Part shown: piece after piece, positions 1 through 57,865 of the stretch
Layout: the number at the start of each line of letters is the position of its first letter
How positions within the stretch are numbered: position 1 is the stretch's first letter
The notes under the pieces: generated by a model
What the model was told of the DNA's origin: nothing
Databases searched by the model: none
Seen by the model: only the letters and a program-made list of their open reading frames with translations
IMG/VR virus record: IMGVR_UViG_3300024999_000121
Coordinates: 1-57,865 of that record
Length of the DNA: 57,865 nt
Strand: one strand, 5' to 3'
From: a virus
Lineage: Duplodnaviria > Caudoviricetes
Translations under genes and position numbers: made by a program

Positions 1-1
1 A

Positions 2-190
2 GGCTATTACTTCTCGGCAATCCAAGTATTAGCTCAATCTGTCGTTGCTTCACAGACCAACGTAACTGGCGAGGTCACAGCACAACTTAGCGATTTTACA
101 GCACTACCGGCAGGGGTAACTATTCCTACAAAGTTAACCAAGATAGCCCTGACAAGTGGAGAAGCAATTGGCATTCTTGCAAGAACATAA
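2..190 (+). CDS. 3' end of small virion structural protein (partial)
   Basis: Open frame GYYFSAIQVLAQ...IGILART* running in from the window edge, upstream of tail genes. Confidence 0.6.
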   Translation, partial: GYYFSAIQVLAQSVVASQTNVTGEVTAQLSDFTALPAGVTIPTKLTKIALTSGEAIGILART

Positions 191-225
191 TGCTATTACA
201 TTAAACGAAAAGGGGGATTTACCCC

Positions 226-1173
226 ATGGCGATCACTTATGGAGCAATTAGAACGTCAACTCTGCGCTTGTTAGACGAATACAGTTCAAGAGGAACCATT
301 CAAGTCCCTTCAAAAGTAGCGGATTACGGTTTCAAAATACAGCAATTAGTAAATGAATCAATTTACGAACTTGCTTCAACTACAGCCAAGCTTCCTAAAA
401 CTCTCTTAATTCCTCATAATCCTGTCAAAAACACCCTTGCCGACGATACGAGTTCGATAAAACAGCATATTCCCGGCATTGACTTCTCGATAACGCTTGT
501 GAATGGGAAGTCAACTTTTTTTGAAGCTACCGGACCAGCGACAATAGTTATCGAGCAATCGAGTAATGGCACGACCTACACGGAGATTGAGACAATTACT
601 ATAGCTTCAACCGTAACAACTTTTGCAGAATACAGGCGACTTATAACTCCGACTTTAGCAACAAACACGGTTAGATTGCGCTTTACTGGCGATTACGTTT
701 ACCTGTTTAGGAATTATGTACTGTATCCGTATTCTTGGCCTACGGCGGCAGACGTACCACAGCACTCTCCTTGGTGGAAGGTTACAACTCCAAGCGATTT
801 CCTTGACCTAAACTATGTAGAAATTAGGAGGGACGCAAGGCAATTTATTCCTTATTCCAATATGATCAAGACTCCTGAGAACGAACTTTTTTTCAACTCA
901 TTTGAGGGTCCTGCGGAATTTCTTATCCACTACTGGCGTAAGCCAACTCTCTTAACCTTCACCAACGTTCAAGCAACAGACGATGCCCTGATAATCGACC
1001 TTCGAGATGATGCTGCATTAATTTTGCCATACAACTGTGCTGGAACAATCATGAACTCGGAGGAAGATGGCCTCGGGGATCGCTACTTAAAGAAATACAC
1101 AGAAAAACGCATGAACCTCATTTCAAGTACAGCCTCGCACGTATCAAGCCTAAGTAATTTGTACACATGGTAG
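226..1173 (+). CDS. putative head-tail adaptor / tail tubular protein
   Basis: 315 aa, good RBS, directly upstream of nozzle-like genes; positional call. Confidence 0.5.
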   Translation: MAITYGAIRTSTLRLLDEYSSRGTIQVPSKVADYGFKIQQLVNESIYELASTTAKLPKTLLIPHNPVKNTLADDTSSIKQHIPGIDFSITLVNGKSTFFEATGPATIVIEQSSNGTTYTEIETITIASTVTTFAEYRRLITPTLATNTVRLRFTGDYVYLFRNYVLYPYSWPTAADVPQHSPWWKVTTPSDFLDLNYVEIRRDARQFIPYSNMIKTPENELFFNSFEGPAEFLIHYWRKPTLLTFTNVQATDDALIIDLRDDAALILPYNCAGTIMNSEEDGLGDRYLKKYTEKRMNLISSTASHVSSLSNLYTW

Positions 1174-1186
1174 GAGGTGAGGACAT

Positions 1187-1456
1187 ATCGCAACCGAAAC
1201 ATATAGCTTCCCCGATGGCTTCGCAGGCGGCCTGAGGATTGACCTTAGCCCCGATAAAATACCTTCTTCTGCAAGCCCTGATATGCAGAACATAAATTTT
1301 TTTGACGGAGCAATCCCAACTAAACGAAAAGGCTTCTCCCGCCCCTACTCCGCCTCACTTGGACCAACTCCAATCCGTCTAATGACCGAATTTAAGACAA
1401 ACGGCGAAACCGAATTCCTCATCGTATGCGGAGGTTCCCTATACAAAAAGAATTGA
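1187..1456 (+). CDS. N-terminal segment of podovirus tail nozzle/stabilisation protein (ATC start, absent from ORF track)
   Basis: AGGAGGTGA RBS then ATC; 89 aa IATETYSFPDGFAGGLRIDLSPDKIPSSASPDMQN...KRKGF...PIR...LIVCGGSLYKKN resembles the start of P22 gp10-like beta-propeller proteins. Confidence 0.6.
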   Translation: MATETYSFPDGFAGGLRIDLSPDKIPSSASPDMQNINFFDGAIPTKRKGFSRPYSASLGPTPIRLMTEFKTNGETEFLIVCGGSLYKKN

Positions 1457-1466
1457 GGTGTAACTC

Positions 1467-1865
1467 TTGGCAGATATAACTCTCCAGGAACTATTTGACG
1501 CTACGGCAAACGTAGCAGGTACAGGCTTTGCATCAGCAGCGCGAACAGCCACGGTATCAAGTTCTGACATAACAAACTTAGGCGGCAAGGGCGTTATTGT
1601 CATCCTTGACGTAACTGCATCAGCGGATACCCCAAGCATTACATTAAAAATCGAAGGCAAGGACCCTGTTTCTGGTAAATACTACACTATCCTCGAATCA
1701 GCAGCGGTAACTGCAACAAGCACAAACATCTATAGGGTTCATCCTTCATTAACCGCAGCATCCAACTTGATAGCAAAAGATGCAATCCCCAAAACATTCC
1801 GCATAACCATGACTCATGCGGACGCGGATTCCATCACATATTCGGTAGGCTATAGTTTGGTTTAG
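1467..1865 (+). CDS. beta-rich virion structural protein
   Basis: 132 aa, Ala/Thr/Ser-rich, RBS GAGGTG, in tail operon. Confidence 0.55.
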   Translation: MADITLQELFDATANVAGTGFASAARTATVSSSDITNLGGKGVIVILDVTASADTPSITLKIEGKDPVSGKYYTILESAAVTATSTNIYRVHPSLTAASNLIAKDAIPKTFRITMTHADADSITYSVGYSLV

Positions 1866-1886
1866 CCTCTCATAAGGGGGTTCAGT

Positions 1887-3599
1887 ATGGCAATTGCAAC
1901 ATTTTGGGCAGGTACAGACGGTAAAGATGGAACATATGGAGTAGACGCAACAACAGCACTAGATGGAACTGCCTCGGCATCTGTCTTTTTTTCTTTATGG
2001 ACAGAATTCGAAGGTATTCTTCAAGGACTAACCGATGCCCCAACAACTTCCTTCGAGTCAGGCGACAAGGTTTACTTCCTTACAGGCAATGAATACGTCT
2101 ACTATAACGGCACAACAGCAGGTAACGTCACGGATATTGCCAAGGTCCCAACTGTTACGCTAGGTAAAAAACCTGATGGCACAAGCGGAACAGCAAACGA
2201 AAAGTTCAATCATTTGAGTGACAAATGGAAAACAAGCTATGACCCTGACGGAATAGCGACAGCGTTTGTACTCGACAAAATATATCAATCTGATGGCGTA
2301 ACCCCAATTACCCTCTCAGCAAATCTATTTAAAGCGTACATTTATGAAGTAGAAAAAGTAGAAGGTACAGACTTCACCTTCAATCGTACAACATGGACAG
2401 CAACCTTCACCTCTGCCCCTGCTGCTGGAACTGATACCCTGCAAATTCAATTAGAGGCAACCGCGCTCATGGACCAAACCCTTATCACTAAATGCACCAT
2501 GGCTATTGAGTACGCAGGTAACAATAATACCGCTGTATTCATTTCAGGGCATCCAACCTACCCGAATATAGTTTGTTATTCATGGTTTTACGACCCAACA
2601 TACTTTCCTGAAGATGCTGACATAAGCGTTGGTAACGACTCCCGAAGTGTCACTGGTTGGGGAAGAATGAACGATTACCTTATCACCTACAAAGAGCCGG
2701 GTGATGAATTTGTACAATGGTATTCGTACATTAATGTGGATTCTACTTCTGGCGCAGTCACGGTCCCTACATTCGGTCTAAATGATGAGTTTGGATGCAT
2801 CGCAGGGCGAACCGTTCGCCCTGCTCAGAATGGGCTTCTTGTCCTCTCTGATAAGGGAGTAGTATGGACTTGGGCTAGCCTAACCAAGGGACAAGCTAAC
2901 TGCAAAATAGTCAGTCAAGGCGTAAACGGTAAGAACGGCATAGCAAGTGGAATCCTTGACAACACGAAAGCAGACTTAGCCTTATCCCATGCTGAAATAA
3001 GCGGAAACAAATACCTTCTGCATATCAAGGACAAGGTTTGGGTGTTGGACCTTGAATATTCAGACTTGGCAGGTGGAGTTTATTGTTGGTATCCCTACAC
3101 TGGTATTTACGCCAATGCAGGATACTTCCTGACACGTTCAGACGTTCTATATATCGGCGATAACGTAAACGGGCTTATCTATTCCGAACAGCAAATAACC
3201 AACGATAACCCTTACTCCGACAATGGCGTAGCGATAGACGCGTGGTGGACTTCGCCTCTTATGTTCCTAGGTGGTAGAGAATGGATAAAGAAGTTTGAAC
3301 GGATCAATCTTACATTTAAAGCATCATACGGAACAGAACACATCCTTACGCTTATCTCTGATTCAGGGGAAGAAGATATAACCCTCTTGCAAGAATCAGG
3401 GATTTTTGATGCCCGGTACTTCCACGCTTCATATTTCAATGCAGGAACGGAAGCGCCTAGCTACCCTAAATCACAGGGCGAGAAAATAGGAATCAAGGCT
3501 GAGTATTTCCAGTTCAGAATCAGAAATAACATGCTTAATCGCAGTATAGCCATGTTAGCGGCTATGATTAGTTTCAAGCTGAGGAAGAAGGTGAAGTAA
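1887..3599 (+). CDS. tail nozzle / stabilisation protein, main portion
   Basis: 570 aa beta-propeller-like, DPTYFP, GC...TV, WWTSP...G..EWIKKF motifs typical of podovirus nozzle proteins. Confidence 0.65.
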   Translation: MAIATFWAGTDGKDGTYGVDATTALDGTASASVFFSLWTEFEGILQGLTDAPTTSFESGDKVYFLTGNEYVYYNGTTAGNVTDIAKVPTVTLGKKPDGTSGTANEKFNHLSDKWKTSYDPDGIATAFVLDKIYQSDGVTPITLSANLFKAYIYEVEKVEGTDFTFNRTTWTATFTSAPAAGTDTLQIQLEATALMDQTLITKCTMAIEYAGNNNTAVFISGHPTYPNIVCYSWFYDPTYFPEDADISVGNDSRSVTGWGRMNDYLITYKEPGDEFVQWYSYINVDSTSGAVTVPTFGLNDEFGCIAGRTVRPAQNGLLVLSDKGVVWTWASLTKGQANCKIVSQGVNGKNGIASGILDNTKADLALSHAEISGNKYLLHIKDKVWVLDLEYSDLAGGVYCWYPYTGIYANAGYFLTRSDVLYIGDNVNGLIYSEQQITNDNPYSDNGVAIDAWWTSPLMFLGGREWIKKFERINLTFKASYGTEHILTLISDSGEEDITLLQESGIFDARYFHASYFNAGTEAPSYPKSQGEKIGIKAEYFQFRIRNNMLNRSIAMLAAMISFKLRKKVK

Positions 3600-4972
3600 T
3601 GGCATTTCCAACAATGGGGGCAATAACTGAAAAGTTCGTAGGGCAACCGTACGACCTGAATAGCGTCTTAACCCCTGCTCAAGTGTGGGCAAAGCTTGAC
3701 TCTCCACCCGAAGAGGTAAGGGTTGCGTTAAATGCAGTTGTTGCCTTACTTAATGCTATCACAGACGGGATAAGTGGCGCAGACAGCCTTGGCATACCCG
3801 AAACCATAGCAGGAAGCGGGGCGAATGTAAGAGATAGAGCAGATTGGCTTTATGCTCAGATAGTTGCTGCGGTGTTAGGGGAGATACCTGACGGTTCGTT
3901 GACTACAGCTAAGCATGCTAATAGTTCTGTCACGGCGGCAAAGTGCGCGGCAGACGTTGCGACTCAGGCTGAGTTGGATAATTTAGCAGGAGCAGGACGA
4001 ACAACAGAAACAGTAAAGGATAATGCGGATACCATTGCTAACCATTCAGCAAATACTACTACTGCCCACGGTGCTGTATCGGCAGCGACAGCAAGTAAGA
4101 TCATAATTCGTGATGCGTCAGGCAGGGCAAAGGTAGCGGCCCCAAGCGCAACAGATGACATTGCGCTATTAAGCACAGTTACGGGCAATGTCGAAGATAC
4201 TCCAACGGCAGGGCACACGACTAATGCGGCAAGCAGTAATTCAGTTGCTATACTTCAGGCGGATTACGCGACAGACACAGGTGTAGTAAATGCTTATGCG
4301 ATTACACTAAACCCTGCTCCGGTGGCATATGAGATAGGCAAGATTTATAAATTTAAAGCCGCTAATGCTAATACAGGAGCATCAACCTTTGCTATAGGGG
4401 CATTGGTTGCAACGGCGATAAAAAAGAATGTGTCAGTGGCTTTAGCGGCAGGGGATATTCCGGCAGGGGGAATAATACCCGTTATGTATGATGGCACAAA
4501 TTTTCAACTAATCCCAATAGCTCCACCGAGTGCCGCATCCGAAACCGTAGCAGGTATTACAGAGTATGCTACAGCAGCAGAGGTTACAGCAGGGGTTAGT
4601 ACCACATTAGCAATAACTCCTGCGGGGGCGAAGGTGGAACTGGACAAAAAAGCAAATATAACAAGCGGAGGTTATACTGGTAATGCAACTTCTCCGAGGA
4701 CAATATCGTTGAGCTTTACTCCCAAGTTTGTTTATGTTACGAGACTAGGTGGTTCGACACCAACTGACTCAGTAACCGGAATAACTGGTTATGATGCTAC
4801 TGCACCAACATTAGGTAAATACGATACAAGTAATAGTAATATAGCCTCGTATTTAGCAGGCGACAACAATTCTATCGTTATCACTACCAACGGATTTATC
4901 GTAAGACACAACAGCACGTATAATGGGTATAACATAAACGGCATATCGTATGGATATACAGCTATAGGATAG
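3599..4972 (+). CDS. tail fibre protein
   Basis: 457 aa Ala/Thr/Gly-rich, fibre motifs AYAITLNPAP, FKAANANTGAST, ASETVAGITEYAT, GGYTGN...ISLSFTPK. Confidence 0.8.
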   Translation: MAFPTMGAITEKFVGQPYDLNSVLTPAQVWAKLDSPPEEVRVALNAVVALLNAITDGISGADSLGIPETIAGSGANVRDRADWLYAQIVAAVLGEIPDGSLTTAKHANSSVTAAKCAADVATQAELDNLAGAGRTTETVKDNADTIANHSANTTTAHGAVSAATASKIIIRDASGRAKVAAPSATDDIALLSTVTGNVEDTPTAGHTTNAASSNSVAILQADYATDTGVVNAYAITLNPAPVAYEIGKIYKFKAANANTGASTFAIGALVATAIKKNVSVALAAGDIPAGGIIPVMYDGTNFQLIPIAPPSAASETVAGITEYATAAEVTAGVSTTLAITPAGAKVELDKKANITSGGYTGNATSPRTISLSFTPKFVYVTRLGGSTPTDSVTGITGYDATAPTLGKYDTSNSNIASYLAGDNNSIVITTNGFIVRHNSTYNGYNINGISYGYTAIG

Positions 4973-4982
4973 GGGGACAAAG

Positions 4983-5339
4983 ATGTATACGATAATTAAC
5001 AAAAGCACAGGTTATGAGATTCGCACTCATGATATGTTTAGATGCTCCAATATTTTCCCTAACTTAGAACTAGGAGAAAATGAGCAAATTGTGCTTATAC
5101 CAGTTTTGCTAATTGGGTTAATCAACAACGCTTATGAATGTTCTATTTCCGTTGGACAAGAAGGGATAGTAACGGCAATAAACGTAACAAAGACAATGGC
5201 AGAATGGCAAGCAGAGCAGCCAATAGTAACCCAACCTAAATCAGAACTTGAACTATTACAGGAACAACTAGCAACTCAAAACCAAACTCAATCAGATTTT
5301 ATGGATTATATTTTTGCGTCATTTCCAGAAATAGCCTAA
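4983..5339 (+). CDS. putative tail fibre assembly protein
   Basis: 118 aa after fibre, C-terminal coiled coil SELELLQEQL. Confidence 0.5.
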   Translation: MYTIINKSTGYEIRTHDMFRCSNIFPNLELGENEQIVLIPVLLIGLINNAYECSISVGQEGIVTAINVTKTMAEWQAEQPIVTQPKSELELLQEQLATQNQTQSDFMDYIFASFPEIA

Positions 5340-5358
5340 TTTAAAGGAGGTGATAAAC

Positions 5359-5595
5359 ATGGCAATAACTTCTATTCTTCCGTTTCGAACATCCACATAT
5401 GCAAGAGCAATCTATGTGTATGGCACAAACAGGCTGACCGCAAGAGATGGCTTCCCCGGAGTTGCAGAAGGTTACTACACACCAGTAGAACAGTATGCAG
5501 CAGCAAATTACACTACTGCACAAATTGACTTAGCATTAGCTTATGGGTGGTTGACGCAGACTGAATACGATGAGACTATGGCTTTCAAAATCTAA
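5359..5595 (+). CDS. XkdX-like small protein
   Basis: RBS AAGGAGGTG; C-terminal IDLALAYGWLTQTEY. Confidence 0.55.
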   Translation: MAITSILPFRTSTYARAIYVYGTNRLTARDGFPGVAEGYYTPVEQYAAANYTTAQIDLALAYGWLTQTEYDETMAFKI

Positions 5596-5601
5596 CCACA
5601 C

Positions 5602-5650
5602 AAGGGCAAAAGATAGACTAGAGATAGTCTCTTTTCTTTTGCCCTGCTTT
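5602..5650 (+). terminator. intrinsic terminator
   Basis: AGGGCAAAAG...CTTTTGCCCT long hairpin followed by T-rich tract. Confidence 0.65.
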
Positions 5651-5715
5651 AATGAATTTTCAAAGCTGAAAGGCTTTTTTATTTTGTTTTATTCTTCTCC
5701 AAAGGAGGCGAAAGC

Positions 5716-7257
5716 GTGGCTACAAACTCAACCCTATCCCAAGAAGATTACCAACAAAACTTAACCGACTTAAATGATGTAACTGCAACTGCGGCAGCTA
5801 CAGCCAAACAGGACGTACTTCGTCAAGCGTGGGAGAGCGACCAACAGACTTACAACGCACAAAATGCTGCGGTTGCGAACAACTATCAAAGTGCTACTAA
5901 TGCGATCAATCTTCAGCGACAGACGCAACTTCCCAAATATCAAGCTCAAAAAGATGCGACTAGTTCAGATGCGGCGGCAACACAGCGTCGAACGGAAGCC
6001 CTAAATTCAATGGGTGGAACATACAACTCGGGCGCAAACAGGAGTCAGATGTTAGGGATTGACCTAAATAGGCAGAGTGTCTTACAAGGCATACAGAGCG
6101 ACCAGAATAACTTCGAGACATCTACGGGTAATGCTCTGACGGAAGCGGATTCGGCGAGGGTCGCGGCATTAAATGATATTGCTGGAAAGTTAGCCCTTGG
6201 CACAACACAGTACAACGATGGAGCATTGGCATTAAGGACTCAACTTGAGTCAGACAAGCAAACCGGGGCATTAAAAGCCGTCTTAGATGCTCAAGCGCGA
6301 GCAGATGAGCAATATCAATTCAACACGACGACAGGGCTTCAGCAGCAACAAATTAACAATCAAGTGGCACAGTATGCATCCACTTTAGCTCAGGAAAATG
6401 AGCAATTCAGAATTACGTCTAATATGACGCAACAACAGATTAATAATCAGGTTTCGCAGTTTAGACAAGGCTTGGAGCAAAATGCAAGTCAATTCGGCGT
6501 AACCTCTGCACAAACACAACAGCAGATCGATAGCCAAGTTTCGCAGTACGCCACCTCCCTAGCACAGTCTAATTCTCAATTCGAGAGAACTGCTGGTCAA
6601 TCGGATACTCAAATAACCAACCAGGCTAATCAGAATGCTGCTCAACTAGCCCAAAACGCTGCTCAATTCGCCGTAGCTTCAGCGCAAACGCAACAGCAAA
6701 TCGATGATGCCGCTTCTCAGTTTGCCGAGTCATTAGGACTATCTAAGGAACAACTTGCTGCTCAAATAGCTCAAAATGGCTTTGGTAATACTATGGCTGC
6801 GTTGAACTATAATGCGTCCATTGACCAAACTGAATTTAACAATGGTATTGCGGTTTATGGTGCAACTGGGGTTTATGGTGGAGACGTTAGTTCTGGAACG
6901 GACAGGGCTGTCGTTAATCCAGACGGAACAATTAGCACAATTCCTGTAGATGCAACTCCTGACACGACTCCTGATACACTTGATATATCTGGAAATGTGG
7001 CCACACCGACTACGGGCATTACTGTCGGCAAAACAGGAACAAAGTGGAAGAACTACCCTGAGGTTGACCGTAACACTGATGCCCCGGCAACAAATAGTGA
7101 AGGTGAGGAACTAACGGGGTACAGAATGACAGCCATTAGAGGAGAACACAGGTATTACGTTCCTATTTACTCTGGGCAAATGTCAAAGGGAACCGTTCCA
7201 ACAGGCGCTACGATCAATGGATCAAAAGGCGGCGTGCCAACCTTTAAGGATTGGTAA
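5716..7257 (+). CDS. Gln-rich internal virion / DNA ejection (pilot-like) protein
   Basis: 513 aa helical Q/N/A-rich with ~29-aa repeats; position among ejection genes. Confidence 0.6.
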   Translation: MATNSTLSQEDYQQNLTDLNDVTATAAATAKQDVLRQAWESDQQTYNAQNAAVANNYQSATNAINLQRQTQLPKYQAQKDATSSDAAATQRRTEALNSMGGTYNSGANRSQMLGIDLNRQSVLQGIQSDQNNFETSTGNALTEADSARVAALNDIAGKLALGTTQYNDGALALRTQLESDKQTGALKAVLDAQARADEQYQFNTTTGLQQQQINNQVAQYASTLAQENEQFRITSNMTQQQINNQVSQFRQGLEQNASQFGVTSAQTQQQIDSQVSQYATSLAQSNSQFERTAGQSDTQITNQANQNAAQLAQNAAQFAVASAQTQQQIDDAASQFAESLGLSKEQLAAQIAQNGFGNTMAALNYNASIDQTEFNNGIAVYGATGVYGGDVSSGTDRAVVNPDGTISTIPVDATPDTTPDTLDISGNVATPTTGITVGKTGTKWKNYPEVDRNTDAPATNSEGEELTGYRMTAIRGEHRYYVPIYSGQMSKGTVPTGATINGSKGGVPTFKDW

Positions 7258-7279
7258 ACTCAAAGAAAGGATGATTAAT

Positions 7280-7792
7280 ATGGCTGCGGTTGACCCAAAT
7301 AGACCCGGATATTACATGGACGGAACACCTATACCCAGCCGAACTGATCCTGAGGCGACTAATCGGGTTGCGGCTATGCAAGCGGGGTTTGGGGAATCTC
7401 AGCCTCAAGCTCAAGCTCAATCTCAATCCCAAGCTCAACCTCAGCCCATTAGAAAGTCCGGCAATCCATATAATAACCCGAGCAAAAAGCCAATCTACAT
7501 GACTGCTGATAATCAGATAGCTGATGGCCCGGGAAAAGGTGTGTATGCCTATTATGGAGTGCCGGGCATGGAATTACGCACGCAGTTTAACGCGCAGAAT
7601 GAATTTAAGGACAAGATGGAACAATGGGCTAAGGAGTTTGCAGAGACGCAGAGTCAGAATAAGTTTGATAACGGGATATCAGAAGGAACGCTGACTGGTT
7701 ATTATAACGGGAAGAAAACAATTAGCACTAAAACAGGGGGTACCAATACGGCGGCTCGTAAATACTACGTAAACGGAGTGCTGCAATCATAA
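7280..7792 (+). CDS. internal virion protein
   Basis: RBS-supported ATG at 7280; QPQAQAQSQSQ tract; TGYYNG motif shared with neighbours. Confidence 0.55.
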   Translation: MAAVDPNRPGYYMDGTPIPSRTDPEATNRVAAMQAGFGESQPQAQAQSQSQAQPQPIRKSGNPYNNPSKKPIYMTADNQIADGPGKGVYAYYGVPGMELRTQFNAQNEFKDKMEQWAKEFAETQSQNKFDNGISEGTLTGYYNGKKTISTKTGGTNTAARKYYVNGVLQS

Positions 7793-7805
7793 CACCTAGT
7801 ACCAA

Positions 7806-7835
7806 GAGAGAGTCTTAATCGACTCTCTCTATTTC
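7806..7835 (+). terminator. intrinsic terminator
   Basis: AGAGAGAGTC-ttaatc-GACTCTCTCT hairpin. Confidence 0.6.
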
Positions 7836-7845
7836 TCAAGAAAGG

Positions 7846-9408
7846 ATGATGAGCGTGGCTATTTATGGCCTACAGGATGATGTCTTGGCCAATAAAGGGA
7901 AGAATGTTCAATTATATATTCCAGGGCAAACCAAGCTTACCGCGCAAGATATATTTCTCGGTGGCCCTGGAACAGGCGTAACAGATGAAATGATTGGGTC
8001 GGCCACAAGAGTACACGGCGAGTCGCCTGAAGATACTGCGTACGGATTAGAGCAATACCTAAACAGCATCGAGAATGGAACCTCAATGAATGCTGCGCCT
8101 GACCAACCCGACAGTTCAAGTTCAAGGACTTTTGGACTACAAGCAGACGTAGACGCAAACAAGGGGCGAAGCGTAAATCTTTATGTTCCGGGTAAAACCC
8201 AATTGTCGGCACGGGATGTATTCTTGGGCGGCACAGGTACAGGAGTTACGGATGAGCAGCTAAATGGGGCGCAGCGCATATTCGGGCAGGACGCTGTCGG
8301 TACTCGACAGGCCTACAATGAATATAGTGGTGATCTTTCGTCACAGACTCGGGCTGCTATAGCTCAAAATGCTGCGCCTAGGGTAGATTCAGACAGAGGT
8401 ATCCCAACACTGGCCCGTCAACAGATGGAAATAAATCAAGCCAAAGATATGGTAGACCTCCCGGTAAAGACATCCGTGGCAACCGGGAAATACCTCGGCA
8501 TGGATACGCTTGAGCAGAAAAAGTATGATGAAAAACTTAGGCAAGATGCGCTTGACGATGAATGGAAGCAGAAAAACTTTGACTACAGCATGTCGAAGGA
8601 TACTCTCGATAATAAGTATAAGTATGACGCATTGAATTCTGGTAATTACAGCGATGCTGAAAGCCGGAAGATTTCTCAACAAAATGCCAACGTGAATGAG
8701 TTGAATGTAACGGGTGAGTGGCCCAGTAGCGGAGGCGGCGCAAGTTCGGGCGAATATTCATCATCGATCAATAAGTACGCACAACAGTACGGAGTATCAC
8801 CCGGACTTATCAGTGCAGTTATTAACCAGGAGAGCGGAGGGAATCCTAGCGCAATCAGTTCCGCGGGAGCCAGCGGGATAATGCAACTTATGCCCGGTAC
8901 CGCGAGGGAGTTGGGGGTAACTGATACCTCTAGCGTTGATCAGAACATAATGGGCGGGACGAAATACCTTAGCCAACAACTGCAGAAATATGGAAACAAT
9001 GAATTAGCGTTGGCGGCTTATAATGCTGGACCTGGTGCTGTGGATAATGCTATTAGTAAGGCTGGAAGTAGGGATTGGACTGCTGTATCTCAATTCCTAC
9101 CGAGAGAAACGCAGGGTTACGTGCCGTCTATCTTAGGTAGCGTGAAAACAGCTCCGCTAAAAACCAAAAAGCCAGAACCATTTAGTGATACCGCCACCAA
9201 TAGTATGATGAACCAAATGAAAGGCGCATTGGCTGAAGGGGCGACTATTGATGATCTAATAGAGGACTTGGGTGTATATCAAAGTGATGGCACAGCAAGG
9301 CTCAGAAACTACGATAATAGTTTCCTTATGAATTGGCTTCAGTCACAGAAAGCCAAGACTGAGAGTCAAGCTGATGGATTAACAAAATCAGCATTCAAAC
9401 GGTGGTAG
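7846..9408 (+). CDS. virion lytic transglycosylase (SLT) with duplicated N-terminal domain
   Basis: AVINQESGG, GASGIMQLMPGT, ALAAYNAGPG, ETQGYV SLT motifs; two ~65-aa N-terminal repeats. Confidence 0.9.
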   Translation: MMSVAIYGLQDDVLANKGKNVQLYIPGQTKLTAQDIFLGGPGTGVTDEMIGSATRVHGESPEDTAYGLEQYLNSIENGTSMNAAPDQPDSSSSRTFGLQADVDANKGRSVNLYVPGKTQLSARDVFLGGTGTGVTDEQLNGAQRIFGQDAVGTRQAYNEYSGDLSSQTRAAIAQNAAPRVDSDRGIPTLARQQMEINQAKDMVDLPVKTSVATGKYLGMDTLEQKKYDEKLRQDALDDEWKQKNFDYSMSKDTLDNKYKYDALNSGNYSDAESRKISQQNANVNELNVTGEWPSSGGGASSGEYSSSINKYAQQYGVSPGLISAVINQESGGNPSAISSAGASGIMQLMPGTARELGVTDTSSVDQNIMGGTKYLSQQLQKYGNNELALAAYNAGPGAVDNAISKAGSRDWTAVSQFLPRETQGYVPSILGSVKTAPLKTKKPEPFSDTATNSMMNQMKGALAEGATIDDLIEDLGVYQSDGTARLRNYDNSFLMNWLQSQKAKTESQADGLTKSAFKRW

Positions 9409-9426
9409 TATTAAGGGGGCGTTGCC

Positions 9427-12288
9427 GTGGCTTGGTTAAGCAATAGCACTCAATCGAAAACGAAATGGCTAAAGGACCCCGGATCTCTCCTGGAAGAAGA
9501 TGATTTTTCAACTGCTCAGAAATCCATGAGGACAGAGGTTAATAACAAAACCTCTGCACTGAGGTCAAGATCGTTGCCTGTGCCCGGGGAATCTGACGAT
9601 CGCAATTGGCTTGAGCGAAAGCTCAACACACCACAAGATACTGGGCTGCTCGGTGATGTCTTAGATGTTATTTCGCGCGGTCAGTATGCTTCGGCTAATG
9701 TGGCTAAAACATTGACTGATAGTAAAGATGATTCAATGGGAGATGTCGCAAGCTCTGCATACCGAGGACTAAGTGGGGAAGATAAAACTTCATACAGGGA
9801 TGTGTTGGAGCAATCGGGGATGGAGCGCGGTAAGCTACGCTCTGTATTGGGATTCGCTGGCGATACCTTACTCGACCCAACCACCTACCTAACTCTTGGG
9901 GTTGGCGCAGGGGCTAAGATTGGGGGCAAGGTGGCCGCTAAAGGATTAGGGAAGGTTATTCCCAAGGCACTAGGAAAAGAGGCCGTAGATCGCGGTGGAT
10001 TGAAGTTCATGGGAGCATCCCTTATCCCGGGTAGCGTCATCGAATCGGGGGCAGAAAAGATTGGCTTGAATAAAGTGGGTAACTTGCTCAGGGATTCTAA
10101 ACCAGTTCAAGTATTAGGCAAGGCTCTTGTGCCGAATTTCAGAGAAGCAGGAATGGATAAGGCGGCATGGGATGCGTTTGTCGATACAAAGAAAGGTTAT
10201 CAAAATTCCCTATCCTATGCTCAGAATAAGGCCGTGGATGACGCTATCAGTATGGCTGAGGGATTTACACCAGCAGAGAGAACTACAGCCTCACATGCCG
10301 TTCAGCACCCCTCTATGTACACAGGGGCAAGTGATAGAGTGAAGGAACTTGCCGACATGGCAAGCAAGTCGCTCAACGCTTCTGCGACAGAAGAGGTTGG
10401 GCTAGGATTACTAAAAACCCCAAGAGCTAACTACTTGCCGGGGATATATCCCGATAAAGAGAAGAAGTTCCTCGGGGGGATAATAAATAACCCGGGTATA
10501 AAAGCATCAATCGGAGGCCACGGAAAAGCTAAAACATATGACACCTTGGCGCAAGCTCAAAACGCAGGACTAAAACCGGAAACGGATATCGCTAAACTAG
10601 TTGGTTCTCGTCAAGTTGTATCGGCGCGAGCTGTCGAAACACAGAAATTTATCAACGAAACCTTAGAAAAGTATGGAACAAAGATTAATGCCAAGAATAT
10701 TGACAAGATTGATCCGAGTATGGGGGTTTATCTACCCAAGGGAAGTCTTGCCTTTTTCCCTGCCGGTACTGTCCCTGATGAGTTCTTGGAATTAGTTAAG
10801 GGTATGGGTAAGGAAGAAATGATCGAAGTCCCTGCCGGGGCAATCAGAAGTGGTATGCTTGTTTCGAAGAATGTCCCGGTATATGCCCTGCCTAAACAAA
10901 TAGCCGGGGAGCTAAACAATTTCAAGGCTTCGCAATCTGACGAGGGTAGCAAGGGTATACTGGGAGCATATGACAAAGCTTTAAATTTATGGAAGGGGTA
11001 TGCCACGGCCGTTAACCCTGGGTTCCATATTCGCAATGCTCAATCCAACGCCTTTCAGACCGCATTAAACAGTGGTAAGGAATTACTTAATTCTATGAAC
11101 CACGTTAGGGCATTAGGCGTAAACGCAACCGATCTACCCCTTATCGGAAAGAAGGTATCTGACAAAACGATTGATGTCGGCGGAAAAAAGATGACTCTCG
11201 CTAAAACTAAAGAGTTGATGAAGAAAGAAGGAGTCATTGGTTCGGGGTGGTTCGGCTCGGATATACCCGGATACATCGAAAAGAAACTTGATGCAGGGAT
11301 AAAAGGTAATCTATCCCCTCAACTTCTGAATCCATTATCTCAAAATAACGCATTAATTAAAGCAGGAAGAACCGTAGGTACTGGGGTAGAGAATCAGGCC
11401 CGGGCATTCAACTTCCTTTCTGAACTAAGGAAAACTGGTGACGTAAAGCAATCCGCAAAGACTGTAGATAAAACACTCTTCGATTATAGGGATGTTACGC
11501 CTTTTGAGAAGAATGTCCTAAAGAGAACAGTTCCCTTCTATACATGGTTGCGGAAAAACGTCCCGCTACAGGCTGAGAACTTAATCAGGACTCCTGGTAA
11601 ATATGCGGCAACTCAAAAGGCACTCAACGGGGTTAGGGATCTCTCTGAACCTGTTAACGAAAAGAATATGCCCGAGTATATGGACAATCCAAATTGGGTC
11701 AAGACCCCACTTGAACAGGGTGGAAATCCTATGTACTGGAATGCTAATCTACCGATCGGAGACTTGGAGAAGTTGAATCCTGCTCAAATCGGAAAAACTG
11801 CACTTAGTTCGTTATCCCCGTTACTCAAGGCCCCGCTAGAACTAGGATTCAATCAGAATACTTTCTTTGGTGATAAGATCGAGAAATATCCCGGAGAAAT
11901 GAAAAAGGCACCCGGGTATGTTCCTGACCTACCGGATGCCGTTGTTAAGCTATTGGGCGCACAATACGGAGTAAGCAAAGAGGGAGTAGAGGAATTACAG
12001 GTCCCGGCAGGCGTTAGGTATATGATGTCGCAAGTTCCTTTTATGGAGAATGTATCTAAGTCTCTTGATCTAAAAGGTGATAAGAAGTTCAACCAGCTAC
12101 TCACCTTCTTGATGGGGGCGAAAATAACTCCATTCGACGCAAAGAAAGCAGAGATGAATGCGCTATATGACCAAAGGGATGCACTTCGGGCAGCGTTTGA
12201 TAAATACCAAACTCAAGGGTTGCTGGAATCTGATGAAGAATTAGCTAAGGCTAAGAAGAAAAAAAAGGGAACGAGTTGGCTAAAATAA
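9427..12288 (+). CDS. large DNA ejection protein (LPD38-like C-terminus)
   Basis: 953 aa; LDPTTYL, NPGFHIRN, FDYRD...PFYTWLRKN, LSPLLKAPLEL motifs seen in podovirus large ejection proteins. Confidence 0.65.
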   Translation: MAWLSNSTQSKTKWLKDPGSLLEEDDFSTAQKSMRTEVNNKTSALRSRSLPVPGESDDRNWLERKLNTPQDTGLLGDVLDVISRGQYASANVAKTLTDSKDDSMGDVASSAYRGLSGEDKTSYRDVLEQSGMERGKLRSVLGFAGDTLLDPTTYLTLGVGAGAKIGGKVAAKGLGKVIPKALGKEAVDRGGLKFMGASLIPGSVIESGAEKIGLNKVGNLLRDSKPVQVLGKALVPNFREAGMDKAAWDAFVDTKKGYQNSLSYAQNKAVDDAISMAEGFTPAERTTASHAVQHPSMYTGASDRVKELADMASKSLNASATEEVGLGLLKTPRANYLPGIYPDKEKKFLGGIINNPGIKASIGGHGKAKTYDTLAQAQNAGLKPETDIAKLVGSRQVVSARAVETQKFINETLEKYGTKINAKNIDKIDPSMGVYLPKGSLAFFPAGTVPDEFLELVKGMGKEEMIEVPAGAIRSGMLVSKNVPVYALPKQIAGELNNFKASQSDEGSKGILGAYDKALNLWKGYATAVNPGFHIRNAQSNAFQTALNSGKELLNSMNHVRALGVNATDLPLIGKKVSDKTIDVGGKKMTLAKTKELMKKEGVIGSGWFGSDIPGYIEKKLDAGIKGNLSPQLLNPLSQNNALIKAGRTVGTGVENQARAFNFLSELRKTGDVKQSAKTVDKTLFDYRDVTPFEKNVLKRTVPFYTWLRKNVPLQAENLIRTPGKYAATQKALNGVRDLSEPVNEKNMPEYMDNPNWVKTPLEQGGNPMYWNANLPIGDLEKLNPAQIGKTALSSLSPLLKAPLELGFNQNTFFGDKIEKYPGEMKKAPGYVPDLPDAVVKLLGAQYGVSKEGVEELQVPAGVRYMMSQVPFMENVSKSLDLKGDKKFNQLLTFLMGAKITPFDAKKAEMNALYDQRDALRAAFDKYQTQGLLESDEELAKAKKKKKGTSWLK

Positions 12289-12302
12289 AGGCAAGGAGCA
12301 TT

Positions 12303-12527
12303 TTACTCCTTGCTTCTTTCTAGGCTATATTGAGCATTGTCTAAAATTGTTTTTGCGTACTCGATTTGTTTTTTATCGGATGAACTTAGTAATTGCCTTG
12401 CTTCAACGATCGAGCCCCTTAGATTTCCGATGTCCTTCAGATAGCCTTGGATAACCTTGTATCCTATTCCGCAATAGAAAATAGTCATTACGACAATCGT
12501 GGTAAAGATTGCTTCTGACTTTTTCAA
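12303..12527 (-). CDS. small membrane protein (moron)
   Basis: 74 aa, N-terminal hydrophobic helix, RBS AAGGAGTG, convergent hairpin at ~12288-12315. Confidence 0.65.
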   Translation of the reverse strand: MKKSEAIFTTIVVMTIFYCGIGYKVIQGYLKDIGNLRGSIVEARQLLSSSDKKQIEYAKTILDNAQYSLERSKE

Positions 12528-12680
12528 TTAGCATCACTCCTTAATTTGTATCCTGTTAAATAAACACAAGCACAGAACAATACCACAACAATACTCTATC
12601 ATAATACTAAGTCTATTATCTAACAACTCACCCTAATATAAAAGAGCAGGGTCAATTCCCTGCTCTATCTTTATGCTCTT

Positions 12681-13397
12681 TTATGGAACCAAACTTAACG
12701 CCTGTAGTTGAGCTATTGCCACATCATCCTTTAACGATCCGTGTAGAACCTGCGTTGCGATACTGTTGTACTGTTTTGCTTTTAAACCTAACCCCGGGCC
12801 CTGCATGATCATCCCTTGAACTATTCGTTTAAATGTAGCATTTGATTCATACTTCAGCTTATGAATCTGCAACTCGATAATTAGGTTGCTGATTCTAGCG
12901 TTGATGGTTAACGTCGACCCAACAGGAGCCACAATCTCTTGCGCTCTCATGGCTGCAATTTGATCCGACTTACTAGGTTTCAATGTTGTTGCCTTAACTT
13001 TTTTAGTAAAAGAAGACATGTAGCCATCCTTTACGGAACAGACCATAAAGTACATCGTAGTGCTAGGTTGTATGCCATAGGCATTAGCTGAATAATCTCC
13101 ATTCCATGCAAAATCATTTGTGCCGTCCGAGTTGGTGAGCAGAGTGAAGGCCCCGTCCTTGTCGTAACAATGATAAACTAGGTAGTAATCCGCGCCCACA
13201 ACCTTACTCCATCCTATCTTTATCTGACTACTAGATACGGCTTTTGCCTTTACCGTTTTTGGTGCTTTAGTGTCTACTAATTCAATCCGAGGTGAATTAG
13301 TTTGCGTTGTATTCACTGGTATTTCTCCTGCCATAACGGGCAACGTAAGCACTACGACCATCATTATAGCCAAGACCACCGATTTAATTTTTTTCAT
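12681..13397 (-). CDS. secreted protein with fibronectin type III domain
   Basis: Signal peptide; AP..VKAKAVSSSQIKIGWSKVVGADYY...TTMYFMV FN3 pattern; C-terminal domain paralogous to next gene. Confidence 0.75.
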   Translation of the reverse strand: MKKIKSVVLAIMMVVVLTLPVMAGEIPVNTTQTNSPRIELVDTKAPKTVKAKAVSSSQIKIGWSKVVGADYYLVYHCYDKDGAFTLLTNSDGTNDFAWNGDYSANAYGIQPSTTMYFMVCSVKDGYMSSFTKKVKATTLKPSKSDQIAAMRAQEIVAPVGSTLTINARISNLIIELQIHKLKYESNATFKRIVQGMIMQGPGLGLKAKQYNSIATQVLHGSLKDDVAIAQLQALSLVP

Positions 13398-13415
13398 TCC
13401 TTCACCTCTTTCCCC

Positions 13416-13793
13416 CTATTGAACCAAGCTCAATGCCTGCAATTGGTCTATAGCCTCGTCGTCGGTCATAAATCCATACGAGGACATGAGTGCTATGCAA
13501 TTAAATCTCCTAGCCTTTAGGGTTAGCGTGTCGCCATCCGAAAACATTAAGCCTTGGGCTATTTGGGCGAATGTAGAATCCGACTCAACCTTCAACTTGT
13601 GTATTTGCAACTCGGTGGTCAGGTTAAATATCCTAGCGTCAAGGGTGATCATGCCAAACATTTCAAGAGAACGTACATCGGCAATTTCTTGGGCCATAGT
13701 GGCAGCATCAGTTGTCTCTTCTGCTAATACGGGTAACGTGAACATTAGGGTTAGCGTCATGGCTAATATCAACGACTTGATTAATTTTTTCAT
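13416..13793 (-). CDS. secreted helical protein, paralogue of the C-terminal domain of 12681..13397
   Basis: Signal peptide; shared ARI.NL..ELQIHKLK.ES..TF...LQALSLV. Confidence 0.75.
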   Translation of the reverse strand: MKKLIKSLILAMTLTLMFTLPVLAEETTDAATMAQEIADVRSLEMFGMITLDARIFNLTTELQIHKLKVESDSTFAQIAQGLMFSDGDTLTLKARRFNCIALMSSYGFMTDDEAIDQLQALSLVQ

Positions 13794-13928
13794 TTTCTTC
13801 CCCCTCTAAATTTTCCCACCATCATACCACGTTACTTCTGCGAAATTTAACGTAAAATGGAACAAGGAATAAAATTACTTTACAGCAATTGTCTTTATGT
13901 AAAGTGATATTCGTGGTACACTATTAAA

Positions 13929-14066
13929 ACTAAGGCTTGGCTAGACTGATCATCTAGCGACAGACGCCCCTTGTCCGGGCGGCCTTAGTATACGGACAAA
14001 TCCCAATGACAAGGGGTGCTAACGTTGCACCTAAGAAGACAGGTATCGTAATGATGCCTGTCTTTT
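13929..14066 (+). ncRNA. three-way-junction leader RNA (c4/CI-antisense-like) with terminator
   Basis: P1 ACTAAGGC/GCCTTAGT enclosing two hairpins; loop-complementary sites downstream; terminator 14036-14066; TGnTACACT -10 upstream. Confidence 0.5.
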
Positions 14067-14091
14067 CCTATTCCCATCTAGGAGGTGCAAA

Positions 14092-14508
14092 ATGTGGTCA
14101 AAACTTACTTACTTCCTCAAAGAAAAAGAACAAACTCCACTCGATAACCATAACGAAAGCACTCGTTCATGGTCCAAGGGTTACCGAAAGGCCTTTACTG
14201 AAACATGCGAATTCGTATCAAAGATAAAACAGAGAGATAACAAGCCTCTAATTATCGGCATACTCACGGTAACCCTCATGCTCTCTGCTCTCCTTGTTCT
14301 CTACATCCGGGATGCTCCGGCCAAGATAGACGTCAACTCTGCAAGTGTACAGGCATTGGAGTCTCTACCAGACATTGGACCTGTATTGGCCGAGAGGATT
14401 ATTGATGGTAGACCATATCATGATATCGAGGAATTAGATCGGGTAAAGGGTATCGGCCCAGCGACCATTGATGCGATTAAGGATAAGGCGACAGCGAAGG
14501 AGTGGTAA
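14092..14508 (+). CDS. ComEA-like helix-hairpin-helix DNA-binding membrane protein
   Basis: TM helix then KIDVNSAS...LPDIGPVLAERII...VKGIGPAT. Confidence 0.85.
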   Translation: MWSKLTYFLKEKEQTPLDNHNESTRSWSKGYRKAFTETCEFVSKIKQRDNKPLIIGILTVTLMLSALLVLYIRDAPAKIDVNSASVQALESLPDIGPVLAERIIDGRPYHDIEELDRVKGIGPATIDAIKDKATAKEW

Positions 14509-14738
14509 ACGTGGAGAGCTTAATAAAGTATGGAATTGACAATAACATCATTTTTCTATCCCTCTTCGTAATGTCAATAGGCGGGTTATCCTGGCTTATA
14601 AAATGGATACTCCATACCAACGATGAAAGAGAAGGACGATATATCACAACAATTGAGAAGTTATCAGATAACCTTGAGGTTGTTAATGACGTTCGTACTT
14701 CTGTAGAAAGAATCGAGCGAAAACTAGAATCAAGATAG
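14502..14738 (+). CDS. BhlA/UviB-like holin
   Basis: 78 aa, one TM helix then EREGRY...coiled coil; before endolysin. Confidence 0.7.
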   Translation: MVNVESLIKYGIDNNIIFLSLFVMSIGGLSWLIKWILHTNDEREGRYITTIEKLSDNLEVVNDVRTSVERIERKLESR

Positions 14739-14754
14739 AAAGGGATGGTTAATC

Positions 14755-14802
14755 ATGGCTTACCAAATATCAGAACAACTACTTAAGCTTAATCGTCCGG
14801 GT
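14755..14802 (+). pseudogene. stranded N-terminus of endolysin
   Basis: MAYQISEQLLKLNRPG matches start of amidase MPYKMSEQLIKYNR at 15997. Confidence 0.65.
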
Positions 14803-14806
14803 AGTA

Positions 14807-14941
14807 TTAGCCATTCTCCAACAATTTCAAGATGTATGTCTCTAATATTTCTTGAACACTTGTTTTGTGCTTAATAGCGTAGATCAGTAGTTGCTGAGAT
14901 ACTTCTTCATCCAGCCTGAATGCAATTTGTTTCTTAGCCAT
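14807..14941 (-). CDS. ribbon-helix-helix repressor (44 aa)
   Basis: MAKKQIAFRLDEEVSQQLLIYAIKHKTSVQEILETYI; RBS AGGAGG. Confidence 0.75.
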   Translation of the reverse strand: MAKKQIAFRLDEEVSQQLLIYAIKHKTSVQEILETYILKLLENG

Positions 14942-15017
14942 AAGTGTATGCCTCCTTGCTATTTATATGATATCATGATATAATGACATCATAACATATA
15001 AGGGGGGAAAAAGCAAT

Positions 15018-15962
15018 TTGGGCGGTAAAAAGAAAAAGACACACGAAGAATTTGTGAAAGAAGTATATAGCCTAGCTGGTGATGGATATACAGTGTTGGG
15101 GCAATATATTAACACAACCACAAAAGTATTAATACGACATAATACATGTGGATCTGAATATCTAGTTTTTCCCAGAAGTGTATTCCGTGGTAGTGGATGT
15201 ATGAAATGTTTCGGCAACATAAAGAAAACAACACAGCAGGTTAGGGGAATTATACAGGATCTTGTTGGTTCTGAATATTCACTAATTGGCGAATATTCAG
15301 GGGCTAATGAAAAGATGGAGTTCATACACAATGCCTGCATGAAAAACTTTTTCATGTCTTATGGTGCTTTTGTGAATCACAACCATAGATGCCCAAACTG
15401 TATGAAAAACAAGACTATTAGCGATACTGAATTTACTGAACGCGTTCTTGAATTGGGTAATGGGGAGTATACTGTTTTGGGCAAATTCGTAAATACAAAA
15501 ACAAAAGTTAAGGTAAAACACGTCATAAAGGGATGCGGATACGAATGGAGTGTATTACCTGATTCGTTTTTAAATAAGCAAAGCAGGTGTCCAAAGTGTA
15601 ATGAATCTAAGGGCGAAAGAAGGATCCATGAAATATTAACCAGCAAAGGCATGCCATATAATGAACAGCACGTCTTCGCTGGTTTAGTGGGGGTTGGTGG
15701 TGGATTACTAAAATTTGACGCTTCAGTATTTAAGGATAAGGAAAAGCGCACTTTGTGGTTTTTGATTGAATTTGATGGCATACAACATCTTAGATGGGTT
15801 AAAGGATTTTATACAGAAGAAAACTTTATCAAGCTTCAGTATCACGATAAATTAAAAGATAATTACTGCTTAAAGTACGGCATCCCCCTTCTACGCATAT
15901 CATATCAAGCGTCAAATACCATAGAGGAAACACTTACTAAATTTATTAAGGAACTGTCCTAG
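15018..15962 (+). CDS. free-standing homing-type endonuclease (Zn-ribbon repeats + PD-(D/E)XK/Vsr-like domain)
   Basis: Three H..C...CP.C repeats; SKGE, LKFD, IEFDGIQH, KDNYC..YGIPLLRI. Confidence 0.8.
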   Translation: MGGKKKKTHEEFVKEVYSLAGDGYTVLGQYINTTTKVLIRHNTCGSEYLVFPRSVFRGSGCMKCFGNIKKTTQQVRGIIQDLVGSEYSLIGEYSGANEKMEFIHNACMKNFFMSYGAFVNHNHRCPNCMKNKTISDTEFTERVLELGNGEYTVLGKFVNTKTKVKVKHVIKGCGYEWSVLPDSFLNKQSRCPKCNESKGERRIHEILTSKGMPYNEQHVFAGLVGVGGGLLKFDASVFKDKEKRTLWFLIEFDGIQHLRWVKGFYTEENFIKLQYHDKLKDNYCLKYGIPLLRISYQASNTIEETLTKFIKELS

Positions 15963-15996
15963 GGAGACGGTTCTTTTTTATATGGAGGATGAATTA

Positions 15997-16626
15997 ATGC
16001 CTTACAAAATGTCAGAACAGCTAATCAAGTATAATAGATCATATCAAAGGCTAAACCCTGTTGGTTACGTCATCCATAGCACAGGTAACCCTAATGATAC
16101 CGTGCAGGGAGAGCGTGATTATTTTAATAGCGGCGACCGTCAAGCTTCCGTTCATTACTTTGTGGGGGCCAACACTATAATCAGATGTATTCCTGAAAAT
16201 GAAGTAGCCTGGGGATGCGGCCCGACAGGCAACCATCGTTATCTACAGGTCGAAATGTGCGAAGGTGAATCGTTCGACGAAGTTTGGGAAAACACGGTTT
16301 CTCTTGTCGCTGAGGCGTGCGTTCGGTATGGTTGGTATACTGGCCCTAATGTGTATTCTCATCGTGGTATATCGCAAATGTGGCACGAGACAAATCACGT
16401 GGATCCTATTGAGTTCTTAGCCAAACATGGCAAAACGTGGGATGATTTGTTAAATGCTATTGATGCGGAGATGAAGAGGATTAAGGATGGAGTTGGCAGT
16501 GTGGCAGAGGCTAAGCCGGACAAGGACGGGTACCTGCTGGTGCGTGTTCTAGATTCAAAATCGGCAGAAGTTCAAGCACAGATCATCAAAATGGGTTATG
16601 CGTGCAAGCCTATTATTCTTCCGTAG
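15997..16626 (+). CDS. endolysin, N-acetylmuramoyl-L-alanine amidase (Amidase_2)
   Basis: VIHST, ASVHYFV, VAW, VEMC, SH, HVDP motifs. Confidence 0.9.
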   Translation: MPYKMSEQLIKYNRSYQRLNPVGYVIHSTGNPNDTVQGERDYFNSGDRQASVHYFVGANTIIRCIPENEVAWGCGPTGNHRYLQVEMCEGESFDEVWENTVSLVAEACVRYGWYTGPNVYSHRGISQMWHETNHVDPIEFLAKHGKTWDDLLNAIDAEMKRIKDGVGSVAEAKPDKDGYLLVRVLDSKSAEVQAQIIKMGYACKPIILP

Positions 16627-16680
16627 AAAAAGTATACCTTGGTATACCTGTAAACTTTTAGTATACCGTTAAGGAAAGGA

Positions 16681-16887
16681 ATGAATCCCATGCGAGAAAA
16701 AGCCACAATCATAGCCATAGGGGGAGTCGTGCTTATTATACTATCCCTCATTGCCTCATCAGGAGTCACTAAGCAGCCTGTGGACTCCGAACTAATCAAG
16801 ATGGCAGTATCGGGCCTTGTTGGGTTCGCAGGAGGTATTGGGGGCACGGTAGCGGTCACAGCATTAAATGCAGGCAAAACAGAATAG
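16681..16887 (+). CDS. small two-TM protein (holin-like)
   Basis: 68 aa, two hydrophobic segments, after endolysin. Confidence 0.6.
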   Translation: MNPMREKATIIAIGGVVLIILSLIASSGVTKQPVDSELIKMAVSGLVGFAGGIGGTVAVTALNAGKTE

Positions 16888-16911
16888 ACCATTCTTCCCA
16901 TGTGGGAAATA

Positions 16912-17025
16912 TGGTATAATAAACTCATTAGAAAAAGAGAAATCTTTTGCGGAGCGAAATTGTGGGCATACCATAAGGACGCTCTATTTTTACTTGCCTC
17001 TCCTTAGCTGGAGGGGCTTATTTTT
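16912..17025 (+). ncRNA. candidate ~100-nt small RNA
   Basis: TGnTATAAT promoter, internal stem GAGCG/CGCTC, terminator GCCTCTCC/GGAGGGGC + T tract, no convincing ORF. Confidence 0.35.
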
Positions 17026-17061
17026 ATGTCCAAATATCGTAAATTCCCCATAATATAGGGT

Positions 17062-17090
17062 TGGACTATTATCGTAATAGGTTGTATGAT
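17062..17090 (+). promoter_or_regulatory. sigma-A promoter with palindromic operator
   Basis: TGGACT-17-TATGAT; CTATTA-tcg-TAATAG palindrome overlapping spacer. Confidence 0.55.
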
Positions 17091-17112
17091 TGTTTGCATA
17101 GGAGGTGTTTAA

Positions 17113-17301
17113 GTGAATAGCAATATTAAGTTTTCCCCTGAACAATTAGTATCCACTACTCAAATTCTGAGGAACTTTTCCCATAACTTCGAGAAGGCGT
17201 CTAATCAACCTCTATTTATTCAAAGGAATCAAGAAATCGAGTGGGTTCTACTAAGCCTAACGGAATACGAAAGACTGATAAACGAAAGGAAGAAAAAATA
17301 A
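17113..17301 (+). CDS. Phd/YefM-like antitoxin-family DNA-binding protein
   Basis: VSTTQILRNFS...PLFIQRN...VLLSLTEYE pattern. Confidence 0.7.
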   Translation: MNSNIKFSPEQLVSTTQILRNFSHNFEKASNQPLFIQRNQEIEWVLLSLTEYERLINERKKK

Positions 17302-17304
17302 AGC

Positions 17305-18624
17305 ATGGCTATAGCATCAAGAGATTCGCCGACGAATGACAACTGGGCTTACTACGAACATCTATTTGATGCTACAACGGATGGTTACATATCATTCGTG
17401 GAAATCAATAATAAATCAGGCGAAAAATTTGTTAGGTCATATAGCACTAATTTGAAATCACTAAGATCAATTGCAACAGCAACAGAGGGCAGAGAAGATA
17501 CCTATGTTAGTCCGAACACATACTTTATGCCTAGACGTTCAGTAAGCAACATTAGACAATATAGGTGCTTATTTATCGACTTGGATATAGAAAAGTACGG
17601 AAAGCATAGCAAGGAAGAAACATTCAAGGAAATACTAGAATTAGTTACTAGTGGTCGTATTCCAATGCCGAGTATGATGACGGACAGTGGCAGAGGGTTT
17701 CACCTGTACTTCAGAGTCAAAAACGCACCAAGGCAAGCGCTTCAAACATTTCAAGAGTTAGAAGATTATCTGTACTATCAACTGAAGGACTTAGGAGCCG
17801 ATCTGAGCGCGACAGATAGCGCGAGAGTACTTAGAATACCCGGAACTATAAATAGTCGCAACAGAGAAGTTTGTAGCATCATATACCAAAACAACGACAC
17901 AGAATATACGATGTACGATTTGAGAGAACATTATCTTAATTACGAAGAGAACAAACGGAATTGGGCTAAGAAAAAAGAGTTCAAGCCTAAGAAAGTTTGC
18001 ATAGTTCGTAATCTATTTAACTCCTATAGCCTTCATATGGGCAGAGTTGATGATGTACAGGCAATATGCAAGCTAAGGAATTATGATGTTGAGGGTTACA
18101 GAAACTTTGTCCTCCATTGCTTTAGTTACTGGAAGGGAATCTATATTAGAGATACGGAACAACTTCTAAGGGAAACTATGGAGTTCAATGGAAAGTTCAA
18201 AAATCCGTTATCCGATAGTGAAGTAAGGATAATATGTAAATCAGTAAAGAAGGCTATCGAAAAGTTTATCGACTACGAACAAGGTATACGAAGCGGATTA
18301 GTCAAACGAGTTACTAAGGGCATGAGGGATAAGCCGGGTTACTGGTATACAAACGCTTATCTGCTCAAGAAGCTAGATATTACGGATACGGAACAGGAAA
18401 AACTCAAAACGATTATTGACGCTTCAGAAAAGTATCGTAGGAAAAAAATTAGAAGAGATGCTAATCGAAGAAATGAAAATGGATTAACCGTGAGACAGCA
18501 AGCAAAACAAGACAAAATAAGGGAAGTCAAGGAACTTTATGAAAACGGTTCAACGCAATCTGAAATAGTTAAGGCGTTGAAAATAACCAAAGGGACTGTT
18601 TCTAAATATATCAGTTATGAATAG
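17305..18624 (+). CDS. plasmid-type replication protein (pIP404/pAMbeta1-like, primase-fold with C-terminal HTH)
   Basis: DTYVSPN, LFIDLD, SGRGFHLY, DSARVLRIPGTINS motifs; C-terminal HTH. Confidence 0.8.
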   Translation: MAIASRDSPTNDNWAYYEHLFDATTDGYISFVEINNKSGEKFVRSYSTNLKSLRSIATATEGREDTYVSPNTYFMPRRSVSNIRQYRCLFIDLDIEKYGKHSKEETFKEILELVTSGRIPMPSMMTDSGRGFHLYFRVKNAPRQALQTFQELEDYLYYQLKDLGADLSATDSARVLRIPGTINSRNREVCSIIYQNNDTEYTMYDLREHYLNYEENKRNWAKKKEFKPKKVCIVRNLFNSYSLHMGRVDDVQAICKLRNYDVEGYRNFVLHCFSYWKGIYIRDTEQLLRETMEFNGKFKNPLSDSEVRIICKSVKKAIEKFIDYEQGIRSGLVKRVTKGMRDKPGYWYTNAYLLKKLDITDTEQEKLKTIIDASEKYRRKKIRRDANRRNENGLTVRQQAKQDKIREVKELYENGSTQSEIVKALKITKGTVSKYISYE

Positions 18625-18720
18625 TTTCCTGAAAGTGTCCCTTATACAGTGTGTGTTAGGGAACTAAGCCAATACACACTGTATTAAGACAAGCAATATC
18701 GAAAGGTAGGTGAGTAATCC

Positions 18721-18978
18721 TTGGGATGTGCAATGGAAAAATTCTCAGACGGATCAACAATATTTTGGTGCGGTAGCGGCATCGACCCCTGCTCTGTATG
18801 CGGTGATATCTCAACAACCTTATGCGATTATCCGGTCGGTCAGCGCAAAACATGTGATCAACCACTTTGTGAAAAGCACTCCATTAAGCAGGGTGCAGAA
18901 TGGCAAGATATTCATTTTTGCCCGGTGCATGTTCTTATCGCTAGGGGATTAGTTAACGAAGGGGATGAGTGGAAATAA
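18721..18978 (+). CDS. Cys-rich hypothetical protein
   Basis: LCDYP...TCD.PLC..H...FCPVH. Confidence 0.6.
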   Translation: MGCAMEKFSDGSTIFWCGSGIDPCSVCGDISTTLCDYPVGQRKTCDQPLCEKHSIKQGAEWQDIHFCPVHVLIARGLVNEGDEWK

Positions 18979-19290
18979 ATGCAAGCTATAAAAATGAACA
19001 TTGGCGGTATCAAGTGCGACAACAAAGAATGCAACTTCAAGGACATGAGTGTCCAATTCGAGGACTACTATAAATGGCTAAATAAGCCTTGTCCTAAGTG
19101 TGGAAGTAATCTATTGACTCAACAGGACTACGACACGGTTAAAATATTAATTGACCTTACTGCGATAGTAAATGAGGAAGTTTCAGACGTTGATGAGGGT
19201 GAGCAATTATTCAAGATGTCGGTTGAGTTTAATGGAACGAGTAGGGTTGTGTTTTCGGATATTGAACCGATTGAGAAGGAGGGGGAATAA
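18979..19290 (+). CDS. Zn-ribbon hypothetical phage protein
   Basis: GIKCDN..C, WLNKPCPKCG. Confidence 0.7.
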   Translation: MQAIKMNIGGIKCDNKECNFKDMSVQFEDYYKWLNKPCPKCGSNLLTQQDYDTVKILIDLTAIVNEEVSDVDEGEQLFKMSVEFNGTSRVVFSDIEPIEKEGE

Positions 19291-19292
19291 CC

Positions 19293-19598
19293 TTGGAAGG
19301 AAGAAGTAGAAAACCCATGACAAGTGGAGTAGGGGCGATGATAAATAACACCAACTACAAAGACATCGGCATGAATAACCATGATGAGTTAAAAGAGTTT
19401 GTAAATGGAGAGCTTTACCTTAACAACACAATCGTCAATACTTGTCTCAAATTCTACAGAAGCGGCGACATATCATATGAAAATGCACTCCTGAGGGCTA
19501 TTGTACATTTAGCCGAAAGATCGGATGCTTTACAAGATGATTTAGTTAAGCGAATAATGCGTGAATCACCCTCAAATGCATGGAGGGATATAAAATGA
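19293..19598 (+). CDS. hypothetical protein
   Basis: ORF in operon, start uncertain. Confidence 0.5.
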   Translation: MEGRSRKPMTSGVGAMINNTNYKDIGMNNHDELKEFVNGELYLNNTIVNTCLKFYRSGDISYENALLRAIVHLAERSDALQDDLVKRIMRESPSNAWRDIK

Positions 19599-20056
19599 AC
19601 TGCCAAACCTGCGCAACTCCAACTAAATACACAACTGGCTTCTGGGACGGAGAATGCGGTACATTTGGACAACTATTTGATTGTCAAAATCTCAACTGTA
19701 AGACAAAGCAGGACAAAATAAAAGACGCTGAATCTGAGGAAGAAAAAAGACAAGCAGTAGTCAAAGCAAACGCCAGGAACGAAGTGCAAATGATATCGAT
19801 CAGGTCCAAAAGAAAAGAACTGCAGATAACTATCTCAAAGATGGCTAAGTCGCTTGGCATATCTCCTTCAGATTATAGCAATTATGAGCAGTGCAGAGTT
19901 GCATTGCCTGTGGAGATGGCGGAGAGGATTGAGGGTATGTTTAGGGATAATGAGGTCAGGGCAATAATGAATCCCAGCGTAGAGGGTGACCCTGTTTTAC
20001 CGGAAAAGTTAATCAAAACTATGCGTAGAGTCGGAAAGGAAGCGTTGGATAAATGA
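19595..20056 (+). CDS. Zn-finger + XRE HTH protein
   Basis: IRSKRKELQITISKMAKSLGISPSDYSNYE. Confidence 0.75.
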   Translation: MNCQTCATPTKYTTGFWDGECGTFGQLFDCQNLNCKTKQDKIKDAESEEEKRQAVVKANARNEVQMISIRSKRKELQITISKMAKSLGISPSDYSNYEQCRVALPVEMAERIEGMFRDNEVRAIMNPSVEGDPVLPEKLIKTMRRVGKEALDK

Positions 20057-20289
20057 ACGAAAAGGAAAAGCAAAGATGCTACATGTCTTTAGTGGGTTGC
20101 TATTGGTTAAGTGTTCATCAGGATCTACGTCCTTGTCGGGGGTGCGATGAGGAGCATCTCCAATATATTGCAGATAAGGAGGAAACGTGGTTCTTTAATG
20201 ATAAGCCTAACGAAAAAGATTTCTTATGGTTTAATCCTAAAGACGGGAAACTGATAATCGGGCATAGTGAGGATAGTGATAATGGCTAA
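20053..20289 (+). CDS. hypothetical protein
   Basis: ATGA-coupled ORF. Confidence 0.55.
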   Translation: MNEKEKQRCYMSLVGCYWLSVHQDLRPCRGCDEEHLQYIADKEETWFFNDKPNEKDFLWFNPKDGKLIIGHSEDSDNG

Positions 20290-20569
20290 ATACCAGCACT
20301 ACAAAGGTGGCATCTACACGTTGATAACCCTCGCTGTCCATACTGAAACCGATGAAAGACTCGTGATATATTGGGATAAGGAGGATTTAGTATTCGCTAG
20401 ACCCTAGGATATGTTTTTTGGTAAGGTTAAGGTAGGGGTAATGAGTGTACCGAGGTTCGCGGAGATTAAGCCAAAGGAGATTGTTCCTGCAGTAAGCACG
20501 AATCTTGTTAAGCCTAAAGAAAACTACATGAGTAATCTGCTGAGGAAATACGGGAGGAATAAACCATGA
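20282..20569 (+). pseudogene. DUF1653-family gene with in-frame TAG at 20405
   Basis: YQHYKGGIY...HTET.E.LVIY...ARP*DMF...VPRF. Confidence 0.75.
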
Positions 20570-20772
20570 CATACGGAATTAGATTTAATCTATTTTTCAA
20601 AAGTCAGATAGAAAAGACAAATCAAGAGAAGATTGAGGCGTTGAAACAGTATTCAGTTGGCGATGCGTTAACCTTACTAAGGAATATCGAGGAATCACCT
20701 AGAGAGTTCGACGGGGAGATAATTCAAGGGGTTTATGCTTGTTTATTTGATAAAGGTATTATGTGCATGTGA
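20566..20772 (+). CDS. hypothetical protein
   Basis: RBS GGAGG, 68 aa. Confidence 0.6.
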   Translation: MTYGIRFNLFFKSQIEKTNQEKIEALKQYSVGDALTLLRNIEESPREFDGEIIQGVYACLFDKGIMCM

Positions 20773-20792
20773 TGAGTAGGGAGAAATAAGCG

Positions 20793-21110
20793 ATGAAACA
20801 AGAAATAACAAAAGAGCAACTAGAATCTCTTCCAATGACCAAACTGGATAAACTTCATGATTACTGGTTTAGAGGAACGTGGACCGAAAGGAATGCCTTG
20901 AAATATTGCATTGAGGTAAAGGGGATTTGCGTTCCTGTTTTAACGATTGGGCAATGTATTGAATTCCTGCGTGACAAGGCAGAATAGGAAACGGATGGAG
21001 GCTTAGAAAATGTTTCGCTAACGGAACCGAGTTTAGCTATTAGCTGGAACGAGGAAGCATATCCAGAGTTGGCAGATGCTTTGTGGGGCGCAGTTAAATC
21101 GATATTGTAG
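20793..21110 (+). pseudogene. phage protein with in-frame TAG at 20985
   Basis: Frame continues after TAG to ELADALWGAVKSIL*, matching the paralogue's end. Confidence 0.7.
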
Positions 21111-21119
21111 GGGGTAAAA

Positions 21120-21487
21120 ATGATGAGACAACGGATAATGGCTGATCAACTCCAGCAACTCTCTCCTGACCAACAAAACTGAGGGAATGGTGGTCTATTC
21201 ACCAACAGCAAGGCGATGTATTTATTTGTCTTGGTAATGACTTTTTAAGCGGAAAAGAATTTGTATGGGATGGAGGCGGCAATCCTCTAAGCCAATCCGT
21301 TCCGCTTCTATCAATCGGACAATGTATCCAAATTATAAAGAATGGTAAAAAATCTTTTATTATTGATATTTTTACAAACTCAGTTGAGTTGTACGACACC
21401 CATAGAAGTCTGGAAAATGATGAAAGTTTTTCTAAGGGAAGAGAGCTTATGGACACACTTTGGCAAGCAGTCAAGAAAATATTGTAG
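21120..21487 (+). pseudogene. frameshifted paralogue of 20793..21110
   Basis: MRQRI..DQLQQLSPDQQ then shifted frame KLREWW...PLLSIGQCI...ELMDTLWQAVKKIL*. Confidence 0.7.
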
Positions 21488-21499
21488 GGGGAATCCACT

Positions 21500-21691
21500 G
21501 TGTTAACTAAATATTGCAAATGGTTTTGCACAGAATTCATCGACGACAACAAGTGGCTTTTTGAAAGCAATTGCGGCGAAAAGCGTGTAGTATCAAGGAA
21601 TGAAAAATTTTATAAGCACATTCATCGTGATGACGATCTTAATTTGTGCCCAAAGTGTGAAAAGCCTATTACGGTTGGTGAGTTGATGTGA
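21500..21691 (+). CDS. Cys-rich hypothetical protein
   Basis: CKW, CG, CPKC.KPI. Confidence 0.6.
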   Translation: MLTKYCKWFCTEFIDDNKWLFESNCGEKRVVSRNEKFYKHIHRDDDLNLCPKCEKPITVGELM

Positions 21692-22131
21692 TTAATTTTA
21701 GGGTGGTGAAGAAGTTGAATCTATTACCATGTCCTGAATGTGGAAATAAGCCAAATCTAGTTTCTTGTGAACCAGAACATCAAAGTATGAAGTATTTTTG
21801 CGGTGTTCACATTTCTTGCGGAGATTGGAAAAGTAGCGAAGAACTAGCTGGTGAGGATTGGAATAAGCGCGTGCAGGAGTACGAATCATCTAAACAACGG
21901 GATAATAAAAAGGAATTTAACAACATTTCTAATCTGGAAATAATTCAGCAAGGCAGAATGAAAACATCCATATCCTGCGATAACTGCGATTACGAAACGG
22001 GCCTCATGGAACAGAGGGATGCTGTGTTTAGAATTAATATGCATGGTGGGTATTTTATGTTCGACGGAGAAGGCGGGCCGGATAGTAAGTGTCCTGGTTG
22101 TGGACTTAACTCATTATGCACAGAAAGTTAA
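21688..22131 (+). CDS. Lar-like (restriction alleviation) Zn-finger fusion protein
   Basis: LLPCPECG...CG...A.EDWNKR plus second Zn ribbon. Confidence 0.55.
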   Translation: MINFRVVKKLNLLPCPECGNKPNLVSCEPEHQSMKYFCGVHISCGDWKSSEELAGEDWNKRVQEYESSKQRDNKKEFNNISNLEIIQQGRMKTSISCDNCDYETGLMEQRDAVFRINMHGGYFMFDGEGGPDSKCPGCGLNSLCTES

Positions 22132-22154
22132 TATTGTGGGGAGGATTAAGAGGG

Positions 22155-22355
22155 ATGGCAAGAAAGTTATTTCAATGCGAAAAGTGTAATTCAGTTCACG
22201 CTTCAGAGAAGGAAGCTGATAGGTGCGAATCAACCCATTTGGAGCCAGAAAAACAAGAGTTAGTATTTAGTGAAAAAGATAGGAAATCAGAATATCCTTC
22301 AGAAGTTAAGTTATGGTTTAATAAGAAGTGCGTTACCTATACTAGACAGCAATAA
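22155..22355 (+). CDS. small Zn-finger protein
   Basis: FQCEKC...A..CE..H. Confidence 0.6.
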   Translation: MARKLFQCEKCNSVHASEKEADRCESTHLEPEKQELVFSEKDRKSEYPSEVKLWFNKKCVTYTRQQ

Positions 22356-22366
22356 ATAACACAAAC

Positions 22367-22392
22367 AAATACCATCCAACTCGGATGGTATT
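22367..22392. terminator. hairpin between convergent units
   Basis: AATACCATCC-aactc-GGATGGTATT. Confidence 0.6.
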
Positions 22393-22532
22393 ATCTATTC
22401 CAGGTACCAACGTTCGGATATTCTACCTCCCCCACTCTCCCCTGCTCAACTCATCTCTGTCCAAATGCCCTCTTTTGCACAATCTACAAGGATAGGAGGG
22501 AGGCTACCCGAACAATCGGCTATATAATGTCG

Positions 22533-22667
22533 CTATAACGTTCGCCTAACTCTATAACCCTTCTTGCGCTTCTTAGGTTGGAATACTGGAACAGCCTCAC
22601 GATGCTGAGGCAACATAAAAATAAATAAGAGTGGACCGAATACAATCGCTAAGGTAATCCATGTCAC
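22533..22667 (-). CDS. 44-aa membrane peptide with basic tail (absent from ORF track)
   Basis: GTG overlapping RHH stop, RBS AAGGGGG; MTWITLAIVFGPLLFIFMLPQHREAVPVFQPKKRKKGYRVRRTL. Confidence 0.6.
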   Translation of the reverse strand: MTWITLAIVFGPLLFIFMLPQHREAVPVFQPKKRKKGYRVRRTL

Positions 22668-22879
22668 GCTTGTTCCCCCTTTGACATTGCTAACTTTATC
22701 ACAAGGGAGCGCAATCGGTCAGCCTCTTCCTTCAATCGTTCTGTTTCTCCTAGTAATTCTGAGCAGGCTAAATTAACTGCAGCATTACGTGAGATCCCGC
22801 AGCCCTTTGCATAAGCATCTAAATCCTTCAAGAGTGGGGTGGAGAAGTGAATTAGTGCCGGCTTCTTTTTCTTTTCCAT
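22664..22879 (-). CDS. RHH/CopG-like repressor
   Basis: ALIHFSTPLLKDLDAYAKGCGISRNAAV; RBS GGGAGG. Confidence 0.75.
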   Translation of the reverse strand: MEKKKKPALIHFSTPLLKDLDAYAKGCGISRNAAVNLACSELLGETERLKEEADRLRSLVIKLAMSKGEQA

Positions 22880-22893
22880 GGAGCAACCTCCCT

Positions 22894-22910
22894 TATATCA
22901 AGTTGATATA
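22894..22910. promoter_or_regulatory. palindromic operator TATATCAAGTTGATATA
   Basis: Perfect 8-1-8 inverted repeat upstream of RHH gene; related TATCAACTTGATA at 22990-23002. Confidence 0.6.
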
Positions 22911-22938
22911 TGTTTATGGGAGTTTGCAGGAAATATGA

Positions 22939-23493
22939 CTAGCTTTTGCTGAAGAATTTCCACCAGGGTTTTTTATTGCGTTGCTGCTGTATCAACTTGA
23001 TATCGTTGAGCTTCTGTAGCACTTCAGCGTCTCTGCTCTCTGCGCTCCTGCGGCTATCCTCAGCTTTCTCGTAGAGCTTTACGAATCCTTTATCGAATTC
23101 TGCCCTCATGTCCTCAAGTTCATCTTGAAGTTTGAGTATAATGTGGTTCTGTTTAGCTAGTTCTTCGAGTAGAGTATGGCGGATATTCTGCGCTAAATCT
23201 TCCTGTTGTACTACTTTTGTTCTGTTATTTTCCATCAACTCGGTTGAATTAGGTATAGCGTATCCATACTTTTTGTCAAGGTCCTGCTTTATTTGCTCGT
23301 AATCAAGCCCATCTTTATAATGCTTGGCAACGAGCAGGAATAGTTCAATATTTGACTCATCATACTTACGGTGTCGGCCTTCTCCTGATACTTTTAGATA
23401 TTCTTCAAAGCGATCACGGTAGAAGGCAGCAAGGCTTGCTCCGATTCCAACTCTTTCCGCTATCTGTTTTAGGGTTAAATCCATGTTATGCAC
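22939..23493 (-). CDS. MerR-type HTH + coiled coil + KPWWKFF tail; pSK1 Par/RacA-like segregation protein
   Basis: LTLKQIAERVGI...GEGRHRKY; long coiled coil; amphipathic C-terminus. Confidence 0.7.
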   Translation of the reverse strand: MHNMDLTLKQIAERVGIGASLAAFYRDRFEEYLKVSGEGRHRKYDESNIELFLLVAKHYKDGLDYEQIKQDLDKKYGYAIPNSTELMENNRTKVVQQEDLAQNIRHTLLEELAKQNHIILKLQDELEDMRAEFDKGFVKLYEKAEDSRRSAESRDAEVLQKLNDIKLIQQQRNKKPWWKFFSKS

Positions 23494-23656
23494 AACCTTT
23501 CCTGTGGATAACTTATTAATAAGATAATATGTAAAGGTTATTTATGAGTAGTTATTTATGTATGTAGATCTGTTCATTTTGATCAGACGGCCTGTTCATT
23601 TTGATCAGGCGTTGCCTGTTCATTTTGATCAGACGGTTTCCTACCCCTGTGGATAA
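23486..23656. other. plasmid-type origin: DnaA boxes, AT-rich repeats, three 17-bp iterons
   Basis: TGTGGATAA at 23503 and 23648, TTATGCACA at 23486; GTTATTTATG x2; CTGTTCATTTTGATCAG at 23570, 23592, 23616. Confidence 0.8.
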
Positions 23657-23668
23657 GTCCTGAAACCC

Positions 23669-24064
23669 CTATAGATGCTCACTATTCTTCTCTAAATAGG
23701 CATTCCATAGCTCGTTAAGTTTGCCATAATCTATGGTGTACCACTTAGTATGGTCGCCTTTATCTCCATTTAATTCTACACTTACAACTACCCCTAATCC
23801 CTCAAGATCTTTTATCATCCTCCTGATTGTCATTGCCGACCACCACGGGGACTGTTTGTGCCATTGCTCATAAGTATTCCATACCCATCTCCTACGCTCT
23901 ATAATGACCCCTGACTCCGTGTTGAGCCAATAGTGTAACTTCTGCACAAAGACAGCCTTATCAAGCCCCAGAACCTTAACTAGCCTCTCCTGAATAACAA
24001 CCAAGTGCCCGTCATGTATGAGTAGGTCAGACTTGTACTCTGTTGACATTTTTGGAATTTGCAC
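23669..24064 (-). CDS. short winged-helix replication initiator
   Basis: LGLDKAVFVQKLHYWL...WVWNTYEQW..QSPWWS..TIRR...TKWYTIDY = N-terminal domain of Firmicutes phage/plasmid initiators. Confidence 0.8.
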   Translation of the reverse strand: MQIPKMSTEYKSDLLIHDGHLVVIQERLVKVLGLDKAVFVQKLHYWLNTESGVIIERRRWVWNTYEQWHKQSPWWSAMTIRRMIKDLEGLGVVVSVELNGDKGDHTKWYTIDYGKLNELWNAYLEKNSEHL

Positions 24065-24097
24065 AATAAAAAAACTCCTGTCTAATCAAATTAAAGG

Positions 24098-24205
24098 ATG
24101 ACAGAAGTAGGAATGTGTTTTATACTAAATTAAAGCACATATAGACTCCTGTCGGGGGCCTCTTCGAACAATCACTTTGGCGGTGGGTAGTTCGGAGAGG
24201 TTTTT
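24098..24205 (+). ncRNA. antisense copy-control RNA (ctRNA) with own promoter
   Basis: ATGACA-17-TATACT; hairpin CCTCTTCGAAC/GTTCGGAGAGG with TTTGGCG loop and T tract, antisense to rep leader. Confidence 0.7.
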
Positions 24206-24247
24206 CCTTTTCTCCCTAATTCGACAGGTTGAATCTATTATCCTACC

Positions 24248-24361
24248 TTAGCTAAAAAAATAAGTAACGAACTCATGGAGATACCGAGGATCGAGTATGG
24301 TCAGGTCATTATCAACGACTATCCACTTAAAGAATCCGCCTAAATCCATTTCAATAATCAT
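24248..24361 (-). CDS. 37-aa peptide upstream of rep
   Basis: RBS AAGGAAGG; MIIEMDLGGFFKWIVVDNDLTILDPRYLHEFVTYFFS. Confidence 0.4.
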   Translation of the reverse strand: MIIEMDLGGFFKWIVVDNDLTILDPRYLHEFVTYFFS

Positions 24362-24518
24362 CCGCAAACCTTCCTTTCTTATCCCATGATACAATATCCC
24401 TCCTTTGTATTAAGGGGGTAACAAAAACTATATTTCCGACTATATATTTCCTTATGTGCATAAATGTACAAAAAGAAGAGAGTATCCGATGTATTGCGAT
24501 TGGATACTCTCTAAATAT

Positions 24519-24902
24519 TCATTTAGACTTCATTTTTTTTATAGTCTCTAGGAGATCGCGGAGGAATATGGGGTCAATTTGCTCGTTGTACAAGTCCTTT
24601 GCCAACATAGCGTATGGCAAGCTTTCCTGTTTGGCGAAGAACTCTATTACATCATCCGGTAGATCAACGTTGTTTAACTCGGTGAGTTTACGGAGAGACA
24701 TGATGTTGTTGTCTAGGAGATAGGCAGAGTCAACTCCAAGCGCTGTAGCTACTTTTTCCAATGCCTTAATCGACATGTTGCTTTTTCCTGTTTCTGCATC
24801 AGACAAATAAGACAAGGAAAAACCTGTTAAGTCGCGCAGATCGGCAAGCGTCATTCCTCTTACAGTTTCTCTTATATATCTAATTTTGTGACCATAGTCC
24901 AT
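24519..24902 (-). CDS. XRE-family immunity repressor
   Basis: HTH MTLADL...SLSYLSDAETGK; divergent from cro-like gene. Confidence 0.85.
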   Translation of the reverse strand: MDYGHKIRYIRETVRGMTLADLRDLTGFSLSYLSDAETGKSNMSIKALEKVATALGVDSAYLLDNNIMSLRKLTELNNVDLPDDVIEFFAKQESLPYAMLAKDLYNEQIDPIFLRDLLETIKKMKSK

Positions 24903-25127
24903 TTTACATATCCTCCATCCATGTAAAGTATTATCTAATTATTAGTATTCTCATTTACACATGTTCGTTATAACTGAAACTAAATATTTTTACAATTATT
25001 CCGAAATAGGCTATATTTATGCTTGATTTATCGCCGTCACCGATATATACTAAGCATATGTTATAGATTAATGGTCTAGAACTCCGAAACCAAGTATTCG
25101 GTATTACTTTAAAAGGGGGTGGATGAA

Positions 25128-25325
25128 TTGACAATCGGCAGCCAAGTTCGTAAATATCGAAATAAGAAAGCATGGACATTAAGCGAGCTTGGGGAACGCG
25201 CAAAGCTCAAGGGTAACACTCTGAGCGATATTGAAAATGATAAGTGCGATCCAAGTTTAAGGTCGCTAAGAAGGGTAGCTGAAGCCCTTGAGATCGAAGT
25301 TGCCTGCCTGTTCCAAACGGTGTAA
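25128..25325 (+). CDS. Cro-like XRE regulator
   Basis: WTLSELGE...TLSDIENDKCDPSLRSL. Confidence 0.85.
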   Translation: MTIGSQVRKYRNKKAWTLSELGERAKLKGNTLSDIENDKCDPSLRSLRRVAEALEIEVACLFQTV

Positions 25326-25738
25326 ATCTTTCTTTTTTATTTTACTATTTAAAAAGTCCATTAACCTTAATCAAACCTTCCGATTGCCTGACCAGCAAAT
25401 AGAAGGGAGTCAATTACCTTTATTTTATTTAATGGATTTGGCATACTTCCAGTCAATCAATACGGACCAGGTATTGATAAGCCGAAAGTACGCCGAATGA
25501 GCAACATTGCTCTGAGTAATTTTTCGTCCCACCACAGAACGATTCAGGTACTTCAATACCTGCATTAAACACCGCCGTAGTCCATAGGGCTTGTTTGCTA
25601 CGCTCTTGTTTAACTGTGTTCAGTTTACACTATAAACAATAGCTTGACAAGAGGTTTTTCAATTAATTTATGACAAATTTGCAAAAAAGTATTAGAAAAA
25701 GTATGTTTTGGAAACGTTTCGTCAAGGAGGGGAAGGTA

Positions 25739-26002
25739 ATGGAGAAGATTCTAGTAGATGAATTCAGACGGTTGACAGGCTTTAACGGTGGCGATATTGC
25801 CGCTAAGTACAATGTTAGTCGGCAGTTTGTCCATCAAGTATTGAATAATTACTCGTTAACACATAGGGCGAGTTCGGCATTCTTCCTTAACTCAATGATC
25901 GGAGAACAGATTTCATCACTGAGAAGACAGATACAGGACTTGGAGTTATTACAGGTCAATATTGAGGGTAGCGTAACGAATAGGGAGGACAAGCATGAGT
26001 AA
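25739..26002 (+). CDS. small HTH protein
   Basis: DIAAKYNVSRQFVHQ; RBS AAGGAGG. Confidence 0.65.
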   Translation: MEKILVDEFRRLTGFNGGDIAAKYNVSRQFVHQVLNNYSLTHRASSAFFLNSMIGEQISSLRRQIQDLELLQVNIEGSVTNREDKHE

Positions 26003-26750
26003 TTTAATTCCGGTTGAATATCAAGGTCAAAGAATTCTTACGACTTCACAATTGGCCGAGTCGTATGGGACGGACAACAAACACATATCTGACAACTACG
26101 TCAACAACTCATCAAGGTACACCATCGGGAAGCATCTATTCAAATTAGAAGGAGAAGCACTATCTAGGTTCAAAGAAGGGTATCCGAAAATTTCCGATAG
26201 CCTTAAATTTACCTCAATCCTTCTGCTCTGGACAGAAAAGGGAGCATGGCTCCATGCCAAATCTCTCAACACTGACAAAGCATGGGAAGCGTATGAGATA
26301 TTGGTCGATGATTATTACTCAGTCAAGAAGTCGTTACCTAAATCAAACGTACCGAACGAAGCACAAATGCTAAGAGCACAAGCAATGCACAAAAACGCAG
26401 TTGCGGCACAAGCAAAGCTAATGAAGGAAATTGCATCAGAGTTCCAGAGCAAGTTATCCGGCGAAGCTGTTCAACTTCTACTAGGTGGAATTACCGAACT
26501 TCTAATGGGCAGGCCACTTCTCCCGATGCCGACGATTGATAAAACTTACACAGCTACGGAGATTGGCGCAGCATTGGGAGTTACCTCAACTAAGATCGGC
26601 AAGTTAGCAAATGCGAACAATCTCAAAACGGATGAGTATGGAATTACTGTGCTGGACAAGTCCCCATATAGCAGTAAGCAGGTTCCGGCGTTTAGGTATA
26701 ACGAATGTGGGTTTGAGAAGCTGAGGGAGTTAGTGGGTGAATCGGAGTAA
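25995..26750 (+). CDS. ORF6N-domain antirepressor
   Basis: EYQGQRILTTSQLAESY...LWTEKGAWLHAKSLNTDKAWE; C-terminal YTATEIG. Confidence 0.85.
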   Translation: MSNLIPVEYQGQRILTTSQLAESYGTDNKHISDNYVNNSSRYTIGKHLFKLEGEALSRFKEGYPKISDSLKFTSILLLWTEKGAWLHAKSLNTDKAWEAYEILVDDYYSVKKSLPKSNVPNEAQMLRAQAMHKNAVAAQAKLMKEIASEFQSKLSGEAVQLLLGGITELLMGRPLLPMPTIDKTYTATEIGAALGVTSTKIGKLANANNLKTDEYGITVLDKSPYSSKQVPAFRYNECGFEKLRELVGESE

Positions 26751-27019
26751 TGGTGGATATCGAATTCGATGAAGAAAAACCATTATCAGAAGAAAGCCGC
26801 GTTCACCTAATCGAAGGAGCCATAAAGCACAGAACGCAAACTGAAAGTATACCAAACCTAAAAGGTTTTACCGAATATCTACTAAGGAGTCTTATGAATG
26901 ACGAATGCCTACGCTGTCAACTCTGCAAATCAAACATGGGGAAATGCAACGGTAAGCAAGGCGGAAATCCGTGCTTGATGTTCAAGAAGACTAAGGTTGT
27001 TCATTTTGAAATCAAATAA
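26750..27019 (+). CDS. hypothetical protein
   Basis: coupled ORF, Cys cluster. Confidence 0.55.
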   Translation: MVDIEFDEEKPLSEESRVHLIEGAIKHRTQTESIPNLKGFTEYLLRSLMNDECLRCQLCKSNMGKCNGKQGGNPCLMFKKTKVVHFEIK

Positions 27020-27033
27020 AACCGAGGTGAATC

Positions 27034-27228
27034 ATGTCAAACCAAACGCTCGAACAACGTATCGCATCCCTCGAAAAAGAGGTATCCGAACTAAAGGCAC
27101 AAGTTGCCAACCATCCATCATTCGAAGTAATTCGAGACGCATCAATTGATATTTTTCTCGAAGTGATCAAGGTTCAAAGGAAATTATGGGGTCGTAGTAA
27201 TCAAATGAAAGCGAGGAAATCTAATTGA
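27034..27228 (+). CDS. hypothetical coiled-coil protein
   Basis: RBS GAGGTG. Confidence 0.6.
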   Translation: MSNQTLEQRIASLEKEVSELKAQVANHPSFEVIRDASIDIFLEVIKVQRKLWGRSNQMKARKSN

Positions 27229-27476
27229 AAACTAACAACCCAGCCAATCAAATCAGTCAAGCGGCCAAATCACGCGGTCTATCCTACTGGGAGTACATCG
27301 AATCAACTCAACCCCATCATGTGCAAAAGTTCGTTTGGGGTGGAAAGAAGGAAACTGCCAAAGAGAAACGCGAGGCCGTAGACAAGGTTATCTCTCGTCT
27401 CGGTAGTTCAGGTAATCCCATGGCGAGGTTGTTCGCTCAAATGCGGAGTTTGATTGGGAAGAGGAGTGCTTATTGA
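27225..27476 (+). CDS. hypothetical protein
   Basis: coupled ORF. Confidence 0.55.
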   Translation: MKTNNPANQISQAAKSRGLSYWEYIESTQPHHVQKFVWGGKKETAKEKREAVDKVISRLGSSGNPMARLFAQMRSLIGKRSAY

Positions 27477-27790
27477 TGAAAATATACGTGGCGGGAAAGA
27501 TCACTGGGAATGACAATTTCGTCGAACAATTCAAGCAAGCAGAAACAATGCTGAAGGAAAAAGGGCATGTTGTAATTAACCCATCGTTATTGCCTATTGG
27601 GTTTGAACACGGAGAGTATATGAGCGTGTGTCTACCGATGGTGAGGATATGCGATGCCATCTATTTACTGAATGATTGGGGGTCTAGCAGGGGTGCAAAT
27701 ATGGAAAAGGACTATGCCGGATGTTTGGGCAAATTGATCTTTTTCGAGGGAGATACGCCATGCAGCATCAGAAAGCCGGAAACCAAGTGA
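27473..27790 (+). CDS. DUF4406-family protein
   Basis: KIYVAGKITG, INP, CDAIYLL..W..SRGA..E. Confidence 0.8.
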   Translation: MMKIYVAGKITGNDNFVEQFKQAETMLKEKGHVVINPSLLPIGFEHGEYMSVCLPMVRICDAIYLLNDWGSSRGANMEKDYAGCLGKLIFFEGDTPCSIRKPETK

Positions 27791-27951
27791 GGAAAGATCA
27801 AAAAAGGCGTTTATCTTATCAGGAGCAACAACGCATTAAGGCAAACTACGGCAAAACCTTTAAGGATGTTCTGAAGTCGGTGCAGTTAACTGAAGGTCAG
27901 TTGAAAGTTTTCACATCAAAGTTAATTAAATAATCAAAAAGGAAGTGCCCA

Positions 27952-28212
27952 ATGAGAATAAATATCAACGAAAAATACTGTGTAACCTCAAATACCAACT
28001 CCATGATGGTCAACCAAAGAAACGTTCCACCTAAGTTCGACAAGGATGGCGAGGAAGTTCTTACCACGATTGCCCACCTACTCACATTGAATCAATGCTA
28101 TAAATTCCTTCTTCGCCATCAAATCAGGATTTCCAAGGCGACTGGATTCAAGGAGCTAATGGAGGAAGTTGGCCGGATTGAGAAGGAGCTAGACGATTCT
28201 ATAAGGATTTAA
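27952..28212 (+). CDS. hypothetical phage protein
   Basis: 86 aa ORF in early operon. Confidence 0.6.
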   Translation: MRININEKYCVTSNTNSMMVNQRNVPPKFDKDGEEVLTTIAHLLTLNQCYKFLLRHQIRISKATGFKELMEEVGRIEKELDDSIRI

Positions 28213-28226
28213 GGGGGGCAAGAGAA

Positions 28227-28559
28227 TTGCAAACATGGGAAATGGTTAAGGAATTGACAGAAAATCCAACCAAGGAATTCGAAAGAGTTGGTGACAGGAA
28301 AATATTTAAAGCATCTCCTAAGATTAAGGGCGGACTAGTAATTACGCATTATGTAAGTGATTTGCACACTTCATTCGAGTGTATAACCTTGACAGACGAT
28401 TGGGAATTAGTACGCACGCCTGTTAACTTCTTAGCGGCAACCGAAAGCGGTAAAGATATTAGACCGGAAGGCTATGGAGGCGCGTATTATTCTTTAGCTT
28501 ATTGGTTGAACGGTAGACTTGACGCATCCATGATATGCGGAAAATGGCTAATCGAATAA
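28227..28559 (+). CDS. hypothetical protein (paralogue family with 35122 and 35453)
   Basis: WELV..PVNFL.A..SGK.IRP...GKWLIE. Confidence 0.65.
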   Translation: MQTWEMVKELTENPTKEFERVGDRKIFKASPKIKGGLVITHYVSDLHTSFECITLTDDWELVRTPVNFLAATESGKDIRPEGYGGAYYSLAYWLNGRLDASMICGKWLIE

Positions 28560-28572
28560 AGGAGGTATCCCA

Positions 28573-28800
28573 ATGGTGAAGCAAAAACCTCAACTCTGCC
28601 TTTGCGGCAAAGAAGTCAACTTGCCAGATGGAGAAGTCAAAACAGTTTGTTCCTGCTCTAGGCCATGGGAAATCAGCACTGAAGGAATCCTGTTCACTAA
28701 TTTGATGTTCTCATTTGAACCTGTCGAGAAGGTTGCCCCTTTTTTAACGAAGGATCGTCCGAGGAATAAACGAAAGAGAAAGGCAGGAATGAGTAAATGA
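28573..28800 (+). CDS. Zn-ribbon hypothetical protein
   Basis: CLCG...CSC; RBS AAGGAGG. Confidence 0.6.
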   Translation: MVKQKPQLCLCGKEVNLPDGEVKTVCSCSRPWEISTEGILFTNLMFSFEPVEKVAPFLTKDRPRNKRKRKAGMSK

Positions 28801-29378
28801 AAACTGTAGAGGAAGTCACTAAACTAGCAGCAGAGTGGTGGTCCGATAAGGTTTGTCACCCTAAGTTCGATAATGGAGACTCTTCGCAAACTGGTGGTAT
28901 GACTATGATGATGGCGATGTTATGCACAAAACCTGTTCAAAACGATTCCAAGCAACTATTCACTGATATTTTAGCTAAAAAGATTATCCCAGTACTCGAA
29001 TCAATAGACCGTGATGTTATTTTGAGCGTTGACTACGGACCAGACAGGATGCTTCACGATGCGGCGCAAGAAGCCGATATACCTTCAACGAACTTCCCGT
29101 GGAAAACAACTATGTGGATCACTAATCATCATGTCGCTGTTCGCTATGGGTATCGCGCTCCGATTGAATACTTGTACATGGATATAGATTATTGCGAACA
29201 ACAGATTGAGAGGCATAAGCAAAGCATTGCCCATTACCGGGATGAGTCCTACTTTTCATTCTATGAGGATGTTGAATACCGCAAGAAACAAATGCGTGAG
29301 GGAGAAACAGAGGCAATTGAGCAATTGGAGTTATGGGAGAAGAGAAAGGCGGGATTCGGATGTTCAAAATCAAAGTAA
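28797..29378 (+). CDS. hypothetical phage protein
   Basis: 193 aa, LSVDYGP...FPWKT motif. Confidence 0.65.
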   Translation: MKTVEEVTKLAAEWWSDKVCHPKFDNGDSSQTGGMTMMMAMLCTKPVQNDSKQLFTDILAKKIIPVLESIDRDVILSVDYGPDRMLHDAAQEADIPSTNFPWKTTMWITNHHVAVRYGYRAPIEYLYMDIDYCEQQIERHKQSIAHYRDESYFSFYEDVEYRKKQMREGETEAIEQLELWEKRKAGFGCSKSK

Positions 29379-29662
29379 TCGGCAAAAGAGTCTGCGAGGC
29401 AATTGGCAATCAGTTAGTGCGTTTCGAGTGGTTTCGGAGAGAGGTGCAAGCTTATGAGGATAGGCAAGCAAAACAACTGTATGAGCAGAAGATGCAGAGG
29501 AATAAGGATCACTGGGCAGACCTGATGAAGTCAGGCGGCAGTATGCGGAGCGAGGATAAGGAAGATGACAGCATGAAAGTGGTTGAACTGTTTAATCCAG
29601 TGTTCTCTCGGATGGATTGTGTAAATTGGGGCGAAAGGAACAAACGCTATGACCGCATATGA
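29360..29662 (+). CDS. hypothetical protein
   Basis: ORF bridging neighbours, start uncertain. Confidence 0.5.
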   Translation: MFKIKVIGKRVCEAIGNQLVRFEWFRREVQAYEDRQAKQLYEQKMQRNKDHWADLMKSGGSMRSEDKEDDSMKVVELFNPVFSRMDCVNWGERNKRYDRI

Positions 29663-30002
29663 AGAAGAAGTATTGTCCATCATCAACACCCTCCAAATAC
29701 CTCAACATATGAAGGGGTTCAAGCTCATCACAACCGCAATGGATCTTATCAACTCAAATCCTATGTACCTCCTAAAGTGGGCAAAGCTCCACGGCAAGAT
29801 TAGCGAACTCCACGACTGTTCGCCTCGCCAAGTAGAGGGCAATATCTATCACTGTCTGCAATGTGCTAAAACTGATTTTTATACTCAGAAGGAAGTGCTA
29901 GGCACTAATTACGAAATGGGAACAGCCGAGTTCTTGGCAACATTGCATCGAGTAATAACGATTCGGATGGCAGATAAGGAGGAACTGTCATGCGTAAATT
30001 GA
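29649..30002 (+). CDS. Spo0A C-terminal DNA-binding domain protein
   Basis: LQIPQHMKGF...VEGNIYH...AEFLA aligns to Spo0A GVPAHIKGY...VERAIRH...SEFIA. Confidence 0.8.
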   Translation: MTAYEEEVLSIINTLQIPQHMKGFKLITTAMDLINSNPMYLLKWAKLHGKISELHDCSPRQVEGNIYHCLQCAKTDFYTQKEVLGTNYEMGTAEFLATLHRVITIRMADKEELSCVN

Positions 30003-30379
30003 CCAAGGATGAGCTAAGTGCAATCCAAGACCTATCGGACAATACATCCCTAATTGAGCAAGTTAGCACCGACCGCCATTCCAATACATTAACCAGAATT
30101 ACTGTGATATCTCAGGTTAACGCTGATTGGGATCGAGTAGATGCCTTACTAAATAGCATCTTTCCAGAATTGGAGTATCGCGGAAAGTCTGGAATCGATA
30201 CTAAGGACGGAATTATATCAGAACATTTCTCAATAGATGTTGATGGAGAAACCTTGATAAATCTTTGCATGAAAAAGGACCCCACTGCAATGGAGTCCGA
30301 AGGAAAAACTACTCAAGAACAGTTTACCAGAAATGATGAAGTTTTAGAACTACCAGGGCCATGTGAATCTTGTGTTTAA
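29990..30379 (+). CDS. hypothetical protein
   Basis: RBS AAGGAGG. Confidence 0.6.
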   Translation: MRKLTKDELSAIQDLSDNTSLIEQVSTDRHSNTLTRITVISQVNADWDRVDALLNSIFPELEYRGKSGIDTKDGIISEHFSIDVDGETLINLCMKKDPTAMESEGKTTQEQFTRNDEVLELPGPCESCV

Positions 30380-30557
30380 GGGCAGAGAATGGTATCGAGA
30401 ATTTCATGAGCAGGATTATGAAAACTCTGGGGATGAATTAGAACACGAAGATGATTTAGGGAACTGCACAAAATGCGAACACAATTCCTACTGCACAGGA
30501 GGGTGCCTAAATAGAGCATCGCATTGCTGGAAATTTAAAAAGAAGGAAGAGGTATAA
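30363..30557 (+). CDS. small Cys-rich protein
   Basis: CTKC...C..GC. Confidence 0.45.
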   Translation: MNLVFKGREWYREFHEQDYENSGDELEHEDDLGNCTKCEHNSYCTGGCLNRASHCWKFKKKEEV

Positions 30558-30559
30558 AT

Positions 30560-32566
30560 ATGAATCAAACCGATATCAGACTCCAATCGTTATCCCTTAA
30601 AAACTTTAAAGGGGTAGAGGATTTTACCCTGAACTTAGGCGGCGCGAATGCTGATATTTTTGGCAGAAATGCCACAGGCAAATCAACCTTATTTGACAGT
30701 AGCCAATGGCTTCTTTTCGGGAAAGATTCTTCCGGAAGGGCAGACTATCAAGTGAAGCCACAGGATAAGGATGGAAACGAGATCCATCACTTGGATTGCA
30801 TAGTAGAGGGTGTTTTTACGGTTAATGAAAAACCACTCAAACTCAAGCGTCAACTCTCTGAAAAGTGGGTTAAAAAACAAGGCACTCAAACGAAAGAATT
30901 CACAGGTAATGAAACAAAATACTGGGTCAACGATGTCCCAGTAAAGGCTAAAGACTACGCTGTCGAAATCAACATGCTCATAAAGGAGAATATCTTTAAG
31001 CTCCTGACAAATCCCCTCTTTTTCAATACGGATGGCAAGGGTTTTGGTTGGCAGGAAAGAAGAAGGATTCTTTTCGAGATATGCGGTGATGTTTCGGATT
31101 CGGATGTTATTGATTCATTGGTTACTGTAGGTGATAAAAGCATGTTAGATCTGCAGATGGTCATTAACTCCGGCAGAACGATTGACAATCACAAGTTGGT
31201 AGTTGCCGACAAGATCAAAAACACTAAATCCCAAATGGATGGGATTCCTTATCAAATCAATGAGCAGCAACGAAGCATTACGGTAGATGCAGTAGATTAC
31301 ACGGCGACTAAAGCATCTCTACAGGAGCAGAAAGACGCTTTACGGGCTATTGAATTAGAACTAGCTACAAACGCACAAGGGGCTAGTTTGTACCGTCAGA
31401 AACAGCAACAGGCGTATAAGCTGCAGAACGAATTGGATGCCCGAAAGAAGGAACTTGATAATTACTCGTTGTCTGGATTAAAAAAGGCAATCGAGGAAAA
31501 ATCGCAACTCGAAGGAGAGAGATACCTTATCTCCGCAGAGGTTAAGAAGTTGGGTTCTAATTCGGAATTAAGGTCCATGGAACTAGAAAATATCGAAAGG
31601 TCAATTATTGAGCTACGTAAAACATGGGCAGAGGAAAACTCCAAGCAATTCGTTGCCCCTGATGGATTTAGTTGTCCAACTTGTGAACAACCACTACCCG
31701 AAGGTAAGGCGCAGGAGAAGATCGACAAGTTAAAAGAAAACTTTGACAAGAATAAAATTCAGGTTATCTCTGGTATTCGTAAGCAGGGTACAGATGCAGG
31801 AAATAGATCTGAAGTTCTTAACGAAGAAAAAGTATTAGATGCCGAGACTCTAGCCAAACACGAAATCAGATTAACTCAAATATACGAGAGAATTGTTGAG
31901 TTGGAAAATGACATAGAGTGTGAAAAAGCCGAACGCGGCAACAGGTACAACTACTCTCTTGATTTGAAATATTCAAGCCTGACCGACGAACTCCAAGCCC
32001 TACAAACCGAACTAAATAAACCCATCGAGGACACGACAACCGAACTCCTCACCAAAAAACAAGAAACAACATCACTAATCGAATCCCTGAATAAAACCCT
32101 CAACCAAAAGGAAGTAGTCGAAAAAGCCAAACTTCGCATTGAAGAACTCAAGTCAGAAGAAAGCAAATTGGCGGCAGAACTAAACGAATACGAGCGTCAG
32201 GATTTTCTAATTAAAGAGTTCACAAGGGCGAAGGTTCGTATGTTGGAGGATTCGATTAACAATCGATTTAAGACGGTTAAATTCAAACTATTCGATACGC
32301 TGAATGATGGAACACAAAAAGAAGTTTGCCGGACACTTGTCAATACAAACGGGGTACTGGTTGAATTCGATGGAGCCAATAACGGCGGAAAGATCAATAC
32401 AGGATTAGAAATTATTGGGCTTTTGTCAGAGTTTTACGGGGTTAACTGCCCGATATTCGTGGATAACGCAGAGTCGTTAACTAGTTTTGTGGATGTTAAT
32501 GCGCAGGTTATTAAGCTAATTGTAAGCGAACAGGATTCCAAATTGAGAGTGGAGGTACAAGTGTAA
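30560..32566 (+). CDS. SbcC/Rad50-like ATPase
   Basis: NFKG, Walker A GRNATGKST, coiled coil with CPTC hook, IFVDNAE. Confidence 0.88.
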   Translation: MNQTDIRLQSLSLKNFKGVEDFTLNLGGANADIFGRNATGKSTLFDSSQWLLFGKDSSGRADYQVKPQDKDGNEIHHLDCIVEGVFTVNEKPLKLKRQLSEKWVKKQGTQTKEFTGNETKYWVNDVPVKAKDYAVEINMLIKENIFKLLTNPLFFNTDGKGFGWQERRRILFEICGDVSDSDVIDSLVTVGDKSMLDLQMVINSGRTIDNHKLVVADKIKNTKSQMDGIPYQINEQQRSITVDAVDYTATKASLQEQKDALRAIELELATNAQGASLYRQKQQQAYKLQNELDARKKELDNYSLSGLKKAIEEKSQLEGERYLISAEVKKLGSNSELRSMELENIERSIIELRKTWAEENSKQFVAPDGFSCPTCEQPLPEGKAQEKIDKLKENFDKNKIQVISGIRKQGTDAGNRSEVLNEEKVLDAETLAKHEIRLTQIYERIVELENDIECEKAERGNRYNYSLDLKYSSLTDELQALQTELNKPIEDTTTELLTKKQETTSLIESLNKTLNQKEVVEKAKLRIEELKSEESKLAAELNEYERQDFLIKEFTRAKVRMLEDSINNRFKTVKFKLFDTLNDGTQKEVCRTLVNTNGVLVEFDGANNGGKINTGLEIIGLLSEFYGVNCPIFVDNAESLTSFVDVNAQVIKLIVSEQDSKLRVEVQV

Positions 32567-33573
32567 TGGCAAACGAAGTAGCTGTAAAGCCAGAATCCGA
32601 ACTAACCATGTCTGAGAGATTTACAAACAAGGTACTTGCTGAATTTAAAAGTGGAGTAGGGGGAATAGTTCTTACCAATTTCCAACATCGTCTAGTTCAA
32701 AACTATTTCATCGTTGCCGATATGGCGCTAAAATCCGCAGAGGCGAAGCGCCTGAAGAAGACTAAGAACAAGGACCCATTACCCGTCACTTGGGCCAATG
32801 TGGACATGGAGAAACTTTCTCAAAGCGTTGTAGCTGCCGCGAGGATTGGTTGGGACCCTCAGCAGGACAACCATGTGAGCCTTATCCCTTATAAGGAAAA
32901 CGGGGCTACTAAATATAACCTGACGTTCATGTCTGGGTATCGAGGTATTGAATTAAAGGCCGTGAAATACGGTCTAGATGTCCCCGCTGTTATCGTTGAA
33001 CTAGTTTACTCTACGGATAAATTTAGGTCGATAAAAAAGGACCACAAGAACAAGGTTGAGCTTTATGAGTTTGAAATTACTAATGACTTTGATCGCGGGA
33101 CCTTGGTTGGTGGGTTCTACTACCATTCATTTGAAAACCCAGAGAAAAACAAACTTGTCGTCATGCCACTAAAGGAAATAGAAAAAAGAAAACCGAAATA
33201 CGCTTCCGCTGAGTTTTGGGGTGGGGAAAAGGATGTCTGGAAAGACGGAAAACCAGTGGGTAAGGAAAAGATAGAAGGTTGGTACGACAAGATGTGCCAC
33301 AAGACCATTTACCGGGCTGCCTACAAAGACATCACTATCGACAGTCAAAAGATCGACGATGATTATCTTCGACTCAATCAAATGGAAAACGAGTTCAAGG
33401 AAGCTGAAGTTGAACAAACGATTGCCGAAAATGCAAACGGTAATGTCATCGATATTCAATCTGAGGACGTTTCAAACGACCACGAAACTGAAGGCATAAC
33501 CGATGCAGAGATAGTTGAAATGGACAAACTAGCCGAAGAATTGAACAACCCACCAACTGGGCCGGGGTTCTGA
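32566..33573 (+). CDS. recT: RecT-family single-strand annealing protein
   Basis: LIPY, GYRG, ELVY..D.F, W.DKM..KT motifs; between ATPase and MBL nuclease. Confidence 0.8.
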   Translation: MANEVAVKPESELTMSERFTNKVLAEFKSGVGGIVLTNFQHRLVQNYFIVADMALKSAEAKRLKKTKNKDPLPVTWANVDMEKLSQSVVAAARIGWDPQQDNHVSLIPYKENGATKYNLTFMSGYRGIELKAVKYGLDVPAVIVELVYSTDKFRSIKKDHKNKVELYEFEITNDFDRGTLVGGFYYHSFENPEKNKLVVMPLKEIEKRKPKYASAEFWGGEKDVWKDGKPVGKEKIEGWYDKMCHKTIYRAAYKDITIDSQKIDDDYLRLNQMENEFKEAEVEQTIAENANGNVIDIQSEDVSNDHETEGITDAEIVEMDKLAEELNNPPTGPGF

Positions 33574-33574
33574 T

Positions 33575-34315
33575 ATGAACCTAAAAGTTATCAGTTCAGG
33601 ATCAAAAGGGAATGCCTACATCCTCCACACTGACACCGGAAATCTTCTCTTGGAGTGTGGGGTTCGGTTCAAGGAGATACAACAAGCGTTAGAATTTGAC
33701 ACAGCAAGCGTTCAGGGTTGTCTATTAACTCACTCACACAATGACCACAGCAAATGTACCAAGGACATCTTTGAGGCTGGTATAGACGTTTATATGACCC
33801 CTGACACGGCAACCGCAGTTAAAGCAGAGGGGCATCGGTTAAATATCATCGAGGCAGGTAATCAATTCAATGTGGGGGACTTCATTGTCCTCCCATTCCC
33901 TACCGAGCATGATGCGCCTGGATCAGTAGGATATTTAATCCAATACAAACCAACGGGCGAAAAGCTAATTTTTGCAACAGACACATACTTTATTCGCAAT
34001 CGTTTTTCTGGACTAGATTACATTCTCATAGAAAGTAACTACTGCAAAGACACCCTAGACGCAAATATCGAGGCCGGATATATCTCTTGCGAACAAAAGA
34101 ACCGTTTACTAGAATCTCACTTTTCGCTGGAACACGTCAAAGAGTTTTTATCGGCAAATGATTTGTCTAAAGTGAAGGTCATCGTCTTATTGCATTTATC
34201 AAGTGCCAACTCGGACGCAAAAAGAATGGTTCAGGAGATTGAGAAATTAACAGGAAAAGTCGTTATTGTTGCGGAGGCCGGGAAAAATATACCACTTGAG
34301 CTTTATCCTTTTTAA
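33575..34315 (+). CDS. metallo-beta-lactamase-fold nuclease
   Basis: SSGSKGN, THSHNDH, HDA, TDT, LLHLS. Confidence 0.9.
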   Translation: MNLKVISSGSKGNAYILHTDTGNLLLECGVRFKEIQQALEFDTASVQGCLLTHSHNDHSKCTKDIFEAGIDVYMTPDTATAVKAEGHRLNIIEAGNQFNVGDFIVLPFPTEHDAPGSVGYLIQYKPTGEKLIFATDTYFIRNRFSGLDYILIESNYCKDTLDANIEAGYISCEQKNRLLESHFSLEHVKEFLSANDLSKVKVIVLLHLSSANSDAKRMVQEIEKLTGKVVIVAEAGKNIPLELYPF

Positions 34316-34355
34316 AAACAAAGGGCAGCTAACAACTGCCCAATCGAGGTGAAAT

Positions 34356-34859
34356 ATGTTCACTTACTATATCCAACCAACTCACTACGAGCAAGCTGAG
34401 AAAAACGGCATAAGCGCACACACATTAGAGCGTCGAGTGCGAGAGTCTGCTTGGCCTATGGAAAAGGCAACAACAACAAAGCCACAACAAAGAACATCCT
34501 GCAAAGAATGGGCAGACGTAGCGAAGGAAAATGGCATTAGTGCTAACTCATTCTACCGCAGGGCTAACCAGTACGGATGGTCACTAGAACGAGCAGCAAC
34601 TCAACCTATTCAGGATCGCAAGGGACAAGCGGAACACGCTAGAAAATCGAAGAAGCGAGTTTATCCCTTGAAAATCCTGAAGAAGGCGAAAAAGAACGGC
34701 ATACCGCTAGGGACATTTCGCGCAAGAGTCAGGTTGGGGTGGACGCAGAAAGACGCTGCAACTAGACCAGTCATGACGAAGAGGGAGATAGGCCTAATGG
34801 CAAAGGGTACGAGTCAAAGGCTAATTAATAGCATTGCAAGAAGGGAGATAAAACAATGA
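34356..34859 (+). CDS. repeat HTH-like phage protein
   Basis: Three A..NGI...F..R....W....A.T repeats. Confidence 0.7.
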   Translation: MFTYYIQPTHYEQAEKNGISAHTLERRVRESAWPMEKATTTKPQQRTSCKEWADVAKENGISANSFYRRANQYGWSLERAATQPIQDRKGQAEHARKSKKRVYPLKILKKAKKNGIPLGTFRARVRLGWTQKDAATRPVMTKREIGLMAKGTSQRLINSIARREIKQ

Positions 34860-35125
34860 AACCACTAGGCATCTCAATAACAATGGACTCATTCGGCAGA
34901 ATTACAATCCCAAAGTCGCTCAGGTTATCTATGGGATACGAGCCAGCTACGGCATTGGAAATGTTAGCCGACGGGAAAGGGTTGCGGATACAGAAGCACT
35001 CGATAGGATGCATGTTCTGCGAGTCTGAGGTTAAGGTTGTGGCATGGCATGGGGATAAAGTTTGCAGGGCATGTGCGAGTGATATTTTGTCTAAGGGAGT
35101 TAAGGAAGGGGTTGCTGAAGGATGA
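34856..35125 (+). CDS. AbrB-family regulator with C-terminal Zn ribbon
   Basis: MDSFGRITIPKSLR...CMFC...VC..C. Confidence 0.85.
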   Translation: MKPLGISITMDSFGRITIPKSLRLSMGYEPATALEMLADGKGLRIQKHSIGCMFCESEVKVVAWHGDKVCRACASDILSKGVKEGVAEG

Positions 35126-35448
35126 AATTATATTCCATGATCGAAGAGTTAAGTTATGATCCGAAAATTCAATTTTCAAGCGATAGGGACGAGAAAATAG
35201 TATTTGCCAAGGTTAATCCGTTTTGCATAGGTTACATTAACTCTGCTCGAAGGTTTTGTTTACTAGAAATGTGCGAGCATGATTTAATGGCTGATTGGGA
35301 AAAAGTTCGCGAGAAAGTTGATTTCATGACAGCCGCAAATAGCGGAAAGCGAATCAAGCCAATTAATCACGATATTGACGGGTTCCTTTATTTTAACGAC
35401 TGGAATTTATCGTTAGATATGATCAATGGGAAATGGGAAATAGAGTAG
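35122..35448 (+). CDS. hypothetical protein (paralogue of 28227)
   Basis: VDFMTAANSGKRIKP...GKWEIE. Confidence 0.65.
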   Translation: MKLYSMIEELSYDPKIQFSSDRDEKIVFAKVNPFCIGYINSARRFCLLEMCEHDLMADWEKVREKVDFMTAANSGKRIKPINHDIDGFLYFNDWNLSLDMINGKWEIE

Positions 35449-35452
35449 AGGA

Positions 35453-35809
35453 GTGGTATTGATGAAAACTGGCGAGATTTATACCCATGCGCTGACTAAT
35501 CCAAAAGCTAGATTTATGAGTAGCGAAAATGGTCCATTCCCCGAATTTGAGGCTCATTTTAACGAAGTAGGCAAGTTGGTTACGGGCGAAGGGAGAGATG
35601 AGTCATTAGTTTATGCTCCGTATGATATGGAATGGGAATTAGTTCCTCAAGAAGTAACCTGGCACGAAGCGATAAACTTATGGCTGGATGGAAATTCTGT
35701 TGTATGTGAATACAAAGGGAATAGGCATGGCTTTGATGCTGGAGGAATCATCATGGCAATGCATGTTGATAAAGAAAAGTTGAAGTATGGAAAATGGTAC
35801 ATCCTGTGA
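35453..35809 (+). CDS. hypothetical protein (paralogue of 28227)
   Basis: WELVPQEVTWHEA...GKWYIL. Confidence 0.65.
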   Translation: MVLMKTGEIYTHALTNPKARFMSSENGPFPEFEAHFNEVGKLVTGEGRDESLVYAPYDMEWELVPQEVTWHEAINLWLDGNSVVCEYKGNRHGFDAGGIIMAMHVDKEKLKYGKWYIL

Positions 35810-36001
35810 CCACTCCTAAGCGTAAATGCCTAGTCTTAAAATGCATATTCAATTCAGGCTATCCAACTCAACACTGCCAAGTATCTGTTCCTAAATGCAA
35901 GTTGAGGGATGAGGGGTTTAGAAATCTTGAAAAGGCGATGAAGGACGAGTAAATAATACAGCGAATAAAGGCCGGGTAATTCCGGCCTATGGAGGAAATA
36001 G

Positions 36002-36781
36002 ATGGAAATATTTCACGACCACTTTCAGAACTACAAGCGATATAACATCCCAAAGGCTCAATTGGTAATAGCAGACATTCCTTATAATATTTCCACGAAC
36101 GCTTATGCTAGTTCGCCTTCTTGGTACAAGGATGGTGACAACAAAAACGGAGAGAGTGAGCTTGCTAAAACATCATTCTTTGATACGGACGAAAACTTTA
36201 AAATACCTGAATTCATGCACTTCGTAAATACCATGCTGAAAAAAGAGCCGAAGGAGAAGGGGCAAGCTGGCTGCATGATCGTTTTTTGCGAGTTTGAGCA
36301 ACAATTTTCCTTGATAACAAAGGCTAAAGAGTACGGCTTTAATCACTATATCAACATGGTTTTTCGCAAAAATTATTCAGCGCAGGTACTTAAAGCAAAT
36401 ATGAAAGTGGTAGGGAATTGTGAGTATGCCGTTCTCTTGTACAGGGATAAGCTGCCCAAATTTAACAACAACGGGAAAATGGTATTCAACTGCTTGGATT
36501 ATCAAAGAGATACCGAGACACCAAAGATTCACCCAACCCAGAAGAGTATTCATGTCATAAAACATCTTATTGAGATTTTTACGGATGTGGGTGACGTAGT
36601 AATAGACCCGTGCGCTGGAAGTGGAGTCACCTTGCTTGCTGCCGAGCAATTAGGGCGCAAGCCTTATGGATTTGAGATTAAAAGGAATTACGTTGACGAT
36701 TTCAAAAACAAATTAGCAAATAGTGTGCAAAGATCATTTTTCAATCTTGAATTTGAGCAGATGCAGCTACAGAAGGGGTAA
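36002..36781 (+). CDS. orphan DNA N6/N4 methyltransferase (beta class)
   Basis: IADIPY, HPTQK, DPCAGSG. Confidence 0.9.
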   Translation: MEIFHDHFQNYKRYNIPKAQLVIADIPYNISTNAYASSPSWYKDGDNKNGESELAKTSFFDTDENFKIPEFMHFVNTMLKKEPKEKGQAGCMIVFCEFEQQFSLITKAKEYGFNHYINMVFRKNYSAQVLKANMKVVGNCEYAVLLYRDKLPKFNNNGKMVFNCLDYQRDTETPKIHPTQKSIHVIKHLIEIFTDVGDVVIDPCAGSGVTLLAAEQLGRKPYGFEIKRNYVDDFKNKLANSVQRSFFNLEFEQMQLQKG

Positions 36782-36798
36782 AAAAAATAAGGCAGAGA

Positions 36799-36951
36799 TT
36801 AATCCTCTCTGCCGACTGAATCCTTATTTAATCCATCTTCTGCTAATTTGCAAATCTGCTGACTAAATGAACGCTTCTCCCTTTCTGATAGCTTTAGAAT
36901 TTTATCGTGTAGATCCTGATCAATCGTTATGGTTATTTTCTTCTTAGCCAT
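36799..36951 (-). CDS. RHH/Arc-like repressor
   Basis: MAKKKITITIDQDL...EKRSFSQQI; RBS GGAGGTG. Confidence 0.8.
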   Translation of the reverse strand: MAKKKITITIDQDLHDKILKLSEREKRSFSQQICKLAEDGLNKDSVGRED

Positions 36952-37064
36952 ATGATACACCTCCAATACATCAAGTATAGCATATGCCATACAAGGTGTA
37001 AATATACATGGTATGGTATGGTAAACGGTGGCAAGGTATGGTATAATACTAATATAGGAAGGAA

Positions 37065-37865
37065 GTGGTGACAAGATTGAAATACACAGTCTTAGGGTTT
37101 CAACAAGAGAAGTTAATAGAGAACGGGTTATGCATGAATGATGCCTTAATATTAAGGACTATAAAGGATATGTACTCCTCGGCATCAATGGAATTCAAAG
37201 ATTTCGATGGAATTAAGTACGTATGGATTAACTACACATATCTAGCTAAGCAAATACCTATTATAGGGAAAAAAAGATACCTAATGAGTAGAATCGAATC
37301 ATATGGAAAAGAGCATCTCCTATTAAGGGTTCTAGAAAAAACAAGACATGGGCAAAAGGGAAACTTCTCCTATGTATCACCTACTGAAAAGTTGGATAAT
37401 CTGCAAGACTATGACCCTTATGCACAGAACGCACAAGGGGGCTTATGCACAGAACGCACAAGCCTTACGCATGAATCGCATAACAAAGATACTTCTATTA
37501 GTGATACTTCTATAAATAAAATACCCTATGTGGAAATAGTGGACTATCTTAACCTGCAGACTAAATCTTCCTATAGGTCTAGCGGAAATTCCATAAGAAC
37601 TCTGATTCATGCAAGATGGGAAGATGGATACAGGCTAGATAATTTTAAAAAGGTTATTGATAACAAGGTGTCTAGTTGGACTGGAACTGAACACGAAAAG
37701 TATCTTAGGCCGGAAACATTGTTTGGCACAAAGTTTGATAGCTATCTAAATGAAAAAGGTTCATCCATCAAGAAGTCAACCAGTCCACTTCAGGGGGAAG
37801 ATGCAAGGGCAATGCTTAGGAGGCAAAGAGAAGAATTGAAGTCGAGAGAGGATGTTAAGTCGTGA
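37065..37865 (+). CDS. phage replication initiator (replisome organiser)
   Basis: C-terminal IVDYLN...FKKVIDNK...YLRPETLFGTKFDSYLN; internal iterons. Confidence 0.85.
   Translation: MVTRLKYTVLGFQQEKLIENGLCMNDALILRTIKDMYSSASMEFKDFDGIKYVWINYTYLAKQIPIIGKKRYLMSRIESYGKEHLLLRVLEKTRHGQKGNFSYVSPTEKLDNLQDYDPYAQNAQGGLCTERTSLTHESHNKDTSISDTSINKIPYVEIVDYLNLQTKSSYRSSGNSIRTLIHARWEDGYRLDNFKKVIDNKVSSWTGTEHEKYLRPETLFGTKFDSYLNEKGSSIKKSTSPLQGEDARAMLRRQREELKSREDVKS
37417..37513 (+). repeat. iterons of lytic origin within initiator gene
   Basis: CTTATGCACAGAACGCACAAG x2 plus degenerate third copy; GATACTTCTAT x2. Confidence 0.75.
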
Positions 37866-38107
37866 CATTAAACGATACTATTTCAATGCTGGAAATCATC
37901 ACTGACTTTTATCCAGAAATGAAAATGACAGAGAAAACTCCTGAGCGTTGGCAGATGTTAATTCATAAAATCAAAAAAGAGGATATGTGGAGATATGTTC
38001 AGCAGTACGTTTCTGAAAGTAATAGGCCGCCGCACATATCCGATTTTAAACAGATGTGGCAGGGTGATCCTTCGGCAGTAGCTTGTAACGATAAGGTGGG
38101 TGAATGA
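37862..38107 (+). CDS. G39P-like helicase loader/inhibitor
   Basis: MT......LEII...YP...W........PPHISD. Confidence 0.6.
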   Translation: MTLNDTISMLEIITDFYPEMKMTEKTPERWQMLIHKIKKEDMWRYVQQYVSESNRPPHISDFKQMWQGDPSAVACNDKVGE

Positions 38108-38532
38108 AGATGTTGGATGATTTAAAAAAGAATGAGTTTGTGAGTTTATTCCCAGCTAATAAGAAAAGCACGATTTGCAACAAGATACTTGAGCAAATAC
38201 GTTTAGGGGGGACTAACAGACTTGGGATTGCCATAAGCGTAGTATCTAAATTGAATAAATACCCAGACGATAATGGCGATTTACTGTTTACCCTTGGGAT
38301 GAATAAGGACCTATTCATGGATGCGATTACCTACTACATCGAACACGAAAAGCTGTCTCATGCTGAAAAGGAAGAACTGAAGCGTTCTAAGGGCAAGGAA
38401 TATATCGAGGTAAATATGGGGCAGCAATCTATTACTGAAAAGCAAATATGGAAGCTCAATAAGTTGGGGTACGAGGGAACCTATGATTTAACAAAGCTTG
38501 AGGCAAGCCGAAAGATCGAAGAGCTTCTATGA
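38104..38532 (+). CDS. hypothetical replication-module protein
   Basis: C-terminal TEKQ..L..LG...T..EAS..I motif. Confidence 0.6.
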   Translation: MKMLDDLKKNEFVSLFPANKKSTICNKILEQIRLGGTNRLGIAISVVSKLNKYPDDNGDLLFTLGMNKDLFMDAITYYIEHEKLSHAEKEELKRSKGKEYIEVNMGQQSITEKQIWKLNKLGYEGTYDLTKLEASRKIEELL

Positions 38533-40469
38533 AGAAGGAAGGGTTCATAAAGAACATTCCTCCCGAAATGCAACGACAAAAGAATTGGGTTGCATGGATC
38601 TTGAAGCAGAACAAAGACAATCCTACGCGAATGGATAAAGTTCCGGTCAATGCGGTGACTAAGGGTATGGCTCAATCCAATAATCCCGAAACATGGTGCA
38701 ACCTGAATATCGCATTGGAGTATGCAGCCAAGAACAACTTGAACGGCATCGGGTTTATGCTATCCCCCCCATTTGTAGGTATAGACATAGACCATTGCAT
38801 AAATGAGCAGGGAGAATTATCCCCCTTGGCTGATGAGATTCTAGAACAGTTACCTACTTATGCTGAGATTTCCCCAAGTGGGACAGGACTCCATATCTTC
38901 TGTAGAGGAACATTACCACCCAAGGGACGCAAGAATAGCTCTCTGGGGCTAGAGATTTACACGGAGGGGCGTTTCCTAACCTTCACCGGTAAACTGCTCA
39001 CTAGCCACCCTCCAACGCTTGCAGATTGCAACGAGCAGATACAGGCTATACACGCTAAATATTTGGACAAGCCGGAACCTCCAAAAAGGGAACGAGTTTC
39101 ATCTACAGTAACGCTTGGAGGTGGTGACGTTTTAGAAAAAGCCATGAGTAGTAAGAATGGAGATAAGTTCAAGGATTTATACAACGGAAGCTGGCAAGGA
39201 TACGCATCATCCCAAAGCGAGGCCGATCTTGCATTCTGTAACTCATTGGCATTCTGGACCGGGGCGAACGAGCAAACTATGGATTCAATTTTTAGGCAAT
39301 CGGGATTATTCAGGGATAAATGGGACGAACGACATTTTAGCTCTGGAAAAACCTATGGTCAGTCTGTGTTAGGAAAGGCCATAGACGGATGCAACGAGGT
39401 TTATAGGGTGAAGGAAGAAAGAATAAAAGAGGTTATTCCGGAGGTAACGGCAGACGAAATACTTTCGGGTCCAAGTAAGCGAGCGGACATGTTTTTCAGA
39501 CAGTCGTATCGCCGGACAGGGATACTTGGGTACAAAATAGGAGATCAATTCAAGGACTTAATGCACAAGTTGGATGGAATACAACCTGGAATGTACCTTT
39601 TGGGAGCAATTTCTAATGTCGGAAAGACGAGCTGGCTACTAAATTTATGTAAAAGCCTGGTTGAAAATAACGAAGAACTGCAAGTTGTATTCTTTTCGAT
39701 TGATGATAATTTCAGGAAAATATATTACCGACTTCTGGCAATGCAAACGATGCAGGAAATTAACTTCGTCTCAAACATCGGACAGCATGTCACTTATAAC
39801 AAGGAAATGAGCGAAGAAGATAAGAAGAGCAAACTATCTACCCTTGAGGTTGGGAAAGCAATGATTGATGTCCTACTAAGCAGGTTTACCCTTCTTGATG
39901 AAATGGACGGTAATAGCCTGGGGTACATCGAAAAAACCATCGAAAAGCTGCATGAACTTAATCCAAGATTGGTCGTGGTGGTTGATAACTTCCATAAGAT
40001 ACGAACCCCATCCCGGGGAGCATCGGAACCAAAGAACAGATTCACCCTATTGTCTGAGGAAATGAAGAGAATCACAAACAGATTCGATATCCCAGTACTT
40101 ATGACGGTTGAGCTTAGAAAACCAAACGGAAATAAGCCTCCTACGGTTGACGACCTAAAGGACACGGTTGACCTACATTATGATTCGGACATAGTTTTCC
40201 TACTCCATAGCGATAGTGAGCGAAATAAAGATAGTACAAAATACATTGACGCAATGATAAATGGCAAGGAGCATCATTCTCCAATCGTTGACTTGATTGT
40301 AGCGAAGAACAAATTGTCTGGGTTCAAGGGAACCATTGAATATGTCCTTGTCCCAAGTTTAGCAATCTACCAAGAAGAGGATTATTTCAGGAAAAATTTA
40401 GCTCAAGGGGTAATGAGGTTAAAGAATATAGGGGTTGAGGTAAAGAAGGACGTTGGTTGTCCATGGTAA
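38529..40469 (+). CDS. primase-polymerase / DnaB-like helicase fusion
   Basis: GIDIDHC, EISPSGTGLH, EIY..GRF; SQSEADLAFC..LAFW; Walker A GAISNVGKT, VVVDNFH, DSDIV, KNK. Confidence 0.85.
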   Translation: MKKEGFIKNIPPEMQRQKNWVAWILKQNKDNPTRMDKVPVNAVTKGMAQSNNPETWCNLNIALEYAAKNNLNGIGFMLSPPFVGIDIDHCINEQGELSPLADEILEQLPTYAEISPSGTGLHIFCRGTLPPKGRKNSSLGLEIYTEGRFLTFTGKLLTSHPPTLADCNEQIQAIHAKYLDKPEPPKRERVSSTVTLGGGDVLEKAMSSKNGDKFKDLYNGSWQGYASSQSEADLAFCNSLAFWTGANEQTMDSIFRQSGLFRDKWDERHFSSGKTYGQSVLGKAIDGCNEVYRVKEERIKEVIPEVTADEILSGPSKRADMFFRQSYRRTGILGYKIGDQFKDLMHKLDGIQPGMYLLGAISNVGKTSWLLNLCKSLVENNEELQVVFFSIDDNFRKIYYRLLAMQTMQEINFVSNIGQHVTYNKEMSEEDKKSKLSTLEVGKAMIDVLLSRFTLLDEMDGNSLGYIEKTIEKLHELNPRLVVVVDNFHKIRTPSRGASEPKNRFTLLSEEMKRITNRFDIPVLMTVELRKPNGNKPPTVDDLKDTVDLHYDSDIVFLLHSDSERNKDSTKYIDAMINGKEHHSPIVDLIVAKNKLSGFKGTIEYVLVPSLAIYQEEDYFRKNLAQGVMRLKNIGVEVKKDVGCPW

Positions 40470-40577
40470 TGAAAGGAGTGTCAAGCTGTGAAGGATGATG
40501 AATTCGACGACATTATGAAGAATATATCCAGATTGGTAGGAGTGCTGAAGAAAACTGATGAGAGATGAGGAACCAAA

Positions 40578-40742
40578 ATGAAATACATGATTCGCCAAAT
40601 GCAATTACAAAAGGTTTATGGGGAAATGAACGCGCTATTGGCTACATTTTATGATCCGCATGATGGCGGCGGACCTGAGTATCCCGATGCTCGTAAAATT
40701 ATTGAAGATATGATCGAGGAATTAGGAAATAACTTTGGATAG
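40578..40742 (+). CDS. hypothetical protein
   Basis: 54 aa with RBS GAGG. Confidence 0.5.
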   Translation: MKYMIRQMQLQKVYGEMNALLATFYDPHDGGGPEYPDARKIIEDMIEELGNNFG

Positions 40743-40821
40743 GGGGAATCAAAATGAAAATGTCAAAGGAAAAGTTTGATGAAATTGCGAGAAAGATAGT
40801 TAAGTTGTTGGAGGTGAGAGG

Positions 40822-41433
40822 ATGAAAAAGGATTTATTACTCTTTGGGGCAATACTGGAAAGCGATATATACGATGATGGATACGGAATAACAGAGGATG
40901 ACGAGCGACTTCTTCGCGTGGCACTCATGAAAGTATACGGGGTTTGCGAAAGTGATTCAGCCGAAAGGAAAGAGGAGGCGGATGCCATTGTTTTTGAAGA
41001 TATGAAAAAGTTGGTTGTTGAAACGAGATGTAAGGTAAACATTTTTGTAAATGAGTCGAAACAAGATTTAGCGATAAATCTTAACTTCTGGAACATAGCT
41101 CGGGAACTCCTGCATGAAAGCAATTGCCGGAAGCGTCGATACGCCTGTGTTATCGCTAACGATGGGGTAATCATAGCTACTGGGTACAATCAACCTCTCG
41201 CAGCATGTACTACGTGCGTTAGGATGGATGTCGAACATAACACAGGGAGTTACGATGATTGTCCAGCGGTGCATGCTGAAGTTTCTGCCTTGATTAATGC
41301 TCCGCAAGAGTTATTGGAAGGTGCTGAACTCTACCTAGTCTGTGCTGACGAACCGAATCCTATACCATGCCCGGGGTGTGCAAAATTGCTGAAATGGGCA
41401 GGGGTTAAGGTGATGAAGGAGGTTGAGGGGTGA
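40822..41433 (+). CDS. dCMP deaminase-family protein
   Basis: SNC, ATGYN, VHAE, PCPGC. Confidence 0.85.
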   Translation: MKKDLLLFGAILESDIYDDGYGITEDDERLLRVALMKVYGVCESDSAERKEEADAIVFEDMKKLVVETRCKVNIFVNESKQDLAINLNFWNIARELLHESNCRKRRYACVIANDGVIIATGYNQPLAACTTCVRMDVEHNTGSYDDCPAVHAEVSALINAPQELLEGAELYLVCADEPNPIPCPGCAKLLKWAGVKVMKEVEG

Positions 41434-41633
41434 GCGAGAAGGAGAAAGCTGTTGAATTACTGAAGGCCCTTACTTCCTATGTCGAATGGGATTGTATATG
41501 GGAATCTATCGAAGGATGCAATGGAAAGTGTATTTTCAGTAAAAAGGTTAAAATAGGAAACAATTCTATCTGTTCCGCTATACGGGAAATTCAGCGAGAA
41601 TTAAGGGATTGTATGGGTGGTGAAATAAAATAA
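41430..41633 (+). CDS. hypothetical protein
   Basis: coupled ORF. Confidence 0.55.
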   Translation: MSEKEKAVELLKALTSYVEWDCIWESIEGCNGKCIFSKKVKIGNNSICSAIREIQRELRDCMGGEIK

Positions 41634-41644
41634 AACACGGCAAC

Positions 41645-42376
41645 ATGCGAACCTATGGCACAATTCTCACGGAAAAACTAGCCAGCGAAAAATGCACGAC
41701 AAGGGCTAGTCCTTGCGTTCGCTACTTCGTGAATGCTGAGGGTGAGAGGATTTCGAGTCCTGAAGAGTTTGAGATGAGTAGGGATGCGTTTATAACTCCT
41801 ACAGAATACAGAAAGAGGGTGGATGGGTTGCCTAAGAGAGACGAGCGAGGTAAGTTCGTTAAGAAGTCAGCAGAGGGCACGGAAGGGGCATTTAAAGAGA
41901 GTAAAGAAGTTGAGGGTGTGATTGTTGGGGGAGGTGGCGAGGAATGTTCTAGAGCGTCATATATGGACGAAAAGTTTGGACTGGAATGGGCCGAGAAGGA
42001 ATTGAGACACGAGCATCCTGAGTGGAAAGAAGGTGATATTTGTCCTGATTGCGGAAAGTTTGAGGTTGAGGGGAAAACCGGACTGTGCAAAAGTTGTAAT
42101 GATGAGCTGAAGAATACAGACATGAGTTATTTTGATGAAAATAAGGATGATCTCGAAGGATTAGCGGAGCCTGAACCTGCGTGGGGCACATTAAGCGATA
42201 ATCAGTTAGCGAGGATAATGGGAGCAGTTAACAAACTCGAAACTGAAGAAGATGACGAAGAATTGTTGACAGAAATCGGTGGCTGGCTGAAGGGAATCAG
42301 AGAGAGAACAATTAAGCGAGCTGGGATTAAGTTTGACGAGCGAATGACCGAGATGATGGCCGGGGTACAGGGATAA
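41645..42376 (+). CDS. acidic hypothetical protein with Zn ribbon
   Basis: RDERGKF, CPDCG...CKSC. Confidence 0.6.
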   Translation: MRTYGTILTEKLASEKCTTRASPCVRYFVNAEGERISSPEEFEMSRDAFITPTEYRKRVDGLPKRDERGKFVKKSAEGTEGAFKESKEVEGVIVGGGGEECSRASYMDEKFGLEWAEKELRHEHPEWKEGDICPDCGKFEVEGKTGLCKSCNDELKNTDMSYFDENKDDLEGLAEPEPAWGTLSDNQLARIMGAVNKLETEEDDEELLTEIGGWLKGIRERTIKRAGIKFDERMTEMMAGVQG

Positions 42377-42405
42377 TAAATTAAAATAATCGGAGGAAGA
42401 TAATA

Positions 42406-42792
42406 ATGAATAGTGCTAATTTAGTTGGTCGCCTTTGTGCTGACCCAAGTTTAACGTATAGCCAAGCAGGTGTTGCCGTATGTAAATTTACCCTTGCCGT
42501 GAATCGTCCGTTTTCTAAAGAAAAAACAGCAGACTTTCTGCCTGTGATTTGTTTTAAAGCTACTGCTGAAAATGTTGCAAATTTTTTATTCAAGGGCAGC
42601 GAAGCATCCGTTACTGGATCAATTCAAACCTCGACATGGGAAAAAGATGGGGTTAAACAATACAAGACAGAGATTTTAGCGGAGAGAGTTGGCTTTATTG
42701 GTGGCAAGGCGCAACAAAGCAATAACAACGCAACAAGTGGTAATCCTGCCTTTGGGACAGAGGTACAATTAGACGAAACAATACCGTTCTGA
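42406..42792 (+). CDS. ssb: single-stranded DNA-binding protein
   Basis: LVGRL..DP, FTLAVNR, KG..V.G.IQT, acidic IPF tail. Confidence 0.95.
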   Translation: MNSANLVGRLCADPSLTYSQAGVAVCKFTLAVNRPFSKEKTADFLPVICFKATAENVANFLFKGSEASVTGSIQTSTWEKDGVKQYKTEILAERVGFIGGKAQQSNNNATSGNPAFGTEVQLDETIPF

Positions 42793-42847
42793 TAATAATT
42801 ATAAATAGGGGTGCATACAAACCATCCACCCCTCGAAGGAGGCCACA

Positions 42848-43138
42848 ATGAAAAACACAAAAACAGCTCGACTAAAAACCCTCTACCCTACGCTCGCTGA
42901 ACTCGAAAAGGCAATAGGAAAGCATGGAAACGCATCAAAGCTTGCTTGCCACTTGAGTATGAGTCGGAAAACTATTACAGATTACAGACTGACATTGGGT
43001 GGCAATGGAACTATTCAGAGTGGTCGCAGGTACATGAAGGATTGTGAGTTGGATGAGAATATTCGCAAGGTAGTCGAGGATGCAGGGGTTGTTGGGGTTG
43101 GGGAAGCGCATCAGTGGATGGGGAAGGTTAAGATATGA
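42848..43138 (+). CDS. HTH-like hypothetical protein
   Basis: GNASKLACHLSMSRKTI. Confidence 0.55.
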   Translation: MKNTKTARLKTLYPTLAELEKAIGKHGNASKLACHLSMSRKTITDYRLTLGGNGTIQSGRRYMKDCELDENIRKVVEDAGVVGVGEAHQWMGKVKI

Positions 43139-43491
43139 GGGTTAAGCGACCAGGTGGAAAATATCACGCTAAAAAAACTGTTGTCGATGGGATAATCTTT
43201 GACAGTAACAAAGAAAGTGTTAGGTATATTGAATTAAGGAATCTAAAAATGGTTGGAATAATTAAAGACTTCACATGTCAACCCTCGTTTGTTCTACAAG
43301 AAGGATATAGGCGCAAAGACGGAAAAAGAATACGGGCCATTAAGTATGTTGCAGACTTCGAAGTTATTTATCCTGACGGACATGCGGAAATAGAGGATGT
43401 AAAGGGTGTTCTGACTCCCGTTTTTAAGCTCAAGCAAAAGATACTCGAAAAGGTTTATCCTGATATTAATTTTAAGGTGGTAATGAAGTGA
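43135..43491 (+). CDS. DUF1064-family nuclease
   Basis: KYHAKK..VDGI.FDS..E, YVADF, EDVKG. Confidence 0.85.
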   Translation: MRVKRPGGKYHAKKTVVDGIIFDSNKESVRYIELRNLKMVGIIKDFTCQPSFVLQEGYRRKDGKRIRAIKYVADFEVIYPDGHAEIEDVKGVLTPVFKLKQKILEKVYPDINFKVVMK

Positions 43492-44027
43492 AAAGTTGCA
43501 GACATTGCAAACACGTATTCCAGCAACTAGAAAAAACTTGTGGGGTATGTAACAAGCACTATGGATTTCCAAAATGGGAACCGAAAACTCCTGTTATCCC
43601 AACCAAACTAATGGGTACCACAGACCCCATATTCCTTCCATACCGCAAGCGCGCCGACGATGCAGGGGCAGACCTACGAGCAAGGATAGATTCGTCCGTC
43701 CTCCTGCATCATGGACACATGCTTAAAATACCATCAGGAATCGGGGTATCTATCCCCGAAGGGTATGTTGGGCTAATACAACCAAGGTCGGGAGCATCAT
43801 CCGAGGGGAAGCTCGTTATCACTGGCACAATTGACCCCGGTTATTCTGGTGAAATGTCCATGAATATATTTAATCCTTTCGACTCGAATTATGTAGTTAT
43901 CAACCCAAAAGAGCGCATAGCCCAACTCGTTGTGGTGCCTTGTCTACAGACTGAGTTTGTGCAGGTTGATGAGCTGGGAGAGAGTGAGCGCGGAACCGCG
44001 GGGTTCGGATCGACAGGAAAGGAATGA
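43488..44027 (+). CDS. dut: trimeric dUTPase with N-terminal Cys cluster
   Basis: AGADL, PRSG, GTIDPGYSGE, RIAQ, RGTAGFGSTG. Confidence 0.95.
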   Translation: MKSCRHCKHVFQQLEKTCGVCNKHYGFPKWEPKTPVIPTKLMGTTDPIFLPYRKRADDAGADLRARIDSSVLLHHGHMLKIPSGIGVSIPEGYVGLIQPRSGASSEGKLVITGTIDPGYSGEMSMNIFNPFDSNYVVINPKERIAQLVVVPCLQTEFVQVDELGESERGTAGFGSTGKE

Positions 44028-44134
44028 GCTTGACTATGGAAACCATCAGAACTTGGCTGAAAATCCTGAACGAGAAGTATTTGGCGTTACCGAGGGTTGA
44101 TGATCAGAGGAAGACAGAGAAGGAGGAATAGGTT

Positions 44135-44554
44135 TTGGAGGAAAAGTTTAGCTCTATCCTTGAGCAAATTATTGAGCTACTTACCAAGAAAAGAAACGAC
44201 TATGGAGACAACTATGAACAGGGTAGAGAGAAGCGTGGACCGGTTGCCTTTTATCTTCGCATAGAGGATAAATTGAACCGCATTGAACAGTTGGATTCTA
44301 ATCCTGCGCAAGTTAAGACGGAGTCAATTGAGGACACGCTTAACGACATTATAGGATATTGCACTCTTGAGATTAATTATCGAAGGGAGAAGGAATCATC
44401 GGAGAGTACAAGGTTAAGGTGCGCTGATGGTTTCTGCACAAATGAGGAAATGGTTACAAGCAAAGACGTTACTGAGTGTAAGAATGCCATCACTATAAGC
44501 AAGGGTCTTAATTGGTTTGTATCTTGCCCGAGAAGATCTGGGAATGATGATTAA
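44135..44554 (+). CDS. DUF1599 / nucleotide-modification-associated domain protein
   Basis: KKRNDYG, RIEDKLNR, ESIEDTL.D..GY. Confidence 0.8.
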   Translation: MEEKFSSILEQIIELLTKKRNDYGDNYEQGREKRGPVAFYLRIEDKLNRIEQLDSNPAQVKTESIEDTLNDIIGYCTLEINYRREKESSESTRLRCADGFCTNEEMVTSKDVTECKNAITISKGLNWFVSCPRRSGNDD

Positions 44555-44569
44555 GGGGGAATTAACTAA

Positions 44570-44824
44570 ATGTTAATGGATAAAATTCGCGAAAAAATGG
44601 ACAAGCGATATAACACAGATTTGACGGTGAAGCTTGCAGACATGGGGTTTACGGCAAGAACATTTCACACGCTCAGAAGGGCCGGGATAGAGGTATCCGG
44701 CGACTTAGCTAAGTTGTCATGGAAAGAGCTTATGGGGTACAGAAATGTTGTGCGCATGACATGTCAGGAAGCGAGCGATAAGTTGGAGGATATGGGGTTA
44801 TCGTTGAGAAAGGAAGGGAGATAG
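44570..44824 (+). CDS. stand-alone RNA polymerase alpha-CTD-like protein
   Basis: TARTFHTLRRAGI...DL...RN...LEDMGLSLR. Confidence 0.75.
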   Translation: MLMDKIREKMDKRYNTDLTVKLADMGFTARTFHTLRRAGIEVSGDLAKLSWKELMGYRNVVRMTCQEASDKLEDMGLSLRKEGR

Positions 44825-44825
44825 T

Positions 44826-45329
44826 ATGGATAAGGTAAAGGTAACGATTGAATACATGGGTGACGTACAGAAGTTTGAGTGTGATGTCGTGCTTATGGGA
44901 GGGGCCAACATCGAGCTAAAAGAGGGAGGACTACCCCGTATTGCATTAAGGGGAGCAATGCGGGGTAGTGGTGATATATTATCTCTCAATAGGATTTACG
45001 CTTGCTTGGGAAATTCGGTACATGAAAATAATATCAAACAAGCGTATGGGATGAGCAACGAAGAGGCGGTGGAAAGCGTTAGAGATATTATGCCTAAGGC
45101 GGAGAGAATGGAAGGAAACTTACTCGACAAAAGCCTTGAGGAACTAGATGTAACCGTCCGGTCCTACAATTGTCTGAAGGGAGCAGGGATTAACTGTGTG
45201 GGTGATTTAGTAAAGATGTCCGAGGATGATTTGTGCCACATTAGGAATATGGGTAGGAGGTGCGTTGAAGAGATTGCGGAGAAGCTGAAGGAGATTGGGT
45301 TGGAGTTAAGGGAGGATGGTGTTAAATGA
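44826..45329 (+). CDS. protein with C-terminal RNA polymerase alpha-CTD
   Basis: LEELDVTVRSYNCLKGAGI..VGDL...IRNMGRRCVEEI. Confidence 0.88.
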   Translation: MDKVKVTIEYMGDVQKFECDVVLMGGANIELKEGGLPRIALRGAMRGSGDILSLNRIYACLGNSVHENNIKQAYGMSNEEAVESVRDIMPKAERMEGNLLDKSLEELDVTVRSYNCLKGAGINCVGDLVKMSEDDLCHIRNMGRRCVEEIAEKLKEIGLELREDGVK

Positions 45330-45628
45330 TTTACGAAAATGATAAGCAGATAACCGTTGTGCTTGGAGAAGGTGATATTGCGCTAGGGGTTTCAGTGATG
45401 GATGATAATCCATACGGGATATCTATTCAGCAGTTAAACGGAAAACACGAAATTGGTTCGGAATTAGGAACCGACGACATAAAGGATGGCGTTAAGCAGA
45501 TAAGTATCTTGTTTGCGAATAAAGAAGGAATTGAATCGTTAGCCAGGGCACTTGAAAGGTTTGCGAAAGCTGTTGCTGGTAAACGGCAGGAGGAAGACTA
45601 TGAATCTAAAACTACGTCTGAAGCTTAG
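45326..45628 (+). CDS. hypothetical protein
   Basis: coupled ORF. Confidence 0.6.
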   Translation: MIYENDKQITVVLGEGDIALGVSVMDDNPYGISIQQLNGKHEIGSELGTDDIKDGVKQISILFANKEGIESLARALERFAKAVAGKRQEEDYESKTTSEA

Positions 45629-45761
45629 AGGGTGGCTGGATGAAAAGTACTGCACGAACAACGGGGAAGTTGCTTATATATCAGTGGTTTGTTGTGTTAT
45701 TGGGTTTTTGCTGTGTGTGTTGGTATTAAAGTATGGAGGGTTTAGATACATGCGTCAATAA
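45600..45761 (+). CDS. small membrane protein
   Basis: RBS AGGAGG; C-terminal TM helix. Confidence 0.5.
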   Translation: MNLKLRLKLRGWLDEKYCTNNGEVAYISVVCCVIGFLLCVLVLKYGGFRYMRQ

Positions 45762-45838
45762 GTCCTGCCCACTGAAAGTAAGAAATAAAGGAATACTTTG
45801 CTTAGGGTATATGGGGAAATAGGAGGGGGATTGGGACG

Positions 45839-46258
45839 ATGGCAATACAAGAATTTGCTAAGATGTTGGATGGCCGGGAAAGTGGTAACGAGATTACCTG
45901 CGAAGAAATAGAACAAGCTAAGGAGTTGGGATTCGTCGTGGTATGTGGATACTCGGACGATAATGCTGAATTACAGGGAGCTATTCGCGATGAAATTAGC
46001 TGCTTCGAGGGTGGAGAAATACGCTTAGACAGCAATGGTGTATTTGAAGAATGCGATTGCGAATGCTCGCACTCTGTACTGGCGAAGGAAAAATGCAAGC
46101 TGATTGACATTAGGTGGGATGACAGCGAAGGAGAATATGCTTGGACTTATGAAACAGAAATACCTCATGCAACATTTGATGTACTGGACGAGGGAGGCAA
46201 TAAGTGGTGCAGGGGTATTGTGTTCGATATTAAAAGCTTGGAGGAAGCAAAATGCTAA
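45839..46258 (+). CDS. hypothetical phage protein
   Basis: VVCGYSDD..EL.GAI.DE, IPHATF. Confidence 0.7.
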   Translation: MAIQEFAKMLDGRESGNEITCEEIEQAKELGFVVVCGYSDDNAELQGAIRDEISCFEGGEIRLDSNGVFEECDCECSHSVLAKEKCKLIDIRWDDSEGEYAWTYETEIPHATFDVLDEGGNKWCRGIVFDIKSLEEAKC

Positions 46259-46407
46259 ATGCAGATATGTTAAAAGAAAACAGCGTCCTGATTGAAGGAA
46301 AATGGTTTGCAGCTAGGCCGATTACAGGGAGTTTGATTAGTAGATTGAGAGATGCAATTCAGGTACTAAAGGGCACGGCTGATGCAGTTAAATTTTATAA
46401 GCAATAA
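46252..46407 (+). CDS. hypothetical protein
   Basis: 51 aa, RBS GGAGG, GKWFAARP. Confidence 0.5.
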   Translation: MLNADMLKENSVLIEGKWFAARPITGSLISRLRDAIQVLKGTADAVKFYKQ

Positions 46408-46423
46408 GGGGTGATCTCCAGCG

Positions 46424-46957
46424 ATGATAAAAGAATCCCAAAACATACTTGAAGAACGTCTCAAACTTTACAAAAAACACAAGGCCGAAATAACTACAGC
46501 ATCGCAAAGAATTGCAGTATGGCAGGATGCCTTAAAAAGCGGAGAATTGTGGATGTTCGAAAACAGTGTTAGCAGGGTGGAAGGAATGCCACACGCGACC
46601 ACTACAACGTCACCTACGGAGCGCATAGCACAGCAGAGAGAGGTTACGGCCGAGTTAGTGCAGGAATGGATTGACGAGGATAAATCAAGGGTTCGCTACA
46701 AAACAGTAGAGATAGAACAGATTGACGAGGGCCTAAGGGCGTTAACCAAGGAACAACAGACCGTCATTGAATCTAAATACTTCGAGGCTATGACATGGAG
46801 AAATATAGAGATTGCCTTTAACGAACGTCATTCAGTGGGAAGAGTTTATATCACTGATGAGATGCTAAGAAAGATAAACAAGATAGCATTGGAGGTGCTA
46901 TGGGAGATACTTGGCCCCTTATTCCAAAGGTATCTTTACTGCAGGAAGTGCGTGTAA
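46424..46957 (+). CDS. ArpU/RinA-like late transcriptional activator
   Basis: SPTE..A, I...L.AL...Q..VI..KY.....W..I; last gene of early operon. Confidence 0.7.
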   Translation: MIKESQNILEERLKLYKKHKAEITTASQRIAVWQDALKSGELWMFENSVSRVEGMPHATTTTSPTERIAQQREVTAELVQEWIDEDKSRVRYKTVEIEQIDEGLRALTKEQQTVIESKYFEAMTWRNIEIAFNERHSVGRVYITDEMLRKINKIALEVLWEILGPLFQRYLYCRKCV

Positions 46958-47064
46958 TACCGCTTTAATACACTGACATTACCATTATATGATAATAAGA
47001 CATGTTACAATATTAATATGCAGGGTGATCCGTTACCCATCTAAAGTACGGAAGATTACAAAAT

Positions 47065-47106
47065 AAAGACGCTCTCGACCTATAATGTGGTCCAGAGCGT
47101 CTTTTC
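47065..47106 (+). terminator. intrinsic terminator
   Basis: AAAGACGCTCT...AGAGCGTCTTTT. Confidence 0.7.
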
Positions 47107-47127
47107 TAATTTGGAGGTGGAACTTAT

Positions 47128-47283
47128 TTGGATTGCAAATTATGCTCCAGGCAGAAGCGATGTCCTGATAAGGATAAGCCTCCGAAGGATTGTGTTAGGT
47201 TCGTTGAGTTTGCGGATAGTAAGAGGTTTGAGATTGTTGATCGGGTTATGAGGCAAAATCGTGGCGTGTATGTGCAGGAATGA
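47128..47283 (+). CDS. small Cys-rich protein
   Basis: RBS GGAGGTG, MDCKLC...C...C. Confidence 0.5.
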   Translation: MDCKLCSRQKRCPDKDKPPKDCVRFVEFADSKRFEIVDRVMRQNRGVYVQE

Positions 47284-47374
47284 GAAGAAGCCCTATTGCT
47301 AGGACTTCAGGGAATTTAGCATTAGTTCCAGTTCGGAACCTCTTACCCACGTACAGTTTATGTTGTTGTGGCAT

Positions 47375-47566
47375 TTATCCCATATGCCAAAAATTGTTTC
47401 GTTTTTGGCATATGCACCTTGAATAGTTGTCCGGGTTGGATGCTTCGCTTTCGCACTTAATTATGTCATATGGCTTATCTCCCATCGTTACCGCTATGTC
47501 GCTTGATTGGTTTATGATCCCTTGTAGGTCGCTGGGTAGTTCGTCGAAGGTTACTGGCTTTCGCAT
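47375..47566 (-). CDS. hypothetical protein
   Basis: RBS AAGGAG, last gene of reverse cassette. Confidence 0.45.
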   Translation of the reverse strand: MRKPVTFDELPSDLQGIINQSSDIAVTMGDKPYDIIKCESEASNPDNYSRCICQKRNNFWHMG

Positions 47567-47721
47567 TTACCCAACTCCTTGGTTCTAATGGATTCGATAA
47601 ACTCTCTGACCTTGATCAACTCTGCCTCAGTGACATAGATTGAGCAGTTTTTGCGGCCGGATGATTTGCGACCTGAGTTGGGGCGATTACCACCGTGTTG
47701 GTTAGTTGGTTTATTCATCAT
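47551..47721 (-). CDS. small DNA-binding protein (HGG.R..SGRK + RHH-like)
   Basis: HGGNRPNSGRK...SIYVTEAE. Confidence 0.65.
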   Translation of the reverse strand: MMNKPTNQHGGNRPNSGRKSSGRKNCSIYVTEAELIKVREFIESIRTKELGKCESQ

Positions 47722-47756
47722 TTTAAAATTCACCTCTTCCCAGAGCTTTACTTACT

Positions 47757-48242
47757 TTAAAACATTCCGAAAGCTACTTGCAGAATGCCTTCTTTTGCAA
47801 TTTTTAAGATTTGTTTTTGGATTGGACTTTGTGGTGATTTTTCATAGTAGTCATCTTGCCAAGCAAAAGACAAAGATTCTTCTTCGCCATTAAAAACGGC
47901 CGTAACGGTTGCCTTGAGAGGATTATCCATATACGGAGGATTTTCCCCGCTTTCTGGATATGAGCACCATCGGCCAACGGAAAAAGTTCCTGCTCCGCTA
48001 CGGTGATAAGGAATATCTGCGACCAAACGACAATCAATAGAATCTGTCCAAGATGATGGTACAGATCTTGCCTCTATATGAATATGACCGTCATAGTCAT
48101 TCCCATATTCATAAACCGAAGGATATTTCACGGTTGAAATTTCGCAATCAAAATGGCGACGTTGTAGTAATTTGCCCAGAACATCGGAAATGGAGTATCT
48201 TTCCCGGCGAGTTGGGGAAATAAATTTAAATTCGTTTTCCAT
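47757..48242 (-). CDS. hypothetical protein
   Basis: 161 aa, RBS AAGGAGGA. Confidence 0.7.
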   Translation of the reverse strand: MENEFKFISPTRRERYSISDVLGKLLQRRHFDCEISTVKYPSVYEYGNDYDGHIHIEARSVPSSWTDSIDCRLVADIPYHRSGAGTFSVGRWCSYPESGENPPYMDNPLKATVTAVFNGEEESLSFAWQDDYYEKSPQSPIQKQILKIAKEGILQVAFGMF

Positions 48243-48290
48243 AATAACTCTCCTCCTTACCCCGCTCCTTGCAAGCTGACGGGTTATGTT

Positions 48291-48803
48291 TTAGATGGAT
48301 TTAAGCCATCCGGACTTCAGTTTCCATGCGTTCATGGATGAATTAATCGTAACTCGAAATTCTGTATCATACCAAGCAATGCGGGTTCCGGTTGGAATTT
48401 CTACCATTATAGTTCCAGGTGGAATTTGGGTTTTTTCGTTTGGCCATGCTCCATAAAAGCAGGTTTCTACATTTGCCATTTCTTTTCCAGAGAATCCGAG
48501 GTGATAACCAACCATAGGTTCGGTTGTGATCTCTTCACTAGTCATGCGTTCAGTCCAGTCTTCGAATTGCGCAGGTTTAGAAGCGGTTTCTGTTATGGCT
48601 AGTTTCTTGGATTTGGCTGGAATTTTGAAGTTAATCCTTTCGCCTAAAGCAAACCTTTCTGCCGTAACGATGTCTCCGAACTTGCGAAATGTTCTGCCGT
48701 AAGGTGTGTGAAATAGAACGAAAACCCCGTTACCGCCGCGATCTTCAATTTTAATGTCGCTGGCGCGTAATCCAGATAATGAGACAGTGGATAGAGTTTT
48801 CAT
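48291..48803 (-). CDS. hypothetical protein
   Basis: 170 aa, RBS AAGGAGG. Confidence 0.7.
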   Translation of the reverse strand: MKTLSTVSLSGLRASDIKIEDRGGNGVFVLFHTPYGRTFRKFGDIVTAERFALGERINFKIPAKSKKLAITETASKPAQFEDWTERMTSEEITTEPMVGYHLGFSGKEMANVETCFYGAWPNEKTQIPPGTIMVEIPTGTRIAWYDTEFRVTINSSMNAWKLKSGWLKSI

Positions 48804-48835
48804 ACTGTTTACCTCCTTGTTTTTGATCTTGATTT

Positions 48836-48864
48836 ATTGTACTGCATATCAAGTTATGTGTCAA
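48836..48864 (-). promoter_or_regulatory. near-consensus sigma-A promoter with ATCAAG boxes
   Basis: TTGACA-17-TACAAT; ATCAAG/CTTGAT at 48828, 48848, 48873. Confidence 0.75.
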
Positions 48865-49035
48865 TGGTGTTTATCAAGTTTATTTTGTTATGTTGTTGTC
48901 GTACTGTTGTGGGCTTAGTAATAATGATTGCGGTGTGATTTTGTGTTGCAATTGTTATTAGTGAGCTTGTAGAGCTTGCTGTGGGTTGTGGTGGCATAAG
49001 GAAAGACCACCTTATTTGGCAGTCCTTAATCCTCG

Positions 49036-49617
49036 TTAGTTATTAACACTTACCGCTCTATCTCCTATTGCGGTCCATACCTCGTAGCCATCCTTTCTGA
49101 GATTTTGTATTTTGACCTCTGCATCTTTGGATAATCCGTCGATGTGTGTGCTGCTCCATTCGTGCTGCGAGTGTGATGTTCCGCGGACCTTAAAACTGAT
49201 TTCGTCGTATCCTGCATCATTGTTTGGTCCAGTAAGCTCATTCCTAGTGTCGCCCTTGATGCACTTGGATGCGGTGATCTCGTAATACTCATACTTTTCA
49301 GTCGTTTTAGCGTTCTTTGGTCTTCCGCCCTTTTTGCCGTTTTCTCGGGCTGTGGTGGTTTTAGCTTCTGACTTTTTACTGCCTCCTAGTTTTCCCATTG
49401 CGATTGCTGCCTGACTTACCGCTAAATTAACTGCAACTTGATCGCAAATGTATTGCTCGACACTTGTAGTGCAAGGGTAAACGCCTGAGTCGTACCTAAT
49501 GCAGTAGTCGGCATCCACAAACTTGATGTCTACGTCGGACATAGGGATTAGGTTGTCGTTAACTAGCATAGCAAAGAGTGTACAGTCGTTGACCTTGCCG
49601 TGGTTAATTGTTTTCAT
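49036..49617 (-). CDS. protein with central basic GGRPK DNA-binding motif
   Basis: AAIAMGKLGGSKKSEAK...ARENGKKGGRPK. Confidence 0.7.
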   Translation of the reverse strand: MKTINHGKVNDCTLFAMLVNDNLIPMSDVDIKFVDADYCIRYDSGVYPCTTSVEQYICDQVAVNLAVSQAAIAMGKLGGSKKSEAKTTTARENGKKGGRPKNAKTTEKYEYYEITASKCIKGDTRNELTGPNNDAGYDEISFKVRGTSHSQHEWSSTHIDGLSKDAEVKIQNLRKDGYEVWTAIGDRAVSVNN

Positions 49618-49669
49618 TTCAATTCCTTCTTTCTACCGGGTATTATGGCTCCCGGCTGGCCTTGTGGGA

Positions 49670-50101
49670 TTATGATTGAGCAGCTTTGTCTCGCGCTGCT
49701 TGCACCTGTGTCTTTGCTTTTTGCATGTAAGCGTTCGCTAGATTTCTGTGTTCGATCCACCATTTTGCCGTGCAGTTGCTTTCGCCTAGTTCGTTGATGG
49801 CTTTTTCCAATTTGTCAGCATAGTCGGTAAATACTCCATCCGTACGACCCTTGTAATAATCCATTTCACGCTGGAGGTCTTTTAAGTTTTGAGCTATGAT
49901 TTCCTTGGCCCAAGCGATTTGTTTTTCGCTTCCAGTTAAATTTTCAATGGCTTTCATGATCTTAGTTGCTCCTTTCTTGACAGATGCCCACAATGTACGA
50001 AGTGCAAGAGCCAGCCGAGCTGAGTAGTCACCGATCATTTGCTTTGCCATTTGGTGAGCCTCGACCATCATCTCGCGTTTGTTCATTTTGATCTTCGTCA
50101 T
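49670..50101 (-). CDS. hypothetical protein (GSEKQIAWA motif)
   Basis: AHQMAK..GDY..RL.LAL..LW + LTGSEKQIAWA...AKWWI. Confidence 0.7.
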   Translation of the reverse strand: MTKIKMNKREMMVEAHQMAKQMIGDYSARLALALRTLWASVKKGATKIMKAIENLTGSEKQIAWAKEIIAQNLKDLQREMDYYKGRTDGVFTDYADKLEKAINELGESNCTAKWWIEHRNLANAYMQKAKTQVQAARDKAAQS

Positions 50102-50130
50102 ATGAGCAACTCCTTTCTTTATCTGATCAC

Positions 50131-50160
50131 ATTGTATCCCAAGCGGTTGGGTTACGTCAA
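50131..50160 (-). promoter_or_regulatory. sigma-A promoter with palindromic operator
   Basis: TTGACG-18-TACAAT; CCCAA-N4-TTGGG in spacer. Confidence 0.7.
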
Positions 50161-50319
50161 GAGGATATTAGAGATTATTTTTTGTTTGTTTTTAGTTTGG
50201 TGGCATATATAGAAGCAATGTTTTAAGAGTGCTATTAAGTTATTGAGTAGATTGTATTGGATGGGTTAGTAGTGGGCTTAGAATTGATGTGGTGGGTTGT
50301 AGTGAGGGATTAAGGAGGT

Positions 50320-50871
50320 GTGCTGATGATGGCAGAAGTAATTGAAAAGAAGAATGTTGGAGGTAGGCCGACTAAGTATGATGAGAAGTATAATAAACAA
50401 GCTTATAAGTTGTGTCTGTTGGGTGCAACTGATATAGATTTAGCTAAGTTTTTTGAAGTGGAAGAGAGAACTGTTAATAATTGGAAAGATGATTATCCAG
50501 AGTTTTTTCAGTCCATTAAAAATGGTAAGGAAATTGCTGATGCTGAGATAGCTTCTAAACTGTATCATAGAGCGTCTGGATACAGTCATCCTGAGGACAA
50601 AATCTTCATGCATGATGGCGAACCTGTCATTGTGTCGACAACTAAGCACTATCCACCAGACGCAACTTCTGCCATTTTTTGGTTAAAGAATAGACAACCT
50701 GCTAAATGGAGAGATACCCAAAACATAGAGGTAACTGGTCCAAACGGCGGCCCTCTGCAAATCCAATCAATCGCCACACTCTCTGACTCCGACCTCAAAC
50801 TGATGATCGAGATTATGGAGCGATCACAAATCCAGGGAGAGGTAGTCGATATAGAGTCATCGGAGGACTGA
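50320..50871 (+). CDS. terS: terminase small subunit
   Basis: GRPTKY, GATD..LA.FF, HYPPD...IFWLKNRQP..WRD. Confidence 0.88.
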   Translation: MLMMAEVIEKKNVGGRPTKYDEKYNKQAYKLCLLGATDIDLAKFFEVEERTVNNWKDDYPEFFQSIKNGKEIADAEIASKLYHRASGYSHPEDKIFMHDGEPVIVSTTKHYPPDATSAIFWLKNRQPAKWRDTQNIEVTGPNGGPLQIQSIATLSDSDLKLMIEIMERSQIQGEVVDIESSED

Positions 50872-51240
50872 TTTGTCCGTCAGTGGTGGATTATCAGGGT
50901 ATTGAGCAGATCAAGGCCCTATGATCCGCCTATAGGTTGATTCTGAATGTGACACAACAGGATTATGTAACATTCGCCTTGATTGGATGTAGTTACCGCT
51001 TAGCTAGTAGAGCGTGGTAATAGCTAAGAGCGTGCTGGTGGTAAATACTACTGTAATCGTATAGTCAGCTCTGCTGTACTGCTGATCTGCCTGTGCGTGG
51101 CTGTGCATCTGGGATAGCCCGGCTGTGTACCAGAGATTCGGATACCGGGGGGAGGGCGTTGGCCGGGGTTGGTGGATTCTATGTATACTCCCCCTAACAA
51201 CTATAATATTTTATTTTTAAATTTTTAAGGAGTTGATTAA

Positions 51241-51417
51241 ATGCAAATTCACTTCTACATAACCTCATCCGATTTAGAACGATATCAAAAAGAAGGTTCA
51301 TGCTACGTACAGTGCAGGAAGCAATACGATTTACTTCATATTAGCATCGGCCTAAATAACCACACTATCGAAAAATTGGAAAACTCAGAGGAATATATCT
51401 TAAGGAAAATTAACTAA
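51241..51417 (+). CDS. hypothetical protein
   Basis: 58 aa, RBS AAGGAG. Confidence 0.5.
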   Translation: MQIHFYITSSDLERYQKEGSCYVQCRKQYDLLHISIGLNNHTIEKLENSEEYILRKIN

Positions 51418-51467
51418 TTCTCTAAAATATTTTATAAATTTTTTAGAGAAAAGGAGATGCACTAATA

Positions 51468-51959
51468 ATGAATCCCGAATTAATAGAAAAACTAAATGGT
51501 TTACTCAAAGTGCAAGGTACAGACGGTAACTGGAATCACGACAACTACATGTGCGGAATGTTCAACGGTATGGAGTTGATGCTTTCTATCATTGAGAATA
51601 GAGAAGTTAACTACAAAAGCCCATCCGATGCAAAGAAAGAGGTAATAAAAATGAACGTCAAAGAAAAACTCATCAAGCAATTAGGCGCACTTGAGAATCT
51701 GCAATTACTCGCCATTAACGCTAACGAATTCGGTACAGCATTGAGCGTTTCAGGAATGATGCTCGACTACATAAGAAATATTGAAGCAACTCAGACGCAA
51801 GAGGAATCAGATTGCGTTAAAGATTACATCTGCCATGACTGTGAAGAAGCCATAGCAAAAGAAATACTACATCAAGAGATTGCGGATACATGCGATATGC
51901 CGATTGAAATCGTCAAACGAGTTTTGGCTGGGCAAGAAGAAGTGTTGAATGGAGATTAG
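51468..51959 (+). CDS. hypothetical protein
   Basis: DGNWN...YMCGMFNGMEL motif; possibly two fused small genes. Confidence 0.65.
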   Translation: MNPELIEKLNGLLKVQGTDGNWNHDNYMCGMFNGMELMLSIIENREVNYKSPSDAKKEVIKMNVKEKLIKQLGALENLQLLAINANEFGTALSVSGMMLDYIRNIEATQTQEESDCVKDYICHDCEEAIAKEILHQEIADTCDMPIEIVKRVLAGQEEVLNGD

Positions 51960-51961
51960 CA

Positions 51962-52168
51962 ATGGACTGCGTTAAATGCCCGGTCACAGACCTATGTAAA
52001 TACAGGGCACATGCAATTAATGTTTCTAGGATGATTAAGGAAATAGAATTATCAGGACTTCCGTTTATTGTAACCATGAGGTGTGAGCACTACTTAGATG
52101 AGTTAGTTAGAAAAGATGCGCTTCAGATGGAAAAAATAAAACAAGCTGAGTTGAACAAAATGAGTTAA
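51962..52168 (+). CDS. small Cys-rich protein
   Basis: CVKC...CKY. Confidence 0.55.
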   Translation: MDCVKCPVTDLCKYRAHAINVSRMIKEIELSGLPFIVTMRCEHYLDELVRKDALQMEKIKQAELNKMS

Positions 52169-52466
52169 CCGCGTTGGTGCGTAGGATACGTACGTTAAGC
52201 CTTGTGCAGACGATTAGCATCAATCCCTAGGGGAATGCGGATTTATTGATAATAAAATTACACATTTTTGTGCTGAGAGACATGCTTATTGCACATTTTT
52301 GTGTGACCGATTAGATTAGGAACGCAACGAGGCTAGAACGTATATATAAACGAATTACACGAAGAAAACCCTATACTCTTAGGGAGAGTAAGGCTGAGTG
52401 CCATTTTTGCAACGTGTCGTTATGACACCTAAGTAATGCCCATTGAAGGGGCTTTTGAGGTGGAAT

Positions 52467-53000
52467 ATGGAGAAGGATTTACTTGATTTCCTTAATGGGA
52501 ATACTAACGTATTGATTCCTCAAGGAGTCACGATTACTAGAGATAAAGCACCTAACGGGCAAGAATACATCACGGTCAAGATTGATAATGGCAACAGGGA
52601 ATTAACTCTCTATTCGTTTTGGCACAATCCAAATAAGCCAGCAAAAAAAGACAAGTCGCCGCCTAAGCATACTGGGGGGAAGAAGCCTTACGTCATGCTC
52701 ATGGTCGAAGAGATTGAGAAGTTGAAGAAAGGTGGGGTAAAGAATGTCGAAGAGTTGGCAGGGTACTTAGTATCTTTAGGAAAATATGTTGAATGGAATA
52801 CCGGAAGATTAATTCATGATAGAAGTAAAAATCCATTGAAGTATAAAGAATTACAAGCCATATTCGGTTGTGGAAACAAGAAATTAAACCGCCTATTGGG
52901 TGAAATGAAGGAACACGAACTCCTTTATTCAACTGATGGCGGTTATGTTATTTCCTCGAGACTTATCAAAAAAGGTAAAACAAATAAGGAGGGCGATTGA
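52467..53000 (+). CDS. RepL-like winged-helix protein
   Basis: YLVSL..YV.WNT..L...PL...ELQ..FG....LNRLL.EM...ELL...YVISS.LIKKG. Confidence 0.55.
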   Translation: MEKDLLDFLNGNTNVLIPQGVTITRDKAPNGQEYITVKIDNGNRELTLYSFWHNPNKPAKKDKSPPKHTGGKKPYVMLMVEEIEKLKKGGVKNVEELAGYLVSLGKYVEWNTGRLIHDRSKNPLKYKELQAIFGCGNKKLNRLLGEMKEHELLYSTDGGYVISSRLIKKGKTNKEGD

Positions 53001-53002
53001 TT

Positions 53003-53647
53003 ATGCCTAATAGAGTCACTACTTACAACCAAGCGTTTCTTGGAGTATTGGGTATTCCTATGGATGCTAAGATTAAAGAGTTTGTTAAAAAGCTCGAGAG
53101 TGATGGACACACGGAGTCCGGTATTAGTTTTGGTATATGGAGAAGTCAAGATAAGTTAAATGCGTTTAAGCGTGACCGTAGGTTTATGAGTATATTGGAG
53201 AACGAGATTAATAAATGGTCATGGAAGAAGAACGACCCAAGGTGGACTGAATATTGGAACAGGAAGAATGAGTCAACAAAGGCTGAACGCATGAGAAAAG
53301 AGATAAAAGAGTTTGTGCGTGATGAAAAAGAACTAGATTCAATTAACGGTTCTGATAAAAAAAGATATAGAGGGTATGTCTACTTCATCCAAGGTCAATG
53401 TGGTGGGGCTATTAAGATTGGGTATTCACTTACCCCGAGCAGTAGATTAAAGACTTTACAAACTGGTTATCCAGATACTTTAAAGATGCTTCTTGTGATA
53501 CCGGGGGATGAGTCGATAGAACATGCGCTGCATCGACAATTTGAAGGGGCCAGATTAAAGGGAGAATGGTTTAGACCTGACGAATTGTTAATAGAAAAGA
53601 TTAAAGAGTTAAGTGCGAAATATAAACCATCAAGGCAAAAAATATAA
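53003..53647 (+). CDS. T5orf172/GIY-YIG-like nuclease-domain protein
   Basis: GYVYFIQ, IKIGYS, RLKTLQTG, E..LH..F...R..GEWF. Confidence 0.85.
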   Translation: MPNRVTTYNQAFLGVLGIPMDAKIKEFVKKLESDGHTESGISFGIWRSQDKLNAFKRDRRFMSILENEINKWSWKKNDPRWTEYWNRKNESTKAERMRKEIKEFVRDEKELDSINGSDKKRYRGYVYFIQGQCGGAIKIGYSLTPSSRLKTLQTGYPDTLKMLLVIPGDESIEHALHRQFEGARLKGEWFRPDELLIEKIKELSAKYKPSRQKI

Positions 53648-53817
53648 TCCCATTGATGCGATGCGAAACCTCCTTTTCCCCTCAATTCCCTTCTTCTAAA
53701 CCCAATCCCTTGAATATAACCGCACATAACCCATCAAACCGTTAAGTCCAAGCTATGCTCAAGCAAACGTATATTTAAACGTATCGGCAAAGGTTAAGGA
53801 TAAGCTAATTTCAGGAG

Positions 53818-54030
53818 GTGATCCGATTGGCACTAAGAGTGAGGACAAATGGGAAAATATTATGTGCCGCAAAAAGTGAACCATTGCCTGGTGATATTTA
53901 TATCGATGATAATATCCACGGTTGGCTATCGGGATGTTATGAAATTATGGATAAGGTAATTGAATCATTGGGCGACGATGAAAACGGTCAAGAGGAATGG
54001 ATATTTATAATTTCCAAGGATAGTCAATAG
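53818..54030 (+). CDS. hypothetical protein
   Basis: RBS AGGAGGTG. Confidence 0.6.
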   Translation: MIRLALRVRTNGKILCAAKSEPLPGDIYIDDNIHGWLSGCYEIMDKVIESLGDDENGQEEWIFIISKDSQ

Positions 54031-54040
54031 GAGTGAAATC

Positions 54041-54211
54041 ATGTCGGAAAATAGAGCATGTAAAAAGTTCGACGCTACAGACCCTACATACGAAAAAACA
54101 AACTGCGCTTCATGTACTCTGTGGAATGGAGTTAGATGCAGGGGAGAGGCGTTTGTTGTGGCAAGTCAGGATGAGAAGTATGAGGCTATGATTGGGTGGG
54201 AGAAGTGGTAG
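54041..54211 (+). CDS. small Cys-rich protein
   Basis: 56 aa, NCASC..W...C. Confidence 0.5.
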   Translation: MSENRACKKFDATDPTYEKTNCASCTLWNGVRCRGEAFVVASQDEKYEAMIGWEKW

Positions 54212-56019
54212 TAAAGGCAGAAACAAAAGACCCGCCAAAAAAGATTAAACCAAGCGATATTCCTACCTTGCAGTTAATGTACGATGAGCAAGCGAAGCGC
54301 GACGATGAATTTTGGCTTAAATACTATGTAAAAATTATTAACAAAGACGGAAACCAAGTGCCATTCGTGCTTAATCCAATCCAAAAGAAGATTGAAGATA
54401 AAATAAAAGAGCTTGAATCACAAGGGAAGCCTGCTCGAATCATTGTGCTCAAAGCGAGACAGGAGGGCGTGAGTACGTACATTCAAGCTAAGTTCTTGTG
54501 TCGAACCATAAAGAACAAGAACCGTAATGCTCTCGTGGTAGCTCATCGCGATGACAGCACAAACGCAATTTTTGATAAGGCTAAATACTCGAATTCATGC
54601 TTGCCTGACCATATAAAGCCCTTACAAAGAGCATCCAATGCTAGAGAGTTGATATTTGATACCCCTGTTACTCATAAGGGTAAAGAAAAAGGACTGAACA
54701 GTAAGATCAAAGTACAAACCGCAGGATCGGATGGTATTGGCCGGTCAGATACCTATCATTACATTCATTTATCGGAGTTTGCCTTTTACAGTGGCGACCC
54801 GTTAAAGGCCTTATCCGGTATCAATTCATCCGTCCCTAGTGTAGTTGGAACAATCGTAATTATTGAATCGACTGCCAACGGAAATAACTCATTCAAAACA
54901 CTGTGGGACTTAGCTGAATCAGGAGAAAACGATTACATCCCAATGTTTTTTTCATGGTTCGATTACCCTGATTATCAGATGCCGGTAACTGATGAAGAAC
55001 GTATTGAGATAATGTCTAGCCTGAATGAGTACGAGCAAGGCCTTGTTGATAACTACGAGCTTCCTGCTGAGAGGATTAAGTGGTACAGATGGAAATTAAA
55101 GAATGACTGTAATGGTGATAAGGACCTCATGCGCCAAGAAAATCCCAGCAATAGTCGGGAAGCGTTCCTCTCTACAGGACGGCCGGTGTTCGATAATGAA
55201 CGTGTTCTACTTCGTATAGAGCAACTCAAAAAGCAATACAAGACGAAGCCACCAAGGACAGGATATTTCATCTTTGAATGGAACGACCCTGATTCAAAAG
55301 ACAAAATAAGGGACAGTTCAATCAGGTTTATAGATTCACCCGGTGGCTATATTCATATTTACGAAGAACCAAGGAGTGGTCATCCTTTCGTTTTGGGGGG
55401 AGATACGGCCGCGGGCGGGGCGGATAGCTTCGGTGGTATAGGCATAAACAATTCATCAGGGAAAAGAGTTGTTGCTTTACATGGGAAAATGGCCATAGAT
55501 ACCTACACTCACCAAATGTATTGTTTAGGCAAATATTATAACAATGCGCTAATCAGTATTGAAATGAACCTGGACCGATACCCTATCGAAGAATTAGAGA
55601 GACTTAAATATTACAATCAATACAAGCGTGAAAGCGTAGACGATATTTACCACAAGAAGCTATATAAGCATGGATTTAAAACGGACGGTAATACGAGACC
55701 TTTCATCCTGTCGCTTTTGGTAGTTCTTATTAGAGACAATCCAGACCTATTTACTCACATCGGGTTCCTGTCTGAGTGTCTTACGTTTGTGATGGACAAG
55801 AATGGCAGACCGGATGCCGAGGCAGGAAAGCACGATGACTTGATTATGTCGGATGCAATCGCCAACGCAAGCAGAAGTCAAATGAGGTTTTCGGTCAATC
55901 GCAACGCCAAATTCGAACTCCCCGCCAACATGAGCGAGGAAGAAAAGTCGAGAGTTAAGGCTAATATCGATTTTGAAGATAAGTATGTGGAGATGGCTAA
56001 GTATCGGAGGAAGAAGTAG
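54196..56019 (+). CDS. terL: terminase large subunit
   Basis: LNPIQ, LKARQEGVST, HLSEFAF, IIESTANG, GGD, HDDLIMS. Confidence 0.93.
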   Translation: MGEVVVKAETKDPPKKIKPSDIPTLQLMYDEQAKRDDEFWLKYYVKIINKDGNQVPFVLNPIQKKIEDKIKELESQGKPARIIVLKARQEGVSTYIQAKFLCRTIKNKNRNALVVAHRDDSTNAIFDKAKYSNSCLPDHIKPLQRASNARELIFDTPVTHKGKEKGLNSKIKVQTAGSDGIGRSDTYHYIHLSEFAFYSGDPLKALSGINSSVPSVVGTIVIIESTANGNNSFKTLWDLAESGENDYIPMFFSWFDYPDYQMPVTDEERIEIMSSLNEYEQGLVDNYELPAERIKWYRWKLKNDCNGDKDLMRQENPSNSREAFLSTGRPVFDNERVLLRIEQLKKQYKTKPPRTGYFIFEWNDPDSKDKIRDSSIRFIDSPGGYIHIYEEPRSGHPFVLGGDTAAGGADSFGGIGINNSSGKRVVALHGKMAIDTYTHQMYCLGKYYNNALISIEMNLDRYPIEELERLKYYNQYKRESVDDIYHKKLYKHGFKTDGNTRPFILSLLVVLIRDNPDLFTHIGFLSECLTFVMDKNGRPDAEAGKHDDLIMSDAIANASRSQMRFSVNRNAKFELPANMSEEEKSRVKANIDFEDKYVEMAKYRRKK

Positions 56020-56120
56020 TGGAAGAATTCAGATGTAAAAAATGTAATAAGCTGCTCGGAAAAGTAGAAGGAAGGGCAGAGATTAAGTGCCCAAGATGCG
56101 GTACAATTAACGAAAAATAG
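56019..56120 (+). CDS. Mu Com-family zinc-finger regulator (33 aa)
   Basis: EFRCKKCNKLLGK...EIKCPRCGTIN; absent from ORF track. Confidence 0.8.
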   Translation: MEEFRCKKCNKLLGKVEGRAEIKCPRCGTINEK

Positions 56121-56140
56121 AACGCCGAAGGAGAGTGTCG

Positions 56141-56281
56141 ATGATGGAATTAACCAAAGAGGAACTTAAGAAAAAATTTGATGAGGTTACGGATGGAAGA
56201 AAAATATTAACCAAAGAGGCTATTGGCTTAATGATTGAAAATCAATGCCTAGCGTTAAGGGAATACTTTGAAAAAGAATGA
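56141..56281 (+). CDS. hypothetical protein
   Basis: 46 aa, RBS AAGGAG. Confidence 0.45.
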   Translation: MMELTKEELKKKFDEVTDGRKILTKEAIGLMIENQCLALREYFEKE

Positions 56282-56300
56282 AACCCAAGGAGGTTCTGCG

Positions 56301-56544
56301 ATGATTGATAGGATAGGAAATTTAGAAGCTAAGTACATGTCGGATAATTATTACCAGCCAACTCATGTTTATTTAGGTTTATTTAGGACGTGAGGAATAC
56401 CGAGAACTATTAAAAGAAACAACTATTCATTGCCATACGGCACAAAACGCAGTGATGAAAACCAGCGTGAATGGTTTATGGATTATTAAAGTGGCTGACC
56501 AAAATCATTTATCCGTAGGCTTTTCAATCGAAGAAGAAGCTTAA
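56301..56544 (+). pseudogene. small gene frameshifted by 10-bp tandem duplication
   Basis: GTTTATTTAG x2 at 56367-56386; removing one copy restores a 77-aa ORF. Confidence 0.65.
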
Positions 56545-56562
56545 TAATCTAGAGGCTCTAGA

Positions 56563-56599
56563 AGCCCATCTCTCTTAACCGAGGGGTGGGCTATTTTTT
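56563..56599 (+). terminator. intrinsic terminator immediately before portal
   Basis: AGCCCATCTCTC/GAGGGGTGGGCT + TTTTTT. Confidence 0.7.
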
Positions 56600-56620
56600 A
56601 TGTCCGAAAGAGGTGAAACA

Positions 56621-57865
56621 ATGTCGCTACTAACCAAAGCTAAGAAAGCGGTGGGAAAAATCATGGGCAAAAAAGAAATGGTTCAAAACGCTGAACAAGA
56701 AGAAGCCGACCGCGAACTCATAGAAAGATGGCAGCCAGTATTCGAGGCAGATAAAAGGGCCAAGAAGCCATGGGATGCAAGGTTCGACCAATGGGAAGCG
56801 ATCTATGATGCTGGCCGTGATTTCCAGAACTTAGAGGACGAATTCAGTAATTCTGGCAAAACCCCGCGAACGATAATTAACTTCCCTCGAATGATAGTGG
56901 AAAGTCTTATTGAGTTAAAAATTCCGGACCCTGACTTTAAGGCTGTATCCGGTGACGATGAGGAAGTTATCGAATCCCTCAAAAACTATGTCATGTATGT
57001 TGTTCGCTCTGCTCAACCATCACTAGAAGAAATGAATCTTCACAATGAGCGCAGGGTAATGAAACTAGGTGGAGCCTTCACGAAGATTCACTGGAACAAC
57101 AGCACTAAAAGGGCGGGCTATGTCGGAGAAATAGAACTTTCTGCACCTCACCCAAAAGACATCATCCCTAACCATGGTGCAACCTCAATCGACGATATGG
57201 AGCATTATCACCATCCAAATAACCGCACAGCGAACTATATAACTAAAAAATGGAAGCACATTACAAGGGATATGCTTGAGCAAAAAGCCCAATTATTCAA
57301 GGAATACGATGAGATTAGCGGTTCACAAAGGATATCCGTAGGAGATTCCGAGTCCGGTGATCAAGAGATGGGACTTGAAAAGTACACTATTATTGAGACA
57401 ACTTATCTGGATGAAGATAACGAACAATGCAAACTATGGTGGTCGGGCGACTTGGTTATTCTTCATACTCCTAAGTTTTATCATCGTAGGGATGAAGATG
57501 GAGTTTCGTTAAAGGAAAGTCATGAGTATGAGGGCAAGGAAGCCGACTACTACATCCCTAAATCGTGGGATCTCATATATCAACCGTTCATTCCTCGGGA
57601 CAAGTGTTTCTGGGGAATATCTATCATGGAAGATATTCACGACATTAACGAGGCAATCAAAAAGGCTGTTTATCAACATGAGGAAGAACACCTAAAGGGC
57701 AATATACATCTTTTAGTTGGAAGCCAAGAATTAAAGATAGCCTTAGAGTCTTCGATTTCAAAAGTTCATTATGTGCCTGACCCTAATCAAAGTGTCAAAG
57801 AAATAAACATGAGGGGTAACGTTGATGGAGTAGCCTGGATTAATCAGCTCAAGGAATGGATGCAA
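56621..57865 (+). CDS. portal protein (partial, runs off window)
   Basis: RBS GAGGTG; long open frame after terL; IINFPRMIVE, FWGISIMEDI. Confidence 0.8.
   Translation, partial: MSLLTKAKKAVGKIMGKKEMVQNAEQEEADRELIERWQPVFEADKRAKKPWDARFDQWEAIYDAGRDFQNLEDEFSNSGKTPRTIINFPRMIVESLIELKIPDPDFKAVSGDDEEVIESLKNYVMYVVRSAQPSLEEMNLHNERRVMKLGGAFTKIHWNNSTKRAGYVGEIELSAPHPKDIIPNHGATSIDDMEHYHHPNNRTANYITKKWKHITRDMLEQKAQLFKEYDEISGSQRISVGDSESGDQEMGLEKYTIIETTYLDEDNEQCKLWWSGDLVILHTPKFYHRRDEDGVSLKESHEYEGKEADYYIPKSWDLIYQPFIPRDKCFWGISIMEDIHDINEAIKKAVYQHEEEHLKGNIHLLVGSQELKIALESSISKVHYVPDPNQSVKEINMRGNVDGVAWINQLKEWMQ

What the first reader, a model, noticed from the sequence alone, without database searches (positions are those of the whole stretch)
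22400..24902. Integrase slot replaced by a compact plasmid-maintenance module (candidate new phage-plasmid system)
Seen, all downstream of the immunity repressor on the minus strand: short peptide, antisense RNA, 131-aa initiator, three iterons flanked by DnaA boxes, Par/RacA-like protein, RHH, membrane peptide, structured 3' region. No integrase, ParA or protelomerase is in the window, and the apparently missing part is the head region. Knowledge: temperate Firmicutes phages usually place int here. Inference: extrachromosomal lysogeny using a truncated phage-type initiator, host DnaA and an NTPase-free segregation protein, a combination I do not recognise as described.
Basis: partly seen in the sequence, partly recalled or inferred. 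Interest (0 to 1): 0.9.

Follow-up and report, generated by a model that had tools for sequence, protein, structure and literature searches.

The report
Plasmid-style maintenance module in a phage
A temperate phage with no integrase carries, beside its repressor gene, a conserved plasmid-type replication origin with a shortened initiator and a segregation-like DNA-binding protein, so it probably lives in its host as a plasmid, which is a known lifestyle built here from unusual parts.

Summary
On the minus strand below the XRE repressor lie a conserved small peptide, a structured leader, and a 131-aa winged-helix initiator that has only the N-terminal half of phage DnaD/O-like initiators. Then come three 17-nt iterons between two perfect DnaA boxes with an AT-rich stretch, a MerR-wHTH plus coiled-coil protein, an RHH protein, a 44-aa membrane peptide and a long hairpin.

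Comparison makes the origin convincing. In 5 related loci examined the DnaA boxes and AT-rich block stay constant while the iterons change with the initiator. Of 154 homologous loci, 8 of 8 close relatives are short and carry DnaA boxes; 0 of 146 distant ones carry a box, and most of those are longer.

No integrase, ParA, protelomerase or rve transposase was found in the window or in a relative rated 100% complete.

Relatives often carry an FtsK-like ATPase after the MerR protein. Phage-plasmids with a plasmid-like region in this slot are already known.

Verdict: a likely phage-plasmid, a new variant of a known kind. Replication and segregation remain untested.

The parts
24519..24902 (-). XRE/cI-type immunity repressor (127 aa), divergent from a Cro-like gene at 25119-25325
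   Evidence: HTH_3 6.9e-09; phrog_8 and phrog_3 repressor families; homologues at 39-94% identity head the same module in 6 of 8 related loci
24477..24512 (-). Hairpin just after the repressor stop, followed by a T-run; terminator-like, which suggests the module below has its own promoter
   Evidence: Inverted repeat I9, 14-nt arms, 93% complementary, 8 nt apart; sequence read. The terminator scan did not list it
24248..24394 (-). Small conserved peptide (37-48 aa depending on the start; core MDLGGFFKWIVVDNDL..DP.Y); function unknown
   Evidence: tblastn hits in L004 (81%) and L009 (51%) and in L174 and L175; similar ORFs seen by eye in L002 and L173
24065..24247 (-). Structured leader of the initiator gene; hairpin at about 24160-24200 and a helix that can cover the RBS
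   Evidence: MFE z = -4.04; RNAalifold consensus of 6 sequences keeps the hairpin and the RBS helix, with 3 of 16 pairs showing compensatory change
24098..24210 (+). Candidate countertranscript: promoter-like site 24098-24126, then a hairpin and a T-rich run; inferred, not shown
   Evidence: ATGACA-17-TATACT, 10 of 12 matches; plus-strand fold z = -3.02. By my reading of alignment A2, the -35 and -10 elements sit at the same place in all 6 sequences
23669..24064 (-). 131-aa winged-helix initiator: only the origin-binding N-terminal domain of phage DnaD/O-like initiators
   Evidence: phrog_6493 5.2e-28, profile positions 5-117 of 261. AF2 pLDDT 85.3 with a wHTH fold. No BLASTP similarity to the phage's own 266-aa initiator
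23501..23656 (-). Origin: DnaA box (23646-23656), three iterons (23570-23636), AT-rich block with two CATAAATAAC repeats (23512-23569), DnaA box (23501-23511)
   Evidence: The same layout is kept in 5 related loci, with lineage-specific iterons and constant DnaA boxes and AT-rich block
22939..23493 (-). MerR-type wHTH + long coiled coil + basic-aromatic C-terminal tail (probable start at ATG 23484, giving 181 aa); candidate tethering or segregation protein
   Evidence: MerR_1 5.4e-04, below the Pfam cut-off. AF2: wHTH 1-73, helix 87-169, short helix 174-178. RacA DNA-binding domain 5i44_K TMt 0.76, rmsd 2.1. 11 small Bacillales-type plasmids carry homologues; none found in 50,697 phage records
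22895..23003 (.). Two copies of the palindrome ATATCAA(G/C)TTGATAT, one ahead of the RHH gene's RBS and one inside the 3' end of the MerR gene; candidate RHH operator
   Evidence: Inverted repeat I6, 14 nt, 100% complementary. The palindrome scan found it only in the window, not in 4 relatives that lack the window-type RHH
22664..22879 (-). 71-aa ribbon-helix-helix-like protein
   Evidence: phrog_18157 1.1e-05; BrnA antitoxin 0.006, far below cut-off; 95-99% identical in 6 of 6 loci L171-L176
22533..22667 (-). 44-aa peptide: one N-terminal hydrophobic helix and a +8 C-terminal tail; its start overlaps the RHH stop
   Evidence: tblastn 55-91% identity in 6 of 6 loci; Kyte-Doolittle 19-mer maximum 2.24 at residue 1, tail net charge +8
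22360..22520 (-). Long imperfect hairpin (about 22405-22520) and the terminator hairpin 22368-22392 that closes the minus-strand module
   Evidence: MFE -66.3 kcal/mol, z = -6.06, 0 of 200 shuffles; terminator-like site listed
17305..18624 (+). 439-aa primase-polymerase-type plasmid Rep with a C-terminal HTH.
   Evidence: phrog_9432 5.8e-35. 651 plasmid records match, the best at 49-55% identity over 94-97% of the length. 26% identity to the IEBH replication protein, E 2e-32 pairwise

Best explanation
The window is most of the genome of a temperate tailed phage that probably persists as a plasmid rather than by integration. The 8-kb stretch between the endolysin (15982-16626) and the repressor (24519-24902) is its plasmid-like region. 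The minus-strand module is a theta-type replicon plus stability genes.

Proposed mechanism (inferred):
- The 131-aa winged-helix protein binds the three iterons.
- Host DnaA binds the two flanking boxes.
- The conserved AT-rich block between them opens.
- The host's DnaA-dependent helicase-loading pathway takes over the job of the initiator's missing C-terminal domain.
- Initiator synthesis is limited by a structured leader and probably a countertranscript.
- The MerR-wHTH coiled-coil protein binds phage DNA, oligomerises through its long helix and anchors the DNA through its basic-aromatic tail, in the manner of pSK1 Par, RocS and RacA.
- The RHH protein represses its own small operon at the two palindromes. 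The 44-aa membrane peptide serves exclusion or addiction.

Shown: the sequence elements, their conservation and co-variation, the domain loss linked with DnaA boxes, and the absence of integrase. Inferred: every biochemical step and the plasmid state itself.
For: Origin:
- Three exact iterons with perfect DnaA boxes on both sides.
- In the window and 5 related loci the DnaA boxes and the AT-rich block are constant, while three iteron types track initiator lineages.

Domain loss linked to DnaA:
- Of 154 loci with a homologue, 8 of 8 close relatives (72% identity or more) have ORFs of 130-158 aa and 2-3 perfect DnaA boxes within 400 nt downstream.
- 0 of 146 distant homologues have any such box, and most of them are 200-400 aa.

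Separate lytic replicon on the other strand:
- A 266-aa initiator with Phg_2220_C and a primase-helicase.
- No BLASTP similarity between the two initiators.

Synteny:
- Repressor, initiator and MerR genes are all found in 6 of 8 loci, and the small peptide in 2 of those.
- In 6 further loci a different 167-aa initiator occupies the same slot between the repressor-side genes and the MerR, RHH and membrane-peptide genes.

No integration or linear-plasmid functions:
- PF00589, PF00239, PF16684 and PF00665 are absent from the window and from G001, which CheckV rates 100% complete.

Plasmid affinity:
- MerR-protein homologues lie on 11 small plasmids and on none of 50,697 phage records.
- The 439-aa Rep matches 651 plasmid records.
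- IEBH, whose annotated replication protein is a homologue, replicates as a circular plasmid.

Complementary pattern:
- G004 has the same initiator and origin with a ParA and no MerR protein. G000-G003 have the MerR protein and no ParA.

Architecture:
- The MerR protein has the same three-part layout as RocS, Par and RacA.
Against: - No experiment exists. All relatives are metagenomic and no isolate carries the module. The best initiator match among 185,579 species genomes is 52% identity.
- The window is only 85% complete, so an integrase could lie in the missing part. G001 is a mosaic relative, not the same phage.
- In G004 the same initiator and origin sit directly upstream of DnaC-like and DnaB-like genes as the only replicon. 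So this cassette can also serve as a general or lytic origin.
- G004 has a tyrosine recombinase 1.3 kb from the initiator.
- A hairpin separates the module from the repressor gene, so expression during lysogeny is assumed, not shown.
- The 439-aa Rep could be the real maintenance replicon.
- The MerR protein has no detectable sequence relation to Par, RocS or RacA. It gave no DUF536 hit, only sub-threshold MerR-type matches in NCBIfam and no centromere-like site.
- It could be a plain regulator, or the adaptor of the FtsK-like ATPase that follows it in relatives.
- Contigs from four metagenome runs gave no information on topology or junctions.
Confidence: 0.6

Rival explanations
1. The phage is a plasmid prophage, but the maintenance replicon is the 439-aa primase-polymerase-type Rep at 17305-18624. 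The 131-aa protein and its origin would then be a second, auxiliary or lytic-phase origin, or an incompatibility determinant.
For: - The Rep matches 651 plasmid records. 396 of them cover 80% or more of the protein, and the best are 49-55% identical.
- On a 9-kb plasmid it is the only Rep-like gene among the 6 features listed.
- It is homologous to the only annotated replication protein in the plasmid-like region of IEBH. The review says a roughly 2-kb IEBH fragment with a putative rep ORF self-replicates.
- It occupies the same lysin-to-repressor slot.
Against: - G001 has the short initiator, origin and MerR gene but no homologue of the 439-aa Rep, and also no integrase.
- No iterons or other strong repeats lie around the Rep gene.
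- I could not confirm from the primary IEBH paper that the self-replicating fragment carries this ORF.
Confidence: 0.2
2. The phage integrates, using a recombinase in the unsequenced 15%. The minus-strand module is an ordinary phage origin or a plasmid-derived passenger with no role in lysogeny.
For: - The window is incomplete (CheckV 85%).
- G004 combines the same initiator and origin with a tyrosine recombinase and with helicase and loader genes.
- A terminator-like hairpin separates the module from the repressor gene.
Against: - The missing part appears to be morphogenesis genes, between the terminase at the right end and the tail genes at the left.
- G001, rated 100% complete, has neither a tyrosine nor a serine recombinase.
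- G004 also has a ParA, which suits a plasmid, so its recombinase may resolve dimers.
- The window has a complete second replication module for lytic growth.
Confidence: 0.12
3. The 131-aa protein is a dominant-negative, DNA-binding-only copy of an initiator. It would block the origins of related superinfecting phages, as replication-level exclusion, rather than start replication.
For: - It lacks the C-terminal domain present in most of the 146 distant homologues.
- It sits beside the immunity repressor.
- Many mosaic relatives coexist in the same samples.
Against: - Its own iterons, two DnaA boxes and a conserved AT-rich block follow it in all 8 close relatives. That is the layout of a working origin, not of a decoy.
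- In G004 it is the only initiator of the element.
- The iteron occurs nowhere else in the window, including the lytic replication region.
Confidence: 0.06

Closest known systems
Bacillus phage vB_BceS-IEBH and the IEBH group of phage-plasmids
   Same: Both are temperate tailed phages with a plasmid-like region between the lysin and the repressor. The window's 17305-18624 protein is homologous to the IEBH replication protein (26% identity, E 2e-32). [quoted passage not shown] It is treated as a bona fide phage-plasmid in PMC7969092 (passages).
   Different: IEBH has an MreB/actin-like gene next to its Rep. The IEBH features listed include no short initiator and no MerR-type gene, and no phage record matched the MerR protein. 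There is no nucleotide similarity.
Iteron plasmids with DnaA boxes (pSC101, P1 oriR, F, RK2 type; names recalled, general scheme as in review PMC4980987, search listing only)
   Same: The initiator gene lies next to direct repeats, DnaA boxes and an AT-rich region. Iteron sequence changes together with the initiator.
   Different: The initiator here is a single winged-helix domain related to phage DnaD/O-like proteins, not a Rep_3-type protein with two winged helices. It has only three iterons. The hosts are probably Bacillota.
Phage DnaD-like / lambda O-like replication initiators (phrog_6493, phrog_428; Phg_2220_C proteins)
   Same: The N-terminal domain is homologous (5.2e-28), with 41-47% identity over 79-90% of the length to the best-matching initiators of Geobacillus, Bacillus and Lactobacillus phages.
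   Different: The C-terminal half is missing. DnaA boxes are present, as in none of 146 full-family relatives examined. The gene is placed on the repressor strand.
pSK1 Par, pneumococcal RocS and B. subtilis RacA (MerR-type wHTH + coiled coil DNA-segregation proteins)
   Same: The domain order is the same: N-terminal MerR-type wHTH, long coiled coil and short C-terminal element. The RacA DNA-binding domain superposes at rmsd 2.1 over 63 columns. The C-terminal tail is amphipathic and basic, like the membrane helix described for RocS and Par. Par is a single-protein plasmid partition system.
   Different: No sequence-level relation was found, and no DUF536. Its nearest clusters are MerR_1/DUF3967 proteins of Bacillota, which are uncharacterised. 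No centromere-like repeats were identified. In four relatives an FtsK-like ATPase follows it.
RepA_N-type plasmid initiators (pTZ2162 RepA N-terminal domain; the identity of PDB 4pql is recalled)
   Same: Both have a winged-helix N-terminal domain that binds iterons. The fold match is weak: 4pql_B, TM 0.54-0.55 over 123 columns, E 0.065.
   Different: The match is no better than to many wHTH regulators. There is no sequence relation and no C-terminal host-specific domain.

Membership tests
Phage-plasmid | Full set of phage functions (packaging, virion, lysis, lysogeny control) | tested here: met
   Small and large terminase subunits, lytic tail proteins, endolysin, repressor/Cro pair and anti-repressor. 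Head genes were not seen; the contig is 85% complete.
Phage-plasmid | Plasmid-type replication gene | tested here: met
   The 439-aa Rep has matches on 651 plasmid records. In addition there is the short initiator with its iteron and DnaA-box origin.
Phage-plasmid | Partition system | tested here: inconclusive
   No ParA above threshold. ParM and TubZ families were not searched. The MerR-coiled-coil protein is only a candidate.
Phage-plasmid | No need for an integrase; prophage seen as a free replicon | not testable with these tools
   Integrase families are absent from the window and from the complete relative G001. The physical state cannot be read from the contigs.
Iteron-type theta replicon assisted by DnaA | Direct repeats next to the initiator gene that co-vary with the initiator | tested here: met
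   Three iteron types track the initiator lineages across the window and 5 loci.
Iteron-type theta replicon assisted by DnaA | DnaA boxes and an AT-rich unwinding region | tested here: met
   Two perfect boxes 145 nt apart. The boxes and the AT-rich block are conserved in all 6 sequences, and boxes occur in 8 of 8 close against 0 of 146 distant relatives.
Iteron-type theta replicon assisted by DnaA | Autonomous, initiator-dependent and DnaA-dependent replication | not testable with these tools
   Needs cloning of the fragment.
DnaD-like / O-like phage initiators | N-terminal origin-binding winged helix | tested here: met
   phrog_6493 5.2e-28; AF2 model with wHTH fold matches.
DnaD-like / O-like phage initiators | C-terminal domain that recruits the helicase or its loader (for example Phg_2220_C) | tested here: not met
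   The protein ends at profile position 117 of 261 and gave no Pfam hit. The phage's other initiator has Phg_2220_C.
pSK1 Par / RocS / RacA type | MerR-type wHTH followed by an oligomerising coiled coil | tested here: met
   AF2 model; MerR regulators and the RacA DNA-binding domain in the fold search. Oligomerisation itself was not tested.
pSK1 Par / RocS / RacA type | DUF536 and a C-terminal amphipathic membrane helix (Par, RocS) or a DivIVA-binding end (RacA) | tested here: inconclusive
   No DUF536 hit at E 0.1 or better. The conserved tail QQQRNKPxWxRxF has a hydrophobic moment of 0.50-0.68, ranking 1st to 9th among 154-175 windows in each of the 15 proteins.
pSK1 Par / RocS / RacA type | Centromere-like repeats bound by the protein; effect on segregational stability | not tested
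   No candidate site specific to the MerR protein was found. The only palindrome pair travels with the RHH gene.
Antisense-RNA control of initiator synthesis | Countertranscript with its own promoter and terminator opposite the leader | tested here: inconclusive
   Promoter-like site, hairpin plus T-run, partial covariation. No Rfam family matched and no RNA run was listed.
RHH regulator or antitoxin with a small membrane toxin | Ribbon-helix-helix fold; toxic membrane peptide | tested here: inconclusive
   Only weak family hits. The gene pair is conserved in 6 of 6 loci. Toxicity was not tested.

The most novel reading that the evidence does not exclude
This reading has two parts.

First, a lineage of phage-plasmids has shed the helicase-recruiting half of a phage initiator and replaced it with host DnaA, through two boxes that frame the iterons.

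Second, the phage segregates with a single MerR-wHTH coiled-coil protein of the uncharacterised MerR_1/DUF3967 family. That family would then be a widespread NTPase-free partition or tethering system of Bacillota plasmids and phage-plasmids, working like pSK1 Par and RocS but unrelated in sequence.

The slot between the repressor and this protein would accept interchangeable initiator-origin cassettes.
Probability: 0.3. Interest if true: 0.75.

Novelty: new variant of a known kind. Interest (0 to 1): 0.6.

Why it matters
Phage-plasmids are common, but their replication and partition genes are poorly known outside a few models. This is especially so in Bacillota (PMC7969092, passages).

The module offers a compact, testable replicon. 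A domain loss in a phage initiator coincides with the gain of DnaA boxes, which is a clean natural experiment on how initiators divide labour with the host.

It also offers a candidate function for a sizeable uncharacterised protein family. The profile of the MerR protein finds 902 cluster representatives at E 0.001 or better. Members sit on small plasmids.

If confirmed, the fragment could also serve as a small vector backbone for its hosts.

Tried and rejected
Searches that found nothing:
- Nucleotide searches of the module against the phage and plasmid collections found nothing.
- No tRNA gene is in the window.
- No Rfam family matched in 21000-26500 at E 1 or better.
- tblastn with 11 proteins from relatives (FtsK-like ATPases, the roughly 225-aa proteins, G004 recombinase, DnaC-like and DnaB-like) found nothing in the window.

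Leads that did not hold:
- A Neobacillus contig of exactly 66,526 bases, the same length as G001, is unrelated to G001 and to the window.
- The genome scan gave no close relative of the initiator. The best was 52% identity, so the host genus stays unknown.
- Ten proteins looked up for names carried none.

Sequencing runs:
- Four DNA runs of one study hold the stretch, and no RNA holder was listed.
- Their contigs are short unitigs broken by many mosaic relatives. They gave no verdict on topology, host junctions or copy number.

Considered and dropped:
- A Mu-like transposing phage: no rve domain.
- An N15-like linear plasmid: no protelomerase.

Not done or not available:
- ParM and TubZ families and PF07508 were not searched.
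- The pSK1 Par primary papers are not held, so Par's features are taken from passages of PMC11500499.
- The primary IEBH paper was not looked up; what I say about IEBH comes from passages of the review.
- No supplements were opened. The supplementary tables of PMC7969092 may list related elements.
- Searches for 'DUF3967' (1 paper, irrelevant) and for 'phage-plasmid', 'iterons' and 'DnaA box' (58 papers hold two or more of the terms; none of the 15 listed holds 'phage-plasmid') found no description of this module. That is the whole basis for calling it undescribed.

Full report
WHAT THE WINDOW IS. The window is one whole IMG/VR virus record of 57,865 bases with no end repeats. CheckV rates it 85% complete. 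PHROG scans of 49 ORFs give the layout. Tail and lytic tail proteins lie at 1-12288. An HNH endonuclease is at 15018-15962 and an endolysin at 15982-16626. Small plus-strand genes run to 22355. A minus-strand block spans 22533-24902. The plus-strand early region follows: Cro-like gene 25119, anti-repressor 25995, SbcC-like 30560, RecT-like 32566, methyltransferase 36002, a 266-aa initiator 37065-37865, primase-helicase 38529-40469 and dUTPase. The small and large terminase subunits are at 50320 and 54196. That view is not proven.

THE OBSERVATION.
- The repressor (24519-24902) has an XRE helix-turn-helix.
- A hairpin with a T-run follows its stop codon (I9).
- A small ORF (24248-24394) is found by tblastn in 2 of 8 loci and in 2 of 6 further loci. 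Similar ORFs are visible in L002 and L173.
- The 131-aa protein (23669-24064) matches the DnaD-like and O-like phage initiators strongly, but only over the first 117 of 261 profile positions. It has no Pfam hit. Its AF2 model (pLDDT 85.3) is a winged helix.
- Downstream lie a perfect DnaA box, three exact copies of CTGATCAAAATGAACAG spaced 22 and 24 nt apart, a 58-nt AT-rich stretch with two CATAAATAAC repeats, and a second perfect DnaA box.
- The iteron occurs nowhere else in the window. With up to 3 mismatches there are 4 matches against 0.27 expected, and 0 of 100 shuffles reach 4.
- Only 3 perfect DnaA boxes exist in 57.9 kb, and two of them frame the iterons.
- The 184-aa protein follows, probably 181 aa from the ATG at 23484. 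After it come a 71-aa RHH-like protein, a 44-aa peptide whose start overlaps the RHH stop, a long hairpin (z = -6.06) and a terminator.

COMPARATIVE EVIDENCE FOR A REAL ORIGIN. Scans of the viral collection found 8 loci with an initiator 72-93% identical to the window's. Six of these 8 keep the order repressor, initiator, origin, MerR-type protein. I compared the window with 5 of these loci. In all of them the two DnaA boxes and the AT-rich block are the same. The repeats between them fall into three types that follow the initiator lineages: the window's type in L002 and L007, CTGTCCATTTTGGCCACA in L004 and L009, and ATGTTCATTTTGAACAA in L006. That pattern is expected of an initiator and its binding sites, with host-factor sites held constant.

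I then examined 154 loci that carry a homologue of the initiator, from viral contigs and from species-representative genomes. All 8 close relatives have short ORFs (130-158 aa) and 2-3 perfect DnaA boxes within 400 nt downstream. None of the 146 more distant homologues has such a box, and most of them are 200-400 aa long. Loss of the C-terminal half therefore goes together with gain of DnaA boxes. I read this as a hand-over of helicase loading to the host's DnaA pathway. That step is an inference.

THE LEADER. The 180 nt between the small peptide and the initiator fold well (z = -4.04). The plus strand has a promoter-like site (10 of 12 matches) followed by a hairpin and a T-rich run. In an alignment of six relatives the hairpin stem differs in paired fashion, and the -35 and -10 elements sit at the same place; both points are my reading. 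RNAalifold also keeps a helix that can cover the ribosome-binding site, with 3 of 16 pairs showing compensatory changes. A countertranscript that limits initiator synthesis is plausible but unproven. No Rfam family matches.

THE MERR-TYPE PROTEIN. The family is small at high similarity: 15 proteins, all metagenomic. A profile of it reaches 902 cluster representatives at E 0.001 or better. The nearest named clusters are MerR_1/DUF3967 proteins of Bacillota.

The AF2 model (pLDDT 78.6, pTM 0.40) shows a winged helix-turn-helix at residues 1-73, a disordered linker, one helix from residue 87 to 169, and a short terminal helix. Fold search returns MerR regulators first. It also returns the DNA-binding domain of RacA (TMt 0.76, rmsd 2.1 over 63 columns).

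The conserved tail QQQRNKPxWxRxF is basic, aromatic and strongly amphipathic. The order of wHTH, coiled coil and membrane-type tail is the one described for pneumococcal RocS and for the single-protein partition system Par of pSK1, with RacA as a third example (PMC11500499, passages).

There is no sequence-level link to these proteins: no DUF536 and only sub-threshold MerR-type matches in NCBIfam. Homologues at 24-29% identity, most over the full length, lie on 11 plasmids of Brevibacillus, Bacillus, Niallia, Priestia, Heyndrickxia and Thermaerobacter, 8 of which are 5-11 kb. One of these homologues lies beside the rep gene. None was found in 50,697 phage records.

A segregation or tethering role is therefore a reasonable guess, and no more. 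I found no binding site that could be assigned to this protein.

WHAT FOLLOWS THE MERR GENE VARIES. In the window and in six further loci it is the RHH gene and the membrane peptide. Across those loci the RHH protein is 95-99% identical and the peptide 55-91%. In those six loci the initiator is replaced by an unrelated 167-aa winged-helix-like protein with 15-nt tandem repeats inside its gene. The slot therefore takes different initiator-origin cassettes.

In L002, L004, L006 and L009 the MerR gene is followed instead by a 380-460-aa FtsK/SpoIIIE-like ATPase. The L004 copy scores EssC 1.5e-18 and plasmid TraB 1.2e-15, both far below their cut-offs. After it come a protein of about 225 aa and, in L002 and L006, membrane proteins and an M23-like peptidase by sequence motif. 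The window has none of these. 'NTPase-free' thus describes the window, not the family.

INTEGRATION AND PARTITION GENES. Six-frame searches found no tyrosine or serine recombinase, protelomerase or rve transposase in the window, G001, G002 or G003. G001 is rated 100% complete. It carries the same module and has its own separate initiator and helicase.

G004 is different. The same short initiator and origin lie directly upstream of DnaC-like and DnaB-like genes as the only replicon. A tyrosine recombinase lies 1.3 kb away, and a ParA elsewhere on the contig. G004 has no MerR-type gene. This shows two things:
- The cassette can be an element's sole origin.
- ParA and the MerR protein are found in different elements, based on one ParA case only.

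Between the endolysin and the module, at 17305-18624, is a 439-aa protein with a primase-polymerase-like core and a C-terminal HTH (weak RepB_primase hit; phrog_9432 5.8e-35). It matches 651 plasmid records. The best matches are 49-55% identical over 94-97% of its length, on small Clostridium and Paraclostridium plasmids. It also matches the annotated replication protein of Bacillus phage IEBH (26% identity, E 2e-32).

[quoted passage not shown] The same review says a fragment of about 2 kb from its plasmid-like region, carrying a putative rep ORF, replicates on its own (PMC4113786). In IEBH that region lies between the lysin and the repressor, as it does here.

This is independent support for a plasmid lifestyle. 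It also means the window may have two maintenance replicons, or that the 439-aa Rep is the main one. G001 lacks this Rep, so the short-initiator module is its only candidate.

JUDGEMENT. The best reading is a phage-plasmid whose lysin-to-repressor region holds a DnaA-assisted iteron replicon with a truncated phage-type initiator, a Par/RocS-like protein, a small RHH and membrane-peptide operon and, further upstream, a classical plasmid Rep.
- I put the plasmid lifestyle at about 0.7.
- I put the role of this particular origin in maintenance at about 0.6.
- I put the segregation role of the MerR protein at about 0.4.

The category is known. The parts and their combination are not described in what I could search. 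I therefore rate this a new variant of a known kind, with moderate to good interest because it is compact and directly testable.

LIMITS. Everything is metagenomic and the host is unknown. The contigs of four runs from one groundwater study say nothing on topology. Two primary papers were not held.

Noticed in passing
window 17305-18624 (+): 439-aa primase-polymerase-type plasmid Rep with a C-terminal HTH. It matches 651 plasmid records, the best at 49-55% identity on small Clostridium and Paraclostridium plasmids. It is also homologous to the replication protein of plasmid-prophage IEBH. The complete relative G001 lacks it.
   Followed up: partly
L002 7236-10063; L004 7249-9368; L006 7553-10867; L009 7216-9280: In relatives the MerR-type gene is followed by an FtsK/SpoIIIE-like ATPase (weak EssC, TraB and FtsK matches) and a protein of about 225 aa. 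L002 and L006 also have membrane proteins and an M23-like peptidase. This looks like a DNA-transfer or translocation module inside phage contigs.
   Followed up: partly
L007 (G004) 3786-10277; G004 17089-17868: A related phage contig has the same short initiator and origin as its only replicon, directly upstream of DnaC-like and DnaB-like genes. It also has a tyrosine recombinase and a ParA, but no MerR-type gene.
   Followed up: partly
L173 1873-2376 (also L171, L174-L176): A different 167-aa winged-helix-like protein, with 15-nt tandem repeats inside its own gene, replaces the 131-aa initiator in the same slot between the small peptide and the MerR gene.
   Followed up: partly
window 22895-22909 and 22989-23003: Two copies of the palindrome ATATCAA(G/C)TTGATAT. 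One is ahead of the RHH gene and one inside the end of the MerR gene. The palindrome is absent from relatives that lack the window-type RHH gene.
   Followed up: partly
window 22405-22520 (-): A hairpin of about 115 nt downstream of the membrane-peptide gene (z = -6.06). Its function is unknown. A minus-strand promoter-like site lies inside it at 22449-22420.
   Followed up: no
window 20860-21490: Degenerate direct duplication of about 370 nt (three repeat families spaced 275-377 nt apart, 77-80% identity). It overlaps the 64-aa ORF 20793-20987 and a stretch without a long plus-strand ORF.
   Followed up: no
window 15018-15962 (+): A 314-aa HNH/homing-endonuclease-like gene (phrog_559, 6.2e-73) sits immediately upstream of the endolysin. 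A second endonuclease-like ORF is at 52997-53647, between the terminase genes.
   Followed up: no
window 12681-13397 and 13416-13793 (-): Two minus-strand ORFs with signal-peptide-like N-termini and a shared C-terminal motif (..LQALSLV). They lie between the tail genes and the lysis genes and are possibly lysogenic-conversion genes.
   Followed up: no
window 47757-50101 (-): A block of four minus-strand ORFs (143-193 aa) just before the small terminase gene. Three have no PHROG match and one has only a weak match of unknown function.
   Followed up: no
window 13000-31000, runs X1-X4: The runs that hold the window contain many mosaic relatives. Summed contig depth rises several-fold over conserved segments (for example 25020-25620), while unitigs identical to the window lie at about 44-69 in X1.
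   Followed up: partly
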